From a virus, in the IMG/VR virus record IMGVR_UViG_3300045988_158059, positions 1 to 64,000 of that record: a stretch of DNA of 64,000 bases. The stretch is one strand, 5' to 3'. Every line of letters begins with the position of its first letter. Positions within the stretch are counted from its first letter, which is position 1. The notes beneath the pieces were generated by a model. It searched no databases, had not been told where the DNA came from, and saw only the letters and a program-made list of their open reading frames with translations. Position numbers and translations under genes: made by a program. Shown here one piece after another: positions 1 through 64,000 of this stretch.

Positions 1-1
1 C

Positions 2-361
2 TTATAATCCTCCTAAACAATTAATATATTGTTTAACATTGCCATTATCATATGTCTTTGTAATCAATACGGCAGACACTGTTTGTCCTATTCTTCCATG
101 ATATTTACGATATGTACTTTCATCACTAAGTGAATATTCCACTCCGTTATAGTCTACCGTAATTTCATACTCGGCATAATCTGTCCGAAATTGTGGAACA
201 TGATTAATTATACCTATGAAACGAGTTTCTTTCGGTTTATAGTATTCATTAACAATTTTGACTTTTACACTTTCTTCTTTCTTATCAATACATTTAGCGC
301 AACCAGTCAACATAAATGCACTGATAAGCAGAAGAATTAATATAGTAGTTACCTTTTTCAT
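2..361 (-). CDS. putative lipoprotein
   Basis: Hydrophobic N-terminal signal peptide ending in the lipobox-like LTGC. Stop codon at the window edge (2-4). Confidence 0.45.
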   Translation of the reverse strand: MKKVTTILILLLISAFMLTGCAKCIDKKEESVKVKIVNEYYKPKETRFIGIINHVPQFRTDYAEYEITVDYNGVEYSLSDESTYRKYHGRIGQTVSAVLITKTYDNGNVKQYINCLGGL

Positions 362-415
362 TTTGATTCCTCCTGCAGTTCCTTTCTTGCTTTCATAAGA
401 ATTTATATGTAACTC

Positions 416-700
416 CTACTGTCCTTTATGTCTTGACATATCGACTGTTGTTTTAAAATATTTACCAATTGTTGCAATTGTTGCACAAATAACAGGGATC
501 ATTGGTTTCGTAAATCTAGTTGTATTAAATATGATATTTAATCCATTAACCAATGCGTCCCCTACAAAAAATTTCAGTATACATCCACCTATGTAAGCAA
601 ACATAAATGATAATGCCGGACTAATAACAAGAGTGAAAATCGCAAGGATGATTACTGTAAACGCACCTATTCCTTCTAATGTATTATCTTTTCTGTTCAT
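416..700 (-). CDS. small integral membrane protein
   Basis: 94 aa with two or three hydrophobic helices. No recognisable motif. Confidence 0.4.
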   Translation of the reverse strand: MNRKDNTLEGIGAFTVIILAIFTLVISPALSFMFAYIGGCILKFFVGDALVNGLNIIFNTTRFTKPMIPVICATIATIGKYFKTTVDMSRHKGQ

Positions 701-1109
701 TTAATTCCTCCGAATCTTTTTCATATTCAACTACAATTACATGTAATCCATATCTTCTTGCAGTATCAATCATATTTTTTGTACCTCGCGATTCACCATC
801 CCAAAATGCGATCAACGTACCAGAGCCTGATTCTGATGCAAATTTTGCCATTTCATTATTACGTCTAGGGCCAGCAGACTTTCCATAAACTCCCCATAAC
901 GCTTGAAATCTTATAACGGAGTAACCATTATCAAACGCATAACATTCACCAAGCCTATCTGCACCTTTTGCACCACCACTGATAACTCTAATTTGCTGAG
1001 TGTTATTAACTTGATTCTCTTCGATATAATCTGACACAGTTTTCTTAAGCAAACGATAATCATCAAAATCTCGTGAACCGGCTATAATAATATTCATCGC
1101 CTCGCTCAT
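684..1109 (-). CDS. DUF2493 / SLOG-superfamily Rossmann-fold protein (DprA/LOG-like)
   Basis: IIAGSRDF...ISGGAKGADRLGE matches the GSRDW...HGGA.GAD signature of the phage-associated DUF2493 proteins. Overlaps the upstream ORF by 17 nt. Confidence 0.55.
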   Translation of the reverse strand: MSEAMNIIIAGSRDFDDYRLLKKTVSDYIEENQVNNTQQIRVISGGAKGADRLGECYAFDNGYSVIRFQALWGVYGKSAGPRRNNEMAKFASESGSGTLIAFWDGESRGTKNMIDTARRYGLHVIVVEYEKDSEELNEQKR

Positions 1110-1606
1110 TCATCCAGCCTCCATAATTCCACATCATAATCTTTAAGTTCCTCTTCAATGATTTTATAAACCATTTCCCAGTCTGCTCCCCCTCTTCCAC
1201 AACCAATCTTATACGGAAGTGCTACTGAAGTTCTACAAAGATCTTTTCCTTCTAGTCCATTTTTTTCACGCCATACTCCAAAATGTTGCGAAATATATCT
1301 TAAACCATATCTAAAAGCTTCAAGATCTGTATACTGTTTACCATCATATCCATATTTATTTTGTGCGAATAAAGACAATACAATTTGACCTCTATCTTTC
1401 AATAAATATGCATCACACGTTCCGAGTAGTTCTTCCGACTCGAACTTACAAAACTCACAAAACTTTCTATAGTGTTTATAAATGCCTTCATCATAATCTC
1501 TTAATGCTTTAGCGACTCCAGTGTTCATTTCTCCTTGGCAGTTAACCTGATGAATTATAAAATCTGTCTTTGCATTAACGATATTACCTTCAATAATTTT
1601 AATCAT
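1106..1606 (-). CDS. macro domain protein, TARG1/OARD1-like ADP-ribose (1''-phosphate) hydrolase
   Basis: IIHQVNCQGEMNTGVAKAL and LPYKIGCGRGGADWEMV parallel the CISEDCRMGAGIA and MPRIGCGLDRLQWENV blocks of TARG1/OARD1. The start is placed at the internal MIKIIEG (ATG 1604-1606), preceded by an AGGAAAAG ribosome-binding site; the longest-ORF start would overlap the upstream gene. Confidence 0.75.
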   Translation of the reverse strand: MIKIIEGNIVNAKTDFIIHQVNCQGEMNTGVAKALRDYDEGIYKHYRKFCEFCKFESEELLGTCDAYLLKDRGQIVLSLFAQNKYGYDGKQYTDLEAFRYGLRYISQHFGVWREKNGLEGKDLCRTSVALPYKIGCGRGGADWEMVYKIIEEELKDYDVELWRLDE

Positions 1607-1616
1607 AAATCTTTTC

Positions 1617-2024
1617 CTATAAATCCTGAAATGTAAACTTCTCGCCACAGGAGCAAATCACTTCTCCAATAGTTCCGATTGATGTTGGTGTAAAGCACCA
1701 TGTAAGAGAGCCGCCTATGCAACCATGTCCCATTGCTCTCTGTTCCATAGTTTTCAAACCATGTTTCTCAGCATCATGTTTTAATTCCCACTCTCTGATT
1801 TTCTCTTGTTCTTTTTCTGAAATTGGAAATCCTCTATACAGATCCTCTTTCGCTTTTTTCAGTTCTGCTTCCATTCTCTGCATTTCAGAATCTTTATAAT
1901 GCTCATCTTTGAGCTTCTTGTTTTCTTCTTCTAAGTATTTAATTCGTTTTTCATAAGTATCTGCTTTATCAACAATCCCCTGACAAAGATCTGAAACTGA
2001 ATCCGTAAAATATGTACTACTCAT
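1617..2024 (-). CDS. hypothetical coiled-coil protein with C-terminal Cys/His cluster
   Basis: K/E-rich heptad region, then GHGCIGG...CSCGEKF, possibly Zn-binding. Located between the macro and KptA genes. Confidence 0.4.
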   Translation of the reverse strand: MSSTYFTDSVSDLCQGIVDKADTYEKRIKYLEEENKKLKDEHYKDSEMQRMEAELKKAKEDLYRGFPISEKEQEKIREWELKHDAEKHGLKTMEQRAMGHGCIGGSLTWCFTPTSIGTIGEVICSCGEKFTFQDL

Positions 2025-2026
2025 TT

Positions 2027-2566
2027 TTATACCTCCTTCATTAAATATTTCACTGGAACCCTTTTAGTCAGCCAAACTCCATTTTTAGATAAGTAAAATT
2101 TGTATCCATCTTTGTACATCTGTTCACTATTGATAGAATAAACAACTTCTTTACCATGTCTCTTGCCGACAGCTTTGGCGGTTTCAACATCTTTTGACAA
2201 ATGAACATATAAACGACTTTTAGGAATCAGTCCATTCTGATCAATAGACGCTATATATTTCTCGCCAGTTCCATGATAAAGAATTTTAGGTGGCTCTTTC
2301 TCTTCCAGTTCTACATCTACCGGAATTGAATGTCCCTGATTCGCTCTGATCAATGTCTTGTCATCATTGAAAGAATATCGCTGCTTATTGTCAGTCCGTA
2401 CAATTTCCTCTAAAAATTCTTTGTTGAATCCGGGATTGTTTTTAGCGATACCCTGAATCAGTTCTTCTACATTCGCCCAACCATGTTCATCTATAGTAAT
2501 ACCAATAACTTCAGGCTTATGTCTTAATATAAGACTTATATATCTACTAATACTTTGTAAATTCAT
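2027..2566 (-). CDS. kptA: RNA 2'-phosphotransferase KptA/Tpt1 family (NAD-dependent)
   Basis: [14 protein letters not shown]...GL..D..GW; RANQGHS; LYHGT; YVHLS. These are the hallmark Tpt1/KptA motifs. AGAGGAG ribosome-binding site upstream. Confidence 0.8.
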
Positions 2567-2581
2567 TCTCTTTACTCCTCT

Positions 2582-3055
2582 TTACTCCATAAATGATGAA
2601 ACGTGTACAGTTACAAAATCACTATGTGCACGAATATAATCCAAAGTTTTTACTGTATCCTCTACAATTGCAATCTGAGACGGCTTAAGCCCAAGCTTTT
2701 GTTGCAGCGTCTGAAGCACAGTAAGTTTTTCTGTCTTTTCTAAAGTAAAATAGATATTATCATCCGGAAGGCCGTAATTATCTTTGATAAAAGCTCTTTT
2801 GCCGGGGATCTCACTGAAAGGACTCTTTGAACAAGCATATACTTTGTCAATACCTTTCTTTTGAATGAACTCTTGCATTAATTTAATCGGACGCACATCT
2901 TTATACGGATTCTCACTGGAAGCTACAAGTCTATCCCATTCATCATCAGTCATACTATGACTTAATTCAGAGAACTCATACGGAGCAAGTACTCCATCTA
3001 CATCCATTACTACAATCACATCATCTTTTAATAAATAATCTGTAATTTTACTCAT
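2582..3055 (-). CDS. HAD-superfamily phosphatase (Pnkp-phosphatase-like or nucleotidase-like)
   Basis: N-terminal VVMDVDGVLA carries the HAD motif I DxDG(T/V). Size (157 aa) is comparable to a stand-alone polynucleotide 3'-phosphatase domain. Confidence 0.5.
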   Translation of the reverse strand: MSKITDYLLKDDVIVVMDVDGVLAPYEFSELSHSMTDDEWDRLVASSENPYKDVRPIKLMQEFIQKKGIDKVYACSKSPFSEIPGKRAFIKDNYGLPDDNIYFTLEKTEKLTVLQTLQQKLGLKPSQIAIVEDTVKTLDYIRAHSDFVTVHVSSFME

Positions 3056-4523
3056 CTTTGTTTCCTCCGTTTAATCTTTCTCTAATGTCTTCAAATGTTT
3101 CTTTATTGCAAGCTTTCCCATCTACAAATACGGTACTTAACGCTCCGTCACGAAATACATCATTATACCCGTCTTCACACTGTAATTCTCCATTGTCATC
3201 GTAATATATACAACAACACCCTTTATGAGATTTTTTCAAATGACTCGTATCGGTTTTTGGATCTTTATAGATCATAATTGGCTCGCCATTGACAATTCCA
3301 TAGGTGGCTTTCATAGCAATACCAAACATATCTCTGGTTACAACAACCATATGTCCATCGGGTTCTATAACTGCTGAGAAGCAAAATGCTCCGACTCCGA
3401 ATACGATATTGTTTGCAGCAAATCCTTTTTTCTTCAGTTTTTCCCATACCTGCTTTACATTATTAAGAGTACATCCGTCCCCATAAATAATTCCAATGTG
3501 CGGATCAAGCACTTTATATCCCTTGCTATTTACTGTTCCGCCGAATGTATTCCAAAGCTTTTCAATTGTCTCTACAGCAATTTCTACCATATCTCCGGAA
3601 TCTGGACGAACCAGAAGTTTACCATTATGCTGCATGATTTCTTTTTTACAAGCCGGAAGAATATTATCAATCATATTCCAGTAATCATAAGTGTCAGATA
3701 CCATACTGAAAGATGCATTAGGATATAGTTCCGTAAGTAGTCTTTTTACAAATGTGATTTCATCACCGTCTACTGCATAATTTGAAGCCATAACTGAATG
3801 TTCTGTTGATACAGCACCAATTCCGATTCTTTTAGTCCAACAGCAAGCATCATAATACGTATCTATATAATCAATGGCCGGAATTGTACTTGTCTTATCA
3901 AATGATAATAACCAAGCAGATGAACATCTTACTGCCTCTTCCATACAAGACATTCCTCTCATACCAAAGTCTGAGCAGGCCATTTCAGGTCTTAAAAAGT
4001 CATCACAGGTCATTTTATAGTAGTCGTTTGCAAGTTCTCTATACATATGACCAATTGTTGCATGAGCACATGGTTTCCAGAGTTCAACCTGCAGGATACA
4101 TTCTATCCACTGTACTACCCAAGCAAAATCTGGATGTGTGTTTGTAATTTCGATGCATGGGATGCCCATTGGTACTAATGTTCCCTCCGGAATAGCACGT
4201 ATCTGAATTGGAAGATAACCTAATTTATGAAGTTTCATAATAGGCTCTAGGTCATAACTATTTCCTAACTGTATATCAATACTGTATTTATATGTATGCT
4301 CAACTTCTACTGCTGTTAATTCAAAAAAGTTTTTATTAAAATAATCAATCAGATATTCTTCAATAAATGCCTGTAGACCAAAGAATACCATTTTGTTCTG
4401 ATTCTTAAGCATTGATCGTCGTGGAGTCCAGTAGGAAACAAGTTTTGTTAATCCTTTTGGATAGATTTTATTATGAATTTGTTTATATGTATCTGAAAGT
4501 AAAATTGCTAAAGTATTATTCAT
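3048..4523 (-). CDS. nadV: nicotinamide phosphoribosyltransferase family (NadV/NAMPT-like or Namat-like)
   Basis: N-terminal LLSDTYKQIHNKIYPKGLTKLVSYWTPR parallels the NAMPT block [29 protein letters not shown]. 491 aa, typical for the family. Confidence 0.8.
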   Translation of the reverse strand: MNNTLAILLSDTYKQIHNKIYPKGLTKLVSYWTPRRSMLKNQNKMVFFGLQAFIEEYLIDYFNKNFFELTAVEVEHTYKYSIDIQLGNSYDLEPIMKLHKLGYLPIQIRAIPEGTLVPMGIPCIEITNTHPDFAWVVQWIECILQVELWKPCAHATIGHMYRELANDYYKMTCDDFLRPEMACSDFGMRGMSCMEEAVRCSSAWLLSFDKTSTIPAIDYIDTYYDACCWTKRIGIGAVSTEHSVMASNYAVDGDEITFVKRLLTELYPNASFSMVSDTYDYWNMIDNILPACKKEIMQHNGKLLVRPDSGDMVEIAVETIEKLWNTFGGTVNSKGYKVLDPHIGIIYGDGCTLNNVKQVWEKLKKKGFAANNIVFGVGAFCFSAVIEPDGHMVVVTRDMFGIAMKATYGIVNGEPIMIYKDPKTDTSHLKKSHKGCCCIYYDDNGELQCEDGYNDVFRDGALSTVFVDGKACNKETFEDIRERLNGGNKDE

Positions 4524-4532
4524 AACTCCTCC

Positions 4533-4874
4533 TTAATCATTCGCTTCTTTTACAAGCTCGTCCACATTGTCTTTCAAATATTGACTGACTTTAATATAAC
4601 CATCTGTATTATTCTTCTCTGCAAATCCTCTGAATTTTACTCTGGCAGGATAAGCATTTGAAACTGATCCGTCTTCTTCGATATCTACACAAATCGCCCA
4701 TCCGAATGTATGTAAAATCATATTAATCCACCAGAGAAATCCGTTATTCTTAAATTCTTCCCATGATTTCTTTTCTACCATTTGAATTTTCTTATACTTA
4801 TCACATGTACTATTCGGACTGCAATAACATCTATCATGTTTATGTACACACGTTTCGCAAATCTGTGCTTTCAT
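4533..4874 (-). CDS. hypothetical Cys-rich protein
   Basis: CETCVHKHDRCYCSPNSTCDKY cluster, possibly a Zn-binding module. No family recognised. Confidence 0.35.
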   Translation of the reverse strand: MKAQICETCVHKHDRCYCSPNSTCDKYKKIQMVEKKSWEEFKNNGFLWWINMILHTFGWAICVDIEEDGSVSNAYPARVKFRGFAEKNNTDGYIKVSQYLKDNVDELVKEAND

Positions 4875-4952
4875 ATACTATTTCTCCATTCCTCTTGCAT
4901 TCTTTCATATTTCACATTGATTCTCCGAAAAAAGATTGCTTTTTTGCATGTA

Positions 4953-5255
4953 TTATTCTTCAAATTCTTTCTGTGCCACAACTCTACAACCATAAAGTCC
5001 TAACAAATCATGTAAATCAAACTCTTCAATATCGTTCTCATCAGCAATCTTATCGCTATGCACAAGAATTTCATCATCCATCTCGGCAGCATGAATTGTC
5101 TGTCTAATAATACTTAACATAGTTTCAACTGCATACTCATAACCTTTAAGATTATCTTCATTCATATCACTCGTAATAGTGTCTTTCATTTTATTCATCT
5201 GTTCCTCTAAAAACTTTGGAACATTACAAACTGTAAACATCATTTCTTCATTCAT
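4953..5255 (-). CDS. hypothetical acidic protein
   Basis: ORF with codon usage consistent with its neighbours. No motif. Confidence 0.3.
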   Translation of the reverse strand: MNEEMMFTVCNVPKFLEEQMNKMKDTITSDMNEDNLKGYEYAVETMLSIIRQTIHAAEMDDEILVHSDKIADENDIEEFDLHDLLGLYGCRVVAQKEFEE

Positions 5256-5718
5256 CCTCTACTGGTTCATATTTTTTAAACAATCTACCCATTGTCAAAT
5301 GATTAAATTTACCCAAATCCATTGCACAAGCAACAACATTATGAGGTGTAGAAGCCCCAATAAATTCACATAAATATTCTGTTAATGATGAATATTCAAT
5401 ATCTGTTGATATTTCTTCATCCCCAGGTTTTCTAATCCATCCAATCATTTTCTTATGATTAATTGTTATTTCTCCTTTATCAAGTGAATATAATACACTA
5501 CCATTGCTACTTCTCCACCAAGCATCTTCACCTGCGAATTTAACAAATTCTTCTTCTGACATATCTGAGATCCTATTAAATGTTTCATCATACATTAACC
5601 AAACTTCATATCTATTACTCTTGTATGTGCATATCGCTCCACATTCTTTTTGGTAATCTAATAAATCTAATAATACAAAAAAGAATTGTTCAAGATTATT
5701 TCCTAAAATTTCTTTCAT
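5248..5718 (-). CDS. hypothetical protein
   Basis: 156 aa ORF in the operon. No motif. Confidence 0.35.
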   Translation of the reverse strand: MKEILGNNLEQFFFVLLDLLDYQKECGAICTYKSNRYEVWLMYDETFNRISDMSEEEFVKFAGEDAWWRSSNGSVLYSLDKGEITINHKKMIGWIRKPGDEEISTDIEYSSLTEYLCEFIGASTPHNVVACAMDLGKFNHLTMGRLFKKYEPVEDE

Positions 5719-5766
5719 TTTCTCACCACCCTAAAGGAATAATAATTTGTTTCATAATATTCCTCC

Positions 5767-6570
5767 TTATCTAAACCTCTCAACCAGTTCAATCTTAGGA
5801 CTTTCCAGATTTGTCAAGATCGTATCTGTCGTATAAATCTTCTCAATCAGTCCATTGTTTTTCAGAAGCTCTCCTTCATAAATAGTGTTTTCACAATGAG
5901 TTACATAAAGATAAATCTTACCTACACCGGCCTCTTTCAGCTTTTTAGCACTATAATAAAAAGTACCACCTTTGCTGCAGATATCATCTACAATCAGGAT
6001 GTCTTTACCTGGTAGCTGATCAATTTCACCTGATAAATCTAAGCCTTTAATCTCTCCGGTCTCCCAATCTCTATTCTTAATACCGAAAGCATATGGAAGA
6101 TGTACTGCTGAAGAATATCGCTTCATGGATCCCGCATCCGGATAAAACATCATAAGGTTATTACTCGCAATCTTCTTAACAGCATCCTCAATCATTCGAT
6201 TCGGGGATTCTACATGTACTTTATTAAATAATGCGGCAGATACATCAGAATGCGGATCTAAAACTTCTACTCTTCCAAAATGTAATGAATTAATAGTCTG
6301 AGCAAAATATTTTAAAGTAAATAATTCGTTCTCATGCTTGACTCGATCCATACGTGCATCTGGGATATAAGGCATATATAAATTAGGCACTACTCTATGA
6401 TCCCAACAATATCTAGTAATATATTCAACTGCTGTTAACTCTTCCATTGATTCAAAGAACCATTCAATATTATCTCTGCACCATCCTCCAATAGGAGGAA
6501 TATCCTTAAATAAGAATGTTCCATCCGGATATTTATCAAGTTTGATTTCTACGCCGTTTAATTTAATCAT
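5767..6570 (-). CDS. ribose-phosphate pyrophosphokinase-like (Prs/Adps family, type I PRTase fold)
   Basis: DILIVDDICSKGGT is the PRPP-binding loop. N-terminal domain as in Prs but shortened (267 aa). Confidence 0.7.
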   Translation of the reverse strand: MIKLNGVEIKLDKYPDGTFLFKDIPPIGGWCRDNIEWFFESMEELTAVEYITRYCWDHRVVPNLYMPYIPDARMDRVKHENELFTLKYFAQTINSLHFGRVEVLDPHSDVSAALFNKVHVESPNRMIEDAVKKIASNNLMMFYPDAGSMKRYSSAVHLPYAFGIKNRDWETGEIKGLDLSGEIDQLPGKDILIVDDICSKGGTFYYSAKKLKEAGVGKIYLYVTHCENTIYEGELLKNNGLIEKIYTTDTILTNLESPKIELVERFR

Positions 6571-7668
6571 TTAGTTCACCTCAAAATAAAAATATTTTAC
6601 TTCCCAATCGTCTTTAAATGTATCACGAACAGATAAAGCTATCTTTCCACATTCATTCATATGAGTCATAGCCAATGTCTTCCGACATGGGATTCCAGAG
6701 GTTTTTATGTCTGCTTGACATCTTTCATGTAATTCTTCCACATTTAACTTCCCATATCTTAAAGTATCCTGATGTGGATTTGGAACATTAGTTAAATCTT
6801 TTATGTCAGGATTAATTTCTTCCTTATTACATTCAGTTGGGAACGCACCGGCTCCATGCCGTGTCATATAGGTACGAGTCACATAACAGGCTTCTATATT
6901 GATTTCATCAGTCCAATTTACAGACTTTATAATTCTTGCAGGATTTTTAATACCAGTGTTGGATGGAGTAAGATGCGGATAATATTCAGTATTATTTTGA
7001 TCTAAAAGAAGCCCCTGCCCATTTTCAAATACTATGGTATCGTATCCATTAAGTAATTGATCATTACTTACAAAATGTACATGTGACATCATAAAATCAA
7101 GATCTTTATAGTAATGATCTCGAAGCCCAGGATTTTTTACGGGATGAAATAATTCTTCTTCCTGTTCAGATAATGTAATTCCCATATGTCTAAACATATC
7201 CATATAATATGACCATGACAATGAATATGAATTAATATGTTTTTTATAGCGTTGAATTGTATTATAAATCCCCATTCCACAGCTTCCGTGTTTATTGTTA
7301 CCACGACTTCGTTCAATAATTTGATTTGCCATCATATCAAAAGGATTTGTAATCATACATTTTTCATGAACATACACATGAGGTTCCCATCCTAATTTCT
7401 TTAACTCTTCCCATTCTTCCTTGAATACCAGAGGATTTAAAATAAAATCCTCCGGTAAATATGTATCTGCTCCATTTAATGTTCCAGAGCCGAAATGATG
7501 AAAGACATGCCGGGTTCCATCTGATTTTAATACTGTATGTCCTCTCTGAGCGCCGCCATTTGAACACACAACGATACAGTTATCTGCATTTTTAGTATAA
7601 TAATCTGTTAATTTACCCTTGCCCTCGTCACCAAAGTTTGCTCCGATGACAATTTTTATATCTTTCAT
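6571..7668 (-). CDS. adenylosuccinate synthetase family (PurA-like, possibly PurZ-like)
   Basis: GDEGKGK P-loop, GGAQRGHT (PurA GGHNAGHT), HGSCGMGI (PurA TTGRGIGP), FENGQGLLLD (PurA FEGAQGTLLD), GAGAFPTE. Only 365 aa; the C-terminal ~60 aa of bacterial PurA are absent. Confidence 0.8.
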   Translation of the reverse strand: MKDIKIVIGANFGDEGKGKLTDYYTKNADNCIVVCSNGGAQRGHTVLKSDGTRHVFHHFGSGTLNGADTYLPEDFILNPLVFKEEWEELKKLGWEPHVYVHEKCMITNPFDMMANQIIERSRGNNKHGSCGMGIYNTIQRYKKHINSYSLSWSYYMDMFRHMGITLSEQEEELFHPVKNPGLRDHYYKDLDFMMSHVHFVSNDQLLNGYDTIVFENGQGLLLDQNNTEYYPHLTPSNTGIKNPARIIKSVNWTDEINIEACYVTRTYMTRHGAGAFPTECNKEEINPDIKDLTNVPNPHQDTLRYGKLNVEELHERCQADIKTSGIPCRKTLAMTHMNECGKIALSVRDTFKDDWEVKYFYFEVN

Positions 7669-7680
7669 AAGTTATTCTCC

Positions 7681-8580
7681 TTACCAAACAATAGCTCCTG
7701 ATTCATCTGTCTCTGCAGAAATTACAGTGGATGAGACTACTACAGGTTCATTATTTTCTGCAGCCGCAACTACAATCTTTACAATTTCATCTGCAATATC
7801 ATCAAGACGATTAATGGTCCTAAAATGATTATCATCAAGATACTCTGAAAAAGACTCAACTATTCCTCTCTGGTCATATCCATCACGATGATTTACATTA
7901 ATGTGATAAATATCAAATTTCTCAGATGTTTCCATATATAAATCTTTAGTTTCTACATCGGCCTGAAGCGTATCGCCAGTTGTAATTCCTAATCCAGAGC
8001 GTCGTCCTGATACTGGTAAGTACGGATTAAGACGTTCGTCCCCAATTGTGATAATTACGCCTTTTTTACCCCTATTCCAACAATCAAGTTTTGTATGACG
8101 AGATCCAAAATACCAAGCAGCAGTATATGACTCGAAACAATTACCTCCGCCGCCAAATTCAAAATAGATTTTATCAAGCTGCTCCGCAATTCTAATATCG
8201 GATTCAAATTGTGATGCCTGAATTGGATAATTATCATATGCTAAATCACCAATACCCATAATCATAAATTCTACATCTTTAATCTGACCATATAATTTTG
8301 TCATGATTTCATTAAGTCTTTTTGCAATTTCTACTGCGGTCTGTCCCATAGATCCTGTGACATCCAAAGCTAAAATGACTGGTAAAGTATTCGGATGCTC
8401 TTCATTATCACAACATTCTCTAATAACACCTTTAGGATCGAGTGCTGCATCAATATTTTTTGCTTTAAACATTTCCTGATTAGAATAACTTCCTGTAACT
8501 ACTCCTCGTGAATCAGTGCCATATCCTTTTGATGTTGAATAACTTACAAAACTTCTAGTATCCCAACTTCCGCTTCCCAT
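7681..8580 (-). CDS. von Willebrand factor A (vWA) domain protein
   Basis: ALDVTGSM is the MIDAS DxSGS motif. Confidence 0.65.
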   Translation of the reverse strand: MGSGSWDTRSFVSYSTSKGYGTDSRGVVTGSYSNQEMFKAKNIDAALDPKGVIRECCDNEEHPNTLPVILALDVTGSMGQTAVEIAKRLNEIMTKLYGQIKDVEFMIMGIGDLAYDNYPIQASQFESDIRIAEQLDKIYFEFGGGGNCFESYTAAWYFGSRHTKLDCWNRGKKGVIITIGDERLNPYLPVSGRRSGLGITTGDTLQADVETKDLYMETSEKFDIYHINVNHRDGYDQRGIVESFSEYLDDNHFRTINRLDDIADEIVKIVVAAAENNEPVVVSSTVISAETDESGAIVW

Positions 8581-8582
8581 AA

Positions 8583-9215
8583 TTATTCATCCTCCTCTAA
8601 ATCATCTTCACTATCTTCTGTGTCTGTATCATCCATGCTAAAATCAAACATACCGTCAAATACATCCCCCATACCACCATTCATCATCATAAATGGCATC
8701 ATAGCGTTCATTGGATTACTGTCTGTTCCAGTTCCGGTACCGGCCGCTCCATTCATCATCTGAGACATCATCATGTATTTAAAGATTTTATTTGCACTAT
8801 TCTTATCTTTTCCAAGATTACTTCCGAACATAGATACAATTTTCCCATAGAAATAAGTATTGCCCATAAATACATGGCGCTCCGGCAGAATTGTTTCAAC
8901 TGTAGAATCTTCATAATTGATTACAGTGATCTTTGTTTTATCTGCTTCGATGACGCACTTAGGTTTGCCATTTACAAGGATGATGTCTCCTTTAGCCACC
9001 TTATTTGTTGGAATGACGAAGAAAAAGTTTTCATCTACTCCAGGAAATACAAAATTACCGCAGTTTGTGAGCTTTCCGGATTTAACATTGTAACTCTTAT
9101 ATCCATTGGAAGTTTTTACTGCAATATTACCGCTCATGGATAACTTACACATTCCACTACCAATTTTCCCAAACATTCCATTCATAAAATTATTCATCAT
9201 TTTAATTCCCTCCAT
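8583..9215 (-). CDS. hypothetical Met/Gly-rich protein with acidic tail
   Basis: Met-rich termini and a DDTDTEDSEDDLEEDE C-terminus. No family recognised. Confidence 0.4.
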   Translation of the reverse strand: MEGIKMMNNFMNGMFGKIGSGMCKLSMSGNIAVKTSNGYKSYNVKSGKLTNCGNFVFPGVDENFFFVIPTNKVAKGDIILVNGKPKCVIEADKTKITVINYEDSTVETILPERHVFMGNTYFYGKIVSMFGSNLGKDKNSANKIFKYMMMSQMMNGAAGTGTGTDSNPMNAMMPFMMMNGGMGDVFDGMFDFSMDDTDTEDSEDDLEEDE

Positions 9216-9223
9216 TGTTTAAT

Positions 9224-9778
9224 TTAATTTCTATTGATTACATTAATCTGGCAGCTTTCCATTACATCAAGAGCCGCTTTATGCTTTTCCGGTGTTGATC
9301 CTGCGCAGCATGATGCATCCACTGTGATTTTTGCCTCTGGATAATAAGTTTTAATCAAAAGAGCGTTCGTAATAACACAAATGTCTGTGCATACTCCAAT
9401 AATTTCAATATCTAATAAAGAAGAATCATATGCGATACCAAATGTTTCTTCCCAATCCCAGTCATCAAATCCAAAAGTAGATTTACAACATACCATAAAA
9501 CTATCGAGATTTTTATAATCAAGTTCATCAACAATTTCCCAACCTTTAGTACCATACATACAATGTTCAGGAAGTTTTCTGCCCTCTGAAGTATCTGCGT
9601 AATCTGAATGATGAGTATCCTTTGTAAGAATTACATAGTTCTTATTATTCTTATATTCATCAAATTTCTTTTTCACATTTGGTACAATAGCTTGTGCTTC
9701 CGGTGTTCCAAGAACTCCTGTCACAAAATCATTCTGCACATCAATTACAATCAGAACTTTCTTCTTCTCTTTTTCCAT
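9224..9778 (-). CDS. isochorismatase-family hydrolase (nicotinamidase PncA-like)
   Basis: VLIVIDVQNDF and IIGVCTDICV (catalytic Cys) are the isochorismatase/PncA signatures. Start placed at MEKEKKK (ATG 9776-9778), preceded by a GGGAG ribosome-binding site. Confidence 0.7.
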   Translation of the reverse strand: MEKEKKKVLIVIDVQNDFVTGVLGTPEAQAIVPNVKKKFDEYKNNKNYVILTKDTHHSDYADTSEGRKLPEHCMYGTKGWEIVDELDYKNLDSFMVCCKSTFGFDDWDWEETFGIAYDSSLLDIEIIGVCTDICVITNALLIKTYYPEAKITVDASCCAGSTPEKHKAALDVMESCQINVINRN

Positions 9779-10100
9779 TTTTATTCTCCCATTCTTTAAT
9801 TTGCTGTGCTCCATCTTCAACTTGCTGCTTATCATGTCTTGAATAATTATCTGCTGGACCATAAGCACCTTTATGTCGATATGAAGCATGTCCTTTACGA
9901 GTATTAGTTTTTACTGCAGTACCACCTCGACCAAGCAAACCATTATGACCTTTTGCTAATATACCAGATTTAAATTCAGGTTCATCAATCCATTCTCCAA
10001 GATATCTTCCGGAATATTTTTGGCCCTTAATTAATCTGCGTCTCTTTTTAATACTTTTTAACCTTTGTTCTCTCAAATATCCTCTTTTACGTTCCGGCAT
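9741..10100 (-). CDS. hypothetical basic protein
   Basis: Arg/Lys-rich 119 aa. GGAGG ribosome-binding site 7 nt upstream of the ATG. Confidence 0.4.
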   Translation of the reverse strand: MPERKRGYLREQRLKSIKKRRRLIKGQKYSGRYLGEWIDEPEFKSGILAKGHNGLLGRGGTAVKTNTRKGHASYRHKGAYGPADNYSRHDKQQVEDGAQQIKEWENKNGKREEESSDCN

Positions 10101-10102
10101 TA

Positions 10103-10402
10103 CTATTCCTCCAGTCTATACAAAATAATTGGTCCACCTTCAATATAGAACGTCGCATTGTAATCTATAAATTCTCTAGCCTCATCTTCTGTCATATCCT
10201 CATGGTTAACTAAAGATTCAATCATTTTTTCGTAATCATATATTGCTCTATCATCAGAAGAAATACCAAGAAATGCATCTTCATAAGATGGATTTGTAAA
10301 AAATATCGTCCCCTCGTATCCGGCCTCTAATAACAACCGTTCTGTTTTTGATGCTTGATCTTCATATATATTATCTGATGTAAGTTCTGACATATCTACC
10401 AT
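10103..10402 (-). CDS. hypothetical acidic protein
   Basis: 99 aa ORF translationally coupled to its neighbours. Confidence 0.35.
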   Translation of the reverse strand: MVDMSELTSDNIYEDQASKTERLLLEAGYEGTIFFTNPSYEDAFLGISSDDRAIYDYEKMIESLVNHEDMTEDEAREFIDYNATFYIEGGPIILYRLEE

Positions 10403-11145
10403 TATGCGATCCTCACAATCTGTTCATATATAACTATATCTTTTATTGTTATTGCTTTATTGTCGTGGTAATGCCCACACAACCAACGCTTATAATCAAC
10501 ATTGCGCCTTATTTCTTCCAGATAATTTGTTAACTTATCCGGCTTATATAGTCCATGTGATAATAATGCTGCTGTAGAAGAAGCTGTACAATGTGTTAAG
10601 ATAAAATCTACCTTATTATTATGTTCTGCCAGATTCTTTATACCCTCATCCATCTCTTCTTGATTTGGCATTTCTCGTTCCCACCATGAAATATGATTGA
10701 TTCGGTACATTTTATCTGGATCATCTCTCCATTCCTTTACTCTTGGATCGTCAATCTCTAATACTCCATCTGAAATATCATGACTGGCAGCCCCTCCAAA
10801 GGTAAAGAATTTTAATCCGTCTATATCAAATACCTGTCCTCTCATAAGATGAATTATCGATGGTTTAATAAAATGCACCTTACCACCATGCCATTCTTCT
10901 ACCGGATAAGAATCTAATATATCGTAATTCTCATGATTTCCGTCAATAAAGAGTGTTGTGAAATGCTTCTCTTCAAGCCAATTCAGATACCACCTTTGCT
11001 GCGGTGAATCTCTCCATATCCCAAAATCTCCAAGAATTATCACATAATCGTCCTTCGACATCTCACGCTGTTCGGGGAAAGAATCCATATTAACTCTATG
11101 GATCCAATCCCCATGCGTATCTCCGGTTACCCAGATTATTGGCAT
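10402..11145 (-). CDS. calcineurin-like metallophosphoesterase
   Basis: VTGDTHGD, ILGDFG and IDGNHEN are metallophosphatase motifs I-III. The track start is TTG; the ATG at MPIIW is preferred here. Confidence 0.75.
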   Translation of the reverse strand: MPIIWVTGDTHGDWIHRVNMDSFPEQREMSKDDYVIILGDFGIWRDSPQQRWYLNWLEEKHFTTLFIDGNHENYDILDSYPVEEWHGGKVHFIKPSIIHLMRGQVFDIDGLKFFTFGGAASHDISDGVLEIDDPRVKEWRDDPDKMYRINHISWWEREMPNQEEMDEGIKNLAEHNNKVDFILTHCTASSTAALLSHGLYKPDKLTNYLEEIRRNVDYKRWLCGHYHDNKAITIKDIVIYEQIVRIA

Positions 11146-11294
11146 AACCCCCAAATGAAGTAGTTAACGCTTAACATAAGTAATGATATTGCAGAAGGCC
11201 AATAACCATCCGGAACAACATTATTCATAACAACGCTCATGCATATCACACTGATAATGAAAAACACAATATTTTTTAATATCGTTTTAATCAT
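11136..11294 (-). CDS. small hydrophobic protein (micro-ORF, 52 aa)
   Basis: Hand-translated MIKTILKNIVFFIISVICMS... Its ATG overlaps the upstream stop (TAATG), with GGAG upstream. Absent from the track because it is under 60 aa. Confidence 0.35.
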   Translation of the reverse strand: MIKTILKNIVFFIISVICMSVVMNNVVPDGYWPSAISLLMLSVNYFIWGLCQ

Positions 11295-11770
11295 TATTTC
11301 GTTAACTCCTTATACTGATCAAGCAAGGCCGCCAGTTCTGGATTCTCAGTCGCATACATTTCATATTTCTTTGTTACATCCATCTGTTTGATAACGGCAT
11401 CCATATCTTTTTTAAGCTTCTCAGCTTTCTTTCTATTTTCAACACGCTGGTCATATGCAGATGTATCAACTCTACAGATAATTTCAGCAGTAATATTTTT
11501 ATTATATTTTACTTCTGCTTCCGGTACTGTTAAAATTTCTTTAATTGTCAGAACATCTTTGTTACAACCACTTACTAAAACCTGGTCTCCGGCTTTATAT
11601 GTATTGCCATCGTCAAAGACTGCATAATAATAGTCTTTCTTACAACAACAAGTTACTTCTTCAATTACTGCTACTGCATAATATCCTGTTAATTTTGCCA
11701 TTTGTCCATTCTCCTCTTCTAATTTAATTATATTTAACAAATAACCTTCATACGTTTTAAACTTAACCAT
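11294..11770 (-). CDS. hypothetical protein
   Basis: 158 aa ORF. No motif. Confidence 0.4.
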   Translation of the reverse strand: MVKFKTYEGYLLNIIKLEEENGQMAKLTGYYAVAVIEEVTCCCKKDYYYAVFDDGNTYKAGDQVLVSGCNKDVLTIKEILTVPEAEVKYNKNITAEIICRVDTSAYDQRVENRKKAEKLKKDMDAVIKQMDVTKKYEMYATENPELAALLDQYKELTK

Positions 11771-11776
11771 ATCTGC

Positions 11777-11950
11777 TTACTTCCCAAATACTGATTTAAG
11801 TAATAAGAATACAAGCCAAATTCCTGTAGCAATCAACCAGCTGAAAGCGACCCCGAAACATAATGTGATCAATTTTATAATTACACATGTTACGATCCAA
11901 CTTAAAGCTAATGCCAATAATGACACAATAATAAGTAAAATTCCCGTCAT
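11777..11950 (-). CDS. small membrane protein (57 aa) coupled to the SPFH gene
   Basis: Hand-translated MTGILLIIVSLLALALSWIV...: two TM helices. ATG 1 nt after the SPFH stop (GGAGAATAAtATG). Confidence 0.45.
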   Translation of the reverse strand: MTGILLIIVSLLALALSWIVTCVIIKLITLCFGVAFSWLIATGIWLVFLLLKSVFGK

Positions 11951-11951
11951 A

Positions 11952-12914
11952 TTATTCTCCTTTTACAGTTGCCGTTCCTGATGTTAAGTCTCCTGCGTCA
12001 ACAATTGTTGCTGCATTTCCACCTTGCACCTTCGGCACATCACCATTCCATTTATCAATTTTCTGTTTCTCAATAAGCTCTGGAGTAAGAGACTCAGCAA
12101 TTTTCTTATTTGCTTCTGCTTCAGCATCCGCTTTAATTCTTGTTGCTTCCGCTTTACCTTCAGCAGTGATCTTCGCCTGTTCAGCCTCAATAGCGGCCTT
12201 TTCTTTATCCTGTTCTGCTGCAATAAGAGCAACTTCTTTATCTTTATCTGCCTGTACCTTTGCAGTCTTAGCTTCAATATTTGCAAGTTCCAGTTCCTGC
12301 TGTGCATTTACTTTCTTCTGAATAGCTGCCTGAGTTTCATCATCGGTTGAAATCGAAGTAAAGTTTACAGTATCAATGATAATTCCATATGGCTCAAATT
12401 TCTTTTTTAAGTATTTGTCAAGTGCTTCATTCAGTTCCTGGCGTTTATCACCAAATACATCTGTTACCGGATACTTAGCAGTTACTTCCTGTGTCCACGC
12501 TTTCATCTTTGGTTTAATGAAAGTATTTTTTACACTTTCACCGGACTGACCTTTAAATCTTGTAAATACATCAGCAACTTGATCCTGATCGAACTTATAA
12601 GAGAATTCCAAATCAACAAGAAGCTGTTTTCCATCAGCAGTAGGTGTTTTAAAACTCTCATCTTTTGGTGAATCACCTTTATCTTCTGAAGTCAGATAAG
12701 ACTGTTCAATACCAATTGAATACAGTGATGTTTTTACTGTAGGTGAAATCAAATGCCATCCCTGTGGAAGAGTATCATTTGAAATTCCGCCGTTCATCTT
12801 GTATTCTACAGCTACATAACCAGCAGGAACTCTTACCGTACACTTTGCTACACAAATTAATCCTGCTACAATTATTACTGCTAATCCAACCCCACCTAAA
12901 AATCCTTTTCTCAT
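11952..12914 (-). CDS. SPFH/band-7 (stomatin/prohibitin/HflKC-like) membrane protein
   Basis: N-terminal TM anchor, SPFH-like core, then a long A/E/K-rich coiled coil. Confidence 0.6.
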   Translation of the reverse strand: MRKGFLGGVGLAVIIVAGLICVAKCTVRVPAGYVAVEYKMNGGISNDTLPQGWHLISPTVKTSLYSIGIEQSYLTSEDKGDSPKDESFKTPTADGKQLLVDLEFSYKFDQDQVADVFTRFKGQSGESVKNTFIKPKMKAWTQEVTAKYPVTDVFGDKRQELNEALDKYLKKKFEPYGIIIDTVNFTSISTDDETQAAIQKKVNAQQELELANIEAKTAKVQADKDKEVALIAAEQDKEKAAIEAEQAKITAEGKAEATRIKADAEAEANKKIAESLTPELIEKQKIDKWNGDVPKVQGGNAATIVDAGDLTSGTATVKGE

Positions 12915-13081
12915 TACTCATTCTCCTTATCTTTTTCTTTATTTTCTTCTCTATTTATTTCATCTGCTGCATCTTTCCAGATCCTATGTAAGAATCTACC
13001 AAATGGATAAAACAATGCAGATAATAGAAACCATAAAATTACTGCTCCAACTAATACTAAAAATATAAATACCGGATTCAT
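12914..13081 (-). CDS. small membrane protein (55 aa), NfeD-like partner of the SPFH gene
   Basis: Hand-translated MNPVFIFLVLVGAVILWFLLSALFYPFGRFL... AAGGAGAA ribosome-binding site. Its stop overlaps the SPFH ATG (TAATG). Confidence 0.45.
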   Translation of the reverse strand: MNPVFIFLVLVGAVILWFLLSALFYPFGRFLHRIWKDAADEINREENKEKDKENE

Positions 13082-13095
13082 ATAATTCTCCTTAC

Positions 13096-13125
13096 TACGG
13101 TATGCGTGTTCTTACGCATACCGTA
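13096..13125. other. perfect 12-bp hairpin (tacggtatgcgt / acgcataccgta, 6-nt loop)
   Basis: Seen directly in the sequence, between the coiled-coil gene stop and the micro-ORF. Possible RNA processing or stability element, or attenuator. Confidence 0.35.
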
Positions 13126-13136
13126 TAATTAAATTA

Positions 13137-14117
13137 TCATTTATTATTCTGCTGAGTCTGACCGTTCAGAATTTTAACTCCACCGGTAGATTCTACAGTC
13201 TTAGCAGCAAGTTCTCTCATCTGAGCATATGCATCGTCAAGTTTCTGCTGTAATTCAACTTTTTCTGCTCTCGCATTAGCCAGATCCTCTGCAAGTCTTT
13301 CATTTTTATCTTCCAGAAGCTGTTTCTGATATTCAGCATCTTTCTTAAGTGCTCTGACCTCAAACGCATTTGATTTATCAGCATCGGCTTTACCTTTTTT
13401 AATACCTTCCTCTGTTGCTGCTGCAATCAATGTCGGAATCTCTTCTACTTTTGCTTCTAATTCCTTTACATGATCAGATTTTGCATTCAGTTCTGTTTCT
13501 TTCTCAAGAGCCGCTGTTTCTCTAAGTTCCAAAATCTTTTCTCTAGCAGCTTTCTCATCTTCCCACTTATCATTTTCAGCTTTACGACTACGTTTCAGAT
13601 TATAGGTATATTCATCTTCCTCACGGCTACGAGTTAATTTAATTTCATTTTCTCTTGCTTTAGCTTCTGCATTGATAGAATCAATAATTTCCTGTTTCTG
13701 CTGCTTCAGTGCCTCAATTTCAGCTTTCAGTGTATCTTTTTTCTCACCCAATTCAGCTTCAATCTCTGCTTCTTTCGCTGCCTGAGTCTCTTTTAACTCT
13801 TCATTTTTCTCTTTATAAGCATTGATCATAGCTGCCATAGCATTTGCTTTTGTCTCAATGCCATATAATTCATCTAACTCAAGCTGTTTAATTTCAATAG
13901 CTTCTGTAAGATCATTGTATTTCTTGATAATCTCTGGATTAAAGATATCCTCTTTTGCTGTTGCATCTGCAGATTCGATAACTTCTACCTTTTTAGCCTT
14001 CGCTGCTTCTTTTGCAGGATCATCAATCATTCGGTCTCTTGTATCAAGTTTCTCCACTGCTGCCTTATACGCTTCCATAATTTCTGCCTTTGTTGATTTC
14101 ATTGTAATTTCTGCCAT
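13137..14117 (-). CDS. hypothetical K/E/A-rich coiled-coil protein
   Basis: 326 aa, almost entirely heptad-like charged repeats. Confidence 0.45.
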   Translation of the reverse strand: MAEITMKSTKAEIMEAYKAAVEKLDTRDRMIDDPAKEAAKAKKVEVIESADATAKEDIFNPEIIKKYNDLTEAIEIKQLELDELYGIETKANAMAAMINAYKEKNEELKETQAAKEAEIEAELGEKKDTLKAEIEALKQQKQEIIDSINAEAKARENEIKLTRSREEDEYTYNLKRSRKAENDKWEDEKAAREKILELRETAALEKETELNAKSDHVKELEAKVEEIPTLIAAATEEGIKKGKADADKSNAFEVRALKKDAEYQKQLLEDKNERLAEDLANARAEKVELQQKLDDAYAQMRELAAKTVESTGGVKILNGQTQQNNK

Positions 14118-14142
14118 GTTTTTAGTTCTCCTTTTTCTCCGT

Positions 14143-14155
14143 ATTTTGTTTAATT
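14143..14155 (-). promoter_or_regulatory. conserved intergenic motif, GTTTAATTAAATT class (representative instance)
   Basis: One of about 25 near-identical AT-rich palindromic motifs, each 15-25 nt upstream of a minus-strand start codon. See the findings for the full list. Confidence 0.5.
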
Positions 14156-14185
14156 AAATTTTTATATCAAAGCTTTAATAGCTTA

Positions 14186-14713
14186 TCAATCATTATTAAT
14201 GCCATCTTTATACAGAACGATCTTTTTCTCTTCGAGTGATCTCTGCACATCAATTACTCTTTGATTAGTTGATCCAGCCCAATGATAATTTACATCTGCC
14301 AAATCTTTCTGAAACATACCGTCTACAATTACATTTGTATTTAACAAAATATCTGTTAAAATAGGAAATGCTTCTTCTATAATTTCATTCCAAGTGTATC
14401 CAGTATAAATCCAAATAGATTTAGAATTACCATATCTTGATTTAATTTTACTTATTAAATTACAAACTTCAACTCTGTTGTTTTCATTTAACGGATCTCC
14501 TCCAGAAAAAGTAATTCCAGAAATATAATCATTATCAAGCTGTTCAAAAATCTCTTCTATTGCTGTATTATCAAATGGAATTCCAGATTTGGTGTCCCAT
14601 GTTTCCGGGTTTTGACAGCCATTGCAATAATGATCACAACCGGAAACAAAAAGCGTGACTCTTAATCCTGGTCCATTGTTCATGTCATCATGTTTAATAT
14701 CGTGATAATTCAT
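14186..14713 (-). CDS. nrdG: anaerobic ribonucleotide reductase activating protein (radical SAM)
   Basis: VSGCDHYCNGCQNPETW carries the CxxxCxxC radical-SAM cluster. Immediately downstream of nrdD. Confidence 0.85.
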   Translation of the reverse strand: MNYHDIKHDDMNNGPGLRVTLFVSGCDHYCNGCQNPETWDTKSGIPFDNTAIEEIFEQLDNDYISGITFSGGDPLNENNRVEVCNLISKIKSRYGNSKSIWIYTGYTWNEIIEEAFPILTDILLNTNVIVDGMFQKDLADVNYHWAGSTNQRVIDVQRSLEEKKIVLYKDGINND

Positions 14714-16890
14714 TACATTGATTTCCTCTCTGCGATTTCAACCATCTTCGCTTTATTTAATCGTGTATCTCCATGGACTCTACTATAAGACAAATATCCA
14801 TTCATACGGTCAATCTTTGTCAGATTCTTGGAACCACAGACCGGACACACGTCCATTTCAAGTTCCTCATGCCCACAGTCATCACAATAGGCAAGTGAAA
14901 GATTTACACCTTCATAATATCCCAGAGACATGGCTCTTCTAACTAATGTAACTACGGCCTCACGATTATAATTGATTGGATACCGAACATATTGAATTTT
15001 GCCTCCATTAAACAGATCCCAGAATCTATTTTCTAAATCCTGCTTCTGAATCGGTGTAATATCTTCCCACACTCCACAGTGGAAACTGTTGCTCACATAT
15101 TCTCTGTCAGAAACCCCTTTCACAATGCCATACATTTTACGGAATTGTTCTACCTGAAGCCCGCAAAGGCTCTCGGCTGGAGTTCCATAAATCGCATATA
15201 ATAATCCATCCTCATGTTTAAATTGAGTAATCTTTTTATTAATGTATTTCATTACATCTACAGCAAACTTACCATCCTCAACTAATGACTTCTTATTATA
15301 AAGTTCCTGCAATTCATTCAAAGCAGTAATTCCAAATGATAAAGTCATAGGTTTAAGAATTGAACGTATTTTTTCATCTGGTTTTAAATAACCATTAAGG
15401 AAACCACCTTCACAGTATGCCAATGGATTCGTACTAGCTTTCATTTCACCAATATAGTCATATGTTCTCTTATGAATGCTACGTATCATCTCAAGATAAT
15501 AATCCAATACTTCATAGAAATCTCTACTTTCACGCTGCGCTTTTGCCAAAATCATTGGAAGATGAAGGCTTACAACACCAAGATTGAAACGTCCTTCAAA
15601 AATTGCTTTATCGTTCTCATCCTCCGGTTCTATTCCACCTTTTTCATACCAAGGGCTTAAGAATGCACGACATCCCATTGGACTAACAACCGTACCATAT
15701 TTTTTGTACATACTTGGTACATATCCTTCACCTGTTAAAGATAACCAGTCTGGATACATTGTCTTCATACTACATTCAATACCTGCATTAAATACATCTT
15801 CATTAACCTTTCCTGGTCCATGTAACTTCTCATCATATAAAAATACCAATTTGGGGAATAACACAGGTTTCTTATTACCGGCTTTACCTTGGCCTTCTTT
15901 ATGAACATTTAAGAATGTAATAGAAGCCATTTTACCAAATTTTGTGGTTGAGAGACCGAATGTCATTGTTACAAATGGATAATCACCTCTTGATGATCCT
16001 ACAGTATTTAACTTATATTCAATTCCCTGCCAGCCCTGTTCAAAATCACGTTTTACTTTATTTGTTGCATATTCACAAGCTTTTTCTTCAATCAAATGTT
16101 CTGATGTTGAAAAAGCATCAACATAAACACCATCAATATCGGAATCAAAAACTTCAAAAAATTCTTTATAATATTTCTGATAACTTTTTTCTGCATATGG
16201 TTCCAAAATCTTGTCTACTTCCGGTACTGTGAATCCGCCATACTGCTGTGCAGCAGTGCTCAGGATAATATCACCCATAACATCAAACGCAGTATCCAGT
16301 GTCTTAGGCTCATTGTACCATACATTTCCCATCTCAAATCCGCCGCTGAGTACAGATGCCACATCAAAGAGACAGCAGTTCATGGTATCCAGACGTGCAG
16401 ACTGGTCATGAATATAAATATAACCATCTTTACATGCCTGAAGTTCATTACGATTCATAAAAAATTTACGATAAAGCTCTTTGTTCAGTTCATTAAAGAT
16501 CAGGCTTCGCTTTGTAGCTACAAGCGCACTGTCTGTATTGGCATTACTCTTATCACCAATATAACGGATTGCCTGACTCTTGGTGAAAACGTCATCCATC
16601 ATATGAACAAATTCTTTCTTATAATTACGATAATCTTTATAAGACTTTGCAATCTTTGGATTAAATTCATCCAATGCGGATTCTACTGCATTATGTAATT
16701 CTTCTACTGTACATGTGGTATTTTCATCTATGTCATCAGCAATAAGCTCGTCCCAAACAAGATCTATGATTCTTTTATAATCATCATTTGTTAACTCGAC
16801 CATTACTCGTGATGCTGACTTATTTACGGCATCAACAATTTTCTGATCGTTAAAAGGTTCAACTGTTAAATCCTTTTTAACTACATTCAT
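14713..16890 (-). CDS. nrdD: anaerobic ribonucleoside-triphosphate reductase (class III)
   Basis: 725 aa; C-terminal Zn ribbon CDDCGHE...CPVCG and the glycyl-radical-like RMNGYLSY. ATG verified at 16888-16890. Confidence 0.9.
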   Translation of the reverse strand: MNVVKKDLTVEPFNDQKIVDAVNKSASRVMVELTNDDYKRIIDLVWDELIADDIDENTTCTVEELHNAVESALDEFNPKIAKSYKDYRNYKKEFVHMMDDVFTKSQAIRYIGDKSNANTDSALVATKRSLIFNELNKELYRKFFMNRNELQACKDGYIYIHDQSARLDTMNCCLFDVASVLSGGFEMGNVWYNEPKTLDTAFDVMGDIILSTAAQQYGGFTVPEVDKILEPYAEKSYQKYYKEFFEVFDSDIDGVYVDAFSTSEHLIEEKACEYATNKVKRDFEQGWQGIEYKLNTVGSSRGDYPFVTMTFGLSTTKFGKMASITFLNVHKEGQGKAGNKKPVLFPKLVFLYDEKLHGPGKVNEDVFNAGIECSMKTMYPDWLSLTGEGYVPSMYKKYGTVVSPMGCRAFLSPWYEKGGIEPEDENDKAIFEGRFNLGVVSLHLPMILAKAQRESRDFYEVLDYYLEMIRSIHKRTYDYIGEMKASTNPLAYCEGGFLNGYLKPDEKIRSILKPMTLSFGITALNELQELYNKKSLVEDGKFAVDVMKYINKKITQFKHEDGLLYAIYGTPAESLCGLQVEQFRKMYGIVKGVSDREYVSNSFHCGVWEDITPIQKQDLENRFWDLFNGGKIQYVRYPINYNREAVVTLVRRAMSLGYYEGVNLSLAYCDDCGHEELEMDVCPVCGSKNLTKIDRMNGYLSYSRVHGDTRLNKAKMVEIAERKSM

Positions 16891-17471
16891 AACGATTTCT
16901 CCTTTTCCATTTCACTCTTAAGTAAGTCACATAATGCTTCTGCAGCTTTCGAAAAGCTCATATCATTCACAAACAAGTGGTCATACCCTTCAGCTTCTTC
17001 ATATTTAGTGAATTGTTCATCTTCACTGTTATATCTGGAGTAAAATTCTTCTTCTGATCCATCTCTTTTAAGGAACCTGTCTTTTGCTAATTCAAATGGT
17101 GAAGAAAAATAAATCTCGATAAATTTAAATTCATCTTTGCAATGTTCTTTCAAATACTTTGCTCCGTTCGGATCAATTACATAAATATCTGAATTCACAA
17201 TTTCATTATATGTAGTGCCATATTTAATTCCGTTGATTTCAGTATACGCTACAAAGCCTTCTTTAAATTTAATTTCATCGAATTCACTCTCAGATACAAA
17301 GTAATGATCTTCATATCCTGTTATTTCATCTTTGCGCGGCAGTCTTGTTGTAATGCTTTTTACCTGTCGAAGTCCTAATGTCTCGCATATATATCTTGCA
17401 AGTGATGATTTACCAGAAGCGGTTCTTCCAATAAATAAAAATACTAACTTCTTATGCATTATTTGTTTCAT
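16887..17471 (-). CDS. gmk: guanylate kinase-like nucleoside monophosphate kinase
   Basis: GRTASGKSS P-loop plus TTRLPRKDEITGYEDHYFVSESEFDE...YGT, the guanylate-kinase signature. Start uncertain (MKQIMHKK versus MHKK). Confidence 0.7.
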   Translation of the reverse strand: MKQIMHKKLVFLFIGRTASGKSSLARYICETLGLRQVKSITTRLPRKDEITGYEDHYFVSESEFDEIKFKEGFVAYTEINGIKYGTTYNEIVNSDIYVIDPNGAKYLKEHCKDEFKFIEIYFSSPFELAKDRFLKRDGSEEEFYSRYNSEDEQFTKYEEAEGYDHLFVNDMSFSKAAEALCDLLKSEMEKEKSL

Positions 17472-17682
17472 TCCTTTCCGGTATATATAAGATGTGATGA
17501 TTTTCATCATTACACATAATCTTAAAAAGTCTTGTGCTTACATTGCCATCTGAATCAAGAAATCTTTTGCAAGTATCTTTCTTGCAGCACTCATTACCAT
17601 CTTTCTGGCAAAAATAATAACTATCTTTTTCATTATCGCATCCAACTACAATATTAGTTCCGTTTGCAAAATATACATTCAT
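17452..17682 (-). CDS. hypothetical small Cys-rich protein
   Basis: 76 aa; CQKDGNECCKKDTC. Confidence 0.3.
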   Translation of the reverse strand: MNVYFANGTNIVVGCDNEKDSYYFCQKDGNECCKKDTCKRFLDSDGNVSTRLFKIMCNDENHHILYIPERNETNNA

Positions 17683-18431
17683 ACATTATTGCTCGCAATC
17701 TTTAAAAGTAATTCTCTATTAATTCCCGGATACCAAGACTCAATCTGATTAATTAAATCTTCAATCATGATCTGAAGCTCCGGAGCAGCTGTTCCATGAG
17801 CGCCACCATCTTTTGATCCTCTCTCAACATAAATATGCGCTAATTCAGTAATATTTATTTTGAAAGTAAAATTCATGGGAATTGCCAGTGGATATAAACC
17901 ACGTTTTACATCTTTATTATTTTCTAATCCTTTTTTGATGAAACCATTATTTGACCTTACATAAGTATCACCATAATAACTAATCTCACCAGGAACTTTC
18001 ATACCAAGATATTTCAATACTTCATCCCATGTGATAATTTTATCTTCGTACCATTCAGAAACTTCTCCTTCATGGTAATCTGCAAGCCTTGTACTGCTAC
18101 GAATAATTCTGTTATCCATTCTCTTTGCGTGGGAGTCAAGATCGTCGGTTGCTCCTCTATGAAGACCTTCTACAACAACTGAAATATCTTCAAATCGCAG
18201 CATTGTGATATGCTTTTGTCCCCATTTAAGAAGTTTTGCTACTTCTTTGTCGAACTTGATTTTTAATTCATCATCCTCTGGCAAATCTAATGGCCTCCCA
18301 TAACGATCTGTGCAATGATCTACCATTTCTTTGAGCTGCTGCTCTATCTCTCCATTCCATGTTCTTTTGCTCATGTACATTGTTCTGATTGCATCTCTAA
18401 TTGAGTGCATTTCTGTAAGGGTTACTTTCAT
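17679..18431 (-). CDS. ThyX-like (flavin-dependent thymidylate synthase-like) protein, divergent
   Basis: EDISVVVEGLHRGAT...SHAKRMDNRIIRSSTR and LYPLAIPMNFTFKIN...GAHGTAAPELQIM loosely parallel the ThyX blocks [24 protein letters not shown]...S and LPLNLYTRFFWTVN...HAQWEIQ. The canonical RHR-x7-S motif is not intact. Confidence 0.35.
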   Translation of the reverse strand: MKVTLTEMHSIRDAIRTMYMSKRTWNGEIEQQLKEMVDHCTDRYGRPLDLPEDDELKIKFDKEVAKLLKWGQKHITMLRFEDISVVVEGLHRGATDDLDSHAKRMDNRIIRSSTRLADYHEGEVSEWYEDKIITWDEVLKYLGMKVPGEISYYGDTYVRSNNGFIKKGLENNKDVKRGLYPLAIPMNFTFKINITELAHIYVERGSKDGGAHGTAAPELQIMIEDLINQIESWYPGINRELLLKIASNNV

Positions 18432-18522
18432 GTCTACATATCTCCTTGAGTTAATTTAATTTGTTTTCCCTGTGTCATTATAATAGCACCGTAGGCTTCT
18501 GATGTCAATACTAAAAGTTAAT

Positions 18523-19296
18523 TTAATTTGTTTTATTTTTTAAAAGTTCATTTACGAATGTTTTCATAGGTTCTCTCATATTAACATTTTCATGTAGCCA
18601 CTCCAGATACTCAGGATCTGTCTTTGCAACATCTGTCAGTAATTCATCCTTATGCTTTTTGTATGGACATTTGTATGTCTCAATATCCGGTAAATCATAT
18701 GCATCAGTATCATCTTTAAAAGAAATATCAATGTCTTTTCTGGAAGCCAAATAATCTGCTACATGTACAATTTTCCCTAACTGTGATTTTGGCTTTGGTA
18801 ATACAATACTTTCTCTATCACTTGTGTTCCATTGTCCCATATGAGACGAAACAGCATCAGCAATAATCTCAAGTTCATCATCTTCGAGATATAATCCTTT
18901 ATAATTACGAATATATTCTGCTGCCAACAACGGATGATTAAATACAGTAAACACCTTTTTTCCATCCTTTGCCTTTTCTTCATATATTTCTGCAGTACCA
19001 GACTTTTGAATATCATGTGCCAAACAAGCAACACGTCCAAGATCTATCCATCTCTCATCAAACTGATTCTGGTACTGTTCTAATCCGATGATATAATTGT
19101 AAATCCTTAATACTGCTTTTGTATGACGCATTAAACCGCCATCACCCAGCGCGTATGCCGGGTGATATTTACCTGTAGAACTTGCCGCAACTTTGAAAAA
19201 ATAGTCTGGGGCATCGTCCAAAACAACTTTTGCAAAATCACGAATATCATCTGAAGTAATTGTTTTTAATTCGTTTTTAAATAATTCTGACTTCAT
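18523..19296 (-). CDS. HD-domain phosphohydrolase
   Basis: KYHPAYALGDGGLMRHT ... RVACLAHDIQK is the H...HD metal-binding motif. Confidence 0.65.
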   Translation of the reverse strand: MKSELFKNELKTITSDDIRDFAKVVLDDAPDYFFKVAASSTGKYHPAYALGDGGLMRHTKAVLRIYNYIIGLEQYQNQFDERWIDLGRVACLAHDIQKSGTAEIYEEKAKDGKKVFTVFNHPLLAAEYIRNYKGLYLEDDELEIIADAVSSHMGQWNTSDRESIVLPKPKSQLGKIVHVADYLASRKDIDISFKDDTDAYDLPDIETYKCPYKKHKDELLTDVAKTDPEYLEWLHENVNMREPMKTFVNELLKNKTN

Positions 19297-21596
19297 TTGC
19301 TCTCCTTTTTGTTTAATTTAATTTTTAACTTCTTTAATATATCTAATAAAAAAGTGTTCCTCTTAAAATTCTCTTTCTTTTTAATGGATCTGTTTACAGT
19401 GTCTTTATCTCCAATATGAAAGCATTTTTCTTTTGTACGTGTTAATGCCACATATAATAAATTAGAATTCATCATATAAGCATGACAAGATGGTGTAAGT
19501 GTAATCGTCACCTTAGCACTTCCTCCTTGGCTTTTATGAATAGAAATTGCATATCCAAGCAGCAACATTGACATTTCTGATTTTTCATATTTTACTCTGA
19601 CACCATCAAAATCAATAATAGCGCCTGTCTTATGTTCATTTGTATATGGAACAATTTCGTCATAAATATCAATAATCTTTCCTAACATACCATTAGGAAT
19701 AAATGTTTTATCTATAGAAGGTTCATCATTTTGAGAAGCATTTTCTATTTCCATATCCCCCATATCTACTTCTGCTTCATAATTATTTTTGATCTGAATT
19801 ACTATATCACCCACGTAATATGTCGTATCTCCAGATTTGATACATTTTTCTGATCCATAGTTTGGATTAGCAATTTTCTGGACTGCATTATTAATTGCAA
19901 TAGTACCACAATCACCTTTATTGAAAGCAGATAGAACAAGAATATCTTCAGGAACATATTGAGAAAGAAGCTTCTGATATAATCCAATTGCACATTTTAC
20001 TGCTTGTTCATTATTAGCATTAATAAAAGTATAATCCTTGCCAAATTTTACCATACCATTACTCAAATCATATAAATATGGTTTCATATTTCTAACATCA
20101 GTAGCAACTTTCATTAACCCACCCTCAGCATACCTGAAAATTTGATTCAAAGTCACTGTAGGTATAACAAATGAATTGATCACATCATAAAGTAGATTTC
20201 CCGGTCCAACAGATGGAAGCTGCGCTGAATCACCTACAACAATAAGTTTCGTTCTGCTAAAATCAATTGCGTCACACAAATGTAAGAACAGAAATATATC
20301 TGTCATAGAGAATTCATCTACAAGAACAACATCAAATGGGAGTTTGCATTCACTATCATATCCCCACCTATTCTTCGGCATATAACCTAAGCCACGATGA
20401 ATTGTAGCCGCTGGCTTACCGGTATAATCACTCAACACTTTTGCAGCGCGTCCTGTTGGAGCCATTAAAGTATATGAAATATTGTTATCCTCCAACATTT
20501 TAATGATCATTGCGGAAGTGGCACTTTTACCTGATCCTGCAAAACCATTCAGTATCATAATATTATTGTTACATATACATTCCAATGCACTGGTTTGTTC
20601 GTCAGTTAAATGATACTCTCCCGACGTCTGATAACTCTTCCAGTCAAAATCCCATATTTTAGGTTTTAAGTTTGCTACAAATAATATAGCAGCTATAGCA
20701 GTTTCAGTATCATGTGTGGCTTTTAAAGATACTTCAAAAGTATCTTTGTTATAATAAATATCTGGATCCTTTAAACATTCAACATAATGTGATGAACAAG
20801 CAGGAACAAGTCTTACAACCTGTTTTCTGAGATCGCGGAGATCCATTTTAGTATTTCCCTCTTTTTGATTCTCTTCCAAATAATATTCCATACATGCTGC
20901 ACATCTTTGCGCAGATGATTTTAATTCAAACGGAAAATTGATCTTGCCAAGTCTCTGCAATTCTAAAAGAATACTATCTGCCTTAATAAAACCTACACCA
21001 GATATTTTTGTCAAAGATTTATATGGTTGTTTTCTCAATTCTTGTTTCATTTTAGGGATTGATTTAAATTCATCATATAATTTCTTTAACATTGACATTG
21101 TGAGAATTCCACCAAATTCAATTACTAAATCATAGATACAATAATTCTCAACTATTTTTGTTTTAATAGTTTCAAATGTTTTTTCTCCGATACCTTTTAA
21201 TTTATCAAGATCAACAGTATCAGCTTCTCCTCTTAACACAATATCAATAATATCTGGATAATGCTGCCAAAGTACTCCTGCCTGGTTCTCAGTTAAAATT
21301 TCTCTTAAGAACATATAAACTTCTTCTTCAGTTTTAGGCTTATCCATTCTCACATTTACAATATCATACCCAAAACCATATTTATCGAGCTGTTCCACAG
21401 CCGTAATTTCATACGACTGTGAAACTACTAAATTATGTACATTTCCATAAATAGTAACATTATCATATTTATTATGCTTAATATTAGGGAACTCTTTTTT
21501 ATCTACGTCTGTAGCATAAATTTTATAATCCTCTGAATTATACATGCACTTTACGATTTTACAATTAAATTTCACTTCTTTTTTACTCATATTCAC
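19293..21596 (-). CDS. RecD/Dda-like SF1 DNA helicase
   Basis: Walker A NGFAGSGKSAT, Walker B VVLVDEFSM, and SF1 motifs including GDSAQLPSVG. Confidence 0.8.
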   Translation of the reverse strand: MNMSKKEVKFNCKIVKCMYNSEDYKIYATDVDKKEFPNIKHNKYDNVTIYGNVHNLVVSQSYEITAVEQLDKYGFGYDIVNVRMDKPKTEEEVYMFLREILTENQAGVLWQHYPDIIDIVLRGEADTVDLDKLKGIGEKTFETIKTKIVENYCIYDLVIEFGGILTMSMLKKLYDEFKSIPKMKQELRKQPYKSLTKISGVGFIKADSILLELQRLGKINFPFELKSSAQRCAACMEYYLEENQKEGNTKMDLRDLRKQVVRLVPACSSHYVECLKDPDIYYNKDTFEVSLKATHDTETAIAAILFVANLKPKIWDFDWKSYQTSGEYHLTDEQTSALECICNNNIMILNGFAGSGKSATSAMIIKMLEDNNISYTLMAPTGRAAKVLSDYTGKPAATIHRGLGYMPKNRWGYDSECKLPFDVVLVDEFSMTDIFLFLHLCDAIDFSRTKLIVVGDSAQLPSVGPGNLLYDVINSFVIPTVTLNQIFRYAEGGLMKVATDVRNMKPYLYDLSNGMVKFGKDYTFINANNEQAVKCAIGLYQKLLSQYVPEDILVLSAFNKGDCGTIAINNAVQKIANPNYGSEKCIKSGDTTYYVGDIVIQIKNNYEAEVDMGDMEIENASQNDEPSIDKTFIPNGMLGKIIDIYDEIVPYTNEHKTGAIIDFDGVRVKYEKSEMSMLLLGYAISIHKSQGGSAKVTITLTPSCHAYMMNSNLLYVALTRTKEKCFHIGDKDTVNRSIKKKENFKRNTFLLDILKKLKIKLNKKESK

Positions 21597-21598
21597 AC

Positions 21599-24500
21599 CT
21601 ATTTAATTACTTCATATTCATCAAGTATATTTTCAAGTTCATCTGTTTCCTGCCATGTTCCATTCACACATTTTTTCTTCTTTTTCTTTGTAAAGTGTGG
21701 AACTTTCAAAATAGAAAATTCACCAAATGGATTATCCTGATATACTTTTATACTGGTTACTCTTGCTTTTACATCCTCTCCGGTTTTAATATTATGTAAT
21801 ACACAATATGGTTTTCTGACTTCCTTGAAAGTTTTATAATCTGTCACGACGTAAAAACATTGATTTACTTTTGGATTTACATATACAACATACTGAAGAT
21901 ATTCCTTTTCGAATTTTACCTGATCAATGACAGACATTGCTTTATTTTCTAAACGACTAGATAACTCAGCTATAAGCCCTGTATTATCCAAATCCCTATA
22001 TTGAGAAGCAGTCTCTTTCCCGGCATATTTCTTCATCAGATACTCTGTCAAGCCAAGACTTTCCATCTTTTTTTTACTGATAATCTTACATAAAGCAAAT
22101 TTGTCGTAGATCTCGGATACTTGCATCAAATACTGATTTTTTCCAAACTCCTCGAAATAATTTAATCCAATAAGAATCGTTAACTGTCTGGAATTCACAG
22201 ATGTTTTTGTATTTACATCTGCCAGAACTTCTGTAAAATTGTTATATCGATTCGTTGCTAATTCAAGAAGATCATCTGCTATTTGAGCATTACAGAATTT
22301 AATTGATGCAATACCCTTATATAATGCATGATTCGCTTTATCTACGGTATATTCAGCTCCGGATTTTCTGAATTTGATATTCTTAATCTCAATATTCTTT
22401 ATCTTCGCCAATTCAGTCCCCATCAGAATATCGTCTGTATTGTTTGCACAGTTTAGATATGCAGCGATAAATTCTTCTGGATAATAATACCGGCAGAATG
22501 CACACATATAACCAATCATAGAATATCCTGTTGAATGGTTATACCCAAATTGATAATTTGCACTATCCTCAATAATCTGTAAGAACGCCCTTGCTTCCTT
22601 CTCTGCTATTTCTCTTGGCTGAGAAGACATTTTACAATACCCATTCAAAATATCAGGCAAAGCTTTCTGCAGTCGATCCATCTGTTTACGTCCGATTGCT
22701 CGTCGAACGTTATCAGCAGCAGACCCACTTAACCCGCATATATTTTGAAGAAACTTAATGGTGTCCTCCTGAAAAATAAGAAATCCTCTATTATCTTTCA
22801 GCAATTCATCAATAAGTGGTGATGGATTTTTATTTGTCTCACCTGCTAGCAGCCTATCTCGATATGAAGCCCCGGATGGTCTTAGTGACGCATTTATCAT
22901 TGATAAATCGTTGATACATTGTGGGCCATAATTCTTAAGCATTTCGTATGCATATGGCGATTCGAACTGAAATACGCCAGCAGGACAAAGAACAATATCA
23001 TTCCATACCTTCTTATCATTCCAGTTAATCTGATGTGATTTTGGATATGGAAGTCCGGCATATTCATAGCACTTTCGAATAATTTCCAGATTCTTTAGGC
23101 CAAGTAAATCGTATTTAACAAGACCGGCTCCATCATGAATTTCTTCCATATTGATGCACATAATACGTTTTCCGTCATTCCAGAACGTTCCATAATTATC
23201 TGGAAGTGTTACTGGAGAAACTACAATACCGGCTGGATGAATTGACTGAGAAACCGGAGTGCCATTAATTCCATCAAAATAATAGAACAATTTCCTGTAC
23301 TGATTATCTTTCAGATCATTCATTTGCTTTATAGCCTTGTCACGCTCAGTTATTTTATTTTCATAATCACGACGTAGGCCATAATATTCTGATTCTTTAT
23401 CTGCCTGTTTAATTTCATCGAAATGAATCATATCTTCGATTTCTTTAATTCTTTTTCCGGTTGATTCAATTGTATCTTTATAGGCACTATACATTTCCTT
23501 AATATGTGCAACCTCATCAAGCGGGATATCTAAAGCTCGCCCGATCTCATCAATAGTGCCTTTATCAGATACGGTTCCGATAGCAAGAATATACGCTGTC
23601 TTATCATATCCAAATGACTCAATGATGTGATTGTAAACTAATTCTCGCTGATCTGGTGAAATATCAAGATCGATATCTCCAACCTCTTCACGATCTTCAT
23701 TTGCAAATCGTGAGAAAATTGTATTCCATATAACTGGATCAACATCAATGATATCTGTTATGTATGCAACAGTAGAACCACCTACAGATCCTCTACATGG
23801 CCCAACTGGTATACCATTTTCCCAACACCAACATACCAGTTCGGACATAAAGAGCATAAATCCAATCATATTAATCTTTTTAAATACACGCATTTCCTCT
23901 TTGATACGCTTCACGTATTCTGGAATTTTTTCCTTTTTGATAATTCCTGCATCAATTTTCTCATGCAATTTATCAAAAATTCTTTTCTTTAATACTTCCT
24001 CTTCATTATCGTATAATTTTGGATATTTTACAGAAGTATCAAGTTTGAAATCAGTAACAGAATCGGCCATCACATTTGTATTTTCTATTGCTTGCAGAAT
24101 CACATCAAATGGAATATCGCAATTCTGAACACGAAACATTTCAACCAACTCTTCGTAAGTCTTTAATGTCAGATCAAATTTATCTTCATCAGCATATTCG
24201 ATACGTTTTGCTTTCTGTAAAATGCTTCTGCATTCAGCTTTATAATAATCAATGCTATGTGTATCTGTTCCGGCGATCAAAGGTTTCCCTGTCTGTTTTG
24301 ATGCAGCATATAAAAATTCGTTATATCGTTTCTGCTCTGGAAAATCGTGCGGCTGGATCTCATAATAGTCATATGTCTCCAACAGCTTATGAAAAATTTC
24401 CCTCGCTGTAACATTCATAAGCTGAACTTCTTCAAGCTGATTGTTATAATACTGTTTCAGTTCATCAATTTGAGCTTCGATATAATGCGGATACAAATCT

Positions 24501-25078
24501 TCAGGGATGCATCCATTTTCATCAAACTGTTTGAACCATTTTATCATGGCTTTTTGATCATTCTTCTGTTTTTCAAGTTCAGCTACTTTATTTGCCAGTT
24601 CCTGCTTTAATGCTGCAGACTTTTCTGCCATTTGTTTCTGGATATCCTTTGGGTATTTATTCAAAGGTGATGCCAAACAAGCAGAAATCTTGATTACATT
24701 ATCTGAAATATTAAAGAACTCTTCAAATGTAATACGTGGTTTATAATATCTATGATCCGGTTGTGTAGATTTATCAATCAAAAGATTGATTTCTTTTACA
24801 CCTTCATAGTTCTTAGCCAAAAGAATTGTATGATAATTGTCCCTTACCTTCTCTTCTAGTGAAGCTGTTAAATAACACTCAACTCCGTGTATGTATTTTA
24901 ATCCTTTTGAATTGATATACATCTTTTTTTCAACCCAATTATAGGCATTCCCATGCTCCGTCAGAGCTAAGGCTTTATACCCTAGCTCCGCTACACGGTC
25001 TGCATATTCTTTATAACCAGTACAACTATCAAGAAGAGAACGGTTTGTATGGCAATGGTAAATAGTATATCGTTCCAT
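21599..25078 (-). CDS. dnaE: DNA polymerase III alpha subunit-like replicase (DnaE family, PHP domain)
   Basis: N-terminal PHP block YHCHTNRSLLDS...LALTEHGN, then the palm/fingers block GYSMIGYMCAFCRYYYPEEFIAAYLN (DnaE AFGYNKSHAAAYAL...YPAEF). 1159 aa. Confidence 0.8.
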   Translation of the reverse strand: MERYTIYHCHTNRSLLDSCTGYKEYADRVAELGYKALALTEHGNAYNWVEKKMYINSKGLKYIHGVECYLTASLEEKVRDNYHTILLAKNYEGVKEINLLIDKSTQPDHRYYKPRITFEEFFNISDNVIKISACLASPLNKYPKDIQKQMAEKSAALKQELANKVAELEKQKNDQKAMIKWFKQFDENGCIPEDLYPHYIEAQIDELKQYYNNQLEEVQLMNVTAREIFHKLLETYDYYEIQPHDFPEQKRYNEFLYAASKQTGKPLIAGTDTHSIDYYKAECRSILQKAKRIEYADEDKFDLTLKTYEELVEMFRVQNCDIPFDVILQAIENTNVMADSVTDFKLDTSVKYPKLYDNEEEVLKKRIFDKLHEKIDAGIIKKEKIPEYVKRIKEEMRVFKKINMIGFMLFMSELVCWCWENGIPVGPCRGSVGGSTVAYITDIIDVDPVIWNTIFSRFANEDREEVGDIDLDISPDQRELVYNHIIESFGYDKTAYILAIGTVSDKGTIDEIGRALDIPLDEVAHIKEMYSAYKDTIESTGKRIKEIEDMIHFDEIKQADKESEYYGLRRDYENKITERDKAIKQMNDLKDNQYRKLFYYFDGINGTPVSQSIHPAGIVVSPVTLPDNYGTFWNDGKRIMCINMEEIHDGAGLVKYDLLGLKNLEIIRKCYEYAGLPYPKSHQINWNDKKVWNDIVLCPAGVFQFESPYAYEMLKNYGPQCINDLSMINASLRPSGASYRDRLLAGETNKNPSPLIDELLKDNRGFLIFQEDTIKFLQNICGLSGSAADNVRRAIGRKQMDRLQKALPDILNGYCKMSSQPREIAEKEARAFLQIIEDSANYQFGYNHSTGYSMIGYMCAFCRYYYPEEFIAAYLNCANNTDDILMGTELAKIKNIEIKNIKFRKSGAEYTVDKANHALYKGIASIKFCNAQIADDLLELATNRYNNFTEVLADVNTKTSVNSRQLTILIGLNYFEEFGKNQYLMQVSEIYDKFALCKIISKKKMESLGLTEYLMKKYAGKETASQYRDLDNTGLIAELSSRLENKAMSVIDQVKFEKEYLQYVVYVNPKVNQCFYVVTDYKTFKEVRKPYCVLHNIKTGEDVKARVTSIKVYQDNPFGEFSILKVPHFTKKKKKKCVNGTWQETDELENILDEYEVIK

Positions 25079-25087
25079 TCTCTCTCC

Positions 25088-26269
25088 TTATAAATCGTTA
25101 AGCCAATCTAAATTGTCAATGTCGTATTCCTCATCCTGATTCTTTTTCGTACCTAGAATATCTTCATTTTTCTTTGCATCCTGGGCATCAAGATAAGCTT
25201 TCAACGGTTTATAAAGTTTAGTGGAATAACCGCACAAATTCGTAAGATAATAACTTTGCTTTTTTAGACTCTCTTCATCTTCCCACCAAAGTTTATCTGC
25301 TTCATCATATTTTCCTGCTGCCTTTAGTTCCGCATATGTAGCTTCTTTATCACGAATCATTTTCATAGTATTGATAATAAAATTTTCCCAATACTGAATC
25401 AGCTCCGGGGTTAAGTCAACATATACATAACAATCATGCAATTCATATTTCTCCTGTACTTCCGGTGGAAGACAGGTAATATCATTTGTTTGAGCTAATT
25501 TATCCAGATACTCCAGCATGTTTTCTTCATATCCAAATTCTTTTAACCACATCTTTGCATTTGCCTGTAGCTTCTCCCCAAGCTCAAAGCGTTCGATTTC
25601 TCTTACTTTCTTTACACCTTTTTTAGATTGAACAGTTACACACTGATATTTAAGAAAATTCCATGCAATTTTGATCTTTTCAAACGGAATTCCCATCTGA
25701 TGTAAAGCCAGAGAGTACATTACCAACTGCCCACATTCATTTTTCGCTTTATCTCCCTTATATATGCTGCTTGTCTTCCAATCTAATATAGTATAATTAC
25801 CATTTTCATCTGTCACCAGAGCGTCAATATACCCCTGGTAATATTCATCGCCAACCTTTACGGTTACAAACTTTTCAATATCAATATGATCAGTAATCTT
25901 CTCGTGTGTCTCAAAGAAATTTTTCAAATCATAATAATACTTAGTTGCAATACTATTGTTTCTGGCACCATCTCCACGAACAAATTTTAGATCAGCAATA
26001 TCAAATGCCATCATCCATCCTTCGTCAAACTCTTCAGCCATTTTTTCATAAGCTAATTCTTCAGTATAAAATCGCTCTATAATATCATGACTAATACCGC
26101 CAGTTACTTTATAAATAGAATCATCACGATCCTCTTTTTTATGTAATACATACTTCAAAAAATACTCATAGAGACCATTGTGTACGCAGTTTACACGGCT
26201 CCATGAATTGAGTCTATCGACTCCAAGTGCCTCGCACATCTTCTGCAGTTCTTCATAGCTTAATCTCAA
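25088..26269 (-). CDS. PD-(D/E)xK nuclease (Cas4/RecB-like exonuclease)
   Basis: GYIDALVTDENGNYTILDWKTS is the D...(E/D)xK core. Adjacent to the replicase. Confidence 0.6.
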   Translation of the reverse strand: MRLSYEELQKMCEALGVDRLNSWSRVNCVHNGLYEYFLKYVLHKKEDRDDSIYKVTGGISHDIIERFYTEELAYEKMAEEFDEGWMMAFDIADLKFVRGDGARNNSIATKYYYDLKNFFETHEKITDHIDIEKFVTVKVGDEYYQGYIDALVTDENGNYTILDWKTSSIYKGDKAKNECGQLVMYSLALHQMGIPFEKIKIAWNFLKYQCVTVQSKKGVKKVREIERFELGEKLQANAKMWLKEFGYEENMLEYLDKLAQTNDITCLPPEVQEKYELHDCYVYVDLTPELIQYWENFIINTMKMIRDKEATYAELKAAGKYDEADKLWWEDEESLKKQSYYLTNLCGYSTKLYKPLKAYLDAQDAKKNEDILGTKKNQDEEYDIDNLDWLNDL

Positions 26270-27349
26270 CTATTTTTTCAAACTCTTTAAATATTCTCTG
26301 TGTTTACTTTCATCATAAGGAATTCTCCATTTAAACAGAAAATTGTATATTTTATTTGGCGCATCTGCAGGTGAGTCCTTTGGGCCAAGCAGTTTCCATT
26401 TATCACGAATGTAGCTGACTTTACGTAATCCGTAAAACTTCTCACACATATTCCAGACCTCTTCTATTGGAACATCATTATCCATCGCGATAATAACTTC
26501 TTCTACTCCGGTACCAAGTATAATTCGCACCTGCTCATCTGAAAGTACATGGCCTTCAATTGCACCGCCGGTTGGATCCATTCTGCTATCTCTTTTAAGA
26601 ACAGATTTCTCGGCCTCGAATATAACAATATATCCTGCTTTCTGAATATCTTTATAATTTTCCCACAATCCATATATATTAATTTCTTTTCGCATCCCAG
26701 GTGTTATAAAGTACTTTGATATTCCAAATTCAGAACAATTTTCGATGGAACTTCTGGCATTATATCCCATCAGAGTTCCATCTAGCCAATATCTAATTGG
26801 AAATATTGTTCTCCTCCATCTATACGAATATCCAAGTCCAAATTTTTTAATTGTTCGTTTTACAATCCCTTCGCGAAATAAATCAATATGAATATATGGA
26901 ACAAAATCATTTAAAATATCTTCACTCATAGGATCAAAGTCATTTACGATACATTTCCTACGCTTAACCACAAATCTTGAGAACACGAACCAGGAATCAT
27001 CCGGCTTTTTCTTCTCCTCTTTTCCTTTGTATAAATTTTTCAATCCTAAAAGTTTATGAAGATATTTCATTGCATTTGCAAAATCAATATTTTTATTATA
27101 CTGAACTAAAGAAATTAAATCCTCACCATCGTCATATTCAACTCCTCTGGTATAATTTCGATAATTCAGATATTTATTATTTCTTATATTGATGGCGGCT
27201 GGATTGTTACAGTCACCACCCACCGCATTAGAGCAGCTATAATAATCCTTGTTATCATGATATACTATATTGCTACACCCAATGCTTTCTAAAACATAAG
27301 GTATTTTTCCATTTTTTTGAATGTATTCCTTAATCTCTAATGCAGTCAT
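26270..27349 (-). CDS. DNA primase (Zn-binding N-terminus and Toprim domain)
   Basis: Cys/His cluster YHDNKDYYSCSN..GGDC, then Toprim-like IVIFEAEKS ... IIAMDNDV. Confidence 0.6.
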   Translation of the reverse strand: MTALEIKEYIQKNGKIPYVLESIGCSNIVYHDNKDYYSCSNAVGGDCNNPAAINIRNNKYLNYRNYTRGVEYDDGEDLISLVQYNKNIDFANAMKYLHKLLGLKNLYKGKEEKKKPDDSWFVFSRFVVKRRKCIVNDFDPMSEDILNDFVPYIHIDLFREGIVKRTIKKFGLGYSYRWRRTIFPIRYWLDGTLMGYNARSSIENCSEFGISKYFITPGMRKEINIYGLWENYKDIQKAGYIVIFEAEKSVLKRDSRMDPTGGAIEGHVLSDEQVRIILGTGVEEVIIAMDNDVPIEEVWNMCEKFYGLRKVSYIRDKWKLLGPKDSPADAPNKIYNFLFKWRIPYDESKHREYLKSLKK

Positions 27350-27362
27350 ATTTACTCTCCGC

Positions 27363-28886
27363 TTAAAAATCTTGTGCTATATTACAAATAGCAACATCTT
27401 TGTGCATATTTGTACTCAGATCATACTCTGAGATTATCTGAAATTGGTCTGTAGCCCCAAATCTATTTTTAGTAATAAATGTAATCATATAATGTTTATC
27501 CGGATCCAGATGATACGGAATCTTTGAGGAATTATTTTTCCCCGCCAACTTATAAGCTTTAATCTCATGTGAACCACCAGGAAACTCATCTTCAAATGGT
27601 TTACGCATCATTAAATTCACACTAAATACATCCAATATATTCTTTGCTTGTCCAATTTCATTATTTGTAAGATACCTCATCTTTACTGAAGCTTTCCCTA
27701 ACTGATATGTAACAAATAATGCTACATTTTTAGCAGCTGGTTTCACAACATCGTAAAGATCAACCATATCTCGTTCCATAGATTTCCATGTTTCTGTGTC
27801 TCTTGAATCAGATGATTCTTTTAATGTATCCAGAACAAACAGCCTTACTCCCATGCTAGAGTATTTTTTTATTACTTTGATTGCTGCTTTGACAGTATAT
27901 TTTTCAAAGGGAACGATTGTAATATTTCTGCGTTCTTTTAACTCTTCAAGATATTTTGCTGCCTTACGAAGCTTATCTAAAACATCTTTACTAAAATGGC
28001 CATCACGTAAAATATATTTATGTAGTCCAGCACTATATAAATTATTTGCAACCCAGACAAGTAACTCTTTCTTTACTTTATCCTGATCTTCTTCATTAAT
28101 CATAATGACCATTTTTTCATTATGTTCTAATACTGAAGGCATTAAGTAGTTGATTGCTGTTGTTGATTTTCCAACACCTGAATTGGCACCTAGACCATAA
28201 ATGTTTCCATTAAAATTAATGCCGCCAATTTCTCTATTCAAAATATCACAATGTTTAAGTGGCATTCCTACCTGACTTCCAGCATTTAATTTATCAATCA
28301 AATCAAATAATCCGTCGCAGGCATTATAAGTTTTAACTTCAGATTCCACATTAATAAATGTGTGATTTAAAAGTGCCTCAAGTTCGTTATATATATCTTC
28401 AGCTTTAGCATCGACATATTTACTTAACTTTTCTTTTACAGGAAAGCCCATTCGGGCTAATTTCATTACAGCGTTCCACTTTTTTACTTCATTCACATAA
28501 GAATCAAAATTAGCCTCTTCGATATATGTAAATGAACTTTCAATCTTCCCATATCCACCGTATTCATCGTATTTCTTACTTAATTTTGAATGTTTCGATA
28601 GATACATATTGATTGTAATTTCATCTAATGTATTTTTTTGTTCTACATTGATGATATCGTTCGCAATTGAAAAATATACTCTCCAAGCATTATTTGTTAT
28701 ATCTTCCAGTTTCAAAGAAGTGTCTCTGACTAAATCCGGGTTCTTGTAAATAGAAGACACTGCATTTGCTTCTGCAATTAACTTATATTCATTTACCTTT
28801 TTAATAGTCTCAATACATTCCTTTTCAAAAGGAGACATTGTTTTCGCACTACTGCGATCCTTCGTCTTAGTAGTGATAGATGTCAA
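27363..28886 (-). CDS. DnaB-family replicative helicase
   Basis: GLGANSGVGKSTTAINY Walker A within a RecA-like C-terminal domain. N-terminal helical domain. Confidence 0.7.
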   Translation of the reverse strand: MTSITTKTKDRSSAKTMSPFEKECIETIKKVNEYKLIAEANAVSSIYKNPDLVRDTSLKLEDITNNAWRVYFSIANDIINVEQKNTLDEITINMYLSKHSKLSKKYDEYGGYGKIESSFTYIEEANFDSYVNEVKKWNAVMKLARMGFPVKEKLSKYVDAKAEDIYNELEALLNHTFINVESEVKTYNACDGLFDLIDKLNAGSQVGMPLKHCDILNREIGGINFNGNIYGLGANSGVGKSTTAINYLMPSVLEHNEKMVIMINEEDQDKVKKELLVWVANNLYSAGLHKYILRDGHFSKDVLDKLRKAAKYLEELKERRNITIVPFEKYTVKAAIKVIKKYSSMGVRLFVLDTLKESSDSRDTETWKSMERDMVDLYDVVKPAAKNVALFVTYQLGKASVKMRYLTNNEIGQAKNILDVFSVNLMMRKPFEDEFPGGSHEIKAYKLAGKNNSSKIPYHLDPDKHYMITFITKNRFGATDQFQIISEYDLSTNMHKDVAICNIAQDF

Positions 28887-29381
28887 TTACCAAATCCCCT
28901 CGAATGTAGAATTTATGACCTCTTCCGTCTGACGTTGATATTTAGCGGCTTCACTATTTTGCGCTCCTATATCAATCTTTTCAGACTTCTCTTCGCTTTT
29001 CTTTGCATTTTTCATTCTGGTGTACATATCATTAATTCGGTTGCTTACAATAGCACAAATGTAAGCCACTTTCTGATCTTCGCTGTTAAATGTTTTTCCT
29101 TTTATTGCTTTTAAAATGACATATTTGTTCGCTTTAAAAGTATTAAAAATAACATCAATAGGATATTCTCCATACATTTCATGAGAATTATTCGCCATAC
29201 TTTGTCCTTTTCTTAGCCCCTGCAATCTTAGACATGCGTTCTTATGCAAACGCTGCGTCCCAGAATACCCCATCAATTCTCTTTCAACCCAATCACACAT
29301 TTGTAAGAAGTCTTCATTTTTCCAACCAGTTGTGTCCTTTTTATTTTCCTTACTCAATGTTATTCTCCTTAGAAATCCCAA
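28887..29381 (-). CDS. hypothetical protein
   Basis: 164 aa ORF between the helicase and the ATPase. Confidence 0.35.
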   Translation of the reverse strand: MGFLRRITLSKENKKDTTGWKNEDFLQMCDWVERELMGYSGTQRLHKNACLRLQGLRKGQSMANNSHEMYGEYPIDVIFNTFKANKYVILKAIKGKTFNSEDQKVAYICAIVSNRINDMYTRMKNAKKSEEKSEKIDIGAQNSEAAKYQRQTEEVINSTFEGIW

Positions 29382-29408
29382 GGCAGAAGCCCTGGGATCA
29401 ATATTTAT

Positions 29409-30557
29409 TTACGCAACAGTAAGTTCAAGAATCTTTTTTGCGTCATCAATATTTGTTACTTTCATCGGATTGTCATAACCCATTTCTTTAGCTGCAGCTA
29501 CAAGTGGTTTTAATTTTGCAGTTTTACCTTTATTAGCAATACAGAACGCCTTAATCTTTTCTGTGATTTCACTAAGTTCTTTCTGTATTTTAGCTTCTGC
29601 CTCAGCTTCCGCAATCTTTTCAGCTCTTTTTTCTGCAGCTGAATCCTGTTCTTTCTTTAATTCATCAACAGATTTACTCCCTTTAGATGCTTCGGCTTTG
29701 ATAGCATCTGTAAGAGCCTTGATTAATGCATCTGAACTAAATTCAATTTCCGGAACAATGTCAGCAAATCTTGATTTGGAATCAATAGAATAAGAATCAT
29801 CACGGAATGTAATTTTACGGCTTTCGCTTGTAATTACACCTTTCATAATATCTACATCTTTTTTACCTTCCTTTTTAGTCTTGCCAGTCTTTTCCTGTAC
29901 GATTTCTCTATCAATAGAAGCAACACCAAGAAAATGTAATTTTGTTTTGATTGCATTAAAATCTCTCATTGACATATTAGTTGTTAGAGAAGTATATGTC
30001 TGTCCTGTTGTTACATCATCTTGTGTACGCTGCTTAACGTGTCCAATAATAATGAAATGAACACCAACCGATTTCAGTTCCCATAACTTATTCAGAACAA
30101 TTTCTGTTGCCTTATCCTCTCCGGCCATATAACCACCAAAAGCTGCTTTGATAGATTTTACCGGTTTCTCAGGATTCTCCGCATTATGCATACGAATAAC
30201 TTCTGGCTTTGCAATTTCTACAAGCTGATCATATGTATCAATAACAACTGTTTTCAAATCAGGATATTCTGTGGATTTATTCTCAACGACATCATCCACA
30301 AAATCTTCAAATCCAATACTGTTTGTTTCTTCATCATAATCCATTGACCATTCCGGACAATTCAAATAGTTGATTCCATTAATACCGTCAGCGCCATCTT
30401 CTTTACCACACTCAAGAAAACGATATCCATCTTCACCTACAAGTTTCTCGCACATCTCTTTAATAATTGTTGTTTTTCCGATACCACTTTCCCCAATAAG
30501 TCCAATATTATATGATAAAGGATCAATTTTAATTGTATTCTTTTTTCCGTATCCCAT
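29409..30557 (-). CDS. RecA-like / Sak4-like (AAA_24) ATPase
   Basis: GLIGESGIGKTT Walker A, VVIDTYDQL Walker B-like. C-terminal A/E/K-rich tail. Confidence 0.5.
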   Translation of the reverse strand: MGYGKKNTIKIDPLSYNIGLIGESGIGKTTIIKEMCEKLVGEDGYRFLECGKEDGADGINGINYLNCPEWSMDYDEETNSIGFEDFVDDVVENKSTEYPDLKTVVIDTYDQLVEIAKPEVIRMHNAENPEKPVKSIKAAFGGYMAGEDKATEIVLNKLWELKSVGVHFIIIGHVKQRTQDDVTTGQTYTSLTTNMSMRDFNAIKTKLHFLGVASIDREIVQEKTGKTKKEGKKDVDIMKGVITSESRKITFRDDSYSIDSKSRFADIVPEIEFSSDALIKALTDAIKAEASKGSKSVDELKKEQDSAAEKRAEKIAEAEAEAKIQKELSEITEKIKAFCIANKGKTAKLKPLVAAAKEMGYDNPMKVTNIDDAKKILELTVA

Positions 30558-30602
30558 AGTATTTGTTTCCTTTCTGTACTTTGTATAATTTAATTATTAT
30601 AG

Positions 30603-31820
30603 TTAATCGTCAAGCAGCGAATCTAACATTGAATCATAATCAATTTCTTCATCCTGATCCGTTGTATCAGTTTCTGAATCTCCTTCTACTTCATCCACTT
30701 CTTCGTCATCATCTGCTTCAATCAGATAATCTAATACAAGATCATCTTCTGAATACATAGAATCAAATTTCTGAATCTGTGGAATCTTAGATCCGTCTTC
30801 TCCAACTAACTTAATAACTGGTCTAGTAAGTAACATCCTGCGTTCTTTACTAGCATTTTCTGTACAAAGTGCTAATGCTTCTTCCAAACTGTAAGCTCCC
30901 ATTTCTACCAGTTCTTTAATATCGTCTGGTAAATCGTCTTCAGTTGTCTGGATCACTGCACCGCCTTCAACAAATACTCCTTGACAAGTAATCAATGTCA
31001 CGTTTTTCTTAACTTTGAAAAGTTTTCCTGCGCGCTCAATAGATTTTTCATCTTCCGGATCATAAACATATTCAAATGTCTTTCTCAAAGGTACAAACTT
31101 TCCGCCTTTTACAGCGCCACCTTCAGTCAAGTCATTACCATTATATTCTTTGAATTTCTCCAGAATGTATGCCGTTATCGGGAACGCACATTTATCTTTA
31201 TCTGCTTTTCCGATTGAATACTTGTCAAGAAGCATCGACTGAGTAAATGCTGCTTCATAAGTATTCAATTCTTTCTCCCTTGGAAGATAAATACTGTTAA
31301 TTTCTTTTCTTACTTGTACATGTTTGTCATATACAGTATATTTTAACTGCCCTCTTACCTTAATCTCCATGCCATCCTGCAATGCTTCAGACAGATATTT
31401 AATTGCATCATATGCATGTAAGAATTTATTGATAACAACTTCACCTTTTGTATCCTTCTCAATACCAATTTTGATAAAGCAAAGTTCTCCGATATCTTTT
31501 AGAATATCCTCGTCAAATCGATCATCAAAATCAATCTGATATCTGTTATCAAAATCATCTCCGCCATTCTCATCTTTGCCATGAACATAAATTACATTGT
31601 TTCTACCAGCTCCATAACCACCCATTAATTCGCAGCCAACTTTTCCGTATTTATCACCGCAGTCAACATTCAGGTTAATAGAATTGTAAATCCAGTCGCT
31701 TTTCTTAGAATGTTCATCAATTTTGAATGTATAATCTTTAATACATGCCTTTCCAATCAATTCAAATGTCTGAACCCAGCCTTTTTTATCTAACGGTTTT
31801 TTTTCTTTCTGTTTTGCCAT
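30603..31820 (-). CDS. hypothetical protein, possible ssDNA-binding protein with acidic C-terminal tail
   Basis: 405 aa ending DDDEEVDEVEGDSETDTTDQDEEIDYDSMLDSLLDD (an SSB-like acidic tail). Located in the replication module. Confidence 0.3.
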   Translation of the reverse strand: MAKQKEKKPLDKKGWVQTFELIGKACIKDYTFKIDEHSKKSDWIYNSINLNVDCGDKYGKVGCELMGGYGAGRNNVIYVHGKDENGGDDFDNRYQIDFDDRFDEDILKDIGELCFIKIGIEKDTKGEVVINKFLHAYDAIKYLSEALQDGMEIKVRGQLKYTVYDKHVQVRKEINSIYLPREKELNTYEAAFTQSMLLDKYSIGKADKDKCAFPITAYILEKFKEYNGNDLTEGGAVKGGKFVPLRKTFEYVYDPEDEKSIERAGKLFKVKKNVTLITCQGVFVEGGAVIQTTEDDLPDDIKELVEMGAYSLEEALALCTENASKERRMLLTRPVIKLVGEDGSKIPQIQKFDSMYSEDDLVLDYLIEADDDEEVDEVEGDSETDTTDQDEEIDYDSMLDSLLDD

Positions 31821-31839
31821 TATTTATTATTCTCCTATT

Positions 31840-32055
31840 CTATACCATGTCATAATCATAATATTTTCTATCATTGTTTAATTTCATCGAGTCATCTTCA
31901 AAATATCGAATCACATTTAATCGCCCACAATGTTTGCATTTCACAAGCTTGGTTGAATATCCATATCCATTCTCATCAAAGATGGCGTCTGTTTGTTTGT
32001 ATGCAAATCTTTTTTTACAAGAAGTACATAATCTACTAAATGCTGTTGCCACCAT
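31840..32055 (-). CDS. small Zn-ribbon protein
   Basis: CTSCKKRF ... CKHCGR. Confidence 0.4.
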   Translation of the reverse strand: MVATAFSRLCTSCKKRFAYKQTDAIFDENGYGYSTKLVKCKHCGRLNVIRYFEDDSMKLNNDRKYYDYDMV

Positions 32056-32073
32056 TCGTGTCCTCCTTTCGCC

Positions 32074-32994
32074 TTACTTTGCTCCAGTCGGACCGAGAAT
32101 AATCTCTCGTGCGTAATTCATCGAAATAACGGAACAGAATTTTCCAAAATATTGTCCTGCTGCTCGAACTACTTCCGGTTCTTCTTTTACACAATCTGTA
32201 TAAATTCTGTTTGGAAGATTCCTTGCAACAGTTTTCATATCCTGTTCACACCACTCTGTTGGGATGATTCCTTCATCACGCATTTTATATAACTCTTTTT
32301 CAACTCTACGCCGCGTCACGACAGATTTTACAAGTTCCTGTGCTTCTGTTCGTTCTTGCAACTTTTGCGGATCCTGAATCTTTTTAACATGATTCATTTT
32401 TGCAACTTCATGAAATTTATCTCCAACGATTTTCACTACAAATGGTAATCTGCTATTCGGATCGTTTAATCTTGTTTGGTTCTTTATAACAATACCTTCT
32501 TGAATTTCTCCATATCCCGGATGATCCATAAAACTTTGTACATGTTCCCAACTGACAAACGGTCCAACATAAAATGTATTGATATATGTAAGTCCATGCG
32601 TTTCTGCAAATGCCTTTACTTCTGACTGAGGAAGATATTTTTCTTCCCTTACATCATAAATATCAAATACGTACCATTTCTTAGTATTTTCTGGATAATA
32701 AATAATCGCATTTCTTGCTCCAGACCATTCTCCAAATATTACATAGTCCGGAACGTCTTTATAATCTTCAGGATTTAACTCCTGCACATAATTATAAAAA
32801 CCATTTAATGTATTGTTCTGATTCAACGTATGTCTTCTGGAAAAAGCTACCATTTTGCCAGTCTCTGCATCATATCTAGCTGCTGCATTAGATCCATCAA
32901 ATTTTTCCTGGATAACAATTAAGTCACCCGGTACAAATCCATCTGCATATCCTTCTTTCAGACGTTGAATATCCATAAATTTCTTCTGCTCCAT
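32074..32994 (-). CDS. ATP-dependent RNA ligase (covalent nucleotidyltransferase, KxDG)
   Basis: VIQEKFDGSNAAARYD is the KxDG(S/T) motif I of RNA/DNA ligases. Size and layout fit the Rnl-type ligases. Confidence 0.6.
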   Translation of the reverse strand: MEQKKFMDIQRLKEGYADGFVPGDLIVIQEKFDGSNAAARYDAETGKMVAFSRRHTLNQNNTLNGFYNYVQELNPEDYKDVPDYVIFGEWSGARNAIIYYPENTKKWYVFDIYDVREEKYLPQSEVKAFAETHGLTYINTFYVGPFVSWEHVQSFMDHPGYGEIQEGIVIKNQTRLNDPNSRLPFVVKIVGDKFHEVAKMNHVKKIQDPQKLQERTEAQELVKSVVTRRRVEKELYKMRDEGIIPTEWCEQDMKTVARNLPNRIYTDCVKEEPEVVRAAGQYFGKFCSVISMNYAREIILGPTGAK

Positions 32995-33132
32995 TATTTC
33001 ACCTCGCTTTCCGAAGTGGAATAACTTTGCAGTTTATTGTCACACTGACATCTATGCACTGATCTTTTAAGATAGTGCTTCAAATATTATTTCCTATTCC
33101 TCATTTATACGTGCCTGTATAATTAAATTTTA

Positions 33133-33501
33133 TTACTTTACAATTTTTACTTTGCAGCCAAACTTTTCTTCAACTTCAGCCATAGTTACTTCCTTAATTA
33201 ACTCTTCATAGATGCATTCAAATCCATGACATTCTGCTGCATTATATTCTGTAATTGCTTTATCACCAAGATAATGTTTGTCTTTCGTTCTCCATACCTT
33301 AATAATACGATTACCTAAATCATATTTAAATGTAAGATCTTCGTTAATCATAGAAAAAGATCTAAATCTGTTAATAACCTGTCCTTTATTATTACTGTAC
33401 CATTTGATTTGATCATCTCCATTAGTTCCGATTAGCACAATACCGTAGCTTCCCTTTGTAGAAAGAACGATATCACCCGTACATAAATCATATTTTGTCA
33501 T
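33133..33501 (-). CDS. hypothetical protein
   Basis: 122 aa ORF. Confidence 0.4.
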   Translation of the reverse strand: MTKYDLCTGDIVLSTKGSYGIVLIGTNGDDQIKWYSNNKGQVINRFRSFSMINEDLTFKYDLGNRIIKVWRTKDKHYLGDKAITEYNAAECHGFECIYEELIKEVTMAEVEEKFGCKVKIVK

Positions 33502-33578
33502 GTTTACTGCCTCCTTAAATATACATTTCAGTAGTTACTATTTTCTTCTGTAATGATCCGCGCGACATCATTACAAAT

Positions 33579-33648
33579 ATGACACAATTGGATTCGAACC
33601 AATATTTCAGCTTAAAAAGCCACGTTCTTTCCGTTAGACTATATGTCA
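33579..33648 (-). tRNA. tRNA-Lys(UUU) candidate (weak stems)
   Basis: Reverse complement reads TGACATATAGTCTAACGGAAAGAACGTGGCTTTTTAAGCTGAAATATTGGTTCGAATCCAATTGTGTCA. Acceptor TGACATA/TGTGTCA, perfect T-arm ATTGG-TTCGAAT-CCAAT, anticodon loop TTTTTAA. The D stem and anticodon stem are poor. Confidence 0.45.
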
Positions 33649-33717
33649 TCTTTTTTTTACATGCATGACCTGTCGTACTGCAGTCACAACAGGATTATGT
33701 GTACTTATTCTTTCTCC

Positions 33718-34044
33718 TTATCCATTATAATTTTCTCCATAGATTGCGATTTCTGGTTTGCCATTTTCATCTAATACGTAATATGGTGTAATGCCACCAA
33801 TGCCACCATAACGGTCTGAACCTTGTACTACATATACAATTTTAGTGGTTTTATAATATACAAAATATTGACTATATCGACTAAACCCATTACTTGATAC
33901 GATTTGTATTTCCTTAATTTCAATAAATTGACCGAATGATTGAACTTTTTCTCCATTGTCATTTATCTCTTTGTCACCACATCCAGTAAACGAAAATGCC
34001 AATCCCGATACAAGCAATCCAATTAATAGTTTCTTAATTTTCAT
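33718..34044 (-). CDS. putative lipoprotein
   Basis: Signal peptide with FTGCGDK lipobox. Confidence 0.5.
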   Translation of the reverse strand: MKIKKLLIGLLVSGLAFSFTGCGDKEINDNGEKVQSFGQFIEIKEIQIVSSNGFSRYSQYFVYYKTTKIVYVVQGSDRYGGIGGITPYYVLDENGKPEIAIYGENYNG

Positions 34045-34084
34045 TCTGTCACCTCTCGAATCTCACATTCCATCGAATCACTTA

Positions 34085-34282
34085 TTATCCTATTAAAAAC
34101 ATCCCAGTAATAAATAATGAGAGTAATATAAACATAAGAATAAAATCACCGATAGCCAAAACAAGTCTCTTTCTATCATCAAGAATATCGAGTCTTGAAA
34201 AAGACATACCAATTGTAAAAATTAATGATAATAGTATTCCTATCAATAATGATCCTATATAAGATTTCATATCTAACCTCAC
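34085..34282 (-). CDS. small two-TM membrane protein
   Basis: 65 aa, two hydrophobic helices. Confidence 0.4.
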   Translation of the reverse strand: MRLDMKSYIGSLLIGILLSLIFTIGMSFSRLDILDDRKRLVLAIGDFILMFILLSLFITGMFLIG

Positions 34283-35058
34283 ATTTCAACAATTCTGTAT
34301 AATTGTCTATTCAGGTAATGTCCAAGTAAATAATCATTATCAAGTCCAGTTCCGTGATAAAATTCTTCCGCAATTCCACCACCTATAGCACATAACGTAT
34401 CCATGTCACACTTTAACGAAAATACATTTCGCAAGAAACTTTCATAATCATCACTTTCCAGAAAACATCTTATTGCAACAGGTACACTTCCTTGACAAAT
34501 TTCATTCCACTGATATGTCTTTCTATAGTCTTCAATTTTATATTCAACACTATATTTGTAATCATCTTTTGGATAGTATTTCTTCACATATTCATAGATT
34601 TCTGCTTTTGTAACACCTGTTCTTGCCATATAAATACACATTGCCGTTGCAACCGCCCCTTTAATTCCTTCTGGATGATTATGTGTACACTCAGCAGACT
34701 TTGTAGCCCATTCGATAACTTCTTTTTCTGTATTAAAATGTTCTCCAATATAAGAACATCTCATTGCAGATCCATTACCGCAACTTCCATATGCAGTTTC
34801 ATCATCGTATCTTAACCACGTTTCAAAATTATTTCCATATCCTGCATTTGGATATTTTCTTCCCCATTCTCTATATGAATCTGAGAAAGATTTATTATTA
34901 ATAATTGCTAATTTAGCAGCAAGTGTCATTACAGTATCATCTGTAAAATAACATCTATCAGTAAATAACTTACAATTCTTCCAATCTAAATCAATTGGTC
35001 TACCAAATTCATATTGTGAACCTGCAATATCACCTAAGATTGCACCAACGATAGCCAT
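34279..35058 (-). CDS. ADP-ribosylglycohydrolase (ARH/DraG family)
   Basis: GAILGDIAGSQYEF, FTDDTVMT, GNGSAMR and THNHPEG match the ARH motifs (GDALG, TDDT, GNG(A/S)(L/A)MR, THxHP). Confidence 0.8.
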   Translation of the reverse strand: MAIVGAILGDIAGSQYEFGRPIDLDWKNCKLFTDRCYFTDDTVMTLAAKLAIINNKSFSDSYREWGRKYPNAGYGNNFETWLRYDDETAYGSCGNGSAMRCSYIGEHFNTEKEVIEWATKSAECTHNHPEGIKGAVATAMCIYMARTGVTKAEIYEYVKKYYPKDDYKYSVEYKIEDYRKTYQWNEICQGSVPVAIRCFLESDDYESFLRNVFSLKCDMDTLCAIGGGIAEEFYHGTGLDNDYLLGHYLNRQLYRIVEM

Positions 35059-35152
35059 AATTTAATCTCCTTTATTTTAAATTATTATTTTTACGGGATT
35101 ATTTATAAGAATTTTATATCTCTCCTTTCATTTTTCTTTTAATGGAAACTCT

Positions 35153-35226
35153 GGGACTCGAACCCAGGACCGACCGGTTATGAGCCGGTTGCTCTAACCA
35201 ACTGAGCTAAGTTTCCATGTAGTGGG
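35153..35226 (-). tRNA. tRNA-Met(CAU) (elongator Met, or Ile2 if lysidine-modified)
   Basis: Reverse complement GGAAACTTAGCTCAGTTGGTTAGAGCAACCGGCTCATAACCGGTCGGTCCTGGGTTCGAGTCCCAGAGTTTCCA. All four arms canonical; anticodon CAT. Confidence 0.85.
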
Positions 35227-35358
35227 CGTTATAATTACACCCACAATATAGAAATGTAACAATATCTGTAAAAAAACTTGCTTATGCAATCGTGTCAGTT
35301 ACACGAACAATCGTCATCACTCTCAAAAGCCCTCCCACATTATTTCTACCTCACTGAC

Positions 35359-35616
35359 TCAATTACTTTTTTGCTTCATAACTAATCTACACATCTGCTT
35401 AACCAGATCATCCTCCAACTTCCCACTTACAACCTCATTAGCACAAAGCACATCTATATAAATGTTTCCTTTCGACGTATCCAAACCATACAACCAATAC
35501 ATCTGCAGCTTCCTCATCACTGGGTTCCAGTATTCCACCAACTTTTCAATCTTCTTTAATGTCCTATAGACGCTATATAATATAAAGGTCAACCTCCCGG
35601 ACTTATTTCTCCTCAT
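35359..35616 (-). CDS. hypothetical protein
   Basis: 85 aa ORF between two tRNAs. Confidence 0.3.
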   Translation of the reverse strand: MRRNKSGRLTFILYSVYRTLKKIEKLVEYWNPVMRKLQMYWLYGLDTSKGNIYIDVLCANEVVSGKLEDDLVKQMCRLVMKQKSN

Positions 35617-35658
35617 TACTATTTAGGCCATCAAGTAAATCCGTAAGAATAGTCCGAA

Positions 35659-35738
35659 TACGGATAGTGGGATTCGAACCCACACGATTTCTCCGAAGGG
35701 TTTGAGCCTTCTACGTCTGCCAGTTCCGTCATATCCGC
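35659..35738 (-). tRNA. tRNA-Leu(CAA), type II (long variable arm)
   Basis: Reverse complement GCGGATATGACGGAACTGGCAGACGTAGAAGGCTCAAACCCTTCGGAGAAATCGTGTGGGTTCGAATCCCACTATCCGTA. 3-bp D stem, anticodon stem GAAGG/CCTTC with loop CTCAAAC, ~13 nt variable arm, T-arm GTGGG-TTCGAAT-CCCAC. Confidence 0.75.
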
Positions 35739-35905
35739 TTATTGTATAAGGTTACTACCGGCTTACCCTTATACAGTTTATTTATACTCGTAAGACCTGC
35801 TTCAAACGAGTTATAAGAGGTAAAAAGTAAAATGAAAGCCACATGCTTATAACCGAACTTCCACATATCTAAAGTTTTTATTCATCGGAATGTTTAATTA
35901 AATTT

Positions 35906-37024
35906 TTATACAGAAAGATTATAATGAAGTCCCTTTTCTTCTTTTCTTGCAAAAACGATACGATCAATTTTAATATTTTCGTATTTTTTCTTTTCTTCTT
36001 TTGTAAGATCCGCATAGTCTTCATCCGGAATAATTTCAACATCTTTTCCATCAACAAAATCAATGTGTCTGTCAAAATCATATCTTACATCAACACCAGA
36101 AAATTTTGTATAGAACCATTTTCCATCTATTGTAAAATATAAACTATGATTAGAAGTCTTATCAAACAAGTCAAGAGTTTTTTCTTCTGTATCTTTTTTA
36201 CCATCTTTAGTATACAAAGTAGCTATATAAACAGTATTATTTATATGAAGGATATTCATATCTTTAATTGCCTCTTGAAATTGTAATCCTGTATTAAGCT
36301 CAAATGCGATAGCTCTTAAACAATCATAATTTAAGCTGACTCTTTTAGAAAATGCAATTACCTTACTAATTTCTCCATAATACTCTTTATGTAACTTGTC
36401 TCTCATATATTCTGTGATTTCAGAATCTGTCGGATAATCAAATCTAAAATGATAATGAAATCTTCCAGGTCTATTTACCAAATAATCACTCAGAGTATTA
36501 AGATTATTACAAGTAATAACATATAACTTTTTCCCTTGAGCTAATCCATCAAATAATGTAAGCAGCTCTGTTTGTGGATTAGCCATACCATCAGCAGCTT
36601 TAATATTACCAAATGTTTTATCAAACTCATCAAACATTACTAATACTTCCTGTTCAATTTCTTCAATAAAATTAGCAATTCCAGGGATATATGTATCAAC
36701 AATAATTACTGGTAATCCTTTTTTTACAGCTTCTACAGCAAGAATCTTAGAAAATAAAGATTTGCCAATTCCTTTGGCTCCAGATAAGATCACGCCAAGA
36801 TTTTTATTGAAATTTGGAAAAGCATTTAATACTTTATTTACTTTTTCCATGTGCACACCGTATATTTTATCTTCATTGATCTCAATATCAGCATGTTTCT
36901 CTAAATAAAATCCTGTCATCTGTGAACATCTGATAGAATAAATTTGTGCCGGAAGTTGATTATGTGTTACAAGATCATCTCCGTAGATTCTAAAAGTGGA
37001 ACCTGTACTAATAATTTTACTCAT
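35906..37024 (-). CDS. AAA+ ATPase
   Basis: ILSGAKGIGKS Walker A, VLVMFDEFDK Walker B, VNRPGRF sensor 2 / Arg finger. Confidence 0.65.
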   Translation of the reverse strand: MSKIISTGSTFRIYGDDLVTHNQLPAQIYSIRCSQMTGFYLEKHADIEINEDKIYGVHMEKVNKVLNAFPNFNKNLGVILSGAKGIGKSLFSKILAVEAVKKGLPVIIVDTYIPGIANFIEEIEQEVLVMFDEFDKTFGNIKAADGMANPQTELLTLFDGLAQGKKLYVITCNNLNTLSDYLVNRPGRFHYHFRFDYPTDSEITEYMRDKLHKEYYGEISKVIAFSKRVSLNYDCLRAIAFELNTGLQFQEAIKDMNILHINNTVYIATLYTKDGKKDTEEKTLDLFDKTSNHSLYFTIDGKWFYTKFSGVDVRYDFDRHIDFVDGKDVEIIPDEDYADLTKEEKKKYENIKIDRIVFARKEEKGLHYNLSV

Positions 37025-37103
37025 TTTTATCTCCTTTTTGTATAATTAAATTATATTTCTCTGCAATTCGGCTGGAGTATATTTGTATAAAATACTTGCC
37101 AAA

Positions 37104-37188
37104 CGGCGGTAGTGGGATTCGAACCCACACGAGCTACTGCTCAATAGAGTCAAAGTCTATTATGTCTAGCCAATTTCATCATACCGCT
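37104..37188 (-). tRNA. atypical tRNA with long variable arm and apparent UUG anticodon
   Basis: Reverse complement AGCGGTATGATGAAATTGGCTAGACATAATAGACTTTGACTCTATTGAGCAGTAGCTCGTGTGGGTTCGAATCCCACTACCGCCG. A1:C72 mismatch, 3-bp D stem, anticodon stem ATAGA/TCTAT with loop CTTTGAC, ~15 nt variable stem-loop GAGC-AGTA-GCTC, perfect T-arm. Confidence 0.55.
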
Positions 37189-37285
37189 ACATTCATTGTT
37201 TGTATAATTAAATTTCTTTCTTCTTTTTATTTAGCACAGGGAGCTTTCACTCCTCTGTGCTGTTGTCATCCTTGACTATGTATTT

Positions 37286-37314
37286 AGTATAGCATATCAA
37301 GTTTCGTTTGTCAA
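37286..37314 (-). promoter_or_regulatory. sigma70-type promoter (TTGACA-17 nt-TATACT) upstream of the atypical tRNA
   Basis: Minus strand reads TTGACAaacgaaacttgatatgcTATACT, a consensus -35, a 17-nt spacer and a near-consensus -10. About 95 nt upstream of the tRNA 5' end, followed by an imperfect hairpin. Confidence 0.5.
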
Positions 37315-37322
37315 TACATAAA

Positions 37323-37337
37323 GTTAATTTAATTTGT
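37323..37337 (-). promoter_or_regulatory. conserved intergenic motif, AGTTAATTTAATTTG class (representative instance)
   Basis: The same 19-nt variant AGTTAATTTAATTTGTTTT recurs at 18452, 18513, 37322 and 47408. Confidence 0.5.
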
Positions 37338-37850
37338 TTTGTTGATTTTGCTTATATAATATGAATTTGCACGTTTCTCAATCAATTTCGCAATTAATCT
37401 TCGCTCTGCCAGTTCCCTACCAAACTTATAATCAAATTGATCTCCTGCTTCAATATTACAAGAAGCCATAGCTTTTACACCGTCGAATTCTACCTGCACT
37501 CTCTTACCATTAGTTCTAACATTATATACTAATAGTTTTTCTCTACGAGAAAATGGATCCATAAAAAAAGTGTAACCTTCTTTCCAGTCTCCCCATTTGT
37601 ACTTAGGTTTTATTTCTTTATCTAATTTATTAACATGTTCTTGTGTAACAAGAACCGGCACATTGTTTGTAATGTTATTCTCTTTGCATAATGACTTATA
37701 TTTTTCTGCTCCAAGATTAACATCAATTGATTTATATGTACCATCTTTAAGTTTTAAAACTATTAATAATGTCCCATCTGGACAAAAAATCCCAATATTA
37801 ATACTGTCTACTTCATATTTATATTTTTCTCCAAATAATGTAAATCCCAT
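37329..37850 (-). CDS. hypothetical protein
   Basis: 173 aa ORF. Confidence 0.4.
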   Translation of the reverse strand: MGFTLFGEKYKYEVDSINIGIFCPDGTLLIVLKLKDGTYKSIDVNLGAEKYKSLCKENNITNNVPVLVTQEHVNKLDKEIKPKYKWGDWKEGYTFFMDPFSRREKLLVYNVRTNGKRVQVEFDGVKAMASCNIEAGDQFDYKFGRELAERRLIAKLIEKRANSYYISKINKTN

Positions 37851-37964
37851 AATTTTTCTCCTTTATTTCTTTAATTTAATTTTTGTAACCAGAATACCTG
37901 CCAGAAAAGCAATAACAAGGCATACAACAAATGTTTCTATATTTAAAGCAACCATAATTACTCC

Positions 37965-39311
37965 TTACTCAATGATCTTAAATGATACATCAGTACGTCT
38001 ATTCATTGCGCGATGTTCATCAGTGTCATTATCAACAACAGGATTGCTGGATCCATTTCCAACTACTACAATACGTCCGTTAGAAATTCCATTCATAACA
38101 AAATAGTTTTTAACAGCTTCTGCTCTTTGTAAAGACAACTTCTGATTATACTCGTCTTCAGGATCTGATTCCGGATTAGGGTCTGTATTTCCTGCAATTT
38201 CAATGATTGCACCGTCAAGTACCTTTGCAATGTCAATAAACTTATTAAGTTCTTTAGATGCTGCAGCAGAATCAGAGAATTTTGCCGTATTCTGAATAAA
38301 TGTAACAGATGCTTTACCCTGTAATAAAGCTTCAGTATCCTGAATTTCCTTTTTATTATCCTCTGTAACCTTTACAGTATTTGTATTAGACACTTTCGTT
38401 GCACTAAATTTATCTGAAATAGCATTAATATATGTATCATCAAAAATACTATTAACAAGATCAGCATTTACAGACTCACCAATTGATGTCCATACGTTAC
38501 ACATATCTGAATAAATTGTCTTTGCAGTTCCATTTAACAGATCTAAATTATCTTTCCATGTTGTCAGTTTTGCAGACTCTGTATTTGCTACAATATCTTC
38601 ATCTGATGCAGTATTGAACATAGGCATTACTTCACGGATTGCATTAAATTCTGTATTATACATATCTGCAGCTTCCAGAGATCCCTGGATAAATTTCTCC
38701 ACTACATCTGCATGTGCTTCTGCAAATTTCTTATCAAACAGAATTCCATCCATAACAAGATTTGAAGAACTTGCAGTGCTAAATAATACATGTGCGTCTG
38801 TCATATTCTTTGCCTGAGTCAGGTATGGTTCCCAGGTTGCTGCAACATCAATCTGACCGGCAAAAAATGCTTTTGCTGCATCATCTGGTGTTGAGAACAA
38901 TACAAGATTATCAATAATCTTTGCTTTGGCTTTATTAGAAAGATCAGAATTATTTACAAACCATACTACAAGTGTTTGAGCTTCAGAGAATTCTGGTACA
39001 CCAATTTTAGCATTTACAAGATCATTTACATTCTGAATAGAAGACTTCGCAATAATACCGTCACCACCATTTGAGTAATTTGTAATATACGGCATCACCA
39101 CTTCTTTTCCGGCATCAGTGAATTTCTTAGATAAGAATGCAGTTCTGTTGATTGTATAACCTGCAGCGTTCAGATCTCCTTTAATCAGAGCATTACTTGA
39201 TTGTGTTGCGTCGTTAATAACATTAATATTTACTTTTACGCCAAGTTTATCATAGATGGAACCTGACTGAGTTGTTAAGCCGCCATTAGCGTCAATAATG
39301 GATTTCCACAT
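37965..39311 (-). CDS. ABC-transporter substrate-binding domain (SsuA/NMT1-like) fused to a C-terminal OmpA-like domain; 3' portion of a split gene
   Basis: GVKVNINVINDATQSSNALIKGDLNAAG and IDVAATWEPY resemble the SsuA/TauA/NMT1 family. The C-terminus LSLQRAEAVKNYF...NRRTDVSF is OmpA/MotB-like. No signal peptide, and the first beta-strand of the binding fold is missing. Confidence 0.55.
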   Translation of the reverse strand: MWKSIIDANGGLTTQSGSIYDKLGVKVNINVINDATQSSNALIKGDLNAAGYTINRTAFLSKKFTDAGKEVVMPYITNYSNGGDGIIAKSSIQNVNDLVNAKIGVPEFSEAQTLVVWFVNNSDLSNKAKAKIIDNLVLFSTPDDAAKAFFAGQIDVAATWEPYLTQAKNMTDAHVLFSTASSSNLVMDGILFDKKFAEAHADVVEKFIQGSLEAADMYNTEFNAIREVMPMFNTASDEDIVANTESAKLTTWKDNLDLLNGTAKTIYSDMCNVWTSIGESVNADLVNSIFDDTYINAISDKFSATKVSNTNTVKVTEDNKKEIQDTEALLQGKASVTFIQNTAKFSDSAAASKELNKFIDIAKVLDGAIIEIAGNTDPNPESDPEDEYNQKLSLQRAEAVKNYFVMNGISNGRIVVVGNGSSNPVVDNDTDEHRAMNRRTDVSFKIIE

Positions 39312-39313
39312 TA

Positions 39314-40162
39314 CTATTGATTCAGTTCGTTACGCTGAACTGTTGATTTCCGTATAGGATATTTTATATTTGGATTATGCCAACTGCCACCATTATTAAT
39401 TCTATAAATCTGAGTAACAGCTCGACCATATAATTTAGCAATATACTTCATAGGAATGCTAGGATCTTCTAACAATTTAATAATTTCTTCTAATTCATCA
39501 TGAGTTAATCCTAATTCTCTGATAGGATATTCATCGTTTTCATCATAATATGTAACACCTTTATTAATGTTTAAAATTACATATCTTTCTACTTTAAACA
39601 TTCTAGCAATATAGTCTATACTATAAAAGCCATCTCGTAACATTTTTTTGATTAATTTAATTTTTTCATGATTTATAGATGGACATATTAAAGGTTCTCT
39701 GATAGGATAAGTGATATCATTTTTTCTCCAAGCTATTCCGGTATTAACATTTCGAATAGTTTTTATTGATACATTATACTTTTCGGCAAGCTTATCAAAT
39801 TCAACGTTCGTTTCTTTTAAATCTTTCATCAATAAATCAACCTGCTGTTGTGTTAACTTACTTTGCGGATTATTTTCTCCAGAACTATCTTGCCCACCAT
39901 TTTGAATATTATATCCGAACTCTTTCTCATTACTGCGATATAATTTAATATATTCCTTTTCTTTTGTATTATAATCTTCTCCGAAATATAATGTTTCTAC
40001 CGAAAAATTTTCCCATCCATATTTATGTATTGCATTATAGATAGGATGATTCATGCGTTTATCATGCCGATGCTCTTTAATACGTCTTTCTAAATTATTA
40101 GTTTGTCCTATATAAATCTTATGATTTATGTTATTCTCTATTTTGTATACATATTTCTCCAA
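39314..40162 (-). CDS. GIY-YIG homing endonuclease
   Basis: KYVYKIENNINHKIYIGQTNNLERRIKEH is the GIY-(10)-YIG...R...E/H motif, followed by C-terminal DNA-binding repeats. TTG start with an AGGAGAA ribosome-binding site. Confidence 0.85.
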   Translation of the reverse strand: MEKYVYKIENNINHKIYIGQTNNLERRIKEHRHDKRMNHPIYNAIHKYGWENFSVETLYFGEDYNTKEKEYIKLYRSNEKEFGYNIQNGGQDSSGENNPQSKLTQQQVDLLMKDLKETNVEFDKLAEKYNVSIKTIRNVNTGIAWRKNDITYPIREPLICPSINHEKIKLIKKMLRDGFYSIDYIARMFKVERYVILNINKGVTYYDENDEYPIRELGLTHDELEEIIKLLEDPSIPMKYIAKLYGRAVTQIYRINNGGSWHNPNIKYPIRKSTVQRNELNQ

Positions 40163-40543
40163 TTCTTTATATTCTCCTTACACGTTACAACACTATATTT
40201 TTCAATATAGATTAGAGTACATCACCATCTTTTATAAGATGCGCCTCCACTGGCTTTAACGAATTTAAAAGCTCTTACTCGTTGAACCTTATCCTGTTCG
40301 GATTTTGGAAGCTGATTCCCCATTCTTACAGCACTTAGCACCTTCTCATATTTCAATGAAAAAGCTTTTATTTCAGCTTATGCCATCTTACTAATTTTTT
40401 CTGCTTTCGCCACATTCACACTTATGCGTATTTCATCATTATGTTGTAGTTTAGTAAGCTTTAGGGTGGCTACGTGTATAGCCTTAATTCCAGCAATTCA
40501 AAGGCGTTCGATCACATTGTCACCAATGTAAAAGGGCTAGAAA

Positions 40544-40831
40544 TTAACCAATCCATTCATCTAATGACACATTAATAACATTATCATCAGCAGTTTTCGC
40601 TTCATCTTTCTTTACAGTGTTTTTCTTGTCATCATCCTCATTATTTGAAGTAGATTCTGTTTTAGCGACTGTTTCTGATGTAGTAGTACCGGATACTGAT
40701 TTATCTTTCTTCGTCTGAATCATTCCAGTCTGTGTTCCTGCAAAGATACCTCCTCCAAGCAGTGCTACAATCAGAACCATAATCAGAATTTTTGCTGCTT
40801 TAGTTAATCTAAATCTTTTTGCTTTCTTCAT
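40544..40831 (-). CDS. signal-anchor plus Ser/Thr/Asp-rich linker; likely 5' exon or N-terminal fragment of the split substrate-binding-protein gene
   Basis: Basic N-terminus, TM helix, low-complexity linker, ending VINVSLDEWIG. That ending resembles the missing first beta-strand (RLGYFPNIT in SsuA-type proteins). Confidence 0.45.
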   Translation of the reverse strand: MKKAKRFRLTKAAKILIMVLIVALLGGGIFAGTQTGMIQTKKDKSVSGTTTSETVAKTESTSNNEDDDKKNTVKKDEAKTADDNVINVSLDEWIG

Positions 40832-40842
40832 TTTACTACTCC

Positions 40843-41580
40843 TTATTTATTATATTTCTTTTTCAAGCTGTTCAGATAATCATTGCTGTTATTCTTTTTT
40901 GCTTCCGCTTCAGCCTTTTCAAGTTTGGTAGACATCTTATTATTGTGTACTACTTTAGATCCTTCCACAATAGCATCCAGATCTCTGTTTTTATCTCGAA
41001 CAGAATCAAGCAATTTATCTGTTGCCGTGACATTTTTCAGTTCATCCATATCATCATAGACTTCCTGAAGCTGCTTCTTTACCTTCATATTCTCCACAAC
41101 TTCTTTACTTTCACGCTTTAGACTTCTAAGATTCTTTTCACACCTTTCCTGTGTCTCTTTTGCAGCGGCCGTAGCTTCTTTATAGGCATTTACCAAACCG
41201 GTAACTCTGCGAATATCTGAAAGAATCTCTTCTCTTTCCTCTGCCTTTAACTGTGCAAGCTCGATCTGATTAGTTTTAACCAGAGATTCACACTCTGCTT
41301 CAACATTAACAAGTCGCTTTCTTTTTCTATCAAGATCTTTCTGCGCATTGCTCAGTTTTCCAGCAGCAATCTTATATGCATTATCCGCTTTATTATAAGA
41401 TTCCTGAGCCTGGTCAATTTTTTCTTCGTAGATAGCCTCTGCTCCTTCTGGTGTGGTTGCCATATCTTTGATAAATAATCTAGTAAATCCAGACAGTAAT
41501 TTTCTTGCTTCCGGAAACAGAATCAGTATCAATACAATAACAACCACTACAACAATAAAAATCAGTTTACCAAGTTCCAT
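40843..41580 (-). CDS. membrane-anchored coiled-coil protein (PspA/IM30-like?)
   Basis: N-terminal poly-Val/Ile TM helix, then ~200 aa of charged coiled coil. Confidence 0.35.
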   Translation of the reverse strand: MELGKLIFIVVVVVIVLILILFPEARKLLSGFTRLFIKDMATTPEGAEAIYEEKIDQAQESYNKADNAYKIAAGKLSNAQKDLDRKRKRLVNVEAECESLVKTNQIELAQLKAEEREEILSDIRRVTGLVNAYKEATAAAKETQERCEKNLRSLKRESKEVVENMKVKKQLQEVYDDMDELKNVTATDKLLDSVRDKNRDLDAIVEGSKVVHNNKMSTKLEKAEAEAKKNNSNDYLNSLKKKYNK

Positions 41581-42113
41581 TATGCATTTCCTCCAACAGT
41601 AAAGTTAATTAAATTTTTAATTCTGTCAATTTCAGCAGTAATAGTTTCATCAGATGTTTTTGTTTCAGCTCTTTGATCAGCAATTTCCTTTTCCAGACGC
41701 TCGATTTCCATTTTGTGTTCTTCAATAGCATTTTCTTTTTCAGTAACAACAGCTTCAGAATCACAAATAATCTTTGAGAGAATGTCGCTTAAAACATCAA
41801 CTCTTTTTTCTCCGTCTGCCTCAACATCAGTCACTGTCAAGCCAAATACACCAAGTGTTGCCAACACTGAATTTCTTTTTGTTTCTGTCGTCATTTCCTT
41901 TGGAAATGATTTTATTAACTCCTCCACTTTAAAAATTGACTGTGTTTTATCTGCCAGATTATTCTGGCTGTAAATATCATCAATCAAAGTGTCAGTGTTA
42001 ACTGAATCAAGCTCTGCGTTGGTCTCGGTTGTATCAAAATCAGTATCTATGTCTGGAATATCAGGCGTCTCATCCGGTACTTCTTCCACAAATAAGTTTT
42101 TTAAAATTCCCAT
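41580..42113 (-). CDS. hypothetical acidic protein
   Basis: 177 aa; D/E/T-rich N-terminus. Confidence 0.35.
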   Translation of the reverse strand: MGILKNLFVEEVPDETPDIPDIDTDFDTTETNAELDSVNTDTLIDDIYSQNNLADKTQSIFKVEELIKSFPKEMTTETKRNSVLATLGVFGLTVTDVEADGEKRVDVLSDILSKIICDSEAVVTEKENAIEEHKMEIERLEKEIADQRAETKTSDETITAEIDRIKNLINFTVGGNA

Positions 42114-42125
42114 AGTATTTCCTTC

Positions 42126-42737
42126 CTAAAATTTCAATATTTCATCACACATTATCTTTGCTTCTGATTCACTGTGTGTGACCATGATCACAGTATTATC
42201 AAGTAACATATGCAAATCCATAATTAACAATTGCATATTACTTCGTGTCTCAGCATCCAGCGCTGACAACGGTTCATCCATTAAAAGAATCTTTGGTTTT
42301 GCAAATAACGTCCTTGCTAACGCAAGTCGCTGTTTCATGCCTCCAGATAACTGCTTAGGATATTTATTTTCGTTTCCATTCAAACCAACTAAATAAAGCA
42401 TCTTCTTAGCTGCTTCTATATCTTCTGGTTCTATATGGCCTTTAACTTTTTTAGCAATTAGTATATTGTCAAGACAATTTAACCAATCAAAAGAAGTATA
42501 GTTCTGATGCATCATATATACTTCATTTTTACTTGCTTTTGTAACCGGATTATTATCTATTATAATTTCTCCAGATAACGGTTTGATTAATCCTGCAACA
42601 GTCCTTAACAAAGTTGTCTTGCCGCATCCAGATTCTCCAAGGATCCCGTAGATCTTATTATCAAAATTATAATTAAACCCAGATAAAAGTGGTTTATCTC
42701 TGCTGTATCCTGTGTATAAATCATGAATTTCAATCAT
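42126..42737 (-). CDS. ABC transporter ATP-binding protein
   Basis: GESGCGKTT Walker A, LSGGMKQRLALAR signature, LLMDEPLSALD Walker B, H-loop. Confidence 0.85.
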   Translation of the reverse strand: MIEIHDLYTGYSRDKPLLSGFNYNFDNKIYGILGESGCGKTTLLRTVAGLIKPLSGEIIIDNNPVTKASKNEVYMMHQNYTSFDWLNCLDNILIAKKVKGHIEPEDIEAAKKMLYLVGLNGNENKYPKQLSGGMKQRLALARTLFAKPKILLMDEPLSALDAETRSNMQLLIMDLHMLLDNTVIMVTHSESEAKIMCDEILKF

Positions 42738-43476
42738 TTATATACCTCCACTTAAAAATTTTCCTTACTAACCATTTAGATACATAATCAAATATAACAC
42801 TGATGATCATAATCACAATGATTGCCATAAATACTAAATCTGTTCTTCCTCTGGAAGATGATTGCTGGATTATATATCCAAGTCCATATTGAGCATTTAT
42901 TGTTTCAGCTACTGCAATATATGTAAATCCAATTCCATACATCATAATGTAGCTATTCAATACTCCTGGCAATGATGCCGGAATCTGGATTCTCCATATC
43001 GTTTGTAATTTGCTCATTCCAATTGTAAGTCCAGTATCTATTAGATCGTTGTTTACTTCCTCCAGGCATAATACAACTGACGGCATCATATATACGAATG
43101 TTGCGATAAACAAAAATACAATTTTCATCATTTCATCTATCCCAAACCACATAATAAGCAATGGATAAAATGCAGTCACCGGAATATATCGCATAACACT
43201 GATTATCGGATTAAGAATATCCTTAGCAATTCTGGAATTATAAACCAGAATCGCTATAGGAAATGCTATTGCTCCAGATATAAATGTAGCAGCAGTTATT
43301 CTTAGAAACGAATATTCAATTGCCTTAATCAACTGTCCGGTATGTATCATGCCTATCAGATCATCAAATACCGTAACTGGCTCCGGAACGAACAAGGGAT
43401 TTACGTGTTTTGCTGTGATATTCCAAATAAGGAGTATCGAAGCAAGTAAAAGAATTCTTTTTGTAAATGTTTTCAT
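42730..43476 (-). CDS. ABC transporter permease (SsuC/TauC-type inner-membrane component)
   Basis: Six hydrophobic segments and an EAA-like loop. Overlaps the ATPase gene by 8 nt. Confidence 0.7.
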   Translation of the reverse strand: MKTFTKRILLLASILLIWNITAKHVNPLFVPEPVTVFDDLIGMIHTGQLIKAIEYSFLRITAATFISGAIAFPIAILVYNSRIAKDILNPIISVMRYIPVTAFYPLLIMWFGIDEMMKIVFLFIATFVYMMPSVVLCLEEVNNDLIDTGLTIGMSKLQTIWRIQIPASLPGVLNSYIMMYGIGFTYIAVAETINAQYGLGYIIQQSSSRGRTDLVFMAIIVIMIISVIFDYVSKWLVRKIFKWRYIND

Positions 43477-43486
43477 TTTATTTCCC

Positions 43487-43660
43487 TTAAAGAATATGGC
43501 GTAAAATATTATACAAAGCTTCTAATTTTCCGGTTTCCTCGTATATAGCTTCTACAATTACAGCTAATACCGCAGCACATATAAAACACAAAATTAGTAG
43601 TAAAATCAATATCACAATCACCATAAACAGAAATGCCGCAATATCTCCGAGTATTCCCAT
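43487..43660 (-). CDS. small membrane protein (57 aa) upstream of the ABC permease
   Basis: Hand-translated MGILGDIAAFLFMVIVILILLLILCFICAAVLAVIV... GAGGAG ribosome-binding site. Confidence 0.4.
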   Translation of the reverse strand: MGILGDIAAFLFMVIVILILLLILCFICAAVLAVIVEAIYEETGKLEALYNILRHIL

Positions 43661-43663
43661 ATA

Positions 43664-44065
43664 TTACTCCTCTAACATGGCTGTCAGTTCTTCGAGACTC
43701 TTGCCTTCCAGAGCTTCGTTCTGCTTTCTCTCAATGATTCTCATAATCTTCTGATTACGCTCTTTCTTATCTTTCGCAGCAAGTCTCTCTGCAGCTTCTG
43801 CCTGTTTTACCTGTACGATGAATTTTACAATCTGAATTTTATTTTCCAGCGCCTGGTCTGCTTCAGATTTAACCTGTAACAGACTTTCTTCATCACTCTG
43901 TTTTTTCTCTTTATTCAGCAGTTTAAATACTGAATCCAGATCCTGTAATTTCAGATCCCATAAATCCTCTACTGAAATCATTCCTTTGAACGGGAATCTG
44001 TATTTATATCTTGTTGCCGCCTCAAAAATATTTGTAAGTTCCATGTTTTTATTCCTCCAATACAT
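43664..44065 (-). CDS. hypothetical protein
   Basis: 133 aa ORF. Confidence 0.4.
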   Translation of the reverse strand: MYWRNKNMELTNIFEAATRYKYRFPFKGMISVEDLWDLKLQDLDSVFKLLNKEKKQSDEESLLQVKSEADQALENKIQIVKFIVQVKQAEAAERLAAKDKKERNQKIMRIIERKQNEALEGKSLEELTAMLEE

Positions 44066-44071
44066 ATAATT

Positions 44072-44566
44072 TTATTTAACAAACATCCAGTCTTCTGCGA
44101 GCATATCCGACTGGGTAGCAAGCCATCCCATCTGTACGCCAGATGTTCCAACAAAAGCGATGGCTTTATTTCCGATTGCGTCATGCTCACAATTTACAAT
44201 CTCATTATCGGCAGTCTTATAAGAAATCCCAGTGGCAAGCTGAATGTACTGTTTCTTTCCATTCCAGCCTTTACGTGCCACTTTAAATCCTCTTTTCAGG
44301 TACTTAATCGCTTCTCCGAATGAGAATGTTGCTTCTCCACCAAGTATTGGGCAGTTCCGACTATCCGCATAAACCCACTCATCGGAAAGAATATTCTGAA
44401 GCGTATACTCCACATTCTGTGTTTCTCTTATATCCAGACAGCCGCCATCTTTTGTGTACATAAGGATTGTCTGGGATTCTTCATCCCACCACCAATAACC
44501 CGCCCATGACGGAAGTTTTACTGGAATTCCAGATTTCATTTCTTCAAATGCTTCTTTAAATTTCAT
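44072..44566 (-). CDS. tandem DUF2829 protein (Tad2-like)
   Basis: Two repeats. The second, FSFGEAIKYLKRGFKVARKGWNGKKQYIQL...WLATQSDMLAEDWMFV, matches the DUF2829 pattern as I recall it (..GEAL.ALK.GKKV.RKGWNG...SQ.D.LAEDWE.V). The first, MKFKEAFEEMKSG...LQNILSDEWVYA, is more diverged. Confidence 0.65.
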   Translation of the reverse strand: MKFKEAFEEMKSGIPVKLPSWAGYWWWDEESQTILMYTKDGGCLDIRETQNVEYTLQNILSDEWVYADSRNCPILGGEATFSFGEAIKYLKRGFKVARKGWNGKKQYIQLATGISYKTADNEIVNCEHDAIGNKAIAFVGTSGVQMGWLATQSDMLAEDWMFVK

Positions 44567-44583
44567 AACTTTCTCCCTTCTTT

Positions 44584-44596
44584 GTTTAATTAAATT
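44584..44596 (-). promoter_or_regulatory. conserved intergenic motif, GTTTAATTAAATT class (representative instance)
   Basis: Minus strand reads AATTTAATTAAACAAagaagggagaaagttATG: motif, then ribosome-binding site, then ATG of the Tad2-like gene. Confidence 0.5.
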
Positions 44597-44599
44597 GTA

Positions 44600-46666
44600 T
44601 TAGAATTTGATTTTTAATACTCGCTCTGTAGCACCCTTTACCTTAATAATCAAATCATTTCTCTTTGTAAGGGAGAATCCTACTCCAGAAAGCTGATCAT
44701 CAATATCTTTTACATGTGCCTTCGCTCCAAGCGCTTCAAATACTCTTCGATGCTGCTCAAGTTCCGGTTTCAAGAATTCATTATAATATCCATTCGGCTC
44801 TTCTGGATTGATGCAGTCCTTCAGCATAAAGAATAAGTGCTGATGACCAATTCCCTTCTGTTCATCCCAGTAATTTGGTGAGTAGCATACAACAGATACC
44901 GGTGTAAACTGCAGAGTTTTAATTCCCCATACATCTTTACTGATCATAGAACAATTTCCTGGAAGTTTGTCCACAATTTTGAAATTACCTGCCTGATCAA
45001 GAATTACTTCTGCAACATCTACATCGCCACGTACTGGAGTATTATATTCATAAGAATGAATTTCTCCATTTACTTCGATTTCGGCTTTAAATCCCTGAGA
45101 TCCTCTGTATGCGAACTGATTTACAAAAAACTTATATGTACCAGGAATCATGCGTTCTTTAGATGGAAATGTAATATTTTCAACGGCAACTCCATTACTA
45201 TTCCAGCACTGATCAACTGGCTGAGTAATATCAATATCCAATTCTCCACCGGATCGTGCTTTTTTGTGACCAAAATAAATATGCTCTCCACGTTTTGGTT
45301 CAATACAATGTGCGTCAAGGTCAGAATTATCTTTTCCATCTTTGTCATTCCATTGAATAGAAAATCTTACAATGCCTGTGACTGAACCACCAGCAGCTTT
45401 TACATTTTCTTTGATATCTGAATCTGTAATATTACCGGTATACGCCCAAGACATTCCATTGTTCCATTTGAACATTGTTTTCGCATCAGCAACTTCTGGA
45501 GCAATCAAAGATACCATATTTTGAATATGTTTATTCTCCAGGTATACTTCCAGTTCCTTTGCCACTGGCAAAACATTCTTAATAAAATCTTCTGCACTTA
45601 TTTCCTCTACCTTAGAGAATCGTTTTGGATCAATTGCAACATCCTGTTCCATTTCATCAAACAAATCCATAGCGCCGGTAATTCTCTTTGCTGCGTCTTT
45701 ATTAGAGAAAAGTATATTGTTCACTGTGATATCATCCAAGGTAGCAAATCTTCTCTGTAATGAATCCATATAACCAAGTTCTGTAATAGTCTTCTTTGCA
45801 TTTTCAAGCATCTTCTTTGTAAAAATTGCCTTTGGACGTTTATAATTTACAGGGGCTACAATCTGCTCATATTTTCTAACGGCAAGGTCAAGATCCATTC
45901 CTTCGGAAATATTCACCAGCAATGTTCCTATGCTATGGTTACGAATCTTACCGATAACGGCACCTGCAGAAATTGACTTTTCCCAGATCCAAAGTTCTTT
46001 CTGTTTATCCGTAAGCTTTCCATATTCTTTCTGATAATTCTTAAATTCAGTAAGTTGCTTTTTCCATTCGGCACCTTTATATAAAGAATTTTGAGCAATC
46101 AGTTCAAGTACAGTATCTACAGCTTCTTTACTAATTTCATCAAGAGAACGTTTAAATACATTACGGACATCTCTGAATTGACTTAAATCACCTTCAAGTG
46201 TATGTCCATAACATTCCTTAAAGATACAAATTTCTGGCAGATCTACGAAGAAATGCTCGTATTTATTAATTTTTCCTGTCGGGAGCATTTCTCTATTTTC
46301 ATGAGTACCAATTCGTTTCTCTTTTTTGAGGAATACCCCTGATACCGCTTTCTGTTTTACATAGGCATCAAGCGCAGCTGCGACTACATTATATTTATCA
46401 TCTGATACTGGATTAATTCCCCAAATGGTATGTAACTCACCATTTTTAATAGATACAACGTTACCAACGTCTCTGATAAAATGTCTACAGCAACTGCAGT
46501 CATATTCTCTTCTTTCTCTGTAAATTTCATTTGTACCTGCCGGAAACGAATCCAGATATAAATTATAAAGCTCCTCGGTGTCCACATTTACTGTGAATAA
46601 TCTTGAAGAATCTTTAGACATCTGCTGTAAATTTTTCTGGATTGCCTTTACAAAATCTCTAAACAT
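44600..46666 (-). CDS. hypothetical large protein (688 aa)
   Basis: Long ORF with no recognisable catalytic motif. Confidence 0.45.
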   Translation of the reverse strand: MFRDFVKAIQKNLQQMSKDSSRLFTVNVDTEELYNLYLDSFPAGTNEIYRERREYDCSCCRHFIRDVGNVVSIKNGELHTIWGINPVSDDKYNVVAAALDAYVKQKAVSGVFLKKEKRIGTHENREMLPTGKINKYEHFFVDLPEICIFKECYGHTLEGDLSQFRDVRNVFKRSLDEISKEAVDTVLELIAQNSLYKGAEWKKQLTEFKNYQKEYGKLTDKQKELWIWEKSISAGAVIGKIRNHSIGTLLVNISEGMDLDLAVRKYEQIVAPVNYKRPKAIFTKKMLENAKKTITELGYMDSLQRRFATLDDITVNNILFSNKDAAKRITGAMDLFDEMEQDVAIDPKRFSKVEEISAEDFIKNVLPVAKELEVYLENKHIQNMVSLIAPEVADAKTMFKWNNGMSWAYTGNITDSDIKENVKAAGGSVTGIVRFSIQWNDKDGKDNSDLDAHCIEPKRGEHIYFGHKKARSGGELDIDITQPVDQCWNSNGVAVENITFPSKERMIPGTYKFFVNQFAYRGSQGFKAEIEVNGEIHSYEYNTPVRGDVDVAEVILDQAGNFKIVDKLPGNCSMISKDVWGIKTLQFTPVSVVCYSPNYWDEQKGIGHQHLFFMLKDCINPEEPNGYYNEFLKPELEQHRRVFEALGAKAHVKDIDDQLSGVGFSLTKRNDLIIKVKGATERVLKIKF

Positions 46667-46689
46667 ATTTTTATCTCCTTATTGTTTAA

Positions 46690-47322
46690 TTAAATTTTTA
46701 TTTTCACTGATTTTTCTTTTCTTATTCGAGACTGATTCTTTTTGAACAATTCATCAAATACTCTTGGAGTATACTTTTTATCTGGCACAATTTTTTCTAT
46801 TCTTTTAGTAGCACTTCCAGATAAAACGCTCGCACATGATTGAATTTTCATTGTATTTATAATTTGCATCTTATTCTTAGCTTCTCTTCGTCTATCACAA
46901 ATCTCTTGCAGCTTTTTGCATAATTTATATCCTTCTGCCGCAGAAAACTTATGAAATTCAATATAATGCAAAATGTCTGAAATTTGTAAATCAGTATATG
47001 AAATAATAGAATTAAGTTCTTTTGAATAATCAGTAATTTCATTCATCTTACTTGAAAATTCATTTATACTACCGATAATTTCACCAACTATATCATCTGT
47101 CGTAATTGCTTCAACTCCATTATAATCGGTTTCACAAATTTCATATGGTCCAAATTTTTTTAATACGTCTGGAATATTATTTGCTTGAATTGCCTTAATC
47201 TTTTTCTTTTCAATTTCAGGAACCAAGAGTGCATCAGCAAGATCAGATACTAATTTGATTCTTCCTGTTGGATCTCTTGCGATGTACTCTCCATTTTTCC
47301 CTTTTAAATAGTAACATATCAT
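46690..47322 (-). CDS. hypothetical protein
   Basis: 210 aa ORF. Confidence 0.4.
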   Translation of the reverse strand: MICYYLKGKNGEYIARDPTGRIKLVSDLADALLVPEIEKKKIKAIQANNIPDVLKKFGPYEICETDYNGVEAITTDDIVGEIIGSINEFSSKMNEITDYSKELNSIISYTDLQISDILHYIEFHKFSAAEGYKLCKKLQEICDRRREAKNKMQIINTMKIQSCASVLSGSATKRIEKIVPDKKYTPRVFDELFKKNQSRIRKEKSVKIKI

Positions 47323-47408
47323 TGTTCATGCCTTTCTGATTGAGTTAATCTAATTCGTTTTGATAGATCAACTATATCACTGTTATTTGCATTTGTCAAT
47401 AGTAAAAG

Positions 47409-49409
47409 TTAATTTAATTTGTTTTTGTATTCTTCTTCACTGATAATAGGAATGTTCAACTCAGAAGCTTTCTTATTTTTACTAGATCCACTGTTTTTAT
47501 CATTGGTAATTAGATAATCAGTTGCCTTTGTAACTCCGGACACAACTTTCCCTCCTTTTGATTCTATATCCGCCACAAGTTCATCCCGGTTAGCAAAAAT
47601 ATGTAACTTCCCAGTGATACAGAATTTCTTTCCGGACAATGAATCGCTTTCAGAAGATATTTTATCATTATTAAGTTTCGAAAATATGAACTGTTCTGCC
47701 AAAGCAATAACGTAATCATAATTTTCCTTAAAATATCTATGGATAGAAATATTTCGCTCCGTCCCTAATCCTTCAATACAGGTAAAATTAAAATCAGAAG
47801 CAGCATCTTTAATAAATGTTTCAAATGGATAGAGCATTCCTAATTCCCTGGTTCTTATTTCTTCATATCTAGCAATATCCTTTGCAGCTCTACCACCAAT
47901 TAACGGAATATTTAATCCTACAATAAATTTTTCTATGGTAGTATTCCTGCTAAACTCAATAGAATCTAAAATATTCGCAATTTTCTTTGCTCCCATTCTA
48001 GGTAATCTGGACAATTCTGTAGAATGATCCTTCAAATAATACAGATCAATTGGTGATGTCACAAGCCCAGTATCAATCAATAGCTGCAATGTAGCCTCAG
48101 ATAATCCATTAATATCATGGGCCTTTTTTCCTACAAAAGCATTTAATTCACCCAGAAGCTTGCCTTTGCATCCAGCATTCATGCACATCAATACTTCAGA
48201 ATCGTTCTCTTTTACGACAGACACTGGTTCTCCACAGATTGGACATATTTTAGGAATTATAAACTTTTCACCGGTATTATAACCTCTTGTTATGTTTTGA
48301 GAAATCTGCGGAATGATCTGGTTTGCCTTATACACAGATACGGTATCATCTTTATGAAGATAAAATCCTTTGAATATACTCACATTGTGTAGGCTCGCTC
48401 TACTTACAGATGTTCCGTCAATATCAACCGGTTCAAAGACTGCTGTAGGCGTTAATTGTCCAGATTTACCCATAGTCCATTCAATATCAGTCAAAACTGT
48501 CTCAAATTCATCATCATAGAACTTGTATGCCAGAGAATGACGTGGATACTTATCTGTGACTCCAAGTGATAATCCATAAGCGATATCATTATATGCAGCA
48601 ACAAGCCCATCAATTGGATAAGATAAGTATGCTGCCTTTTCCTTTAACAGATTAATAAGCTCTTCAAGATTCTGATTTTCTTTATATACACGAATATAGG
48701 GTACAATATCAAATCCAAGTTCTCTTGCTTTTTCAAATCTTGCTGACATTAAAGGTAGCTCGTCCATACCGGCAGGTACCTTCCATACTATAAAACGAAC
48801 ATGACGTTTGGCTGCTACCTTACTATCTAGCTGTCTGACTGATCCTGAAGCAAGATTTCGCGGGTTCTTATATCTATCTTCTTCATGTTTAATTAAATTA
48901 TTAATTTTCTCAAAATCTGTATATGTAATAATAGCTTCTCCTTCGATTTCAACGTGGCCTTTCTGATTAATATGCATAGGAATATTTTCGAACGCCTTTG
49001 CATTGTGAGTAATAATTTCTCCTGTAACGCCGTTTCCGCGAGTTTCAGCCTGGATCAGCTCGCAATCTTCATACGTCAAAAGAATTGTCAATCCATCCAT
49101 CTTACACATTAGCAAAGCATCTTTATCACCAATAAATTTTCGAAGTATATTCACATCTTTAGTTTTATCAAGAGACATCATTAAATGTGAATGCTCAGTT
49201 TTCTCTAATTTACTTTTTACTTCATATCCGACGCTATGGACTGGAGAATTACTTAAAATAACTCCTGTTTCTTTTTCCATTTTTTCCAACTGATCACACA
49301 GATCATCATACTGATGATCCGTAACAATACTCTCTGCATTATTATAATAAGCATCTCGGTACTGATTAAGTTTTTCAACCAATGCTTTCATTTCTTCAAT
49401 CTTGTTCAT
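47409..49409 (-). CDS. ligA: NAD+-dependent DNA ligase
   Basis: KMDGLTI is the KxDG adenylation motif. Also a CPICGEP...C..AGCKG Zn finger, an HhH region and a C-terminal BRCT-like KKFCITGKL. Confidence 0.85.
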   Translation of the reverse strand: MNKIEEMKALVEKLNQYRDAYYNNAESIVTDHQYDDLCDQLEKMEKETGVILSNSPVHSVGYEVKSKLEKTEHSHLMMSLDKTKDVNILRKFIGDKDALLMCKMDGLTILLTYEDCELIQAETRGNGVTGEIITHNAKAFENIPMHINQKGHVEIEGEAIITYTDFEKINNLIKHEEDRYKNPRNLASGSVRQLDSKVAAKRHVRFIVWKVPAGMDELPLMSARFEKARELGFDIVPYIRVYKENQNLEELINLLKEKAAYLSYPIDGLVAAYNDIAYGLSLGVTDKYPRHSLAYKFYDDEFETVLTDIEWTMGKSGQLTPTAVFEPVDIDGTSVSRASLHNVSIFKGFYLHKDDTVSVYKANQIIPQISQNITRGYNTGEKFIIPKICPICGEPVSVVKENDSEVLMCMNAGCKGKLLGELNAFVGKKAHDINGLSEATLQLLIDTGLVTSPIDLYYLKDHSTELSRLPRMGAKKIANILDSIEFSRNTTIEKFIVGLNIPLIGGRAAKDIARYEEIRTRELGMLYPFETFIKDAASDFNFTCIEGLGTERNISIHRYFKENYDYVIALAEQFIFSKLNNDKISSESDSLSGKKFCITGKLHIFANRDELVADIESKGGKVVSGVTKATDYLITNDKNSGSSKNKKASELNIPIISEEEYKNKLN

Positions 49410-49433
49410 TTTTTCCTCCTGTATTATGTATAA

Positions 49434-49769
49434 TTAAATCGTCAAAATATCAAAATGTACTGACCAATGATCACACATCATATCAATTGTTGCATCCGCG
49501 ATATCGTTAACGCACTCGTCATCACATTTGACTGAATCAAACTGAGAAATATCAATATAATGCTCTGCTGTTCCCTCTTCAAAAGTGATAATATTATCAT
49601 TTACTGTAATATTAACTGGATTCAACTGCATATGAGATATTATTGCAGATTCTTTTTCTCCTACAGAGAAATGTACCGCAACAGTTTTATTGTCATATGC
49701 TGCTTTTTCAAACATAATATCGATTTTCTGAGCTACTTTACTTGCATTCTTTACAAATTCTCTAACCAT
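49434..49769 (-). CDS. hypothetical protein
   Basis: 111 aa ORF. Confidence 0.4.
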   Translation of the reverse strand: MVREFVKNASKVAQKIDIMFEKAAYDNKTVAVHFSVGEKESAIISHMQLNPVNITVNDNIITFEEGTAEHYIDISQFDSVKCDDECVNDIADATIDMMCDHWSVHFDILTI

Positions 49770-49842
49770 TTTTTTGTTCCTCGTAATAAATTTGATTTTA
49801 ATGAAAGTTAATTTAACTTGTTACTTTATTTAAACATGGCGA

Positions 49843-50754
49843 CTATATTAAATAGTCACCATATTTTTTAAGAAAATACGCAGGTCTTTTAATTTTTATT
49901 CCATACTGGTGTTCAATCATAGACCGAGTTTCAATATCATATAAAATCTTGTTTTTATTTAAATTATATTTTCGGATTAATTCATTTGCCATATTGATTT
50001 GGCCGGAGATATTGATTTTTTCAGCAGTCATATATGATACATCTATGGACTTCAACGCTGCTGCTAATGAATTATACATTTGTCTCCCAAGACAATGCGG
50101 ATCATCTTTTACAATATGAGATCTTTTTATAATGGTTCCATCGTCCATAAGTTTGGATTTAGTTCCATATGGATATGTTAATTCCATTGTCATATTGCTC
50201 TTTTGTGCAGTTAAAATTAATGCTTCACTTACATTTACAACTCTTCCGGAATACAATTTCATTGTATGATTTTCTACGTCAATATCATCAAGTTTTGCTC
50301 TAATCGTGTCTTCAAAATCTTTAGACTTGCCATATTCAAAAATGCTCAGAATCATGAATCGATCTCTAGGATTCTTTAATGCTTCGATCCATGTTAAAAT
50401 CGTATCTCTTGATACAATCTGATGATTTAACAATGTCTTATTTAATAGTGCTGCCAGCATATCAGGTGTGATAGTTGCATAGATATTTTGTCCATTTAAC
50501 ACTAAATTCTCATTAACACACCAGTCCGTATATTGTGTAAGAGTATTATTTACTACAATAATGGACTCTAATGTTGTAAATTTGAACAACTTATACATTT
50601 CTGTAATCTCATTTAAATTAAAGTCACATAAATCCTTTTGATACATATGTTCAAACGGCGCAACTCTCTTAAATCTAGGTACAAGAGGAGTAACGCTTGC
50701 AACAGTTTTTAACTTAAATTCGTAAAACCTTTGTTTTCTATCTTCGTTATACAT
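49843..50754 (-). CDS. tyrosine-recombinase-like protein (degenerate?)
   Basis: PRDRFMILSIFEYGKSKDFEDTIRAKLDDID resembles recombinase box I (RDRALLELLY.TGLR.SEL..L...DID). HCLGRQMYNSLAAALKS resembles box II (HxLRHTFAT). The terminal catalytic Tyr context is unclear. Confidence 0.35.
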   Translation of the reverse strand: MYNEDRKQRFYEFKLKTVASVTPLVPRFKRVAPFEHMYQKDLCDFNLNEITEMYKLFKFTTLESIIVVNNTLTQYTDWCVNENLVLNGQNIYATITPDMLAALLNKTLLNHQIVSRDTILTWIEALKNPRDRFMILSIFEYGKSKDFEDTIRAKLDDIDVENHTMKLYSGRVVNVSEALILTAQKSNMTMELTYPYGTKSKLMDDGTIIKRSHIVKDDPHCLGRQMYNSLAAALKSIDVSYMTAEKINISGQINMANELIRKYNLNKNKILYDIETRSMIEHQYGIKIKRPAYFLKKYGDYLI

Positions 50755-52035
50755 TTATATTCTCTCCTCTAAAAAAGGAATTAATCTTTTCCTTATCTTA
50801 TTAAAGTTTCTCGAAAAATCATATATTATTTTTTCCTCACGTTCCGCATCATAAATAAGAAAACGCTTATAGTTCTCTATCATTGATATTTTATTTTTTC
50901 CATCATAATAATGAAATAAAATCGTAAGAATTATAATTTCTTTCTTTGAATATTCTTTTTCAAGATACTTATCATCTTCTTCTGTAAGCATATTCAGATC
51001 TTCGATAAATTCCTTTGATACTCTAATGATTTCTTTTCGTTGCTCAGGAGAATCACTTTGCCTTTTACTGAAATATAATCTCTTAATACATTCTGCCAGA
51101 GTTGTTGAATCAATAAGCCCGCCTATTTTTATTTCCCCTTGCAAATTACACATACTGCTTTCATTAATACGCTGGACCACTTTATTCTGAGCTGCATATG
51201 AGTTATATGTGTCGCTTAACTGTTTGCTCATTTTAGTTTTCTGGTCATACTGATATATCATACGGCGAGATTTATCAATGTCAAAGTTTGTAATTCTCAG
51301 CTCCATTGGATAGTTAAAATTTGGATTTTTACTTCTGGCCTGGAACATTGATACATATCTATGATATCCATCGTTTATATCAAACGCCTCTAAAGAATGA
51401 ATAATAAGCTGACGTGATTGCTCATCATAATGAAAATCTGCGTATACATCATCTTTCGGGATATTCAAAGTGATTGTATCCGGAACATAAATATGTTCAA
51501 GCATATCTGCCGTAATTTCTTTTACTGCACTCTTATTCAATGTAATACGATATAGCTCATTATTATCTCGTGTTACTTTAGTCATAGCACGTTGTGTGAC
51601 AGGATTATAGTTAATTAATCCTGATTCTTGCAGAGCGCAAAATGTATCTACATTTAAAGATCCTATCCATTGATCATCGCTTACCTGAATCATATTGAAC
51701 ACCAACGGGAATTCAATTTTATTTGGTTCTTCGTATTGCATCCCACTATATTTACTTATTTCTCTGTCTGTAAAAAAGTCAGATAACTTTTTGCGATAAT
51801 CTTTCTTAGTGGCATTTAATATACTATCTGCAATTACAAAAAGTGTATAATCATTTGCTTCTTCAATACTCTTTCTACTAGATAAAAAATCTGAAAAAAT
51901 GCCTTTGGGATAATTATATTTCTCATATGCATAATTGTAAATTTCTAGCTCGTCACTCTTATTAATTAAGATATTAAAAAACTTTTTGGATAAATAATCT
52001 TCTAAAATACTTCTATCGACATTCATTTTTCTCAC
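50755..52035 (-). CDS. hypothetical protein with DndB/DGQHR-like motifs
   Basis: NPVTQRA and DGYHRY resemble the QR and DGQHR motifs of DndB/DpdB-like proteins. Weak. Confidence 0.3.
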   Translation of the reverse strand: MRKMNVDRSILEDYLSKKFFNILINKSDELEIYNYAYEKYNYPKGIFSDFLSSRKSIEEANDYTLFVIADSILNATKKDYRKKLSDFFTDREISKYSGMQYEEPNKIEFPLVFNMIQVSDDQWIGSLNVDTFCALQESGLINYNPVTQRAMTKVTRDNNELYRITLNKSAVKEITADMLEHIYVPDTITLNIPKDDVYADFHYDEQSRQLIIHSLEAFDINDGYHRYVSMFQARSKNPNFNYPMELRITNFDIDKSRRMIYQYDQKTKMSKQLSDTYNSYAAQNKVVQRINESSMCNLQGEIKIGGLIDSTTLAECIKRLYFSKRQSDSPEQRKEIIRVSKEFIEDLNMLTEEDDKYLEKEYSKKEIIILTILFHYYDGKNKISMIENYKRFLIYDAEREEKIIYDFSRNFNKIRKRLIPFLEERI

Positions 52036-52073
52036 CTCTTTCCTCAGATTATATCACGCAAAGTTAATTTTGT

Positions 52074-53102
52074 CTATATTTTTGATGATAAATTTTTCGA
52101 CATGAACTCCGTTGCTTCCTTTCTTGAGTTATTTTCTTCAACTGTATAAATACTGGTTGTCTGTATATCTGCATGCCCTACGGCATTTTTCGTAGCAACG
52201 ATATCTTTTGTTTCCTTATAATATAATGAAGCAAAAGCAGCTCTTAACTTATGCGGAGACACATGTTTACCAATTCCTTTCTCGGCATATTTGACTACCA
52301 TACAATAGATTGTTTGTGGATCCATACGTTTTCCATTTTTTGATATAAAAAGAGCATCCTCTTTAATCCCCATATTATATAGTATTTTATCTCGATCAAG
52401 GATCCAATCTCTTAATACACGTATGGAATCATCATTTAATTGATATACCTGTTCTTTATCTCGCTTGTCGATAATAGTCAAATTGTGAGTCTCAAAATTT
52501 AAATCACTTAAGTTAATTTCGCTTAATGCAGTTTTTCTCATGCCGGTAACCATAAATAAATATAATATAGCATAATCTCTTGAATGCCATTCTTTTGGCA
52601 TGTAAGAATATTTTACGGCGCCCAATATTCCATTTAAATCATCCATTGATAAAAACACTCTTTTAATCGAGTCTTTTCTAATAGGCCGATTTACATTGTC
52701 CATCGGATTCCTTTCAATATCTCCTCTCCGATACAAAAAATCAAAAAACCTATTTAATGTGCAACATACCAATTTAGTATATGCCACAGACGACTTTTTA
52801 ATTTCACCATTACCATCTTTTACGTATTTAATATGCTCCAGATACCTTGCGATATCATCTGCGTCAATTTCGCTTATATCTTCTACATCTATATAATCTA
52901 AGAAATGATGAAGTTTTCTAACGTAATTTAAACAAGTATTCGGGCTGCGAACAGCCTGAATACTCATATAAAAATCACTCACGCATTGTGGCATATCATT
53001 AAGAATTTTCTTAACATTCTTATTTAATTTTAATTCATGCTCCAACCTTCCATTCATAACTTCATTCTCCTCTCTAACATAATTCCAGCTTGTTGATACC
53101 AT
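52074..53102 (-). CDS. tyrosine recombinase / integrase (XerD family)
   Basis: C-terminal HKLRAAFASLYY....VGHADIQTTSIYTV matches box II with the catalytic Tyr. N-terminal SAM-like core-binding domain. Confidence 0.85.
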   Translation of the reverse strand: MVSTSWNYVREENEVMNGRLEHELKLNKNVKKILNDMPQCVSDFYMSIQAVRSPNTCLNYVRKLHHFLDYIDVEDISEIDADDIARYLEHIKYVKDGNGEIKKSSVAYTKLVCCTLNRFFDFLYRRGDIERNPMDNVNRPIRKDSIKRVFLSMDDLNGILGAVKYSYMPKEWHSRDYAILYLFMVTGMRKTALSEINLSDLNFETHNLTIIDKRDKEQVYQLNDDSIRVLRDWILDRDKILYNMGIKEDALFISKNGKRMDPQTIYCMVVKYAEKGIGKHVSPHKLRAAFASLYYKETKDIVATKNAVGHADIQTTSIYTVEENNSRKEATEFMSKNLSSKI

Positions 53103-53887
53103 GGCAGTATCACACTACAATATTCTTTGACTTTCCATGAATACCATTCTCCAATCCCCATAAACAAAAGTAATCCAATTGCTGAAATAAGTCCTTTGTT
53201 CACCACAATACATAATAATAAACATGGCACTACCCATAACCAATTCGTAGAAAAGTTGCACCATCTTACTAGCCATTTTTCGCTCATACGATCAAAACTC
53301 GTAATTTCATCTGGAGTCAAAGAAGTCTGTGGTGGGTTTGCTTTTGCTCTCCTTTTAACAAGTTCTGCTCCTCCGACATTTTTTTCTCCTGGTTTTATAT
53401 ACTTATTATATTCTTCTGTTATTTTTGATGCTGCTCTTTCTTGTGGTGTCTTTCTTACTTCCGGTATACTCCAAAAAATCATTTCTATTACTTCGATTGG
53501 ATATTCAGGATATAATATGGCTAAAGAAAATCCATTGTCCATTAAATAATATAGAAAACTTACCATTTTTTCTGATTCTGTAAAATCATCCATTTTATAT
53601 CTTGGATCATATGGTGCTACAGCTGAAGAATTGTAAATACGTTCCCTATTTTTAAATTCTTCATATCTTTTTTCAATGTCATTAACACAACGCATATAAA
53701 ATTCTCCAGTAGTAAGCCTTTCTACCTCCACTTTTTCAAATTTTATATTATTTCCATAGACAATGTATTCCTCATCTCTTTCTTCGGGTGTTAAATCATC
53801 ATAAAATTTCTTTGCTTTCTCAATGAGTTGCTTAGGAGTTAGAGCATATCCCTTATATGCTCTGGCTTCTTCTTTTGTTAATCTCAT
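53054..53887 (-). CDS. hypothetical protein with C-terminal TM segment
   Basis: 277 aa ORF; hydrophobic C-terminus. Confidence 0.4.
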   Translation of the reverse strand: MRLTKEEARAYKGYALTPKQLIEKAKKFYDDLTPEERDEEYIVYGNNIKFEKVEVERLTTGEFYMRCVNDIEKRYEEFKNRERIYNSSAVAPYDPRYKMDDFTESEKMVSFLYYLMDNGFSLAILYPEYPIEVIEMIFWSIPEVRKTPQERAASKITEEYNKYIKPGEKNVGGAELVKRRAKANPPQTSLTPDEITSFDRMSEKWLVRWCNFSTNWLWVVPCLLLCIVVNKGLISAIGLLLFMGIGEWYSWKVKEYCSVILPWYQQAGIMLERRMKL

Positions 53888-54375
53888 TTTAAAATCACCT
53901 TACCCCTTTCTAAACAAGTATATCTAATATAATAAGTTTTACCATTTTTAGTAACTATTCCCCAATTACGAATTGGAACCCCCGTGTCTATCATCTTCTT
54001 CAATTTCTCAATTCGCCTTCTGTCAAAACACCATTCAATCATGTAAGAATTAAAGTTCTCAATAAATTCTTCTTTATCAAAAACAAGAACTCCATTTTTT
54101 AAATATGATATGGTCTCTTCTTTTGAGTTACCGTCCTCCATAATTATTTTAAAGTCAGTTAATGGTTTTTCCTCTATTATTTCACCTTCTAATGTTTTAT
54201 AAGACTGCTTATATGTATATTCTGTAAATTTTTGTATTTTATTACAAATCGGACAATACAAATCTTTAATATGCCCCTTTTCTCTCTGTTGTCCAATTTT
54301 TCTTGGGATAGGAAACTCAAGTCCACATTCTGGGCATATAAAATTTGATATAGTGCTTCGTTTCTTTTTAGACAT
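53884..54375 (-). CDS. hypothetical Zn-ribbon protein
   Basis: CPECG ... CPICN. ATG-over-stop overlap with the upstream gene. Confidence 0.4.
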   Translation of the reverse strand: MSKKKRSTISNFICPECGLEFPIPRKIGQQREKGHIKDLYCPICNKIQKFTEYTYKQSYKTLEGEIIEEKPLTDFKIIMEDGNSKEETISYLKNGVLVFDKEEFIENFNSYMIEWCFDRRRIEKLKKMIDTGVPIRNWGIVTKNGKTYYIRYTCLERGKVILK

Positions 54376-54390
54376 TTTAATACTTCCTCC

Positions 54391-54963
54391 TTATGCTGCA
54401 AATCCAAATTCTGATAAATTAATTGTTTCTTTTCGAGGTAAATAATCTGATCCACATGAATCACATATTTTTTTGACTTCCTGATCACTTAATATCTTGA
54501 TTACTTTCATTTCTCCGGCAATGATCCATTCTCCAGTCATTACAGGAGATGTTTTATACCGGTAAAATCCATGTTTTGGAATATAATCTAAGTCAGCTTT
54601 TATATAATTAAATTTTCCAGATTCAGAAATCCCATTTGATTCTGCTTCTTCACAGTAATCATGATCAATACAATATTCAACCATAGCCCATACAGTATCC
54701 GGCCGCATATAAGTAATCTTGCCATTTACCTTTTGCCCTATATGTGAGACATACGGAGCTGCATCATTAATATGAAAGCCAGGACGATATCTCAATGGCC
54801 CAAGTTTGCTTTTTACCTTTCCATTTTCTAATCTTTCTCCTGGTTCTGCACTAATCCATTCTCCAATTGGAATATTCGTATTTGCATTTACATACAGAGG
54901 AAATAGTTTCCCCGGATATTTTTTAGATACCCTAAAAAGCTTATAACCAATTACTGTTTTCAT
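54391..54963 (-). CDS. hypothetical protein
   Basis: 190 aa ORF. Confidence 0.4.
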   Translation of the reverse strand: MKTVIGYKLFRVSKKYPGKLFPLYVNANTNIPIGEWISAEPGERLENGKVKSKLGPLRYRPGFHINDAAPYVSHIGQKVNGKITYMRPDTVWAMVEYCIDHDYCEEAESNGISESGKFNYIKADLDYIPKHGFYRYKTSPVMTGEWIIAGEMKVIKILSDQEVKKICDSCGSDYLPRKETINLSEFGFAA

Positions 54964-55019
54964 TATACCACTCCTCTTTTACGTTTTCAATATTTTATTA
55001 ATCATGTATAATTAAATTT

Positions 55020-55682
55020 TTATTTCAGTTTTTCATTGATATATTTTGTTTTACTTCTTACATAACATTTATGGCATGTAAGGCAGCTCTTTGCCCCGCA
55101 ATTAATATTTACATCGCGCGCGTTGATATAATTTTTATCATATACTGTAAAGATCTTATCAATAAAATCATATCCAGGATCTGCTTGATCATTAATGCAA
55201 GGGCTACTATATATAATCTGTAAGTTACTTGGCTTTTTTTCGCTGGCTTCTAACGCTTCTTCAATAATCCAAGGATTTTTTGTCCATAAAGCAAAGTGCA
55301 CATGTTTATTCTTTTTACAGATATGAAAATAATTAATCACTTGTGTAACATTAATTAAATCACCAAAACTCTCGAATCTAAAAAAGGAAGCATTGATTAT
55401 TGGAATCTCTGCTTCCTTTAATATCCTACCAGTTAAAATTTTTGTATTTCGCTCTAAACATGCATTCAAATTTTTATACATTTTCATTTGTCTTTGTGCA
55501 TAACAATGTGAACACACCAGTTCAGAATTGCTTGATCGATTCTTGCAATATTCATTACACAAGCAGCTAGTTGATAAACTCTGCATTCCTTCCATTTTCC
55601 CTGAATGATTTACAGTATAATGAACTCCAGTTACCTTTTCAGCCTCTACTACTGTTAAAAATTTTTCTCTTACTGTTTTCAT
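55020..55682 (-). CDS. hypothetical Cys-rich protein
   Basis: Multiple CxxC-like pairs (CLCNEYC, CSHC, CLTCHKC). Confidence 0.4.
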   Translation of the reverse strand: MKTVREKFLTVVEAEKVTGVHYTVNHSGKMEGMQSLSTSCLCNEYCKNRSSNSELVCSHCYAQRQMKMYKNLNACLERNTKILTGRILKEAEIPIINASFFRFESFGDLINVTQVINYFHICKKNKHVHFALWTKNPWIIEEALEASEKKPSNLQIIYSSPCINDQADPGYDFIDKIFTVYDKNYINARDVNINCGAKSCLTCHKCYVRSKTKYINEKLK

Positions 55683-55788
55683 TTTATCAGCTCCTATAGT
55701 ATTATATTGTTATTGTATTATATTTTTGCAATATAAAAGAGGCAGCTCTTAGCCACCTCTTTTATCGTTCTTTTATAACCCCAAAATC

Positions 55789-56052
55789 TTATCTCCGTGT
55801 AATTTCTCTGCTACATTTCATCAAATACTGATCAAATTCCATACCAGTAAATTCAAAGAACATTTCTTTTACCGCTTGTTTGTCACTACTTTTATGATAA
55901 ATATTGAATATGTCTTGAGCCATACCAGATATTTCAAAATCCTGCTCGTCCATTATATCTTTTAAAATAGTGTCAGCATCAACAATTTGACCATCCGGAG
56001 TGTTTGTATTCAATTCTTCTACATATTTAAGCAATTGTTCCATAACATACAC
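55789..56052 (-). CDS. hypothetical small protein
   Basis: 87 aa ORF in the small-gene cluster. Confidence 0.35.
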   Translation of the reverse strand: MYVMEQLLKYVEELNTNTPDGQIVDADTILKDIMDEQDFEISGMAQDIFNIYHKSSDKQAVKEMFFEFTGMEFDQYLMKCSREITRR

Positions 56053-56063
56053 CTCATTCTTTC

Positions 56064-56297
56064 TTAATCCGAAACAATCTCGATATCATAATAAAAATCT
56101 TCCCACTGCCATCCGTATTCATCACAAATAGCATCCATAAGGTCTACTGGTGATTCAAACTCCACATTGTTTGTTTTCTGATAATTTTTAATTACTTCTG
56201 TAACATGTTCTTTACTATCGTCAGATATAATAATCATGTTCCATGATTCAAATTCCTCATTAAATTTCCATTTAATACTTAAAGAATACTTGTTCAT
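56064..56297 (-). CDS. hypothetical small acidic protein
   Basis: 77 aa ORF. Confidence 0.35.
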   Translation of the reverse strand: MNKYSLSIKWKFNEEFESWNMIIISDDSKEHVTEVIKNYQKTNNVEFESPVDLMDAICDEYGWQWEDFYYDIEIVSD

Positions 56298-56326
56298 ACT
56301 TTTACCTCCTTAAAAGCAATTCAATC

Positions 56327-56554
56327 TCATAACACTACCCATAGATTTCTACCATAATATTCTTTTCTTATATGATGAATATCATTGTCAATTTTCGATA
56401 ACTCAATCTTTTCAAAAGTTACATTTTTACAGCCATCCATAGTTCTGTTTCCAAATCTATTTTTAGTACATTCAATTCCATTTGATGATTCCTCAACCAT
56501 AACAGAAGTCACTTTTCGTAAATGTTTGATTTTTTGTGTTTCTTCATACGTCAT
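56327..56554 (-). CDS. hypothetical small protein
   Basis: 75 aa ORF. Confidence 0.35.
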   Translation of the reverse strand: MTYEETQKIKHLRKVTSVMVEESSNGIECTKNRFGNRTMDGCKNVTFEKIELSKIDNDIHHIRKEYYGRNLWVVL

Positions 56555-56588
56555 ATTATTTACATCCTTTACAATGAAAGCAATTTTT

Positions 56589-56939
56589 TTATCGTGTCAT
56601 AAATACTACATTTCCGACTAATTTTTCATTTTCCATTTCTTTTATATAATTTTCAATGACGGTAATCTTAACCAAATCATCTAAATTTGTATAAATCACA
56701 ATCATTGGAATAGGTAATCCTTCGTTATCTCTTACTTTTTCTTCTAAATTTTCCATCACAAACTTACAGAAACTTATAGGATCGCACTCTGTATCATACG
56801 TCATATAAGTATCCAGATAACTTGGACAGAAGTCACCATAAGAATAAATAGTAGATTTGTTATATTTTTGAATTGCATAAGCAATTTCAGATTTCTGTTT
56901 TTCTCCTGTTACTCTAATCATCTTTTCACATCCAATCAA
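56589..56939 (-). CDS. hypothetical protein
   Basis: 116 aa ORF. Confidence 0.35.
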   Translation of the reverse strand: MIGCEKMIRVTGEKQKSEIAYAIQKYNKSTIYSYGDFCPSYLDTYMTYDTECDPISFCKFVMENLEEKVRDNEGLPIPMIVIYTNLDDLVKITVIENYIKEMENEKLVGNVVFMTR

Positions 56940-57270
56940 AAATTTATAATTTACCGTTCATAAAATTCATCATAATAAATGAAAAATTTTCTTCATATTT
57001 CTTTTTGCTCACAATACATAAAGTCATCTAATGAATCAATATGTTGTTTATTCATCTATTCCAAACGCATTGTATAAATCCGACTTTAATTCTTCTATAA
57101 CTTTTGCTTTTTCATCATATTCCTGCTTGTCAAATAATGTATATTTTTTCAGAAACACAATTTCGTCAATTATTTCTTTGATTTCGTTACGATCATACAT
57201 AAAATTTCTCCTCACAACAAATCATTGACAGTTATTCCAAATTCACACACCTTGCTTTAATTTTTCCATA

Positions 57271-57477
57271 TTAATCTCCCACACCTTCTAATTTTGCTCC
57301 GCAATTAGGACAATACTTTTCAACATCTTTAATTAAAACCTGCTCTTTACAACCTGAACATTCCATAAAACTATAAATATCATCATTAACAAACATCCAT
57401 CTTCCACCATGATTTTCTATAATCATTCTATACCCTGTGTCTTTTACTTTTGCCATTTGTAACACCATCTTTCTCAC
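57271..57477 (-). CDS. small Zn-ribbon protein
   Basis: CSGCKEQ ... CPNCGAKL. Confidence 0.4.
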   Translation of the reverse strand: MRKMVLQMAKVKDTGYRMIIENHGGRWMFVNDDIYSFMECSGCKEQVLIKDVEKYCPNCGAKLEGVGD

Positions 57478-57494
57478 AAAATGAAAGTCGAAAT

Positions 57495-57716
57495 TTATTT
57501 ATTTTCTTCGTACCACAAATCAGAAATTGCATGAGTTAATTCTATTTGCAACATCCATGTCGTATTTGCTCCAAAATCACAGCTGTAAATTTCTCTGATT
57601 CCACCCAAATCTGTCTCAGGATCAAAAAATCCAGTTTCTTCTACTTTAAGAAATTCACCATACAATTTTACTAATTCTTCTTTTGATTTTGTTTTAAAAA
57701 TATTAACGTGTCCCAT
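57495..57716 (-). CDS. hypothetical small protein
   Basis: 73 aa ORF. Confidence 0.35.
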   Translation of the reverse strand: MGHVNIFKTKSKEELVKLYGEFLKVEETGFFDPETDLGGIREIYSCDFGANTTWMLQIELTHAISDLWYEENK

Positions 57717-57792
57717 ATATCATACCTCCATTTTAATAAATTCAGTCTTTCAATTCCATTATATATACTCCAAAACATCCAGTTTTCCACAT

Positions 57793-57993
57793 CTAATCAT
57801 CCTCCTCGTTATAATCCCATCCGAATATTTCCGCAACTTCTTCTCTTATATCTTCATCAGCCCTCATAGCACTGCAGCAATTACAAACTCGAATTGTTTT
57901 CTGTACTCTTTTCCCTAATATCTTGCCATAATAAGTATATTTTGAATTAGGTGACTTAATTTCACTTGCTCCGCATAACCAACAATGTGTCAT
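57793..57993 (-). CDS. small Zn-binding protein
   Basis: CWLCG ... CNCC. Confidence 0.35.
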   Translation of the reverse strand: MTHCWLCGASEIKSPNSKYTYYGKILGKRVQKTIRVCNCCSAMRADEDIREEVAEIFGWDYNEEDD

Positions 57994-57997
57994 ATTA

Positions 57998-58462
57998 TCA
58001 CTCCATTTTTGATACTGAATTACAAATTTTCTGATTAAGTTTCTGATATATTTTCACTGATTCATCCAATGCTTTAATTATAGATGTTTCACATGTTAAT
58101 TTTTCTGCTTTGTAAGCATTATCAATTAAGCAAATCAATCCATTTGATAAAATACTTATTTCTTCTTGTGTGAGTTCCAATTTAATTTTTTTCGCCTCTG
58201 TTCTTTTTACATAAAACTTATGATCAAATCCCCATTGTGAATATAATACTTTTAATGTCTGATCATAAGTTCCACCAATAACACATCCATCTTCGTAACA
58301 AAATCCTTTACTATCATCAAAATAAATATATTCATCTTCTTCTAATCCATCAGAAAATAATTTATCTGTATTTCCTAATTGGACAGAATTAAGACCTACT
58401 TGTAAAGTAACTTCTCTATATTCATTTGTTGGATAAAATTCCATATATTTCACCTTTCTCAA
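57998..58462 (-). CDS. hypothetical protein
   Basis: 154 aa ORF. Confidence 0.4.
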   Translation of the reverse strand: MRKVKYMEFYPTNEYREVTLQVGLNSVQLGNTDKLFSDGLEEDEYIYFDDSKGFCYEDGCVIGGTYDQTLKVLYSQWGFDHKFYVKRTEAKKIKLELTQEEISILSNGLICLIDNAYKAEKLTCETSIIKALDESVKIYQKLNQKICNSVSKME

Positions 58463-58480
58463 TCTGAAATCATCATTTCA

Positions 58481-58693
58481 TCAAAGTCCTAAAATCATCA
58501 ATGTGAATGCTATTATCAGCATTATAAATGATAAGCAGAATAGACATCCTCTAGTCATACGCTGTTTTCTTTCATCTTTTGGTAAACAAAGCCCTATATA
58601 AAAAATTACAAAACTGATTATCGCACTTGAAATACTTCTCATAATTTCCTCCAATTCTTCTTTTATATTATAATTTGTTAATTTCTTCTGCAA
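58481..58693 (-). CDS. small two-TM membrane protein
   Basis: 70 aa, two hydrophobic helices. Confidence 0.35.
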   Translation of the reverse strand: MQKKLTNYNIKEELEEIMRSISSAIISFVIFYIGLCLPKDERKQRMTRGCLFCLSFIMLIIAFTLMILGL

Positions 58694-58886
58694 TTTTCTT
58701 CAATACATTACCGCCTTCTATTTTCTCAATGCTATCTCCATTTTCCCAGATTGTTAAAATTGGGTAATCATTATATTGTGGATCAAAATAAGTTTTGTCA
58801 CACATTTTCTTTCTTATCATGTTAATATCTTCTGATATGCAAGCAACGCGCCCTGTGTTGTATTCTTCTAATACATATATTTTCAT
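58668..58886 (-). CDS. hypothetical small protein
   Basis: 72 aa ORF. Confidence 0.35.
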   Translation of the reverse strand: MKIYVLEEYNTGRVACISEDINMIRKKMCDKTYFDPQYNDYPILTIWENGDSIEKIEGGNVLKKIAEEINKL

Positions 58887-58900
58887 TTAATTTCCACCTC

Positions 58901-59125
58901 TCAATCACACAGATGATTAATTCTCTCGTTATAACATTCATCTTTGATATGTAATGCATAATATAAACAGGTCTGAATATTTCCTATTTCTTCCATTGTC
59001 AAATCATATTTTTTCGCATATTGTTTTTCTTTAGTAAAAATTCCACCACATAAAAATTCTTCATCATTTAATATTGCTTTAATAACAGGCATTAATGTAT
59101 TCGTCTTCATAATATTTTTCCTCAC
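58901..59125 (-). CDS. hypothetical small protein
   Basis: 74 aa ORF. Confidence 0.35.
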   Translation of the reverse strand: MRKNIMKTNTLMPVIKAILNDEEFLCGGIFTKEKQYAKKYDLTMEEIGNIQTCLYYALHIKDECYNERINHLCD

Positions 59126-59151
59126 TTTCTGTCAGTAAATCATCGTTTCAT

Positions 59152-59394
59152 TTACTTTAATATAATTAACTCTGCTTCTTCGACATATTTCTTTGCAGCA
59201 TTATATCCATTTCTATTAAGTTCACCTTCAATACTAAACCAAAGTGAATCTAAAAAATTTGGAATAGATGCAAAATCTTTGTTTGGATATTTTTCTCTAT
59301 ATCGTTTATACGCCGTTTTATATAATTCATCTACTAAATCACGCTTCATTATATTTCCTCCATTTTCAACCTGAAACTTTTGTTTCAAATACAA
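59152..59394 (-). CDS. hypothetical small protein
   Basis: 80 aa ORF. Confidence 0.35.
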   Translation of the reverse strand: MYLKQKFQVENGGNIMKRDLVDELYKTAYKRYREKYPNKDFASIPNFLDSLWFSIEGELNRNGYNAAKKYVEEAELIILK

Positions 59395-59585
59395 TTCTTT
59401 AGCATTTCTATCGCTTCATTTAACGCTGCCTGTTTTTCATTCAATTCTTTTTGTAACCTCTTTATCGTCTCATCTCTGTCCTTCACCATAAGCTTTAACT
59501 GTTCTTTTGTAGCATTATGTATATTCAAATACTCTCCATTTTCATACTGTTTATTTGTCATAATTTTCTACCCCATATTCCCCCG

Positions 59586-60164
59586 TCAATAAATCAACTT
59601 TGTTCCACATTCCGGACAATGTTTAGGCCGTAACTCTTCTTTCTCATCATTTCTAACTAATGAATAACCGCATTCCGGACATAAAATTTCATCATCAGCA
59701 TCATCTCCCTGGCGTTTTACCTCGATTCCATCTTCATATTTTTGTTGCATTTCTGCCAAAGTAAGAGCCACTGTCTGAAATAAAATTGCCGACTCATGAA
59801 TTTTCTTTTCTAATTTCAATAAATTTTTATATGATTCATAACAATCTTTGATTAAATTATTTTCGTTTCTTGCAAATCGCGGAACAAATGTTCCAAAATC
59901 ATTTTTACTGGCAAAATGTTTTGAAGAAATTGCATCACGATCAATATTTTTATAGATTCCAACGTAATCATGAATAAAATCATTATTAGTAGAATCTAAC
60001 CAAGCCTTTAAATCAATATCAAATACCTGCACTGCATAATTAATATCCATAGAATGACTGAGCCGGGAACTATACATAATTCCCAGCTCCGCTGCTCTAT
60101 CAATTATTTGATTAATCAAAACTACTCTTGTTTTTGCTTCTTTTGTATCTTTTACGTTTTCCAT
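59586..60164 (-). CDS. hypothetical protein with C-terminal double CxxC Zn ribbon
   Basis: CPECGYSL...HCPECGTKL. The start may lie downstream of the track start. Confidence 0.4.
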   Translation of the reverse strand: MENVKDTKEAKTRVVLINQIIDRAAELGIMYSSRLSHSMDINYAVQVFDIDLKAWLDSTNNDFIHDYVGIYKNIDRDAISSKHFASKNDFGTFVPRFARNENNLIKDCYESYKNLLKLEKKIHESAILFQTVALTLAEMQQKYEDGIEVKRQGDDADDEILCPECGYSLVRNDEKEELRPKHCPECGTKLIY

Positions 60165-60420
60165 TCCACTTACCTGCCTTTCGCTTATAATATCTGCTAT
60201 TACAGCAGACCCACATTTTTACTCCGAATACACCAGCAGATACTTGAGCATACTTAAAACTTCTGGATATAAATGAATGCTCATAATCATAAAACGGTGC
60301 TTTTCGAATTTCATCTACGTATCGCTGTTTCATATATTCTGTTGCATCACTAATATTTAAACACTCAATCACCTCTGCCCTCTTATTACTATGTATAATA
60401 ATTACATTTACCTTTTTCAT
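60112..60420 (-). CDS. hypothetical protein (3' part possibly overextended)
   Basis: GGGAGG ribosome-binding site about 10 nt upstream of the ATG at 60420. Overlaps the neighbour at its basic, low-complexity 3' end. Confidence 0.3.
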   Translation of the reverse strand: MKKVNVIIIHSNKRAEVIECLNISDATEYMKQRYVDEIRKAPFYDYEHSFISRSFKYAQVSAGVFGVKMWVCCNSRYYKRKAGKWNGKRKRYKRSKNKSSFD

Positions 60421-60528
60421 GTTATATCAGCCTCCCAGTTATATACGAACGTTCGTTCTGTTTTTTGATATTATTGTTATACCATACTGAGAGGCTGAGG
60501 TCAATATTTAATCGAACATATTTTCGAT

Positions 60529-61728
60529 TTATGCAGATTTTTTAGGATACAGCTCTTTCATCCTCTTGCTGAAATCAAAATCATTTACTTCAATAACGCG
60601 TTTCATGTAAGCAAATAATCTGTAGTATACACCCCTATAGCAATCTACTGCACTTTCTACATCTACAAGAGAATCCTTCAAAGACATCATATTGCCTTTA
60701 ACACCAGGAACTCTGCATCCATGAAACTTAATTAAATTCATAAGTGTATAATAAGAACCTTCTCCCTTGAATGCGTCTTTCCATTCTTTACATTTAGGAG
60801 TTTCATTAGGCAGTCTATACATATTGGTACAGAACTTTCTTAATACTCTATATAAATCTTTATATGAAAATGTCATTGAGTGGTGGTTTCTGATGTTAAT
60901 AACTACTCGTTTTACATCTGCAAAGTTGCTTTTCTGTGGATAATATACATATTTGTTAAGATCTTCAACAAATATATTTCTACCAAAAACCTTCTTATAA
61001 GGAACACCTTTACATTTATGCATCGGAAGTTTATTAACATAAATCTCAAGTTTATTTATATAATCCTCGCAAGTAGCAGAAACAACATCCGGAATAAAGA
61101 ATCTTGATCTTTCAGCAAAAGCTTTCGGATCTCTATCCTGTAATTCGGCTAATACTCGGATTTCTTCTAACATCATTTCAAACTGATACTGATATCCATA
61201 ATGATCATTTAAATATGCGTCATATCCAGATTTACCTGTATAATAACTCTTGTAATTCAGCATTCTGAACATCTGTGCCATAACCCATCTTCGATGTAGA
61301 CGAGTATTTCTTACATATCCATCTTCATAAATCTGAGATAAGAAAGACTCCTCTTCTGAATTCCTTTTCTTCTCTGGACTTACAATGACAGGACTTCCGT
61401 CTTCGCTGATTGTTACATTAATTGTGCTGCCAGGTTTTAAACCTTCCGGTAATGTTACGCTGAAATATTTTCCTGTTTCAATGTTTGCTGCCTTTAATGC
61501 TTCCATTCTGTTCTCTCTTGATTTTTTCATAGTTTTATTCTCCTTTGTATTTGTTTTATTTTCTGTGATTTCTCTCCAACCAAGTACATCAAAATATGAA
61601 TAATTACGCCATTCATAAGTGTCATTTTTACCTTTGATCATCATATCTTTTCTTGTAGTTCCGTCTTTTAAAAGAATTTCTACTTCCTTATATAATTCAG
61701 GGATACTTTCACCATAAATCCAATTCAT
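60529..61728 (-). CDS. hypothetical protein (399 aa)
   Basis: Long ORF with no motif. Confidence 0.45.
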   Translation of the reverse strand: MNWIYGESIPELYKEVEILLKDGTTRKDMMIKGKNDTYEWRNYSYFDVLGWREITENKTNTKENKTMKKSRENRMEALKAANIETGKYFSVTLPEGLKPGSTINVTISEDGSPVIVSPEKKRNSEEESFLSQIYEDGYVRNTRLHRRWVMAQMFRMLNYKSYYTGKSGYDAYLNDHYGYQYQFEMMLEEIRVLAELQDRDPKAFAERSRFFIPDVVSATCEDYINKLEIYVNKLPMHKCKGVPYKKVFGRNIFVEDLNKYVYYPQKSNFADVKRVVINIRNHHSMTFSYKDLYRVLRKFCTNMYRLPNETPKCKEWKDAFKGEGSYYTLMNLIKFHGCRVPGVKGNMMSLKDSLVDVESAVDCYRGVYYRLFAYMKRVIEVNDFDFSKRMKELYPKKSA

Positions 61729-61749
61729 AATCTACATTCTCCTTTTAAT

Positions 61750-62049
61750 TTAATTTTCAAATTCTATTTGCTGTAATTCTTCCATCGTAGAAGCGGATCC
61801 GACAATAGTACAATAAATTACATTAGATACTTTTGTATTTAATTCTTTTGTAAGAGACTTAAAAAGTTCACTTAACTCTTCTGCTCCGGCTCTGGTACCA
61901 ATATGATTTTCAATATCCAGTTGAACTTCATCTTCTCTTCCGTCCAATGTCAAGAATCCTACATTAATAACTGAACAAAAAGATAATGTATCTACTTCCG
62001 ACACAAGCTTCCCCTGTTTAATTAACTGTTTTATTGTCAATGTGATCAC
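61750..62049 (-). CDS. hypothetical protein
   Basis: 99 aa ORF. Confidence 0.35.
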   Translation of the reverse strand: MITLTIKQLIKQGKLVSEVDTLSFCSVINVGFLTLDGREDEVQLDIENHIGTRAGAEELSELFKSLTKELNTKVSNVIYCTIVGSASTMEELQQIEFEN

Positions 62050-62056
62050 CTCGTTA

Positions 62057-62449
62057 TTATAATTCTAACCCAATCATCTCTTTTGCAATTTCTTTAACCG
62101 CTTTTCTCGCCGTCCAATCAGTATACTCTGCAGCACAGGCCACGCAGTGGTCATACATGAACTCCACCAAGTCACCCACATCCTTGATTTTAGCCTTGAT
62201 TTCGGCAATCTTTTTTTCTTCTTCTTTTTTTAATTCTTTTTGAAGTTCTTCACGCGAAGCATACAAATCTTTCAGCAGGCAGCCGCTGTTTCCACCATCG
62301 TCCCACTCAATATCTGCATATGGATATTTTTTCGGGTATCGTACAGAAACTTCTGTTTCGCCAAGTGCCGTAATTTTTGCACTGTGGATACACTGTCCCC
62401 AAGGTTCCAAGAACCAGACTTTCTGACCAATTTTTGGATTATTAATCAT
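62057..62449 (-). CDS. hypothetical protein
   Basis: 130 aa ORF. Confidence 0.4.
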   Translation of the reverse strand: MINNPKIGQKVWFLEPWGQCIHSAKITALGETEVSVRYPKKYPYADIEWDDGGNSGCLLKDLYASREELQKELKKEEEKKIAEIKAKIKDVGDLVEFMYDHCVACAAEYTDWTARKAVKEIAKEMIGLEL

Positions 62450-62462
62450 TATTTATCACCTC

Positions 62463-62954
62463 CTAACATTCAATCCACTTCTTCAGTATAATTAAATCTT
62501 TATCTTTTCCCTGATAAAACCAATGGCTGCCCATCTGCTCTTCATCCCAAGTCAAATATCCTGCCAGAGAAGCACAAAGAATGAATGCTTCAAGCGCAGC
62601 TCTTGCATAATTTCGATCTTCGCCAGTAACCAACTGTCCGTCTGTCATTTCATCTGGCTTTAATGCACGAAAATATTCTCTTTGTCTGTACTTCTCACTT
62701 CTTTCACTTGGAATTGAATATTTATATTTGTGATACAGATTTTCAATAATCTCAAAACATATTTCATTGCATTCCTTTCTTGACGTATCAAAGTTAATTC
62801 CGTCAATAACAATTAAATCGTGACGGATATCATACATAGAAGATTCTATATATTTTTTACCTTCACAAATTAATGTTTTATTCTTTAAATCCGCTTTCCA
62901 TCTTTTGGTTTCGCTAATTTTAAGATCAGATAAAAAATCTCCGTAAATACTCAT
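62463..62954 (-). CDS. hypothetical protein
   Basis: 163 aa ORF. Confidence 0.4.
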   Translation of the reverse strand: MSIYGDFLSDLKISETKRWKADLKNKTLICEGKKYIESSMYDIRHDLIVIDGINFDTSRKECNEICFEIIENLYHKYKYSIPSERSEKYRQREYFRALKPDEMTDGQLVTGEDRNYARAALEAFILCASLAGYLTWDEEQMGSHWFYQGKDKDLIILKKWIEC

Positions 62955-62980
62955 TTTATCTACTTCCTTTCATTTTATTG

Positions 62981-63620
62981 TATATTAACTCTGTATTTCT
63001 GAGACATTCCTTTAATAGTTTCATATATGAAGGTTATCCGGAGGATATCTAGCTCCGTTAGGGGCTTGATTTCCTCCGGATAACCTTCTTATTAAATTTT
63101 AAATACCTTGTTAATATTCACTGCCTTGTGGTTTTATATCAATTCAACATTTCTGAGGTATCACTATAATCATTTCATATCTCCAGAGCAAGCCGTGAGG
63201 CAATTTATTGCCTCAGGTGGTTGTTTCTGAAATTAAATTAAATGTCTTATTGATACTCGTTACCTTACGATTTTTTTTATATTAACTCAACATTTTTAAG
63301 ACATTTCTATAATTGTTTCATATAATGCAGGTTACTGGAGATGTAATCTTCAGGAAGTGCTGGGGATACCCAGAGGTTCCTGAAGAAGACATCTATCTTA
63401 GCCTGCATTATTAAATCTTAAATATCTTATTTGCATTCCGTTATACTCCGGACTGAATATACTCAATTAATCTGGCACATTTCTTTAACAGAGTCATATT
63501 GAGCTGCGATTCTCCTGGTGGAGGATCTTAAAGCCGGTTCGGTAGACCGGATTTCAGATCCGTAACCAGGAATAATGGCAGCACCATTAAATCGTATTAA
63601 CCTTGTATATTCCGAGTGTG
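62981..63620. ncRNA. structured non-coding region with four repeated hairpin modules (candidate small-RNA cluster or cis-regulatory/origin-like region)
   Basis: Module A is a perfect 17-bp stem, 63029-63045/63072-63088. Module B has a 9-bp stem, 63196-63215, within an outer ctgagg/cctcag pair. Module C is a nested stem, 63327-63407. Module D is a multi-branched stem, 63514-63570. Each module is preceded by an aacatttct-like box. No ORF of 60 aa or more. Confidence 0.4.
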
Positions 63621-63640
63621 CTCTCGTTTAATTAAATTAC

Positions 63641-63901
63641 TTATTCAATTACTTTCCAACTTCGTAGAAGTGACTCTAATGAATCTGAAATAGAATCATA
63701 ATCAGTGCCATAAATATTAGCATTAGTGTTACCATCTAATTCCATTTCATAGCTTTTTTTAGGAGGCTCCAAAGTCACACCCTTTTTATCTAAAAAATCT
63801 TCAAAGATATCAATAATACCTCCAATAAGTTCTGTTTTGTCATTCTGGCCAGTCATGTTTTTTGTATCTCGTATTACGAGTTCTGTTTCAATTGGCATCA
63901 C
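63641..63901 (-). CDS. hypothetical small acidic protein
   Basis: 86 aa ORF preceded by the conserved intergenic motif. Confidence 0.35.
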   Translation of the reverse strand: MMPIETELVIRDTKNMTGQNDKTELIGGIIDIFEDFLDKKGVTLEPPKKSYEMELDGNTNANIYGTDYDSISDSLESLLRSWKVIE

Positions 63902-64000
63902 AGCATCGTCTGATAATGTTGCAAATTTGCATGTATTAAGATTGTATGCATTATTATCCTCACCAGAAGTATCTAACTTTAAATAAATATCTCCTGAATA

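Follow-up and report, generated by a model that had tools for sequence, protein, structure and literature searches.

The interval from 684 to 9778 of the window (the whole 64,000-nucleotide stretch of viral DNA analysed here) holds 14 minus-strand ORFs (Table 1), and its content suggests that it is most of a phage operon that would rebuild the NAD+ lost to bacterial immune enzymes. The phage is one of a gut bacterium, with a member of the Lachnospiraceae such as Blautia as the probable host. The ORFs fall into four groups: an NAD+ reconstitution operon, an inserted trio, a variable three-ORF insert, and lineage-specific accessory genes (Tpt1, HAD, SLOG and the 135-aa ORF). All genes of the block run in the same direction, with no standout terminator. 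An earlier note, made from the sequence alone, had described eight adjacent genes of NAD or ADP-ribose chemistry. Every ORF it named was recovered on the minus strand close to where it had been placed, and its ADP-ribosylglycohydrolase (ARH), Tad2-like protein and NAD-dependent ligase were found elsewhere in the window; the eight genes are not adjacent, six further ORFs (the 135-aa ORF, the three-ORF insert, and the vWA and 210-aa genes) being interleaved among them.

Table 1. Features of the locus and of the rest of the window, with coordinates counted from the first nucleotide of the window.
Feature	Position	Strand	Basis
Two small membrane/lipoprotein ORFs	416-700, 2-361	-	ORF list
YAcAr/YpsA-related SLOG domain protein	684-1109	-	PF10686, 2e-13, above cut-off
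Poa1p/DarG/TARG1-clade macro domain	1106-1606	-	phrog_335, 1.7e-37
135-aa protein, coiled-coil N-terminus, Cys-rich C-terminus	1617-2024	-	
Tpt1/KptA RNA 2'-phosphotransferase	2027-2566	-	PF01885, 3e-48
Small cap-less HAD-fold phosphatase	2582-3055	-	motifs, AF2 model
Namat-family ADPR-PP transferase, Ser-type; predicted acceptor nicotinate	3048-4523	-	PDB matches, residues
Three small ORFs, insert between Namat and Adps	4533-4874, 4953-5255, 5248-5718	-	
Adps-type ADP-ribose pyrophosphokinase, Prs homologue	5767-6570	-	phrog_619, 9e-68
PurA-like, divergent adenylosuccinate-synthetase superfamily	6571-7668	-	PF00709, 1e-38
vWA/MIDAS-fold protein	7681-8580	-	phrog_2971, 5e-84
210-aa protein, Met/Gly-rich acidic tail, first of inserted trio	8583-9215	-	
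PncA-type nicotinamidase, first gene of operon	9224-9778	-	PF00857 Isochorismatase, 1e-22
Calcineurin-like metallophosphoesterase, candidate pathway member	10402-11154	-	PF00149, 1.5e-9
ADP-ribosylglycohydrolase, far from operon	34279-35058	-	PF03747, 2e-28
Tad2-like (DUF2829) C-terminal domain protein, far from operon	44072-44566	-	PF11195, 8e-24, residues 82-163
NAD-dependent ligase, elsewhere in window	47409-49409		phrog_3869, 2e-176

The transferase had been called NAMPT, which is correct as to family; within that family it is assigned to the Namat clade, scoring 398 bits against the SPbetaL1 Namat structure 9w5x versus 203 bits against human NAMPT (4e-118 for PDB 9w5x/9w5w, 2e-59 for human NAMPT). 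Two positions of the pocket are changed. Ser212 occupies the site of SPbetaL1 Namat Asp215 (human NAMPT Asp219) and Ser239 that of the pocket residue Ala242; the second Ser is present in 59 of 59 Ser/Ala-type sequences, and Ala is kept in all 30 of the Asp/Glu type. Asp215 of Namat hydrogen-bonds nicotinamide, and the D215A mutant suffers an 8-fold loss of activity (PMC12774641). For human NAMPT, Asp219 is presented as defining substrate specificity and D219S is listed as a substrate-affinity switch (PMC7096376; PMC4919578, as given in its Table 2). The adenine clamp is altered as well: the Tyr396 equivalent is lost, Arg40 is replaced by Met, and 10 residues are inserted in the SCH motif (GVGAFCFS[AVIEPDGHMV]VVTRD; the Namat motif in 9w5x/9w5w is GSFTYQYNTRD), so that the donor could differ from ADPR-PP. 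The Ser/Ala-type transferases, that of the window included, form a single clade, in which basal Ala-type members (Phass-1, for example) retain the canonical clamp motif.

The kinase, noted previously as Prs-like, is indeed a Prs homologue and is placed by sequence in the Adps clade, not with Prs. Its identity to the characterised Adps of SPbetaL1 (gene at 130311-131054) is 41.5% (2e-45), and true Prs structures match the kinase at 1e-13 only; in the Pfam search its scores lay below the cut-offs. Lys165 and Arg167 are invariant and align with SPbetaL1 Lys162, the catalytic Lys being conserved. An Adps gene is present in 100 of 101 Ser/Ala-type loci.

The macro protein has no Pfam match, and against the PDB it matched the DarG macrodomain (7e-6), yeast Poa1p (0.005) and TARG1 (about 0.9), which places it in the TARG1/DarG/Poa1p clade; it had been noted as TARG1-like. 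It is probably Adpp, an ADPR-1''-phosphate phosphatase; the anti-ADP-ribosylation role suggested earlier is less likely. Vibrio phage K408 has a 'phosphatase' gene lying between Adps and Namat, with whose product the window protein shares 30% identity (4e-16); the compact operons of L041 and L121 have a macro gene right after Namat, and a macro protein of the ADPR-1''-P phosphatase type occurs in 80 of the 101 Ser/Ala-type loci. Its NCBIfam DarG score is 47.6 against a cut-off of 250, and the DarT-binding domain is absent.

Tpt1, HAD and the 135-aa ORF are inserts between Namat and the macro gene, and together with SLOG they probably act on, or give rise to, other ADPR derivatives. Tpt1/KptA uses up NAD+, yielding ADPR-1'',2''-cyclic phosphate and nicotinamide. 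The window protein exceeds the NCBIfam equivalog cut-off (NF002014, 261 bits against 239) and has counterparts in 39 of the 101 loci, the HAD gene in 40. The HAD protein, whose start overlaps the end of Namat, is without a Pfam match and falls just short for TIGR01509 (28.1 bits, cut-off 29.4); motif I (DVDGVL) and motif IV (EDT) are invariant, and the top Foldseek matches of its AF2 model (pLDDT 91.3) are the phosphatases MDP-1, KdsC and AphA. Searches of Pfam, PHROGs and NCBIfam gave no match for the 135-aa ORF; in 46 of 101 related loci it separates HAD/Tpt1 from the macro gene. The SLOG protein (also phrog_289, 7e-30) overlaps with its start the end of the macro gene and is found in 26 of 101 related loci; macro-SLOG neighbourhoods have been described (PMC9503650). 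The earlier assignments of SLOG, Tpt1 and HAD stand. The metallophosphoesterase upstream of the operon is co-located in 37 of the 101.

The 210-aa, vWA and PurA-like genes constitute an independent insertion, for which no link to NAD or ADP-ribose was demonstrated. Family searches gave no significant match for the 210-aa protein, whose gene never occurred without vWA-like and PurA-like neighbours across 80 IMG/VR loci, the majority of which lack NARP genes; PurA-like accompanies the other two, with NARP genes absent, in phages of four host phyla. The vWA protein carries a DxTGS MIDAS-like motif, and the PDB matches of its AF2 model (pLDDT 63, pTM 0.68) at E<=0.001 in Foldseek are nearly all integrin I/vWA domains. 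In Vibrio phage Va1, Rhizobium phage TM30 and Mycobacterium phage I3 it is encoded immediately upstream of a PurA-like gene. The PurA-like label of the earlier note holds at the level of the superfamily, the PF00709 match spanning only profile positions 1-280 of 416; an identity as PurA or PurZ was rejected, the scores (109 and 48 bits) being far below both NCBIfam equivalog cut-offs (402 and 300). It retains Asp13 of GDEGKG; Ser occupies that site in all 147 phage PurZ/PurZ0 proteins (PMC12884076). In L106-L118, where Adps is 85-98% identical to that of the window, PurA-like is absent between PncA and Adps, and close relatives have this operon without the vWA + PurA-like module, which is itself widely conserved. 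The three small ORFs between Namat and Adps match only PHROGs of unknown function and are likewise an independent insertion with no demonstrated NAD link; of some 35 close relatives, only L019, L025, L030 and L031 have them.

The first gene of the operon had been named isochorismatase/PncA-like, and the PncA identity holds: the top PDB match, aligned end to end, is P. horikoshii PncA (1ILW, 3.5e-13), and the catalytic Asp11, Lys97 and Cys132 and the metal site Asp52-x-His54 and His70 are invariant in the family alignment (A4). Translation likely starts at the Met of MEKEKKK, the longer ORF reaching 9889. In most related loci PncA immediately precedes Adps. Among 88 unique transferases, a PncA-like gene was found within 8 kb in 58/58 of the Ser/Ala type versus 0/30 of the Asp/Glu type, and NadE (PF02540, 1e-45 to 1e-53), of the NH3-dependent NAD synthetase family, in 52/58 versus 0/30; the six Ser/Ala-type loci without NadE all end within 3.2 kb downstream. 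A sample seeded only with SPbetaL1 Namat split 14/15 versus 0/34 (Fisher 2e-11, for loci that are not phylogenetically independent), and the covariation may reflect a single ancestral event since the Ser/Ala-type transferases form one clade. Five divergent Ser/Ala/Val-type representatives were picked blind to context; NAD_synthase lay directly downstream in all five and Isochorismatase plus a Prs-like gene upstream in four, and the Asp-type control had neither arrangement. This perfect covariation of PncA with the Asp-to-Ser/Ala change and the NadE gene had escaped the earlier reader.

There is no nadE inside the window; the block runs past its left edge. The related locus L030 is 98.95% identical in nucleotide sequence up to window position 1, and there a 253-aa NAD_synthase (PF02540, 6e-53) opens with its ATG at the very next base. 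The minus strand of the window closes with ...TTAGGAGGATTATAAG; here the two small membrane/lipoprotein ORFs are followed by the ribosome-binding site of an off-window nadE. In L121 and relatives the genes form compact overlapping operons in the order PncA-Adps-Namat-Macro-NadE. Sister gut-phage loci encode PncA-PncB-NadD-NadE, with PncA 55% and NadE 65% identical to those of the lineage of the window. Both ends of the route therefore use the same enzymes, and only the middle, from nicotinate to NaAD, would be swapped.

The covariation of PncA with the pocket change and NadE points to a nicotinate-based variant, and we consider it likely (roughly 60%) that the locus is an NAD+ reconstitution operon of the NARP1-AP type in a 'deamidated' version, rebuilding NAD+ by a detour through nicotinic acid, not nicotinamide. 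The substrates and products of the following steps are predicted from sequence and gene neighbours. Cleavage of NAD+ by host NADase defences would leave nicotinamide and ADP-ribose (or ADPR-1''-phosphate). PncA would turn nicotinamide into nicotinate and NH3, the macro phosphatase would convert ADPR-1''-P to ADPR, and Adps would make ADPR-PP from ADPR. The Ser-type Namat homologue would then join nicotinate and ADPR-PP to NaAD (deamido-NAD), which the phage NH3-dependent NadE would amidate to NAD+. Counting against the nicotinate reading, the adenine clamp is altered, the best PDB matches of NadE include the NaMN-amidating Francisella enzyme, and the detour spends one more ATP for an advantage under selection that is conjectural.

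An ordinary nicotinamide NARP1-AP is an unlikely alternative, in which PncA and NadE push surplus nicotinamide into the host Preiss-Handler pathway (host PncB, NadD) and the Asp-to-Ser change is neutral or tunes affinity only. The Namat clade of the transferase and its adjacency to Adps would fit, as would the tolerance of Namat for alternative donors (PMC12774641), and the full operon of the sister phages means that PncA and NadE are able to act in the absence of Adps/Namat. However, the two nicotinamide-pocket residues are altered in every PncA/NadE-linked transferase and in no others, the corresponding D215A change impairs the SPbetaL1 enzyme with nicotinamide, and PncA and a nicotinamide-using Namat would compete for substrate within one operon.

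Less probable still is a PRPP-based phage Preiss-Handler pathway with no use of ADP-ribose, in which the Prs-like kinase makes PRPP, the transferase acts as an NAPRT giving NaMN, and a NadM/NadD-type adenylyltransferase plus NadE (or an NMN-synthetase-type NadE) finishes NAD+. Francisella NadE, which amidates NaMN and not NaAD, is the top PDB match for NadE (3fiu), and a NadM-like cytidylyltransferase follows nadE in the lineage of the window (L030 20215-20790; PF01467, 6e-11). Namat keeps PRPP activity in vitro (PMC12774641), and the altered adenine clamp is also in favour. Against this, the kinase groups with Adps, and a Prs-type assay of purified SPbetaL1 Adps yielded no product (bioRxiv 10.1101/2024.02.11.579819); an adenylyltransferase occurs in just 22 of the 101 Ser/Ala-type loci, far fewer than Adps; the frequent macro phosphatase would have no purpose unless ADPR is a substrate; and the basal members keep the clamp. 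Weakest is the earlier view of the eight genes as one contiguous anti-NAD-depletion and anti-ADP-ribosylation island whose macro protein strips ADP-ribose off macromolecules like DarG or TARG1: the DarG macrodomains as best matches, the ARH and Tad2-like genes in the window and the co-directional genes speak for it, but it is very improbable given the separate life of the PurA-like module, the low DarG score and the conserved place of the macro gene inside the NARP1 operon.

The broader claim of an NAD+-centred counter-defence locus is borne out, the core of Adps-type kinase, Namat-type transferase and Poa1p-like macro phosphatase being the published NARP1-AP architecture, and the layout with the macro gene between Adps and Namat, as in Vibrio phage K408, was shown to counter aRES (bioRxiv 10.64898/2026.01.28.702374). 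The layout had been thought undescribed; its core was published in 2024-2026 and the co-occurrence of Macro/SLOG/KptA in large phages in 2022 (PMC9503650), and for the nicotinate version we found no description in the literature. Relative to NARP1-AP, the locus adds PncA and the off-window NadE, and its transferase has Ser for Asp. If the nicotinate reading is true, this PncA/NadE-linked variant of NARP1-AP would be new, its core being already known.

The region from 1 to 11200 of the window is an uninterrupted series of minus-strand ORFs. The earlier note had described eight adjacent NAD genes here; 14 ORFs were counted between 684 and 9889. Most of the family names proposed in that note were borne out by profile searches against Pfam, PHROGs and NCBIfam, and the ADP-ribosylglycohydrolase (ARH), the Tad2-like domain protein and the NAD-dependent ligase that it placed elsewhere in the window were all confirmed. 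The genes discussed below are collected in the table.

Genes of the block and the NAD synthetase gene adjoining it in a near-identical contig
Feature	Position	Strand	Evidence
SLOG/YAcAr	684-1109	-	PF10686 2e-13; 50.4 bits vs 28.2 gathering score
Macro protein	1106-1606	-	no Pfam match; phrog_335; DarG macrodomains 5m31/5m3i 7e-6; yeast Poa1p 0.005
Tpt1/KptA	2027-2566	-	PF01885 3e-48; NCBIfam equivalog NF002014 261.1 bits vs 239 cut-off
HAD protein	2582-3055	-	near-cut-off TIGR01509; DVDGV and EDT motifs; AF2 model
NAPRTase/NAMPT_N transferase	3048-4523	-	family match
Prs-like kinase	5767-6570	-	under Pfam cut-offs; phrog_619 9e-68
Adenylosuccinate-synthetase homologue (PurA-like)	6571-7668	-	PF00709 1e-38
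Isochorismatase-fold protein (PncA)	9224-9778	-	PF00857 1e-22
NadE (off-window)	L030 19219-19980		PF02540 6e-53; GISGGKDSS (PP-loop SGGxDS); best PDB match NH3-dependent NadE 4e-31

Nearly all genes of the whole window lie on the minus strand, GC skew is uniformly and strongly negative (-0.15 to -0.45 per 2 kb) and GC content is 29-38%. Promoters and terminators predicted in 1-12000 were as numerous as expected by chance, so the scan does not fix operon boundaries, and within the block an Rfam scan detected neither riboswitches nor RNA elements of other kinds, the four tRNAs of the window lying elsewhere. Megablast returned no nucleotide-level relative among GenBank phages, where relatives exist only at the protein level; many human-gut phage contigs of 100-210 kb in IMG/VR carry the same genes. 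One relative is contained in a 763-kb Blautia obeum contig (L089), and the host of the window phage is therefore probably a Lachnospiraceae bacterium. A MrpR-like recombinase, a DndB-like protein and a tyrosine integrase adjoin at 49843-53102, a gene set that fits the prophage state of the Blautia relative.

Synteny tables resolve the block into a mosaic of four layers. In the first, PncA, the kinase (Adps), the transferase and the macro gene recur jointly; more distant phages have them in this order as a compact operon with overlapping genes. The second consists of the PurA-like gene, a vWA-like gene (7681-8580) and a third gene upstream of these (8583-9215), which always occur together, mostly without any NARP gene, and which are absent between PncA and Adps in a set of loci (L106-L118) with an Adps 85-98% identical to the window protein. 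The PurA-like gene had been counted as an NAD/ADP-ribose gene, and nothing links it to NAD. The third layer comprises three ORFs at 4533-5718, between Namat and Adps, found in just four of some 35 close relatives, a pattern suggestive of a hot spot for accessory genes. The fourth (HAD, Tpt1, a 135-aa ORF and SLOG) is limited to the wider lineage of the window (26-46 of 101 loci).

In NARP1, Adps, a Prs homologue, turns ADP-ribose (ADPR) and ATP into ADPR pyrophosphate (ADPR-PP), which Namat, a NAMPT homologue, couples with nicotinamide (bioRxiv 10.1101/2024.02.11.579819). NARP1-AP adds Adpp, a Poa1p-like macro phosphatase that converts ADPR-1''-P to ADPR, defeating aRES (bioRxiv 10.64898/2026.01.28.702374). 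The window kinase is 41.5% identical (2e-45) to SPbetaL1 Adps, and its invariant Lys165 aligns with the catalytic Lys162 of that protein; by pairwise identity it is assigned to the Adps clade of the Prs family, with the putative catalytic lysine in place. The transferase scores 398 bits against Namat 9w5x vs 203 bits against human NAMPT, with PDB E-values of 4e-118 for 9w5x/9w5w, both of which contain the published Namat motif GSFTYQYNTRD, and 2e-59 for human NAMPT. Three ORFs separate Adps from Namat, within the ten genes that Osterman et al. allow in their operational definition. Along its entire length, the macro protein aligns at 30% identity with the 'phosphatase' that Vibrio phage K408 encodes between its Adps and Namat genes. 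Its gene is the fourth downstream of Namat, with HAD, Tpt1 and one further ORF intervening, and directly follows Namat in the relatives L041 and L121; the NARP1-AP survey counted Adpp within two genes of a NARP1 operon. A DarG antitoxin was considered for the macro protein and rejected, the score being 47.6 bits vs a cut-off of 250 and the match covering only residues 2-51 of the 166-aa protein.

By these homologies the core of the block is assigned to NARP1-AP, and the earlier proposal of a counter-defence that rebuilds NAD+ holds for a system that was already known. As in NARP1-AP of Vibrio phage Gary, which extends the NARP1 of SPbetaL1 and Bas63 (Osterman et al. 2024), a kinase of the Adps clade, a transferase of the Namat clade and a macro protein resembling Poa1p are encoded co-directionally in one operon, with the presumed purpose of making NAD+ from the ADPR-type breakdown products of NADase defences. 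NARP1, NARP1-AP, NARP2, NARP3 and the clustering of Macro, SLOG and KptA genes in large phages are all already published. NARP2 (Nampt and Nmnat; Vibrio phage KVP40) and NARP3 (PnuC and NadR; PMC13464706) are likewise phage-encoded and restore NAD+ against depletion; the window differs from both in that its transferase falls outside the NAMPT clade, Adps is present, and PnuC and NadR were not found. A NadM-like adenylyltransferase gene lies just off the window in this lineage, as seen in contig L030, and the block was not assigned to NARP2. Osterman et al. found no phage with both NARP1 and NARP2.

The operon nevertheless departs from NARP1-AP in its transferase, in its neighbours and in being broken up by unrelated modules. 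The selectivity-clamp motif of Namat, GSX-phi-X-phi-X-phi-TRD, is not matched; in its place the window protein reads GVGAFCFS, then a 10-aa insertion, then VVTRD. The first two aromatic positions are retained, with Val as the counterpart of Tyr396 and Met as that of SCL Arg40. The adenine clamp is changed throughout the gut-phage lineage, with insertions of 9-10 residues. In the nicotinamide pocket, Ser212 stands at the position of SPbetaL1 Asp215 and Ser239 at that of Ala242, in place of the canonical Namat residues. SPbetaL1 Asp215 hydrogen-bonds nicotinamide, and its Ala mutant loses activity 8-fold (PMC12774641). The homologous Asp219 of human NAMPT has been described as defining substrate specificity, and D219S appears in a published table as a switch of substrate affinity (PMC7096376, PMC4919578). 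Many long Namat-family cluster representatives (P0242, P0260, P0273, P0278, P0328 and others; 800-1100 aa) were matched by the query in 2-4 separate stretches, often with a break near residue 316, which suggests candidate inteins or other large insertions.

The residue at the Asp215 position covaries with gene content. Among 88 unique transferase sequences from 220 fetched loci, a PncA-like gene lay within 8 kb of 58/58 Ser/Ala-type and 0/30 Asp/Glu-type transferases, and NadE was present in the fetched locus for 52/58 and 0/30, respectively; each of the six Ser/Ala loci lacking NadE is cut within 3.2 kb downstream. NadE came to light when the neighbours were clustered; the proteins are about 250 aa long, and their matches to Pfam NAD_synthase range from 1e-45 to 1e-53. 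At the Ala242 position, Ser was found in 59/59 Ser/Ala-type sequences and Ala in 30/30 others. A sample seeded with SPbetaL1 Namat only, and thus blind to PncA, split 14/15 vs 0/34. The best 149 cluster representatives from a library of 1.84 billion proteins included 85 with the pair Asp and Ala at positions 212 and 239, 28 with Ala and Ser and 19 with Ser and Ser. Five divergent Ser/Ala/Val-type representatives were picked without knowledge of gene context; NAD_synthase lay directly downstream in 5/5, and Isochorismatase and Prs-like genes upstream in 4/5, the fifth contig being cut. An Asp-type control locus had neither NAD_synthase nor Isochorismatase, and a further control, P0289, was uninformative on its 1.7-kb contig. 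The Ser/Ala transferases form a single clade in a neighbour-joining tree and the association statistic ignores phylogeny; the association with PncA and NadE may therefore go back to one origin, and it may have been maintained down to 31% identity.

The two enzymes that bracket the operon in this lineage, neither of which was seen with Asp-type Namat in the present samples, are recognizable from their active sites and families. The Asp-Lys-Cys catalytic triad and the Asp/His/His metal site of PncA align with those of P. horikoshii PncA and are invariant in the family alignment, while the score against the NCBIfam nicotinamidase equivalog is far under the cut-off (31 vs 174). The nadE gene lies beyond the window edge. 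Contig L030 is 98.95% identical to window 1-6581, the alignment stops exactly at position 1, and the next base in L030 begins the ATG of a 253-aa, single-domain NH3-dependent NAD synthetase, followed by a small membrane ORF and then the NadM-like adenylyltransferase. Read on the minus strand, the last bases of the window are, in this order, AGGAGG, the stop codon that closes ORF 2-361 and a single base. In the annotated phage Phass-1 (OQ749652), the 'hypothetical' protein WIC39685.1 (12974-13897) is an NAD synthetase (PF02540, 7e-45) encoded downstream of nicotinamidase, Prs and NAMPT genes, its 'NAMPT' being an Ala-type transferase. In locus L218 (9437-10639), a NADAR domain and NadE are joined in a single polypeptide directly downstream of an Ala-type transferase.

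Loci with a PncA-like gene and without Adps or Namat carry instead PncA-(DUF5662)-PncB-NadD-NadE, a complete Preiss-Handler set. Complete operons of this kind, with DUF5662 or another ORF after PncA and with a NadD-like gene, were observed in L151, L160, L167 (7983-12495) and about 11 more IMG/VR gut-phage loci, and no description of such an operon as a phage NAD+ pathway was found. PncA and NadE of these sister operons are 55% and 65% identical, respectively, to those of the window lineage, so the same entry and exit enzymes frame either PncB and NadD or Adps and the Ser/Ala transferase, with or without the macro gene. PncB and NadD turn nicotinate into deamido-NAD (NaAD). The simplest inference is that the pair replacing them likely does the same with ADPR-PP as donor. 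Operons of the order PncA-Prs-like-Ser/Ala-transferase-NadE were also seen in bacterial-looking chromosomes, beside a gene for an NrtR-type (Nudix-related) regulator (L223 6570-10492 and L224 128-4614). Two of the five context-blind representatives are bacterial-looking and adjoin such a regulator gene; NrtR senses ADP-ribose.

We propose that the PncA-Adps-Ser/Ala-transferase-(Adpp)-NadE operons encode an unrecognised NAD+ reconstitution pathway, 'deamido-NARP1', in a large clade of phage operons and some apparently bacterial ones, a reading to which we give a probability of about 0.55. PncA would convert nicotinamide to nicotinate and NH3; the macro protein would convert ADPR-1''-P to ADPR; Adps would make ADPR-PP from ADPR and ATP; the Ser-type transferase, in a predicted new activity, would join nicotinate to ADPR-PP to give NaAD; and NadE would make NAD+ from NaAD, NH3 and ATP, for which the NH3 freed by PncA could be used. 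Fold, clade, residue and neighbourhood assignments are tool results; every substrate is one that we infer. The predicted route would merge the ADP-ribose recycling of NARP1, from which it differs in its NaAD intermediate, with the entry and exit steps of Preiss-Handler salvage. It shares with the bacterial Preiss-Handler pathway (PncA, PncB, NadD, NadE) the nicotinamidase entry, the NH3-dependent NAD synthetase exit and NaAD as penultimate compound; unlike that pathway, it would use Adps and a Namat-type transferase (ADPR and ATP) in place of PncB and NadD (PRPP and ATP), so that the ADP-ribose moiety would be recycled and not made anew. As conjectures on the reason for the detour, nicotinate is charged and the cell may retain it, or gut anaerobes may deamidate nicotinamide fast and so starve a nicotinamide-dependent Namat.

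Two other readings are rated lower because they leave both the pocket changes and the gene frequencies unexplained, Adps being present in 100 of the 101 loci, macro in 80 and the adenylyltransferase in 22. The operon might be an ordinary nicotinamide-using NARP1 with PncA and NadE as a parallel aid, or it might run from PRPP via NaMN, a route that the off-window NadM-like gene would help. In the openly accessible literature searched, we found nothing linking NARP1/Namat or phage anti-defence with PncA, nicotinamidase, NadE, nicotinate or NaAD, and nothing noting an Asp215 substitution. For large phages, a survey of viral NAD+-ADPr networks (Iyer, Burroughs, Anantharaman and Aravind 2022; PMC9503650) had already reported Macro, SLOG, KptA, ARG and NAD+-salvage genes as co-occurring or neighbouring; its authors list NadV, NadM and NadR for phage NAD+ synthesis, in a text without PncA, nicotinamidase, NadE or deamidation.

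HAD and Tpt1 are among the genes classed as accessory to this core. The HAD protein has invariant DVDGV (motif I) and EDT (motif IV), its AF2 model (pLDDT 91) gave Foldseek matches to MDP-1, KdsC and AphA, and phmmer against the PDB gave nothing useful; on motifs and model it is assigned to the HAD phosphatase superfamily. Tpt1 uses up NAD+, releasing ADPR-1'',2''-cyclic phosphate and nicotinamide. ADPR-PP also appears to become ADPR cyclic phosphate (NARP1 preprint, bioRxiv 10.1101/2024.02.11.579819), which leads us to speculate that recycling of such by-products may be a task of the macro, HAD and metallophosphoesterase genes. Combined with the RNA ligase and the tRNA genes in another part of the window, Tpt1 may function in RNA repair (PMC9503650). 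An RNA ligase (PF09414; 32074-32994), ARH and four tRNA genes (Lys-UUU, Met, Leu-CAA, Gln-UUG) are clustered at 32074-37189 and may constitute a tRNA-repair set with Tpt1. Other clusters of the window encode nucleotide-metabolism proteins (14186-19296; NrdG, NrdD, a guanylate-kinase-like and a weak ThyX-like protein, and an HD-domain protein with an ExoX-like C-terminus) and ABC-importer parts (37965-39311 and 42126-43476; an NMT1/THI5-like binding protein fused to an OmpA-like domain, an ABC ATPase and a permease).

The PurA-like protein (365 aa) keeps the catalytic Asp13 of GDEGKG, where all phage PurZ/PurZ0 proteins have Ser (PMC12884076). It scores 108.9 bits vs 402 for the PurA equivalog, in a match ending at profile position 280 of 416, and 48.5 bits vs 300 for NCBIfam PurZ. 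Since Asp13 is kept and both cut-offs are far missed, the protein is classed, by sequence, as neither PurA nor PurZ. The adenylosuccinate-synthetase fold, the P-loop and the His41 region are shared with PurZ, PurZ0 and PurA, and the PHROGs family bears the PurZ name; Asp13, unrecognisable C-terminal aspartate- and guanine-binding motifs, and neighbours that are the vWA gene and the third trio gene instead of DatZ/MazZ set it apart. A Z-genome reading was rejected on Asp13, the PurZ score and the absence of any PurZ structure among the PDB matches (PMC12884076). The vWA-like gene lies directly upstream of the PurA-like gene in the window (6571-8580), Vibrio phage Va1 (L087 5031-7113), Rhizobium phage TM30 (L002 6977-9251) and Mycobacterium phage I3 (L086 5638-8320), so that the pair is conserved across phages of Firmicutes, Vibrio, Rhizobium and Mycobacterium. 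The vWA/MIDAS fold was called from AF2 and Foldseek with a mediocre model (pLDDT 63); a profile of eight diverse members found nothing among PDB sequences and only noise in Pfam. No evidence was found for a link of the trio to NAD, with re-amination of deaminated adenylates and a nitrogen-donor role considered. In the Blautia obeum prophage relative, an additional 241-aa ORF lies between the vWA and PurA-like genes, and Tad4 (PF25186; 834-1142) lies about 9 kb from the pair. PurA-like genes labelled 'PurZ' and paired with vWA genes are, on this analysis, not Z-genome markers.

NAD+ depletion is among the commonest bacterial anti-phage strategies, and the known phage answers are NARP1, NARP2 and NARP3. 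If true, deamido-NARP1 would add to these a nicotinate:ADPR-PP transferase activity and a route from ADPR through NaAD to NAD+. Asp vs Ser/Ala at the NAMPT-219 position would then be a simple annotation rule for Namat types, by which many 'NAMPT', 'Prs', 'isochorismatase' and 'hypothetical' genes of gut phages would be re-annotated and anti-defence catalogues improved. It may also show, as a conjecture, how phages of gut anaerobes deal with what may be a rapid deamidation of nicotinamide.

What the first reader, a model, noticed from the sequence alone, without database searches (positions are those of the whole stretch)
1106..3055. Tpt1/KptA plus an Appr-1''-p-type macro domain plus a HAD phosphatase: a complete 2'-phosphate RNA processing chain in a phage
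**Evidence.** KptA/Tpt1 (2027-2566) consumes NAD+ to remove RNA 2'-phosphates and releases ADP-ribose 1''-2'' cyclic phosphate, which is processed to Appr-1''-p. Macro domains of the Poa1/TARG1 type dephosphorylate Appr-1''-p. These two genes sit 420 nt apart, followed by a Pnkp-phosphatase-sized HAD enzyme (VVMDVDGVLA).

**Links.** Together with the KxDG RNA ligase (32074-32994), and less securely the guanylate-kinase-like P-loop kinase (16887-17471), this suggests a yeast/plant-type RNA healing-and-sealing pathway that leaves a 2'-PO4 junction. The phage also carries its own tRNA-Lys(UUU) candidate, the classic target of PrrC-type anticodon nucleases. I do not know of a phage-encoded Tpt1, so this looks unusual.
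Basis: partly seen in the sequence, partly recalled or inferred. Interest (0 to 1): 0.7.

Follow-up and report, generated by a model that had tools for sequence, protein, structure and literature searches.

The report
Phage NAD-rebuilding operon carrying KptA
The three genes are real, but they form the tail of a known kind of phage operon that rebuilds NAD+ after bacterial immune attack, here unusually carrying an inserted RNA 2'-phosphotransferase and a small phosphatase, so this is not a self-contained yeast-style RNA repair pathway.

Summary
All three domain calls hold. KptA/Tpt1 (2027-2566) passes the curated thresholds and keeps the catalytic tetrad. The 1106-1606 protein is a TARG1/DarG/Poa1p-type macro domain. 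The 2582-3055 protein is a catalytically complete HAD phosphatase.

The next gene (3048-4523) is a Namat-type enzyme. Its best solved relative is SPbetaL1 Namat, and an Adps-like gene lies at 5767-6570. The macro protein is homologous to the phosphatase that sits between Adps and Namat in Vibrio phages. That arrangement is NARP1-AP, a published anti-defence pathway that rebuilds NAD+.

The nearest outgroups have Adps-Namat-macro contiguous. In this lineage HAD-KptA-ORF135 is inserted between Namat and macro in every related contig that reaches those genes. In 7 of 35 relatives HAD is fused in frame to Namat.

The "complete" RNA chain is not present. I found no cyclic phosphodiesterase and no polynucleotide kinase. 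The RNA ligase is not Trl1-type, and the kinase is a guanylate kinase in a nucleotide-metabolism cluster.

Phage Tpt1 is already known: a PHROG family, 98 GenBank phage records and a 2022 survey. An RNA-repair role for KptA stays plausible, because a sister lineage links KptA to a CCA-adding/HD enzyme. KptA inside NARP1-AP appears undescribed.

The parts
5767..6570 (-). Adps-like gene (PRPS-fold ADP-ribose pyrophosphokinase of NARP1), annotated elsewhere as ribose-phosphate pyrophosphokinase
   Evidence: phrog_619 E 9e-68. Far below every NCBIfam Prs cutoff, e.g. 89.9 bits against 113. Pfam PF14572 26.2 bits against 27. 33% identical over 219 aa to the Adps-position gene of Vibrio phage 184E37-2. 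Homologous to the ICP1 and Felix-O1-type phage genes.
4533..5718 (-). Three small ORFs (5248-5718, 4953-5255, 4533-4874) in a variable cargo slot between Adps and Namat
   Evidence: Present in only 3 of 35 related loci. The Adps-Namat gap varies from 382 to 1247 nt among relatives. PHROGs of unknown function.
3048..4523 (-). Namat-type nicotinamide ADP-ribose transferase (Nampt fold)
   Evidence: Best PDB hits are 9W5X/9W5W, the SPbetaL1 Namat: E 4e-118, 398 bits, against 203 bits for human NAMPT (PDB identities from PMC12774641). 42% identical to the experimentally validated FADO and SPbetaL1 Namat. The SCH motif is GAFCFS + a 10-aa insert + VVTRD, against GSFTYQYNTRD in SPbetaL1.
2582..3055 (-). 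Orphan-family HAD phosphatase. It overlaps Namat by 8 nt (ATGAGTAA) and is fused in frame to Namat in some relatives
2027..2566 (-). KptA/Tpt1 NAD+-dependent RNA 2'-phosphotransferase
   Evidence: 77-80% identical to homologues from Blautia and other gut contigs; the Blautia wexlerae protein P0114 is 77% identical.
1617..2024 (-). Conserved 135-aa ORF of unknown function (N-terminal coiled coil, C-terminal Cys/His-rich region), always between KptA and macro
   Evidence: Present at 74-100% identity in all 34 related loci that extend past KptA on that side. No Pfam, PHROG or NCBIfam match and no hit in GenBank phages.
1106..1606 (-). Adpp-like macro domain (predicted ADPR-1''-phosphate phosphatase)
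   Evidence: phrog_335 'phosphatase' E 4e-37. 29% identical over full length, pairwise E 2e-24, to the phosphatase between Adps and Namat in Vibrio phage 184E37-2. Fold neighbours are DarG, TARG1 and Poa1p. The invariant His19 appears to match Poa1p His23; this rests on a motif comparison made from memory.
684..1109 (-). SLOG-fold YspA-type protein (predicted nucleotide/ADPR-derivative binding); its start overlaps the macro stop by 4 nt
   Evidence: PF10686 E 2e-13. phrog_289 E 7e-30. Conserved in most relatives.
416..700 (-). Conserved 94-aa ORF at the end of the block
   Evidence: 90-100% identical in relatives.
9224..9889 (-). Isochorismatase-family protein (nicotinamidase-like) in the same island
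   Evidence: PF00857 E 1e-22. A homologue lies directly upstream of Adps in L097.
32074..32994 (-). ATP-dependent RNA ligase (KFDG motif) of unclassified subfamily; a possible partner in tRNA repair
   Evidence: PF09414 E 2e-26. phrog_548 E 6e-61. The Rnl3, Rnl5 and Rnl2 models are all far below cutoff.
33578..33649 (-). tRNA-Lys(UUU)
   Evidence: ARAGORN.

Best explanation
Window 416-6570 is an extended NARP1-AP operon of a roughly 150-180 kb human-gut phage. NARP1-AP is the NAD+ reconstitution pathway 1 with an associated phosphatase.

The core pathway, known from homologues: host immune NADases split NAD+ into nicotinamide plus ADPR, or RES-type enzymes make ADPR-1''-phosphate. The macro protein (Adpp-like) removes the 1''-phosphate. 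Adps pyrophosphorylates ADPR using ATP. Namat joins ADPR-PP to nicotinamide to remake NAD+.

In this lineage three genes (HAD, KptA, ORF135) have been inserted between Namat and the macro gene.

KptA is an intact Tpt1-family enzyme. [quoted passage not shown] The same compound forms by spontaneous decay of ADPR-PP in NARP1.

My inference is that KptA sits in this operon so that its NAD+ cost is refunded. Once the cyclic phosphate is opened, the macro phosphatase, Adps and Namat can turn the by-products back into NAD+.

The most likely macromolecular substrate of KptA is RNA carrying a 2'-phosphate, formed while nuclease-cut tRNA is repaired.

The HAD is a small-molecule or RNA-end phosphatase that works physically with Namat. 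Its substrate is unknown.

Shown here: gene identities, catalytic residues, folds, operon conservation, the fusion, and the outgroup architecture. Inferred: every enzymatic activity, the recycling loop, and the RNA substrate.
For: - Namat: the best solved relative is SPbetaL1 Namat (398 bits, against 203 for human NAMPT). It is 42% identical to the FADO and SPbetaL1 Namat, both experimentally validated.
- Adps: the gene fails every canonical Prs cutoff and lies four genes from Namat. That meets the operational NARP1 definition.
- Macro: it is homologous over its full length to the phosphatase located between Adps and Namat in Vibrio phages. That is the architecture shown experimentally for phage Gary Adpp.
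- Outgroups L097 and MT835544.1 have Adps-Namat-macro contiguous, without HAD, KptA or ORF135.
- All 35 loci with KptA at 92% identity or more keep the Namat-HAD-KptA-ORF135-macro order wherever the contig reaches those genes. HAD-KptA and ORF135-macro spacers are under 20 nt, and KptA-ORF135 is under 45 nt in all but one locus.
- No terminator-like site lies inside the block on the coding strand downstream of Namat. The only coding-strand terminator-like match in the island is at 5359-5342, inside the variable cargo ORFs, and site counts equal the shuffled expectation.
- Namat and HAD are fused in frame in 7 of 35 relatives and in representative P0361.
- KptA is catalytically intact.
- ADPR-cyclic-phosphate is a known NARP1 side product.
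- RNA link: in a related phage lineage, KptA-u183-CCA-adding enzyme with HD domain is conserved in 10 of 12 loci. The window also encodes an RNA ligase beside four tRNA genes.
- The phage encodes an NAD+-dependent DNA ligase, so it needs NAD+ for its own replication.
Against: - No enzyme that opens the 1'',2''-cyclic phosphate was found, so the recycling loop has a missing step. ORF135 has no detectable enzyme signature.
- The Namat selectivity-helix motif is only partly conserved and carries a 10-aa insert. Relatives also encode NMNAT, NadE and a nicotinamidase-like protein. The enzyme may therefore also or instead work as Nampt.
- Most phage KptA genes (Erwinia, Clostridioides, the L053 group) are not near NARP1, so the linkage is lineage-specific and could be a neutral insertion.
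- No known bacterial or phage pathway produces internal RNA 2'-phosphates.
- The window ends at the island, so part of the operon cannot be seen.
Confidence: 0.6

Rival explanations
1. This is a dedicated yeast/plant-type heal-and-seal pathway. The HAD acts as a Pnkp-like 3'-phosphatase. The P-loop kinase phosphorylates 5'-OH ends. The KxDG ligase seals the break and leaves a 2'-PO4 junction. KptA removes that phosphate, and the macro domain exists to clear the resulting Appr-1''-p.
For: - KptA is intact.
- The macro domain is of the Poa1p type.
- Weak HAD_SAK_2 and PNK3P hits occur for the window protein and for distant family members.
- A 47%-identical HAD homologue lies about 1.5 kb from an Rnl1-type ligase plus a kinase-HD gene in another phage lineage.
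- An RNA ligase and tRNA-Lys are present.
- The idea has been published as a prediction.
Against: - No cyclic phosphodiesterase or polynucleotide kinase was found.
- The kinase is a full-length guanylate-kinase match sitting between NrdD and thymidylate synthase.
- The ligase is 30 kb away and is not Trl1/Rnl1-type.
- The similarity of HAD to Pnkp is no better than to phosphoserine phosphatase, MDP-1 or 5'-nucleotidases. The best Pfam link among distant family members is NT5C, E 6e-10.
- HAD is fused to Namat in relatives.
- The macro gene belongs to the NARP1-AP cassette in outgroups that have no adjacent KptA.
Confidence: 0.15
2. A writer/eraser pair. KptA ADP-ribosylates 5'-phosphate ends of RNA or DNA (a known side activity of Tpt1 enzymes) to cap or inactivate nucleic acids. 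The TARG1/DarG-like macro domain removes nucleic-acid-linked ADP-ribose, including host DarT-type marks on phage DNA.
For: - The closest structural matches of the macro protein are DarG and TARG1, which are nucleic-acid and protein ADP-ribosyl hydrolases.
- Tpt1/KptA 5'-phosphate ADP-ribosylation, and its reversal by TARG1-type macro domains, is documented.
- The phage also carries an ARH-family hydrolase next to its tRNA genes.
- NADAR genes recur within a few kb of KptA in several lineages.
Against: - The macro protein shares its family-specific motifs with the NARP1-AP phosphatase family, and in outgroups it sits directly after Namat.
- The catalytic Lys of DarG/TARG1 could not be mapped here.
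- Capping is a minor activity of Tpt1 enzymes in vitro (my own knowledge of the literature).
Confidence: 0.1
3. Neutral hitch-hiking. HAD, KptA and ORF135 are unrelated accessory genes that landed in a permissive slot of the NAD island, and they have no functional coupling to NARP1 or to each other.
For: - The island has a demonstrably variable cargo slot between Adps and Namat.
- KptA is 77-80% identical to homologues on gut contigs, among them integrase-flanked Blautia wexlerae elements and GmrSD_N-flanked viral contigs. This suggests recent lateral acquisition.
- Other phage KptA genes sit in unrelated neighbourhoods.
Against: - The five-gene order and the short spacers are invariant across 35 contigs, whereas the neighbouring slot varies.
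- HAD overlaps Namat or is fused to it.
- Every partner uses or makes NAD+ or ADPR-phosphate species.
- A second lineage keeps KptA within 6 kb of an Adps-Namat-macro-NADAR cassette.
Confidence: 0.15

Closest known systems
NARP1-AP (Adps - Adpp macro phosphatase - Namat) of Vibrio phage Gary; Osterman et al., bioRxiv 10.64898/2026.01.28.702374
   Same: - Adps-like and Namat-like genes lie within a few genes of each other.
- There is a Poa1p-like macro protein homologous to the phosphatase of the Vibrio operons.
- The predicted function is the same: rebuilding NAD+ from ADPR or ADPR-1''-P plus nicotinamide.
   Different: - The gene order is Adps...Namat-HAD-KptA-ORF135-macro, not Adps-macro-Namat.
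- Three extra genes are embedded.
- HAD overlaps Namat or is fused to it.
- The Namat selectivity helix carries a 10-aa insert.
- No activity has been tested for this locus.
NARP1 of Bacillus phages SPbetaL1 and FADO (Osterman et al. 2024; Namat structures 9W5X/9W5W)
   Same: The Namat is 42% identical to these and they are its best solved relatives. The partner is a PRPS-fold protein that is not a canonical Prs.
   Different: The window locus adds the macro, HAD, KptA and SLOG genes. The clamp residue R40 is Met here, and the third aromatic residue of the SCH motif is unclear.
Yeast tRNA-splicing by-product pathway: Tpt1 -> Cpd1 (2H cyclic phosphodiesterase) -> Poa1p
   Same: A Tpt1 homologue with an intact tetrad and a Poa1p-type macro domain are encoded 421 nt apart.
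   Different: No Cpd1/2H equivalent and no Trl1-type ligase or kinase were found. The by-product would be fed back into NAD+ rather than discarded.
Predicted phage KptA-2H-Macro-NADAR RNA-repair networks (Iyer, Burroughs, Anantharaman, Aravind 2022, PMC9503650)
   Same: A phage-encoded KptA occurs together with macro, SLOG and (in relatives) NADAR genes, plus an RNA ligase elsewhere in the genome.
   Different: That survey, as far as I read it, does not place KptA inside an Adps/Namat operon. No held paper mentions both KptA and NARP1.
T4 Pnkp 3'-phosphatase domain
   Different: No kinase domain is fused or adjacent. The similarity is no higher than to many unrelated HADs. The window protein has a short cap insert with invariant His/Trp/Tyr residues, and it is fused to Namat in relatives.

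Membership tests
Tpt1/KptA RNA 2'-phosphotransferase | Sequence match above curated thresholds (Pfam PF01885; NCBIfam equivalog) | tested here: met
   PF01885 164.6 bits against 26. NF002014 261 bits against 239.
Tpt1/KptA RNA 2'-phosphotransferase | Catalytic Arg-His-Arg-Arg tetrad | tested here: met
   R15, H16, R63 and R118 align without gaps to Runella Tpt1 R16, H17, R64 and R119. They are invariant in the phage and bacterial alignment.
Tpt1/KptA RNA 2'-phosphotransferase | NAD+-dependent removal of RNA 2'-PO4 with release of ADPR 1'',2''-cyclic phosphate | not testable with these tools
   Needs a biochemical assay.
Macro domain, TARG1/DarG/Poa1p clade; Adpp (ADPR-1''-P phosphatase of NARP1-AP) | Macro fold with closest neighbours in the TARG1/DarG/Poa1p clade | tested here: met
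   Model pLDDT 88.7. Foldseek: DarG 1e-10, TARG1 1e-9, Poa1p 2e-9.
Macro domain, TARG1/DarG/Poa1p clade; Adpp (ADPR-1''-P phosphatase of NARP1-AP) | Pfam Macro family score above gathering threshold | tested here: not met
   15.4 bits against 22. Full-length homologues at 43-50% identity do carry PF01661, so the miss reflects divergence.
Macro domain, TARG1/DarG/Poa1p clade; Adpp (ADPR-1''-P phosphatase of NARP1-AP) | Homology to the phosphatase encoded between Adps and Namat in NARP1-AP phages | tested here: met
   29% identity over full length, pairwise E 2e-24, to the Vibrio phage 184E37-2 gene. Shared motifs are HxxNCQG, AQxxYGYDGKxY and GCxRxGG. phrog_335 E 4e-37. I did not make a direct comparison with the assayed phage Gary protein.
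Macro domain, TARG1/DarG/Poa1p clade; Adpp (ADPR-1''-P phosphatase of NARP1-AP) | Gene located in the immediate vicinity of a NARP1 gene (the original study scanned genes up to two positions from each NARP1 system) | tested here: inconclusive
   In the window it is the fourth gene after Namat, with HAD, KptA and ORF135 between. In outgroups L097 and MT835544.1 it directly follows Namat.
Macro domain, TARG1/DarG/Poa1p clade; Adpp (ADPR-1''-P phosphatase of NARP1-AP) | ADPR-1''-phosphate phosphatase activity | not testable with these tools
   Needs an assay with ADPR-1''-P.
NARP1 (Adps + Namat) | PRPS-like and Nampt-like genes within ten genes of each other in a phage | tested here: met
   Genes at 5767-6570 and 3048-4523, with three small ORFs between them. 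Definition taken.
NARP1 (Adps + Namat) | Nampt-like protein belongs to the Namat clade, not the Nampt clade | tested here: met
   398 bits to SPbetaL1 Namat against 203 to human NAMPT. FADO and SPbetaL1 are among the top phage hits. I did not build a tree that includes the NARP2 Nampt of KVP40.
NARP1 (Adps + Namat) | Namat selectivity-clamp helix signature GS-X-phi-X-phi-X-phi-TRD with aromatic X | tested here: inconclusive
   The window has GAFCFS + a 10-residue insert + VVTRD. The first two aromatic residues are present and the third is unclear. SCL residue Arg40 is Met.
NARP1 (Adps + Namat) | PRPS-like protein is not a canonical ribose-phosphate diphosphokinase | tested here: met
   All 11 NCBIfam Prs models are far below cutoff. 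The PDB PRPS matches cover only residues from about 65 to 260.
HAD phosphatase superfamily | Four catalytic motifs (DxD nucleophile, S/T, K, acidic pair) and a Rossmannoid HAD fold | tested here: met
T4 Pnkp-type polynucleotide 3'-phosphatase | Specific similarity to the Pnkp phosphatase domain beyond the generic HAD level | tested here: not met
T4 Pnkp-type polynucleotide 3'-phosphatase | Fused or adjacent polynucleotide 5'-kinase | tested here: not met
   The neighbours are Namat and KptA. No Pnk-type kinase was found in the scanned ORFs.
Yeast/plant Trl1-type healing and sealing | Ligase of the Trl1/Rnl1 type, a 2H cyclic phosphodiesterase and a polynucleotide kinase | tested here: not met
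   The ligase is PF09414-type; PF09511 is only at E 0.006. No 2H enzyme or Pnk was detected in the window. Genes outside the 64-kb window could not be examined.

The most novel reading that the evidence does not exclude
KptA and a Namat-coupled HAD phosphatase were recruited into a NARP1-AP operon to form a closed loop. An NAD+-consuming RNA (or nucleotide) 2'-phosphate removal step is paid for by immediate resynthesis of NAD+ from its own by-products, nicotinamide and ADPR cyclic phosphate. The HAD and/or ORF135 would supply a so far unknown step, for example opening or dephosphorylating ADPR cyclic, 2''- or 1''-phosphates, or removing pyrophosphate. If true, this would give the first physiological setting for a bacterial-type Tpt1, whose substrate outside fungal and plant tRNA splicing has long been unknown. 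It would also add new enzymes to the phage NAD+ reconstitution repertoire.
Probability: 0.25. Interest if true: 0.75.

Novelty: new variant of a known kind. Interest (0 to 1): 0.5.

Why it matters
NAD+ depletion is one of the commonest bacterial anti-phage strategies, and NARP pathways are the phage answer to it. This locus would extend the known NARP1-AP cassette with two further enzymes. One of them, KptA/Tpt1, has had no known substrate in bacteria for decades. That combination makes two questions testable:
- What does a bacterial-type Tpt1 act on during infection?
- Do phages recycle ADPR cyclic and 1''-phosphate species from several sources (RES-type NAD+ phosphorolysis, ADPR-PP decay, Tpt1 turnover) through one salvage route?

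The naturally fused Namat-HAD allele points to a specific, assayable partnership.

As originally stated, though, the finding (a phage Tpt1 plus macro as an RNA-repair chain) is an already published prediction, not a new class.

Tried and rejected
1. Nucleotide similarity to isolated phages: megablast of 1-8000 found nothing.
2. Search for the missing RNA-repair enzymes. About 57 ORFs were scanned with PHROGs, Pfam or NCBIfam. No 2H/LigT enzyme, no polynucleotide kinase and no CCA-adding enzyme turned up.
   - The 448-aa ORF at 37965-39311, the size of a CCA enzyme, is an NMT1/THI5-like binding protein with an OmpA domain.
   - The 182-aa ORF next to NADAR in relative L001 has no paired HxT/S motifs by eye.
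3. PurZ (Z-genome) reading of 6571-7668. The PHROG name suggests it, but the NCBIfam PurZ model scores 48.5 against 300, PurA models are also below cutoff, and no PurZ entry appeared among the PDB hits. I left it as 'PurA-like, unclassified'.
   - Namat fusion;
   - near an Rnl1 ligase plus a kinase-HD gene;
   - in unrelated bacterial neighbourhoods.
5. ORF135: no family, no phage homologue, and no similarity to the ORF following KptA in L097.
6. A general KptA-NARP1 linkage across phages is not supported. phiCD211, Ea35-70 and the loci with KptA at 63-80% identity lack NARP genes nearby, except the L097 group.
7. Direct comparison with the assayed phage Gary Adpp. That phage was not among the listed hits, so I used the architecturally identical Vibrio phage 184E37-2 instead.
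8. The Namat-HAD fusion as a sequencing artefact: rejected. Seven contigs share a distinct 14-nt-longer junction in which the ATG is changed to ATA.

Full report
**1. What is at the coordinates**

All genes in the window are on the minus strand. In transcription order the block reads:
- Adps-like gene, 5767-6570
- three small ORFs
- Namat-like gene, 3048-4523
- HAD, 2582-3055
- KptA, 2027-2566
- a 135-aa ORF, 1617-2024
- macro, 1106-1606
- SLOG/YspA, 684-1109
- a 94-aa ORF, 416-700

From Namat onward the spacers are 2-15 nt or the genes overlap. Namat and HAD overlap in ATGAGTAA, and macro and SLOG overlap by 4 nt. Promoter-like and terminator-like sites occur at the frequency seen in shuffled sequence. 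The single coding-strand terminator-like match (5359-5342) lies upstream, inside the variable cargo ORFs. The layout is therefore consistent with one transcription unit.

**2. The three proteins of the finding**

KptA is secure:
- PF01885, E 3e-48.
- It passes the NCBIfam equivalog cutoff, 261 bits against 239.
- PHROG 5470, E 2e-84.
- An ungapped alignment to Runella Tpt1 keeps all four catalytic residues.

The macro protein misses the Pfam threshold. Three results still identify it as a macro domain:
- Its full-length homologues at 43-50% identity are Pfam Macro proteins.
- PDB sequence hits are the DarG macrodomains, Poa1p and TARG1.
- A confident model matches DarG, TARG1 and Poa1p first.

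**3.

The gene immediately upstream of HAD is a Nampt-fold protein. Its best solved relatives are 9W5X/9W5W (E 4e-118, 398 bits, against 203 bits for human NAMPT). These entries are the Namat of Bacillus phage SPbetaL1. Among isolated phages, the experimentally validated NARP1 phages FADO and SPbetaL1 are among its best matches, at 42% identity.

The PRPS-like gene at 5767-6570 fails every canonical Prs cutoff. It is homologous to the phage 'ribose-phosphate pyrophosphokinase' family that includes the ICP1 and Felix-O1-type genes. Together the two genes meet the operational definition of NARP1.

The macro protein is homologous over its full length (pairwise E 2e-24) to the 'phosphatase' encoded between Adps and Namat in Vibrio phage 184E37-2. 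That three-gene layout is NARP1-AP. In phage Gary its Poa1p-like macro protein (Adpp) was shown to convert ADPR-1''-phosphate to ADPR, which lets NARP1 overcome RES-domain NAD+ phosphorolysis.

**4. Comparative evidence**

I fetched eighty viral contigs that encode KptA relatives.
- Among the 35 with KptA at 92% identity or more, every contig that extends far enough keeps Adps...Namat-HAD-KptA-ORF135-macro(-SLOG). HAD-KptA and ORF135-macro spacers are under 20 nt, and KptA-ORF135 is under 45 nt in all but one locus.
- The Adps-Namat interval varies from 382 to 1247 nt.
- In 7 of 35, Namat and HAD are one in-frame ORF with a distinct junction sequence. A further NAPRTase-HAD fusion appears among cluster representatives.

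The nearest outgroups carry Adps-Namat-macro contiguously, without HAD, KptA or ORF135. These are L097, with Namat 70% and macro 48% identical, and MT835544.1. HAD-KptA-ORF135 is therefore best read as an insertion into a pre-existing NARP1-AP cassette.

A relative (L001) shows that the island continues beyond the window edge with NADAR, NAD synthase, an NMNAT-type nucleotidyltransferase and more. The window's own phage lacks the NADAR insert.

**5. Is there an RNA link?**

Evidence against a complete RNA-repair chain:
- The window has an ATP-dependent RNA ligase next to four tRNA genes, but the ligase is an unclassified PF09414 member, not Trl1/Rnl1-type.
- No cyclic phosphodiesterase or polynucleotide kinase was found.
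- The proposed kinase is a guanylate kinase that sits between NrdD and thymidylate synthase.

Evidence for some RNA link:
- A related phage lineage shares a 64%-identical homologue of window 44600-46666. There KptA is followed by a 183-aa ORF and a CCA-adding tRNA nucleotidyltransferase with an HD domain, in 10 of 12 loci. That KptA lies about 6 kb upstream of PncA-Adps-Namat-macro-NADAR.
- One locus has a homologue of the window's ligase 6 kb from KptA.
- A HAD homologue lies near an Rnl1 ligase and a kinase-HD gene in another lineage.

An RNA-end or tRNA-repair substrate for KptA therefore remains the most likely reading. It rests on context and on family knowledge only.

**6. Mechanism proposed**

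The steps known from homologues are:
- macro: ADPR-1''-P to ADPR;
- Adps: ADPR to ADPR-PP;
- Namat: ADPR-PP plus nicotinamide to NAD+.

From established Tpt1 chemistry, each KptA turnover consumes one NAD+ and yields nicotinamide plus ADPR 1'',2''-cyclic phosphate. The same cyclic species arises from spontaneous decay of ADPR-PP in NARP1.

I infer that KptA was fixed in this operon because its by-products are substrates, one ring-opening step removed, of the surrounding salvage enzymes. The ring-opening enzyme is not identified. ORF135 and the HAD are the only unassigned conserved genes in the block.

The fusion to Namat argues that the HAD acts on a small molecule of this pathway rather than on RNA ends. 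This is not proven.

**7. Comparison with what is known, and novelty**

Phage Tpt1 is not new:
- PHROG 5470.
- 98 GenBank phage records, many annotated as RNA 2'-phosphotransferase, including phiCD211, Ea35-70 and Bacillus phage G.
- An explicit published model of KptA working with 2H, Macro and NADAR domains in phage tRNA repair.

NARP1 and NARP1-AP are also published. What I could not find described is KptA, or this HAD, embedded in a NARP1-AP operon. No held paper mentions both KptA and NARP1. I therefore rate the locus as a new variant of a known kind, of moderate interest.

**8. Limits**

- No activity was or could be tested.
- The window cuts the island.
- The Namat clamp motif is only partly conserved, and relatives also carry NMNAT and NadE, so a Nampt-type role cannot be excluded.
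- The match between macro His19 and Poa1p His23 rests on a motif comparison I made from memory of the Poa1p sequence, together with the PDB mutant names.

Noticed in passing
window 34279-35058 (with tRNAs at 33578-33649, 35142-35217, 35659-35738, 37103-37189 and the RNA ligase at 32074-32994): An ARH-family ADP-ribosylglycohydrolase (PF03747, E 2e-28) lies between tRNA-Lys and tRNA-Met, about 1.3 kb from the RNA ligase. This is a second ADP-ribose-removing enzyme, embedded in the tRNA/ligase cluster.
   Followed up: partly
window 47409-49409: An NAD+-dependent DNA ligase (phrog_3869, E 2e-176). The phage's own replication needs NAD+, which gives a direct reason to carry NAD+ reconstitution genes.
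   Followed up: no
window 37965-39311, 42126-42737, 42730-43476: A phage-borne ABC importer: an ATPase, a BPD_transp_1 permease, and an NMT1/THI5-like substrate-binding protein fused to an OmpA domain. It might import a vitamin or pyridine precursor. The substrate is unknown.
   Followed up: partly
window 6571-7668: An adenylosuccinate-synthetase-like protein directly upstream of Adps. The PHROG name suggests PurZ (2-aminoadenine genomes), but it is far below the NCBIfam PurZ and PurA cutoffs and has no PurZ hit in the PDB. Its function is unclear.
   Followed up: partly
window 4533-5718; related loci L018-L052: There is a variable cargo slot between Adps and Namat, with a gap of 382-1247 nt among relatives. 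The window's three small ORFs occur in only 3 of 35 related contigs.
   Followed up: yes
L001 8039-9985 and six other related loci; window 3048-3055: A natural in-frame Namat-HAD fusion allele (648 aa) is present in 7 of 35 relatives. Its junction is ...GGAAACAAAAAAACAAAGATAAGT..., against the window's overlapping ...GGAAACAAAGATGAGTAA....
   Followed up: yes
L085-L097 (e.g. L097 9959-13384): In a related phage lineage, KptA is followed by a 183-aa ORF and a CCA-adding tRNA nucleotidyltransferase with an HD domain. This is conserved in 10 of 12 loci. The window has no homologue of that enzyme.
   Followed up: yes
L004-L007 (Blautia wexlerae and gut contigs) and L053: KptA homologues 77-80% identical to the window's sit beside a tyrosine integrase, HNH, PemK toxin and GmrSD_N-domain genes. 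These are mobile-element or defence-island-like settings that suggest recent lateral exchange of KptA.
   Followed up: partly
L001 12711-13139, many L018-L052 loci, L072, L078, L079: NADAR genes recur within 1.5-9 kb of KptA in several lineages. The window's own phage lacks the 182-aa + NADAR pair that L001 has between the 94-aa ORF and the lipoprotein gene.
   Followed up: partly
window 49843-50754 and 52074-53102: Two tyrosine-integrase-family genes lie close together in a large phage genome.
   Followed up: no
window 18523-19296: An HD-domain protein with an ExoX-like C-terminal motif lies next to thymidylate synthase, guanylate kinase and NrdD. It is possibly a dNTP or nucleotide hydrolase.
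   Followed up: no

What the first reader, a model, noticed from the sequence alone, without database searches (positions are those of the whole stretch)
3048..6570. NAMPT-like and Prs-like pair with no NMNAT: NARP1-type (Adps plus Namat) NAD reconstitution versus NadV plus Prs
An NAMPT-family gene and a shortened PRPP-synthetase-like gene (267 aa, DILIVDDICSKGGT) lie within 1.3 kb of each other. No HxGH-motif nicotinamide-mononucleotide adenylyltransferase is visible anywhere in the window. Phages are known to use either NAMPT plus NMNAT, or a Prs-homologous ADP-ribose pyrophosphokinase (Adps) plus an NAMPT-homologous Namat that rebuilds NAD+ directly from ADPR and nicotinamide. The missing NMNAT and the short Prs-like protein favour the latter, which would recycle the ADPR released by the neighbouring macro and ARH enzymes.
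Basis: inference. Interest (0 to 1): 0.75.

Follow-up and report, generated by a model that had tools for sequence, protein, structure and literature searches.

The report
Nicotinate-type phage NAD+ rebuilding module
A gut-bacterial prophage carries the known phage gene pair that rebuilds NAD+ from its breakdown products, but in a previously undescribed version that appears rewired to use nicotinic acid instead of nicotinamide and always travels with a nicotinamidase and an NAD synthetase.

Summary
The two genes are real and sit at exactly the stated coordinates. Both belong to the NARP1 families, not to housekeeping Prs/NadV. The NAMPT-like protein's best solved relative is SPbetaL1 Namat (E 4e-118, against 2e-59 for human NAMPT). 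The Prs-like protein scores 253 bits on a profile of phage Adps, against 121-135 bits for true Prs.

Two points change the reading.

1. An NMNAT does exist. In contigs 100% identical to the window, an NAD synthetase (NadE) starts one base beyond window position 1. A NadM-type NMNAT (GRFQTFHKGH, ISGTMLR) follows about 1 kb further on.

2. The Namat-like enzyme lacks the aspartate that hydrogen-bonds the nicotinamide amide: Asp215 is Ser212 here. Across 232 homologues a three-residue signature separates two types:
- Classical: G213 / D or E215 / A242, in 84 of 84.
- Gut-phage type: N, K or R213 / A or S215 / S242, in 148 of 148.

The second type had PncA, NadE and Adps within 10 kb in 130 of 130 loci. 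The classical type had PncA or NadE in 0 of 60.

Best reading (inferred, untested): a deamidated NARP1.
- Nicotinamide to nicotinate (PncA).
- ADPR to ADPR-PP (Adps).
- Nicotinate plus ADPR-PP to NaAD (Namat-like enzyme).
- NaAD to NAD+ (NadE).

I found no description of this variant in the literature I could search.

The parts
9224..9778 (-). PncA-like nicotinamidase (184 aa as called in the source contigs). Proposed step 1: nicotinamide to nicotinate.
   Evidence: Pfam Isochorismatase, 9.7e-23. The best PDB hit is the P. horikoshii pyrazinamidase/nicotinamidase 1ilw (3.5e-13). In that alignment the catalytic Asp and Cys (GVCTDICV) and the D-x-H...H metal site are conserved. A PncA homologue is present in 130 of 130 non-acidic-type loci.
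6571..7668 (-). Adenylosuccinate-synthetase-like protein (365 aa), directly upstream of the Adps-like gene. It is an accessory gene found in the window clade and a few relatives, not part of the conserved core.
   Evidence: Pfam Adenylsucc_synt, 1.4e-38. phrog_1211, 1.6e-89. NCBIfam scores are far below cut-off for both PurA (108.9 bits) and PurZ (48.5 bits). Absent from the MT835544-type loci (one exception) and all Phass-1-type loci.
5767..6570 (-). Adps-like ADP-ribose pyrophosphokinase (267 aa). Proposed step 2: ADPR + ATP to ADPR-PP.
   Evidence: 41.5% identity to SPbetaL1 Adps, E 2e-45. It scores 253 bits on a profile of 75 classical Adps, against 121-135 bits for E. coli, Legionella and Burkholderia Prs. 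NCBIfam Prs model TIGR01251 gives 89.9 bits, below the 113-bit cut-off. It shares the Adps motifs ARMDR, DPHS, PDAGSxK, KNRDWETGEI and DDIC.
5248..5718 (-). Small ORF (156 aa) of unknown function between the Adps-like and Namat-like genes.
   Evidence: phrog_4643, unknown function, 7.3e-46. The spacing between the Adps-like and Namat-like genes varies among relatives.
4953..5255 (-). Small ORF (100 aa) of unknown function.
   Evidence: No family hit in PHROGs; only sub-threshold Pfam matches.
4533..4874 (-). Small ORF (113 aa) of unknown function.
   Evidence: phrog_16397, unknown function, 3.1e-46.
3048..4523 (-). Namat-like transferase of the non-acidic (proposed nicotinate) type, 491 aa. 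Proposed step 3: nicotinate + ADPR-PP to NaAD. Key residues: K210, S212, S239, catalytic H242, and a 10-aa insertion at about 384-393 in the clamp helix.
   Evidence: Best PDB hit is 9W5X/9W5W, SPbetaL1 Namat, E 4e-118. Asp215 is replaced by Ser212, Gly213 by Lys210 and Ala242 by Ser239, while the other catalytic residues are invariant.
2582..3055 (-). HAD-like hydrolase (157 aa), overlapping the 3' end of the Namat-like gene by 8 bp. Role unknown.
   Evidence: Weak NCBIfam HAD-IA hit, 2e-6, 28.1 bits, just below the 29.4-bit cut-off. Conserved directly downstream of the Namat-like gene in the window clade.
2027..2566 (-). Tpt1/KptA RNA 2'-phosphotransferase (179 aa). By family knowledge it consumes NAD+ and releases nicotinamide plus ADP-ribose 1'',2''-cyclic phosphate.
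   Evidence: Pfam PTS_2-RNA, 3e-48.
1106..1606 (-). Poa1p-like macro-domain phosphatase (166 aa), a candidate Adpp converting ADPR-1''-phosphate to ADPR.
   Evidence: phrog_335 'phosphatase', 3.7e-37. tblastn finds homologues annotated as Poa1p-like macrodomain or phosphatase. In Vibrio phage K408 the match overlaps an annotated ribose-phosphate pyrophosphokinase (Adps-type) gene. The function of the family is taken from bioRxiv 10.64898/2026.01.28.702374.
684..1109 (-). SLOG-family (YAcAr) protein (141 aa), an accessory gene of the island.
   Evidence: Pfam YAcAr, 2e-13. Presence varies among relatives.

Best explanation

Proposed flow after a host NADase splits NAD+ into ADPR and nicotinamide:
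1. The phage nicotinamidase (9224-9778) converts nicotinamide to nicotinate.
2. The Adps-like kinase (5767-6570) pyrophosphorylates ADPR to ADPR-PP.
3. The Namat-like transferase (3048-4523) joins nicotinate to ADPR-PP, giving nicotinic acid adenine dinucleotide (NaAD). Its nicotinamide-binding Asp is replaced by Ser, and two further pocket residues are changed.
4. The NAD synthetase encoded immediately beyond window position 1 amidates NaAD to NAD+.

The Poa1p-like macro phosphatase probably feeds ADPR-1''-phosphate into the pathway as ADPR. In this clade the NadM-type NMNAT, also just outside the window, probably adds a parallel branch from PRPP-derived mononucleotide.

What is shown: family membership, the active-site signature, and the gene linkage.
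What is inferred: the substrates of steps 3 and 4, and the anti-defence role.
For: Family membership
- The Namat-like protein hits SPbetaL1 Namat (9W5X) at E 4e-118, against 2e-59 for human NAMPT.
- The Adps-like protein scores 253 bits on a classical-Adps profile, against 121-135 bits for true Prs. It carries Adps-specific motifs.

Specificity residue
- SPbetaL1 Asp215 hydrogen-bonds nicotinamide, and D215A cuts NAD+ formation 8.1-fold (PMC12774641).
- The equivalent human Asp219 defines NAMPT substrate specificity, and D219S is listed as switching substrate affinity (PMC7096376 and PMC4919578).
- In the window protein this residue is Ser212.

Signature across 232 homologues
- Classical: G213 / D or E215 / A242, in 84 of 84.
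- Gut type: N, K or R213 / A or S215 / S242, in 148 of 148.
- All other catalytic residues are invariant in both groups.

Gene linkage
- Among loci with at least 5 kb on both sides, the non-acidic type has PncA, NadE and Adps in 130 of 130.
- The acidic type has PncA or NadE in 0 of 60.
- Profile HMMs for NadE and PncA find nothing in 86 classical loci totalling 1.49 Mb.
- The linkage holds in three sub-lineages only 33-52% identical to each other: the window clade (KTST), the MT835544 clade (NTAT) and the Phass-1 clade (RTAT). Gene order differs between them.
- It also holds in five further divergent cluster representatives.

Supporting points
- NadE is rare in phages: 44 of 50,697 records. 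The five best hits are all human-gut phages, and the two of these whose contigs carry a Namat-family gene (MT835544, Phass-1) have the non-acidic type.
- NadE passes the NCBIfam nadE cut-off (179 bits against 63.65).
- PncA keeps the catalytic Asp and Cys and the metal site.
- Most non-acidic-type enzymes keep the adenine-clamp residues R40 and an aromatic at 392 (46 of 49). Eleven keep a compact, uninserted clamp helix like that of classical Namat, most of them a close match to the GSXfXfXfTRD motif. This is consistent with continued use of ADPR-PP.
- The four conserved genes form a self-sufficient route from the two NADase products to NAD+, with no host enzyme needed (inference).
Against: - There is no biochemical evidence. 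The specificity switch rests on analogy with human NAMPT D219S and SPbetaL1 D215A.
- A Ser could still hydrogen-bond an amide, so the enzyme may accept both substrates.
- In the window clade the adenine clamp is degraded. R40 is Met38, and Y396 is displaced by a 10-residue insertion. This same clade carries a NadM NMNAT.
- One relative (L263) has NadM-Namat-macro-NadE with no Adps on a 10-kb contig. This arrangement fits a PRPP/NaMN route.
- The best solved relatives of NadE are tied between the F. tularensis enzyme, which amidates NaMN rather than NaAD (3FIU), and P. horikoshii NadE. Its substrate is therefore unresolved.
- The covariation is perfect but phylogenetically non-independent. It reflects perhaps two deep events. 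Monophyly of all non-acidic sequences has 38/100 bootstrap support; the window plus MT835544 clades together have 100/100.
- One genomic relative (L266) has no PncA within 10 kb.
Confidence: 0.52

Rival explanations
1. A phage-encoded Preiss-Handler-type salvage route running through the mononucleotide. The Prs-like enzyme makes PRPP and the NAMPT-like enzyme acts as a nicotinate phosphoribosyltransferase (nicotinate + PRPP to NaMN). From there either NadM adenylylates NaMN to NaAD and NadE amidates it, or NadE makes NMN and NadM then makes NAD+, as in Francisella. ADPR is not a substrate.
For: - NadE and NadM are adjacent just outside the window.
- The best PDB relative of NadE includes the Francisella NMN synthetase 3FIU.
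- The window clade has lost clamp residues R40 and Y396.
- L263 has NadM in place of Adps.
- SPbetaL1 Namat retains activity with PRPP (PMC12774641).
- The non-acidic pocket signature fits use of nicotinate equally well.
Against: - NadM is absent from the MT835544-type and Phass-1-type loci and from most of the more divergent window-type relatives, all of which keep Adps, PncA and NadE. Carrying the last step but not the middle one would leave the route dependent on the host.
- The Prs-like protein is clearly of the Adps type (253 against about 130 bits), with the remodelled hairpin and PP loop.
- Most enzymes of this type keep the adenine clamp.
- A Poa1p-like ADPR-1''-phosphate phosphatase is frequently embedded in the module.
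Confidence: 0.2
2. Classical NARP1. Adps makes ADPR-PP and Namat joins it directly to nicotinamide to give NAD+. PncA, NadE and NadM are an independent accessory salvage set that merely sits nearby.
For: - Both proteins are members of the Adps and Namat clades.
- Ser212 could still hydrogen-bond the amide.
- All catalytic residues other than the three pocket positions are conserved.
Against: - The Asp that binds nicotinamide is absent in 148 of 148 members. It is Ala in 93 of them, and D215A costs 8-fold activity in SPbetaL1.
- A nicotinamidase in the same operon would destroy the proposed co-substrate.
- The 130/130 against 0/60 linkage with PncA and NadE is hard to explain as coincidence, given sub-lineages only 33% identical with rearranged gene order.
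Confidence: 0.15
3. A NARP2-like NadV/Prs/NMNAT pathway: PRPP + nicotinamide to NMN (Nampt), then NMN to NAD+ (NadM), with the phage Prs boosting PRPP supply.
For: - A NadM-type NMNAT with HKGH and SGTxxR motifs is present 1 kb outside the window. All of its PDB hits are NMNATs.
Against: - The transferase is only 28.8% identical to the NARP2-type Nampt of phage VH7D, against 42-52% to Adps-linked Namat-family proteins. In the tree it groups with those sequences relative to that single Nampt root.
- It lacks the nicotinamide-binding Asp that NARP2-type and human Nampt keep.
- This reading leaves the conserved PncA and NadE unexplained.
- NadM is not conserved across the subfamily.
Confidence: 0.05

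Closest known systems
NARP1 (Adps + Namat) of phages SPbetaL1, Bas63, FADO and ICP1 (Osterman et al., bioRxiv 10.1101/2024.02.11.579819; PMC12774641; PMC13586617)
   Same: - A two-enzyme core of a Prs-derived ADPR pyrophosphokinase and a Nampt-derived transferase, on the same strand and within four genes of each other.
- By tblastn the transferase is 42% identical to SPbetaL1 Namat, and the kinase 41.5% identical to SPbetaL1 Adps.
- Shared Adps motifs and shared catalytic residues of the transferase (D13, Y15, F189, R192, H245, R306, D308, R399, D400 in SPbetaL1 numbering).
   Different: - Asp215 is Ser, Gly213 is Lys and Ala242 is Ser.
- Clamp residue R40 is Met.
- A 10-residue insertion replaces the Y396 position of the clamp helix.
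- Obligatory linkage with PncA and NadE, which none of 86 classical loci has.
- The predicted product is NaAD rather than NAD+.
NARP1-AP (Adps-Adpp-Namat) of Vibrio phage Gary (bioRxiv 10.64898/2026.01.28.702374)
   Same: A Poa1p-like macro-domain phosphatase homologue (phrog_335) sits in the same gene island. In the MT835544-type relatives it lies directly next to the Namat-like gene.
   Different: In the window the macro gene is four genes downstream of the Namat-like gene, outside the two-gene criterion that study used. The extra enzymes PncA and NadE are not part of NARP1-AP.
NARP2 (Nampt + NadM/Nudix Nmnat) of Vibrio phage KVP40
   Same: A NadM-type NMNAT is encoded near a Nampt-family gene.
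   Different: - The transferase groups with the Namat-family sequences relative to the single Nampt root.
- The NMNAT is a stand-alone 182-aa protein with no Nudix domain.
- An Adps is present. The preprint reports that no phage was found carrying both NARP1 and NARP2.
Bacterial Preiss-Handler salvage (PncA, PncB, NadD, NadE) and the Francisella NadE*/NadM route
   Same: Nicotinamide is deamidated first, and the amide is restored by an NH3-dependent NadE-family enzyme at the end.
   Different: I looked for no PncB-family NAPRT or NadD, and none turned up among the ORFs I scanned. The middle steps would be replaced by Adps plus a Nampt-family transferase acting on ADPR-PP.
Human NAMPT D219S mutant (Khan et al. 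2006, cited through PMC4919578 and PMC7096376)
   Same: The same position, an Asp hydrogen-bonded to the nicotinamide amide, is a Ser.
   Different: That is an engineered point mutant of a PRPP-using enzyme. Here the change is natural, coupled to two further pocket substitutions, and occurs in an ADPR-PP-type scaffold.

Membership tests
NARP1 | The Prs homologue belongs to the Adps subfamily, separate from housekeeping Prs. | tested here: met
   It scores 253 bits on a profile of 75 classical Adps, against 121-135 bits for three true Prs. A Prs profile gives 46.5 bits, within the range of the reference phage Adps (24-60 bits). Adps motifs are shared. TIGR01251 is below cut-off.
NARP1 | A Namat homologue lies within ten genes of adps. 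| tested here: met
   Three small ORFs separate the two genes, which are on the same strand.
NARP1 | The transferase falls in the Adps-associated Namat clade, not the Nmnat-associated Nampt clade. | tested here: met
   The best PDB hit is SPbetaL1 Namat at 4e-118, against 2e-59 for NAMPT. In the neighbour-joining tree, rooted on the one NARP2-type Nampt sampled, it groups with the Adps-linked sequences. With a single Nampt this is weak on its own.
NARP1 | A nicotinamide-binding Asp (SPbetaL1 Asp215) in the catalytic pocket. | tested here: not met
   Ser212 in the window protein. The position is non-acidic in 148 of 148 members of its subfamily, against D or E in 84 of 84 classical sequences.
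NARP1 | An adenine selectivity clamp: the SCH motif GSXfXfXfTRD with aromatics at positions 3 and 7, plus a stacking residue in the SCL (R40). | tested here: inconclusive
   The window sequence is GAFCFS, then a 10-aa insertion, then VVTRD. The aromatics at positions 3 and 5 are kept, position 7 is lost, and R40 is Met38. Most other members of the subfamily keep R40 and the aromatic at 392.
NARP1 | The enzymatic reactions ADPR + ATP to ADPR-PP, and ADPR-PP + nicotinamide to NAD+. | not testable with these tools
   These need purified proteins and LC-MS.
NARP1-AP | A Poa1p-like macro phosphatase (Adpp) within two genes of the NARP1 genes. | tested here: inconclusive
   A homologue is present (phrog_335, 3.7e-37) but four genes downstream of the Namat-like gene. 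It is adjacent in the MT835544-type relatives.
NARP2 | A Nampt of the KVP40-type clade that prefers PRPP. | tested here: not met
   28.8% identity to the Nampt of VH7D, a KVP40-like phage. Relative to that root it groups with the Namat-family sequences.
NARP2 | An Nmnat encoded in the same genome. | tested here: met
   A 182-aa NadM-type protein at L003:15548-16096 with GRFQTFHKGH and ISGTMLR motifs. All 13 PDB hits are NMNATs. It lies outside the window.
Canonical PRPP synthetase (Prs) | Passes the curated Prs model and carries the ARQDRR, DLHA, SPDxGG, DKRRP and DDMIDTGGT motifs. | tested here: not met
   TIGR01251 gives 89.9 bits against a 113-bit cut-off. The motifs read ARMDR, DPHS, PDAGS, KNRDWETGEI and DDICSKGGT.
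Preiss-Handler salvage | PncA, a PncB-type NAPRT, NadD and NadE all present. | tested here: inconclusive
   PncA is present and NadE is present. No PncB-family NAPRT or NadD appeared among the ORFs I scanned, but I made no targeted search for either. NadM is present instead of NadD.

The most novel reading that the evidence does not exclude
A previously undescribed, fourth kind of phage NAD+ reconstitution. The conserved operon PncA-Adps-(nicotinate ADP-ribose transferase)-NadE rebuilds NAD+ from ADPR and nicotinamide through nicotinate and NaAD. NaAD would be made in one step from ADPR-PP, bypassing NaMN and NadD altogether. The module is abundant in human-gut phages and prophages of Clostridia: more than 150 IMG/VR contigs were sampled here, and 51 of the 150 best-matching 50%-identity cluster representatives have the non-acidic signature. 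It also occurs in at least one bacterial chromosomal context, next to an NrtR-type regulator.
Probability: 0.5. Interest if true: 0.85.

Novelty: new variant of a known kind. Interest (0 to 1): 0.72.

Why it matters
NAD+ depletion is a widespread bacterial anti-phage strategy, used by Thoeris, DSR, SIR2-HerA, SEFIR and aRES. NARP1 is the main known phage answer to it.

If this module is a deamidated NARP1, several things follow:
- The Namat scaffold would have evolved a second pyridine specificity.
- It would imply a new enzymatic reaction: nicotinate + ADPR-PP to NaAD.
- It would explain why gut phages carry a nicotinamidase and an NAD synthetase.
- It would give a three-residue sequence signature (213/215/242) that separates the two types in metagenomes.

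The signature also suggests direct specificity-swap experiments on the already crystallised SPbetaL1 Namat.

Practically, current annotation and anti-defence finders would file these genes as ordinary NARP1 or as 'Prs + NAMPT', and so miss the difference.

Tried and rejected
- Megablast of window 1-12000 against INPHARED phages gave no match, so there is no close cultured relative.
- The PDB copy held no Adps structure. The Prs-like protein hit only canonical Prs at 1e-13 or weaker. I therefore judged Adps membership with a home-built profile and with the residues described in PMC13586617.
- ICP1 isolate 2019_Mat_D turned out to have disrupted adps and namat genes. I replaced it with ICP1_2011_A.
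- PDB entries 9KE8/9KEO, the second-best hit of the transferase, could not be traced to a paper.
- Khan et al. 2006 is not held in the library. The D219S result is cited second-hand from two reviews.
- I tried to decide the NadE substrate (NaAD or NaMN) from its PDB relatives. Francisella 3FIU and P. horikoshii 2E18 tie at about 111 bits, so this is unresolved.
- I tried to decide whether the PurA-like gene is a PurZ. PHROGs names its family after PurZ, but the NCBIfam PurZ model gives only 48.5 bits and the PDB hits listed are named adenylosuccinate synthetase. This is unresolved.
- Three short gut-phage contigs carry NadE but no Namat, so NadE is not exclusive to this module.
- I did not run structure prediction. 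Only window sequences and homologous-protein hits can be submitted, and the output has no ligand geometry, so it could not address specificity.
- I considered and rejected a plain NadV + Prs reading and a plain classical NARP1 reading. See the rival explanations.

Full report
**1. Observation**

All genes in the region are on the minus strand.
- The NAMPT-family ORF is 3048-4523 (491 aa). Pfam gives NAPRTase 5.3e-30 and NAMPT_N 2e-9.
- The Prs-like ORF is 5767-6570 (267 aa, containing DILIVDDICSKGGT). Pfam gives Pribosyl_synth and Pribosyltran only below the gathering scores.
- The two genes are 1,243 bp apart and separated by three small ORFs.
- A local search of every ORF of at least 50 aa in the window found no NMNAT or NadE homologue and no GxFxPxHxGH motif.

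**2. What lies just outside the window**

The exact 491-aa protein occurs on at least 22 public contigs. L003 and L004 are 100% identical to window positions 1-14523. On the same strand these contigs continue as follows:
- An NAD synthetase starts 1 bp past window position 1 (L003:14524-15285). NCBIfam nadE gives 179 bits against a cut-off of 63.65.
- A 182-aa cytidylyltransferase-fold protein lies at L003:15548-16096. Its top NCBIfam hits are NMNAT families, though it also weakly matches pantetheine-phosphate adenylyltransferase models. All 13 of its PDB hits are NMN adenylyltransferases. It carries the NadM motifs GRFQTFHKGH and ISGTMLR.
- A dUTPase, an excisionase, an integrase and then bacterial genes follow.

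The element is therefore a prophage. Relatives sit in genomes of Ruminococcus, Lachnospiraceae and Acutalibacteraceae. The 'missing NMNAT' is an effect of where the window ends.

**3. Family placement**

*The transferase.* Its best solved relatives are 9W5X and 9W5W (E 4e-118). PMC12774641 identifies these as SPbetaL1 Namat. Human NAMPT scores 2e-59.

*The Prs-like protein.*
- It is 41.5% identical (E 2e-45) to the SPbetaL1 gene immediately upstream of namat.
- A profile built from 75 Adps proteins of classical NARP1 loci scores it at 253 bits. E. coli, Legionella and Burkholderia Prs score 121-135 bits on the same profile.
- A Prs profile scores it at 46.5 bits, within the range of the reference phage Adps (ICP1 60.5, FADO 38.5, SPbetaL1 36.3).
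- Aligned to the ICP1 Adps structure paper's residues, it shares the Adps versions of the RF loop (ARMDR), DPHS, PDAGSxK, the catalytic hairpin (KNRDWETGEI, with the Lys185 equivalent) and DDIC. It does not have the Prs versions.

In the sense used by Osterman et al., the pair is a NARP1-type pair.

**4. The active-site difference**

- In SPbetaL1 Namat, Asp215 hydrogen-bonds nicotinamide, and D215A lowers NAD+ formation 8.1-fold.
- The equivalent human Asp219 is reported to define NAMPT specificity. D219S is listed as switching substrate affinity. From my own recollection, the switch is towards nicotinic acid.
- In the window protein this residue is Ser212. The neighbouring Gly213 is Lys210, and the pocket residue Ala242 is Ser239.

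I collected 232 full-length homologues from IMG/VR and INPHARED loci. They fall into two groups:
- 84 sequences, including the NARP2-type Nampt of phage VH7D, have G213 / D or E215 / A242 without exception.
- 148 sequences have N, K or R213 / A or S215 / S242 without exception.
- Every other catalytic residue (D13, Y15, F189, R192, H245, R306, D308, G360, D361, R399, D400) is invariant in both groups.

Among the 150 best representatives of 50%-identity clusters in a 1.84-billion-protein library, 51 have a non-acidic residue at the Asp215 position, and most of these (about 45) also have Ser at 242. This is a large subfamily, not a local oddity.

**5. Gene linkage**

The counts below use loci with at least 5 kb on both sides of the transferase gene.
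- The non-acidic type has a PncA-like nicotinamidase, a NadE and an Adps within 10 kb in 130 of 130 loci.
- The acidic type has PncA or NadE in 0 of 60 loci, and Adps in 59 of 60.
- Profile HMMs for NadE and PncA find nothing in 86 classical loci totalling 1.49 Mb.

The linkage holds in three sub-lineages:
- the window clade (KTST);
- the MT835544 clade (NTAT, 52% identical to the window protein);
- the Phass-1 clade (RTAT, 33% identical).

Gene order differs between these. Five further divergent representatives show compact PncA-Adps-transferase-NadE operons or fragments of them. One of these lies in a bacterial context near an NrtR-type regulator.

NadE is otherwise rare in phages: 44 of 50,697 records. 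The five best hits are all human-gut phages.

In a neighbour-joining tree the window and MT835544 clades are sisters (100/100 bootstrap). The Phass-1 clade is a separate deep branch. Monophyly of all non-acidic sequences has 38/100 support. The covariation therefore rests on few independent events, but it has been maintained over deep divergence.

**6. Mechanism proposed**

The four conserved genes make a closed route from the two NADase products to NAD+:
1. PncA converts nicotinamide to nicotinate. Its catalytic Asp and Cys and its metal site are conserved, and its best PDB relative is the P. horikoshii nicotinamidase.
2. Adps converts ADPR to ADPR-PP.
3. The modified Namat joins nicotinate and ADPR-PP to give NaAD.
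4. NadE amidates NaAD to NAD+.

Other points bearing on this:
- Most enzymes of this type keep the adenine-clamp residues R40 and an aromatic at 392. Eleven keep a compact clamp helix without the insertion. This argues that ADPR-PP is still the substrate.
- A Poa1p-like macro phosphatase (phrog_335) is frequently embedded in the module. This is the family shown to convert ADPR-1''-phosphate to ADPR in NARP1-AP.
- The phage also has direct uses for NAD+: an NAD-dependent DNA ligase (47409-49409) and Tpt1/KptA (2027-2566).

Steps 3 and 4, and the anti-defence role, are inferences.

**7. Caveats and rivals**

- The window clade is the most derived. R40 is Met38, and a 10-residue insertion (about 384-393) replaces the Y396 position.
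- This is also the main clade in which the extra NadM is found.
- One relative (L263) has NadM-transferase-macro-NadE and no Adps.
- The best solved relatives of NadE tie between P. horikoshii NadE and the Francisella enzyme that amidates NaMN.

A mononucleotide (Preiss-Handler-like) route through NaMN is therefore a serious rival for this particular clade (0.2). The two routes may also run in parallel. Classical nicotinamide-using NARP1 (0.15) and NARP2-like NadV/NMNAT (0.05) fit the pocket signature and the PncA/NadE linkage poorly.

**8. Novelty**

Full-text searches for NARP1 together with nicotinamidase, NadE, NaAD or deamido-NAD, and for ADPR-PP together with nicotinate, found no description of such a variant. 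Term searches inside four of the NARP papers (the NARP1 preprint, the Namat structure paper, the aRES/NARP1-AP preprint and the NARP3 paper) found none either. The Osterman preprint states that no phage was found with both NARP1 and NARP2. Here a NARP1-type pair coexists with an Nmnat.

I classify this as a new variant of a known kind. It is well supported by comparative genomics and untested biochemically.

Noticed in passing
window 6571-7668 (-); also 18523-19296, 16887-17510, 17679-18431: An adenylosuccinate-synthetase-like gene next to adps hits the PHROG family named after PurZ (phrog_1211, 1.6e-89). It scores far below cut-off on both the PurA and PurZ NCBIfam models. An HD-domain protein, a guanylate-kinase-like protein and a weak ThyX-like protein lie 10 kb away. 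Whether this phage modifies its purines (for example 2-aminoadenine) is open.
   Followed up: partly
window 47409-49409 (-): A phage-encoded NAD-dependent DNA ligase (LigA-type: adenylation, OB and BRCT domains), sitting among the phage's own replication genes (Pol III alpha, RecD-like and DnaB-like helicases, NrdD). This gives the phage a direct replication requirement for NAD+.
   Followed up: no
window 2027-2566 (-) and 32074-32994 (-): Tpt1/KptA RNA 2'-phosphotransferase and an RNA ligase, suggesting an RNA-repair set. By family knowledge Tpt1 consumes NAD+ and releases ADP-ribose 1'',2''-cyclic phosphate. After ring opening, the neighbouring macro phosphatase could return this to ADPR.
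   Followed up: no
window 34279-35058 (-), with tRNA genes at 33578-37189: An ADP-ribosylglycohydrolase (ARH, 2.1e-28) sits among four tRNA genes (Lys-ttt, Met-cat, Leu-caa, Gln-ttg). It lies 30 kb from the NAD genes, not next to them as the finding implies.
   Followed up: partly
window 37965-39311, 42126-42737, 42730-43476 (-): A phage-borne ABC importer-like set: an NMT1/THI5-like substrate-binding domain fused to an OmpA-like domain, an ABC ATPase and a permease. The substrate is unknown. Uptake of a vitamin or pyridine would fit the NAD theme, but I did not test this.
   Followed up: no
window 49843-53102 (-): A second recombinase region inside the element: an MrpR-like core-binding-domain protein, a DndB-like protein (2.3e-7) and a tyrosine integrase. 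This is in addition to the integrase at the prophage end outside the window.
   Followed up: no
L263:627-4700 (Acutalibacteraceae MAG JAZQHA010000225.1): A relative in which a NadM-type NMNAT sits directly upstream of the non-acidic Namat-like gene, followed by macro and NadE. No Adps is present on the 10-kb contig. This arrangement favours a PRPP/NaMN route.
   Followed up: partly
L271:6570-10492 (JGI 3300042643, 73-kb contig): A compact PncA / Prs-like / Namat-like (VSS signature) / NadE operon in what looks like a bacterial chromosome, 6 kb from an NrtR-type NUDIX regulator. Its Prs-like protein scores only 130 bits on the Adps profile, which is in the range of true Prs.
   Followed up: partly
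L006:14259-14687: In one otherwise near-identical prophage variant, the SLOG (YAcAr) gene is replaced by a 182-aa ORF plus a NADAR-domain gene. The island exchanges ADP-ribose-related accessory genes.
   Followed up: no
L079:5046-7467 (Vibrio phage ICP1 isolate 2019_Mat_D): In this ICP1 isolate the adps and namat genes are truncated or frameshifted (232-aa and 439-aa ORFs). They appear intact in ICP1_2011_A.
   Followed up: no
window 4533-5718 (-): The number and identity of the small ORFs between adps and the Namat-like gene vary among close relatives, with gene spacing ranging from about 1.2 to 2 kb. Two of them belong to PHROG families of unknown function (phrog_4643, phrog_16397).
   Followed up: no
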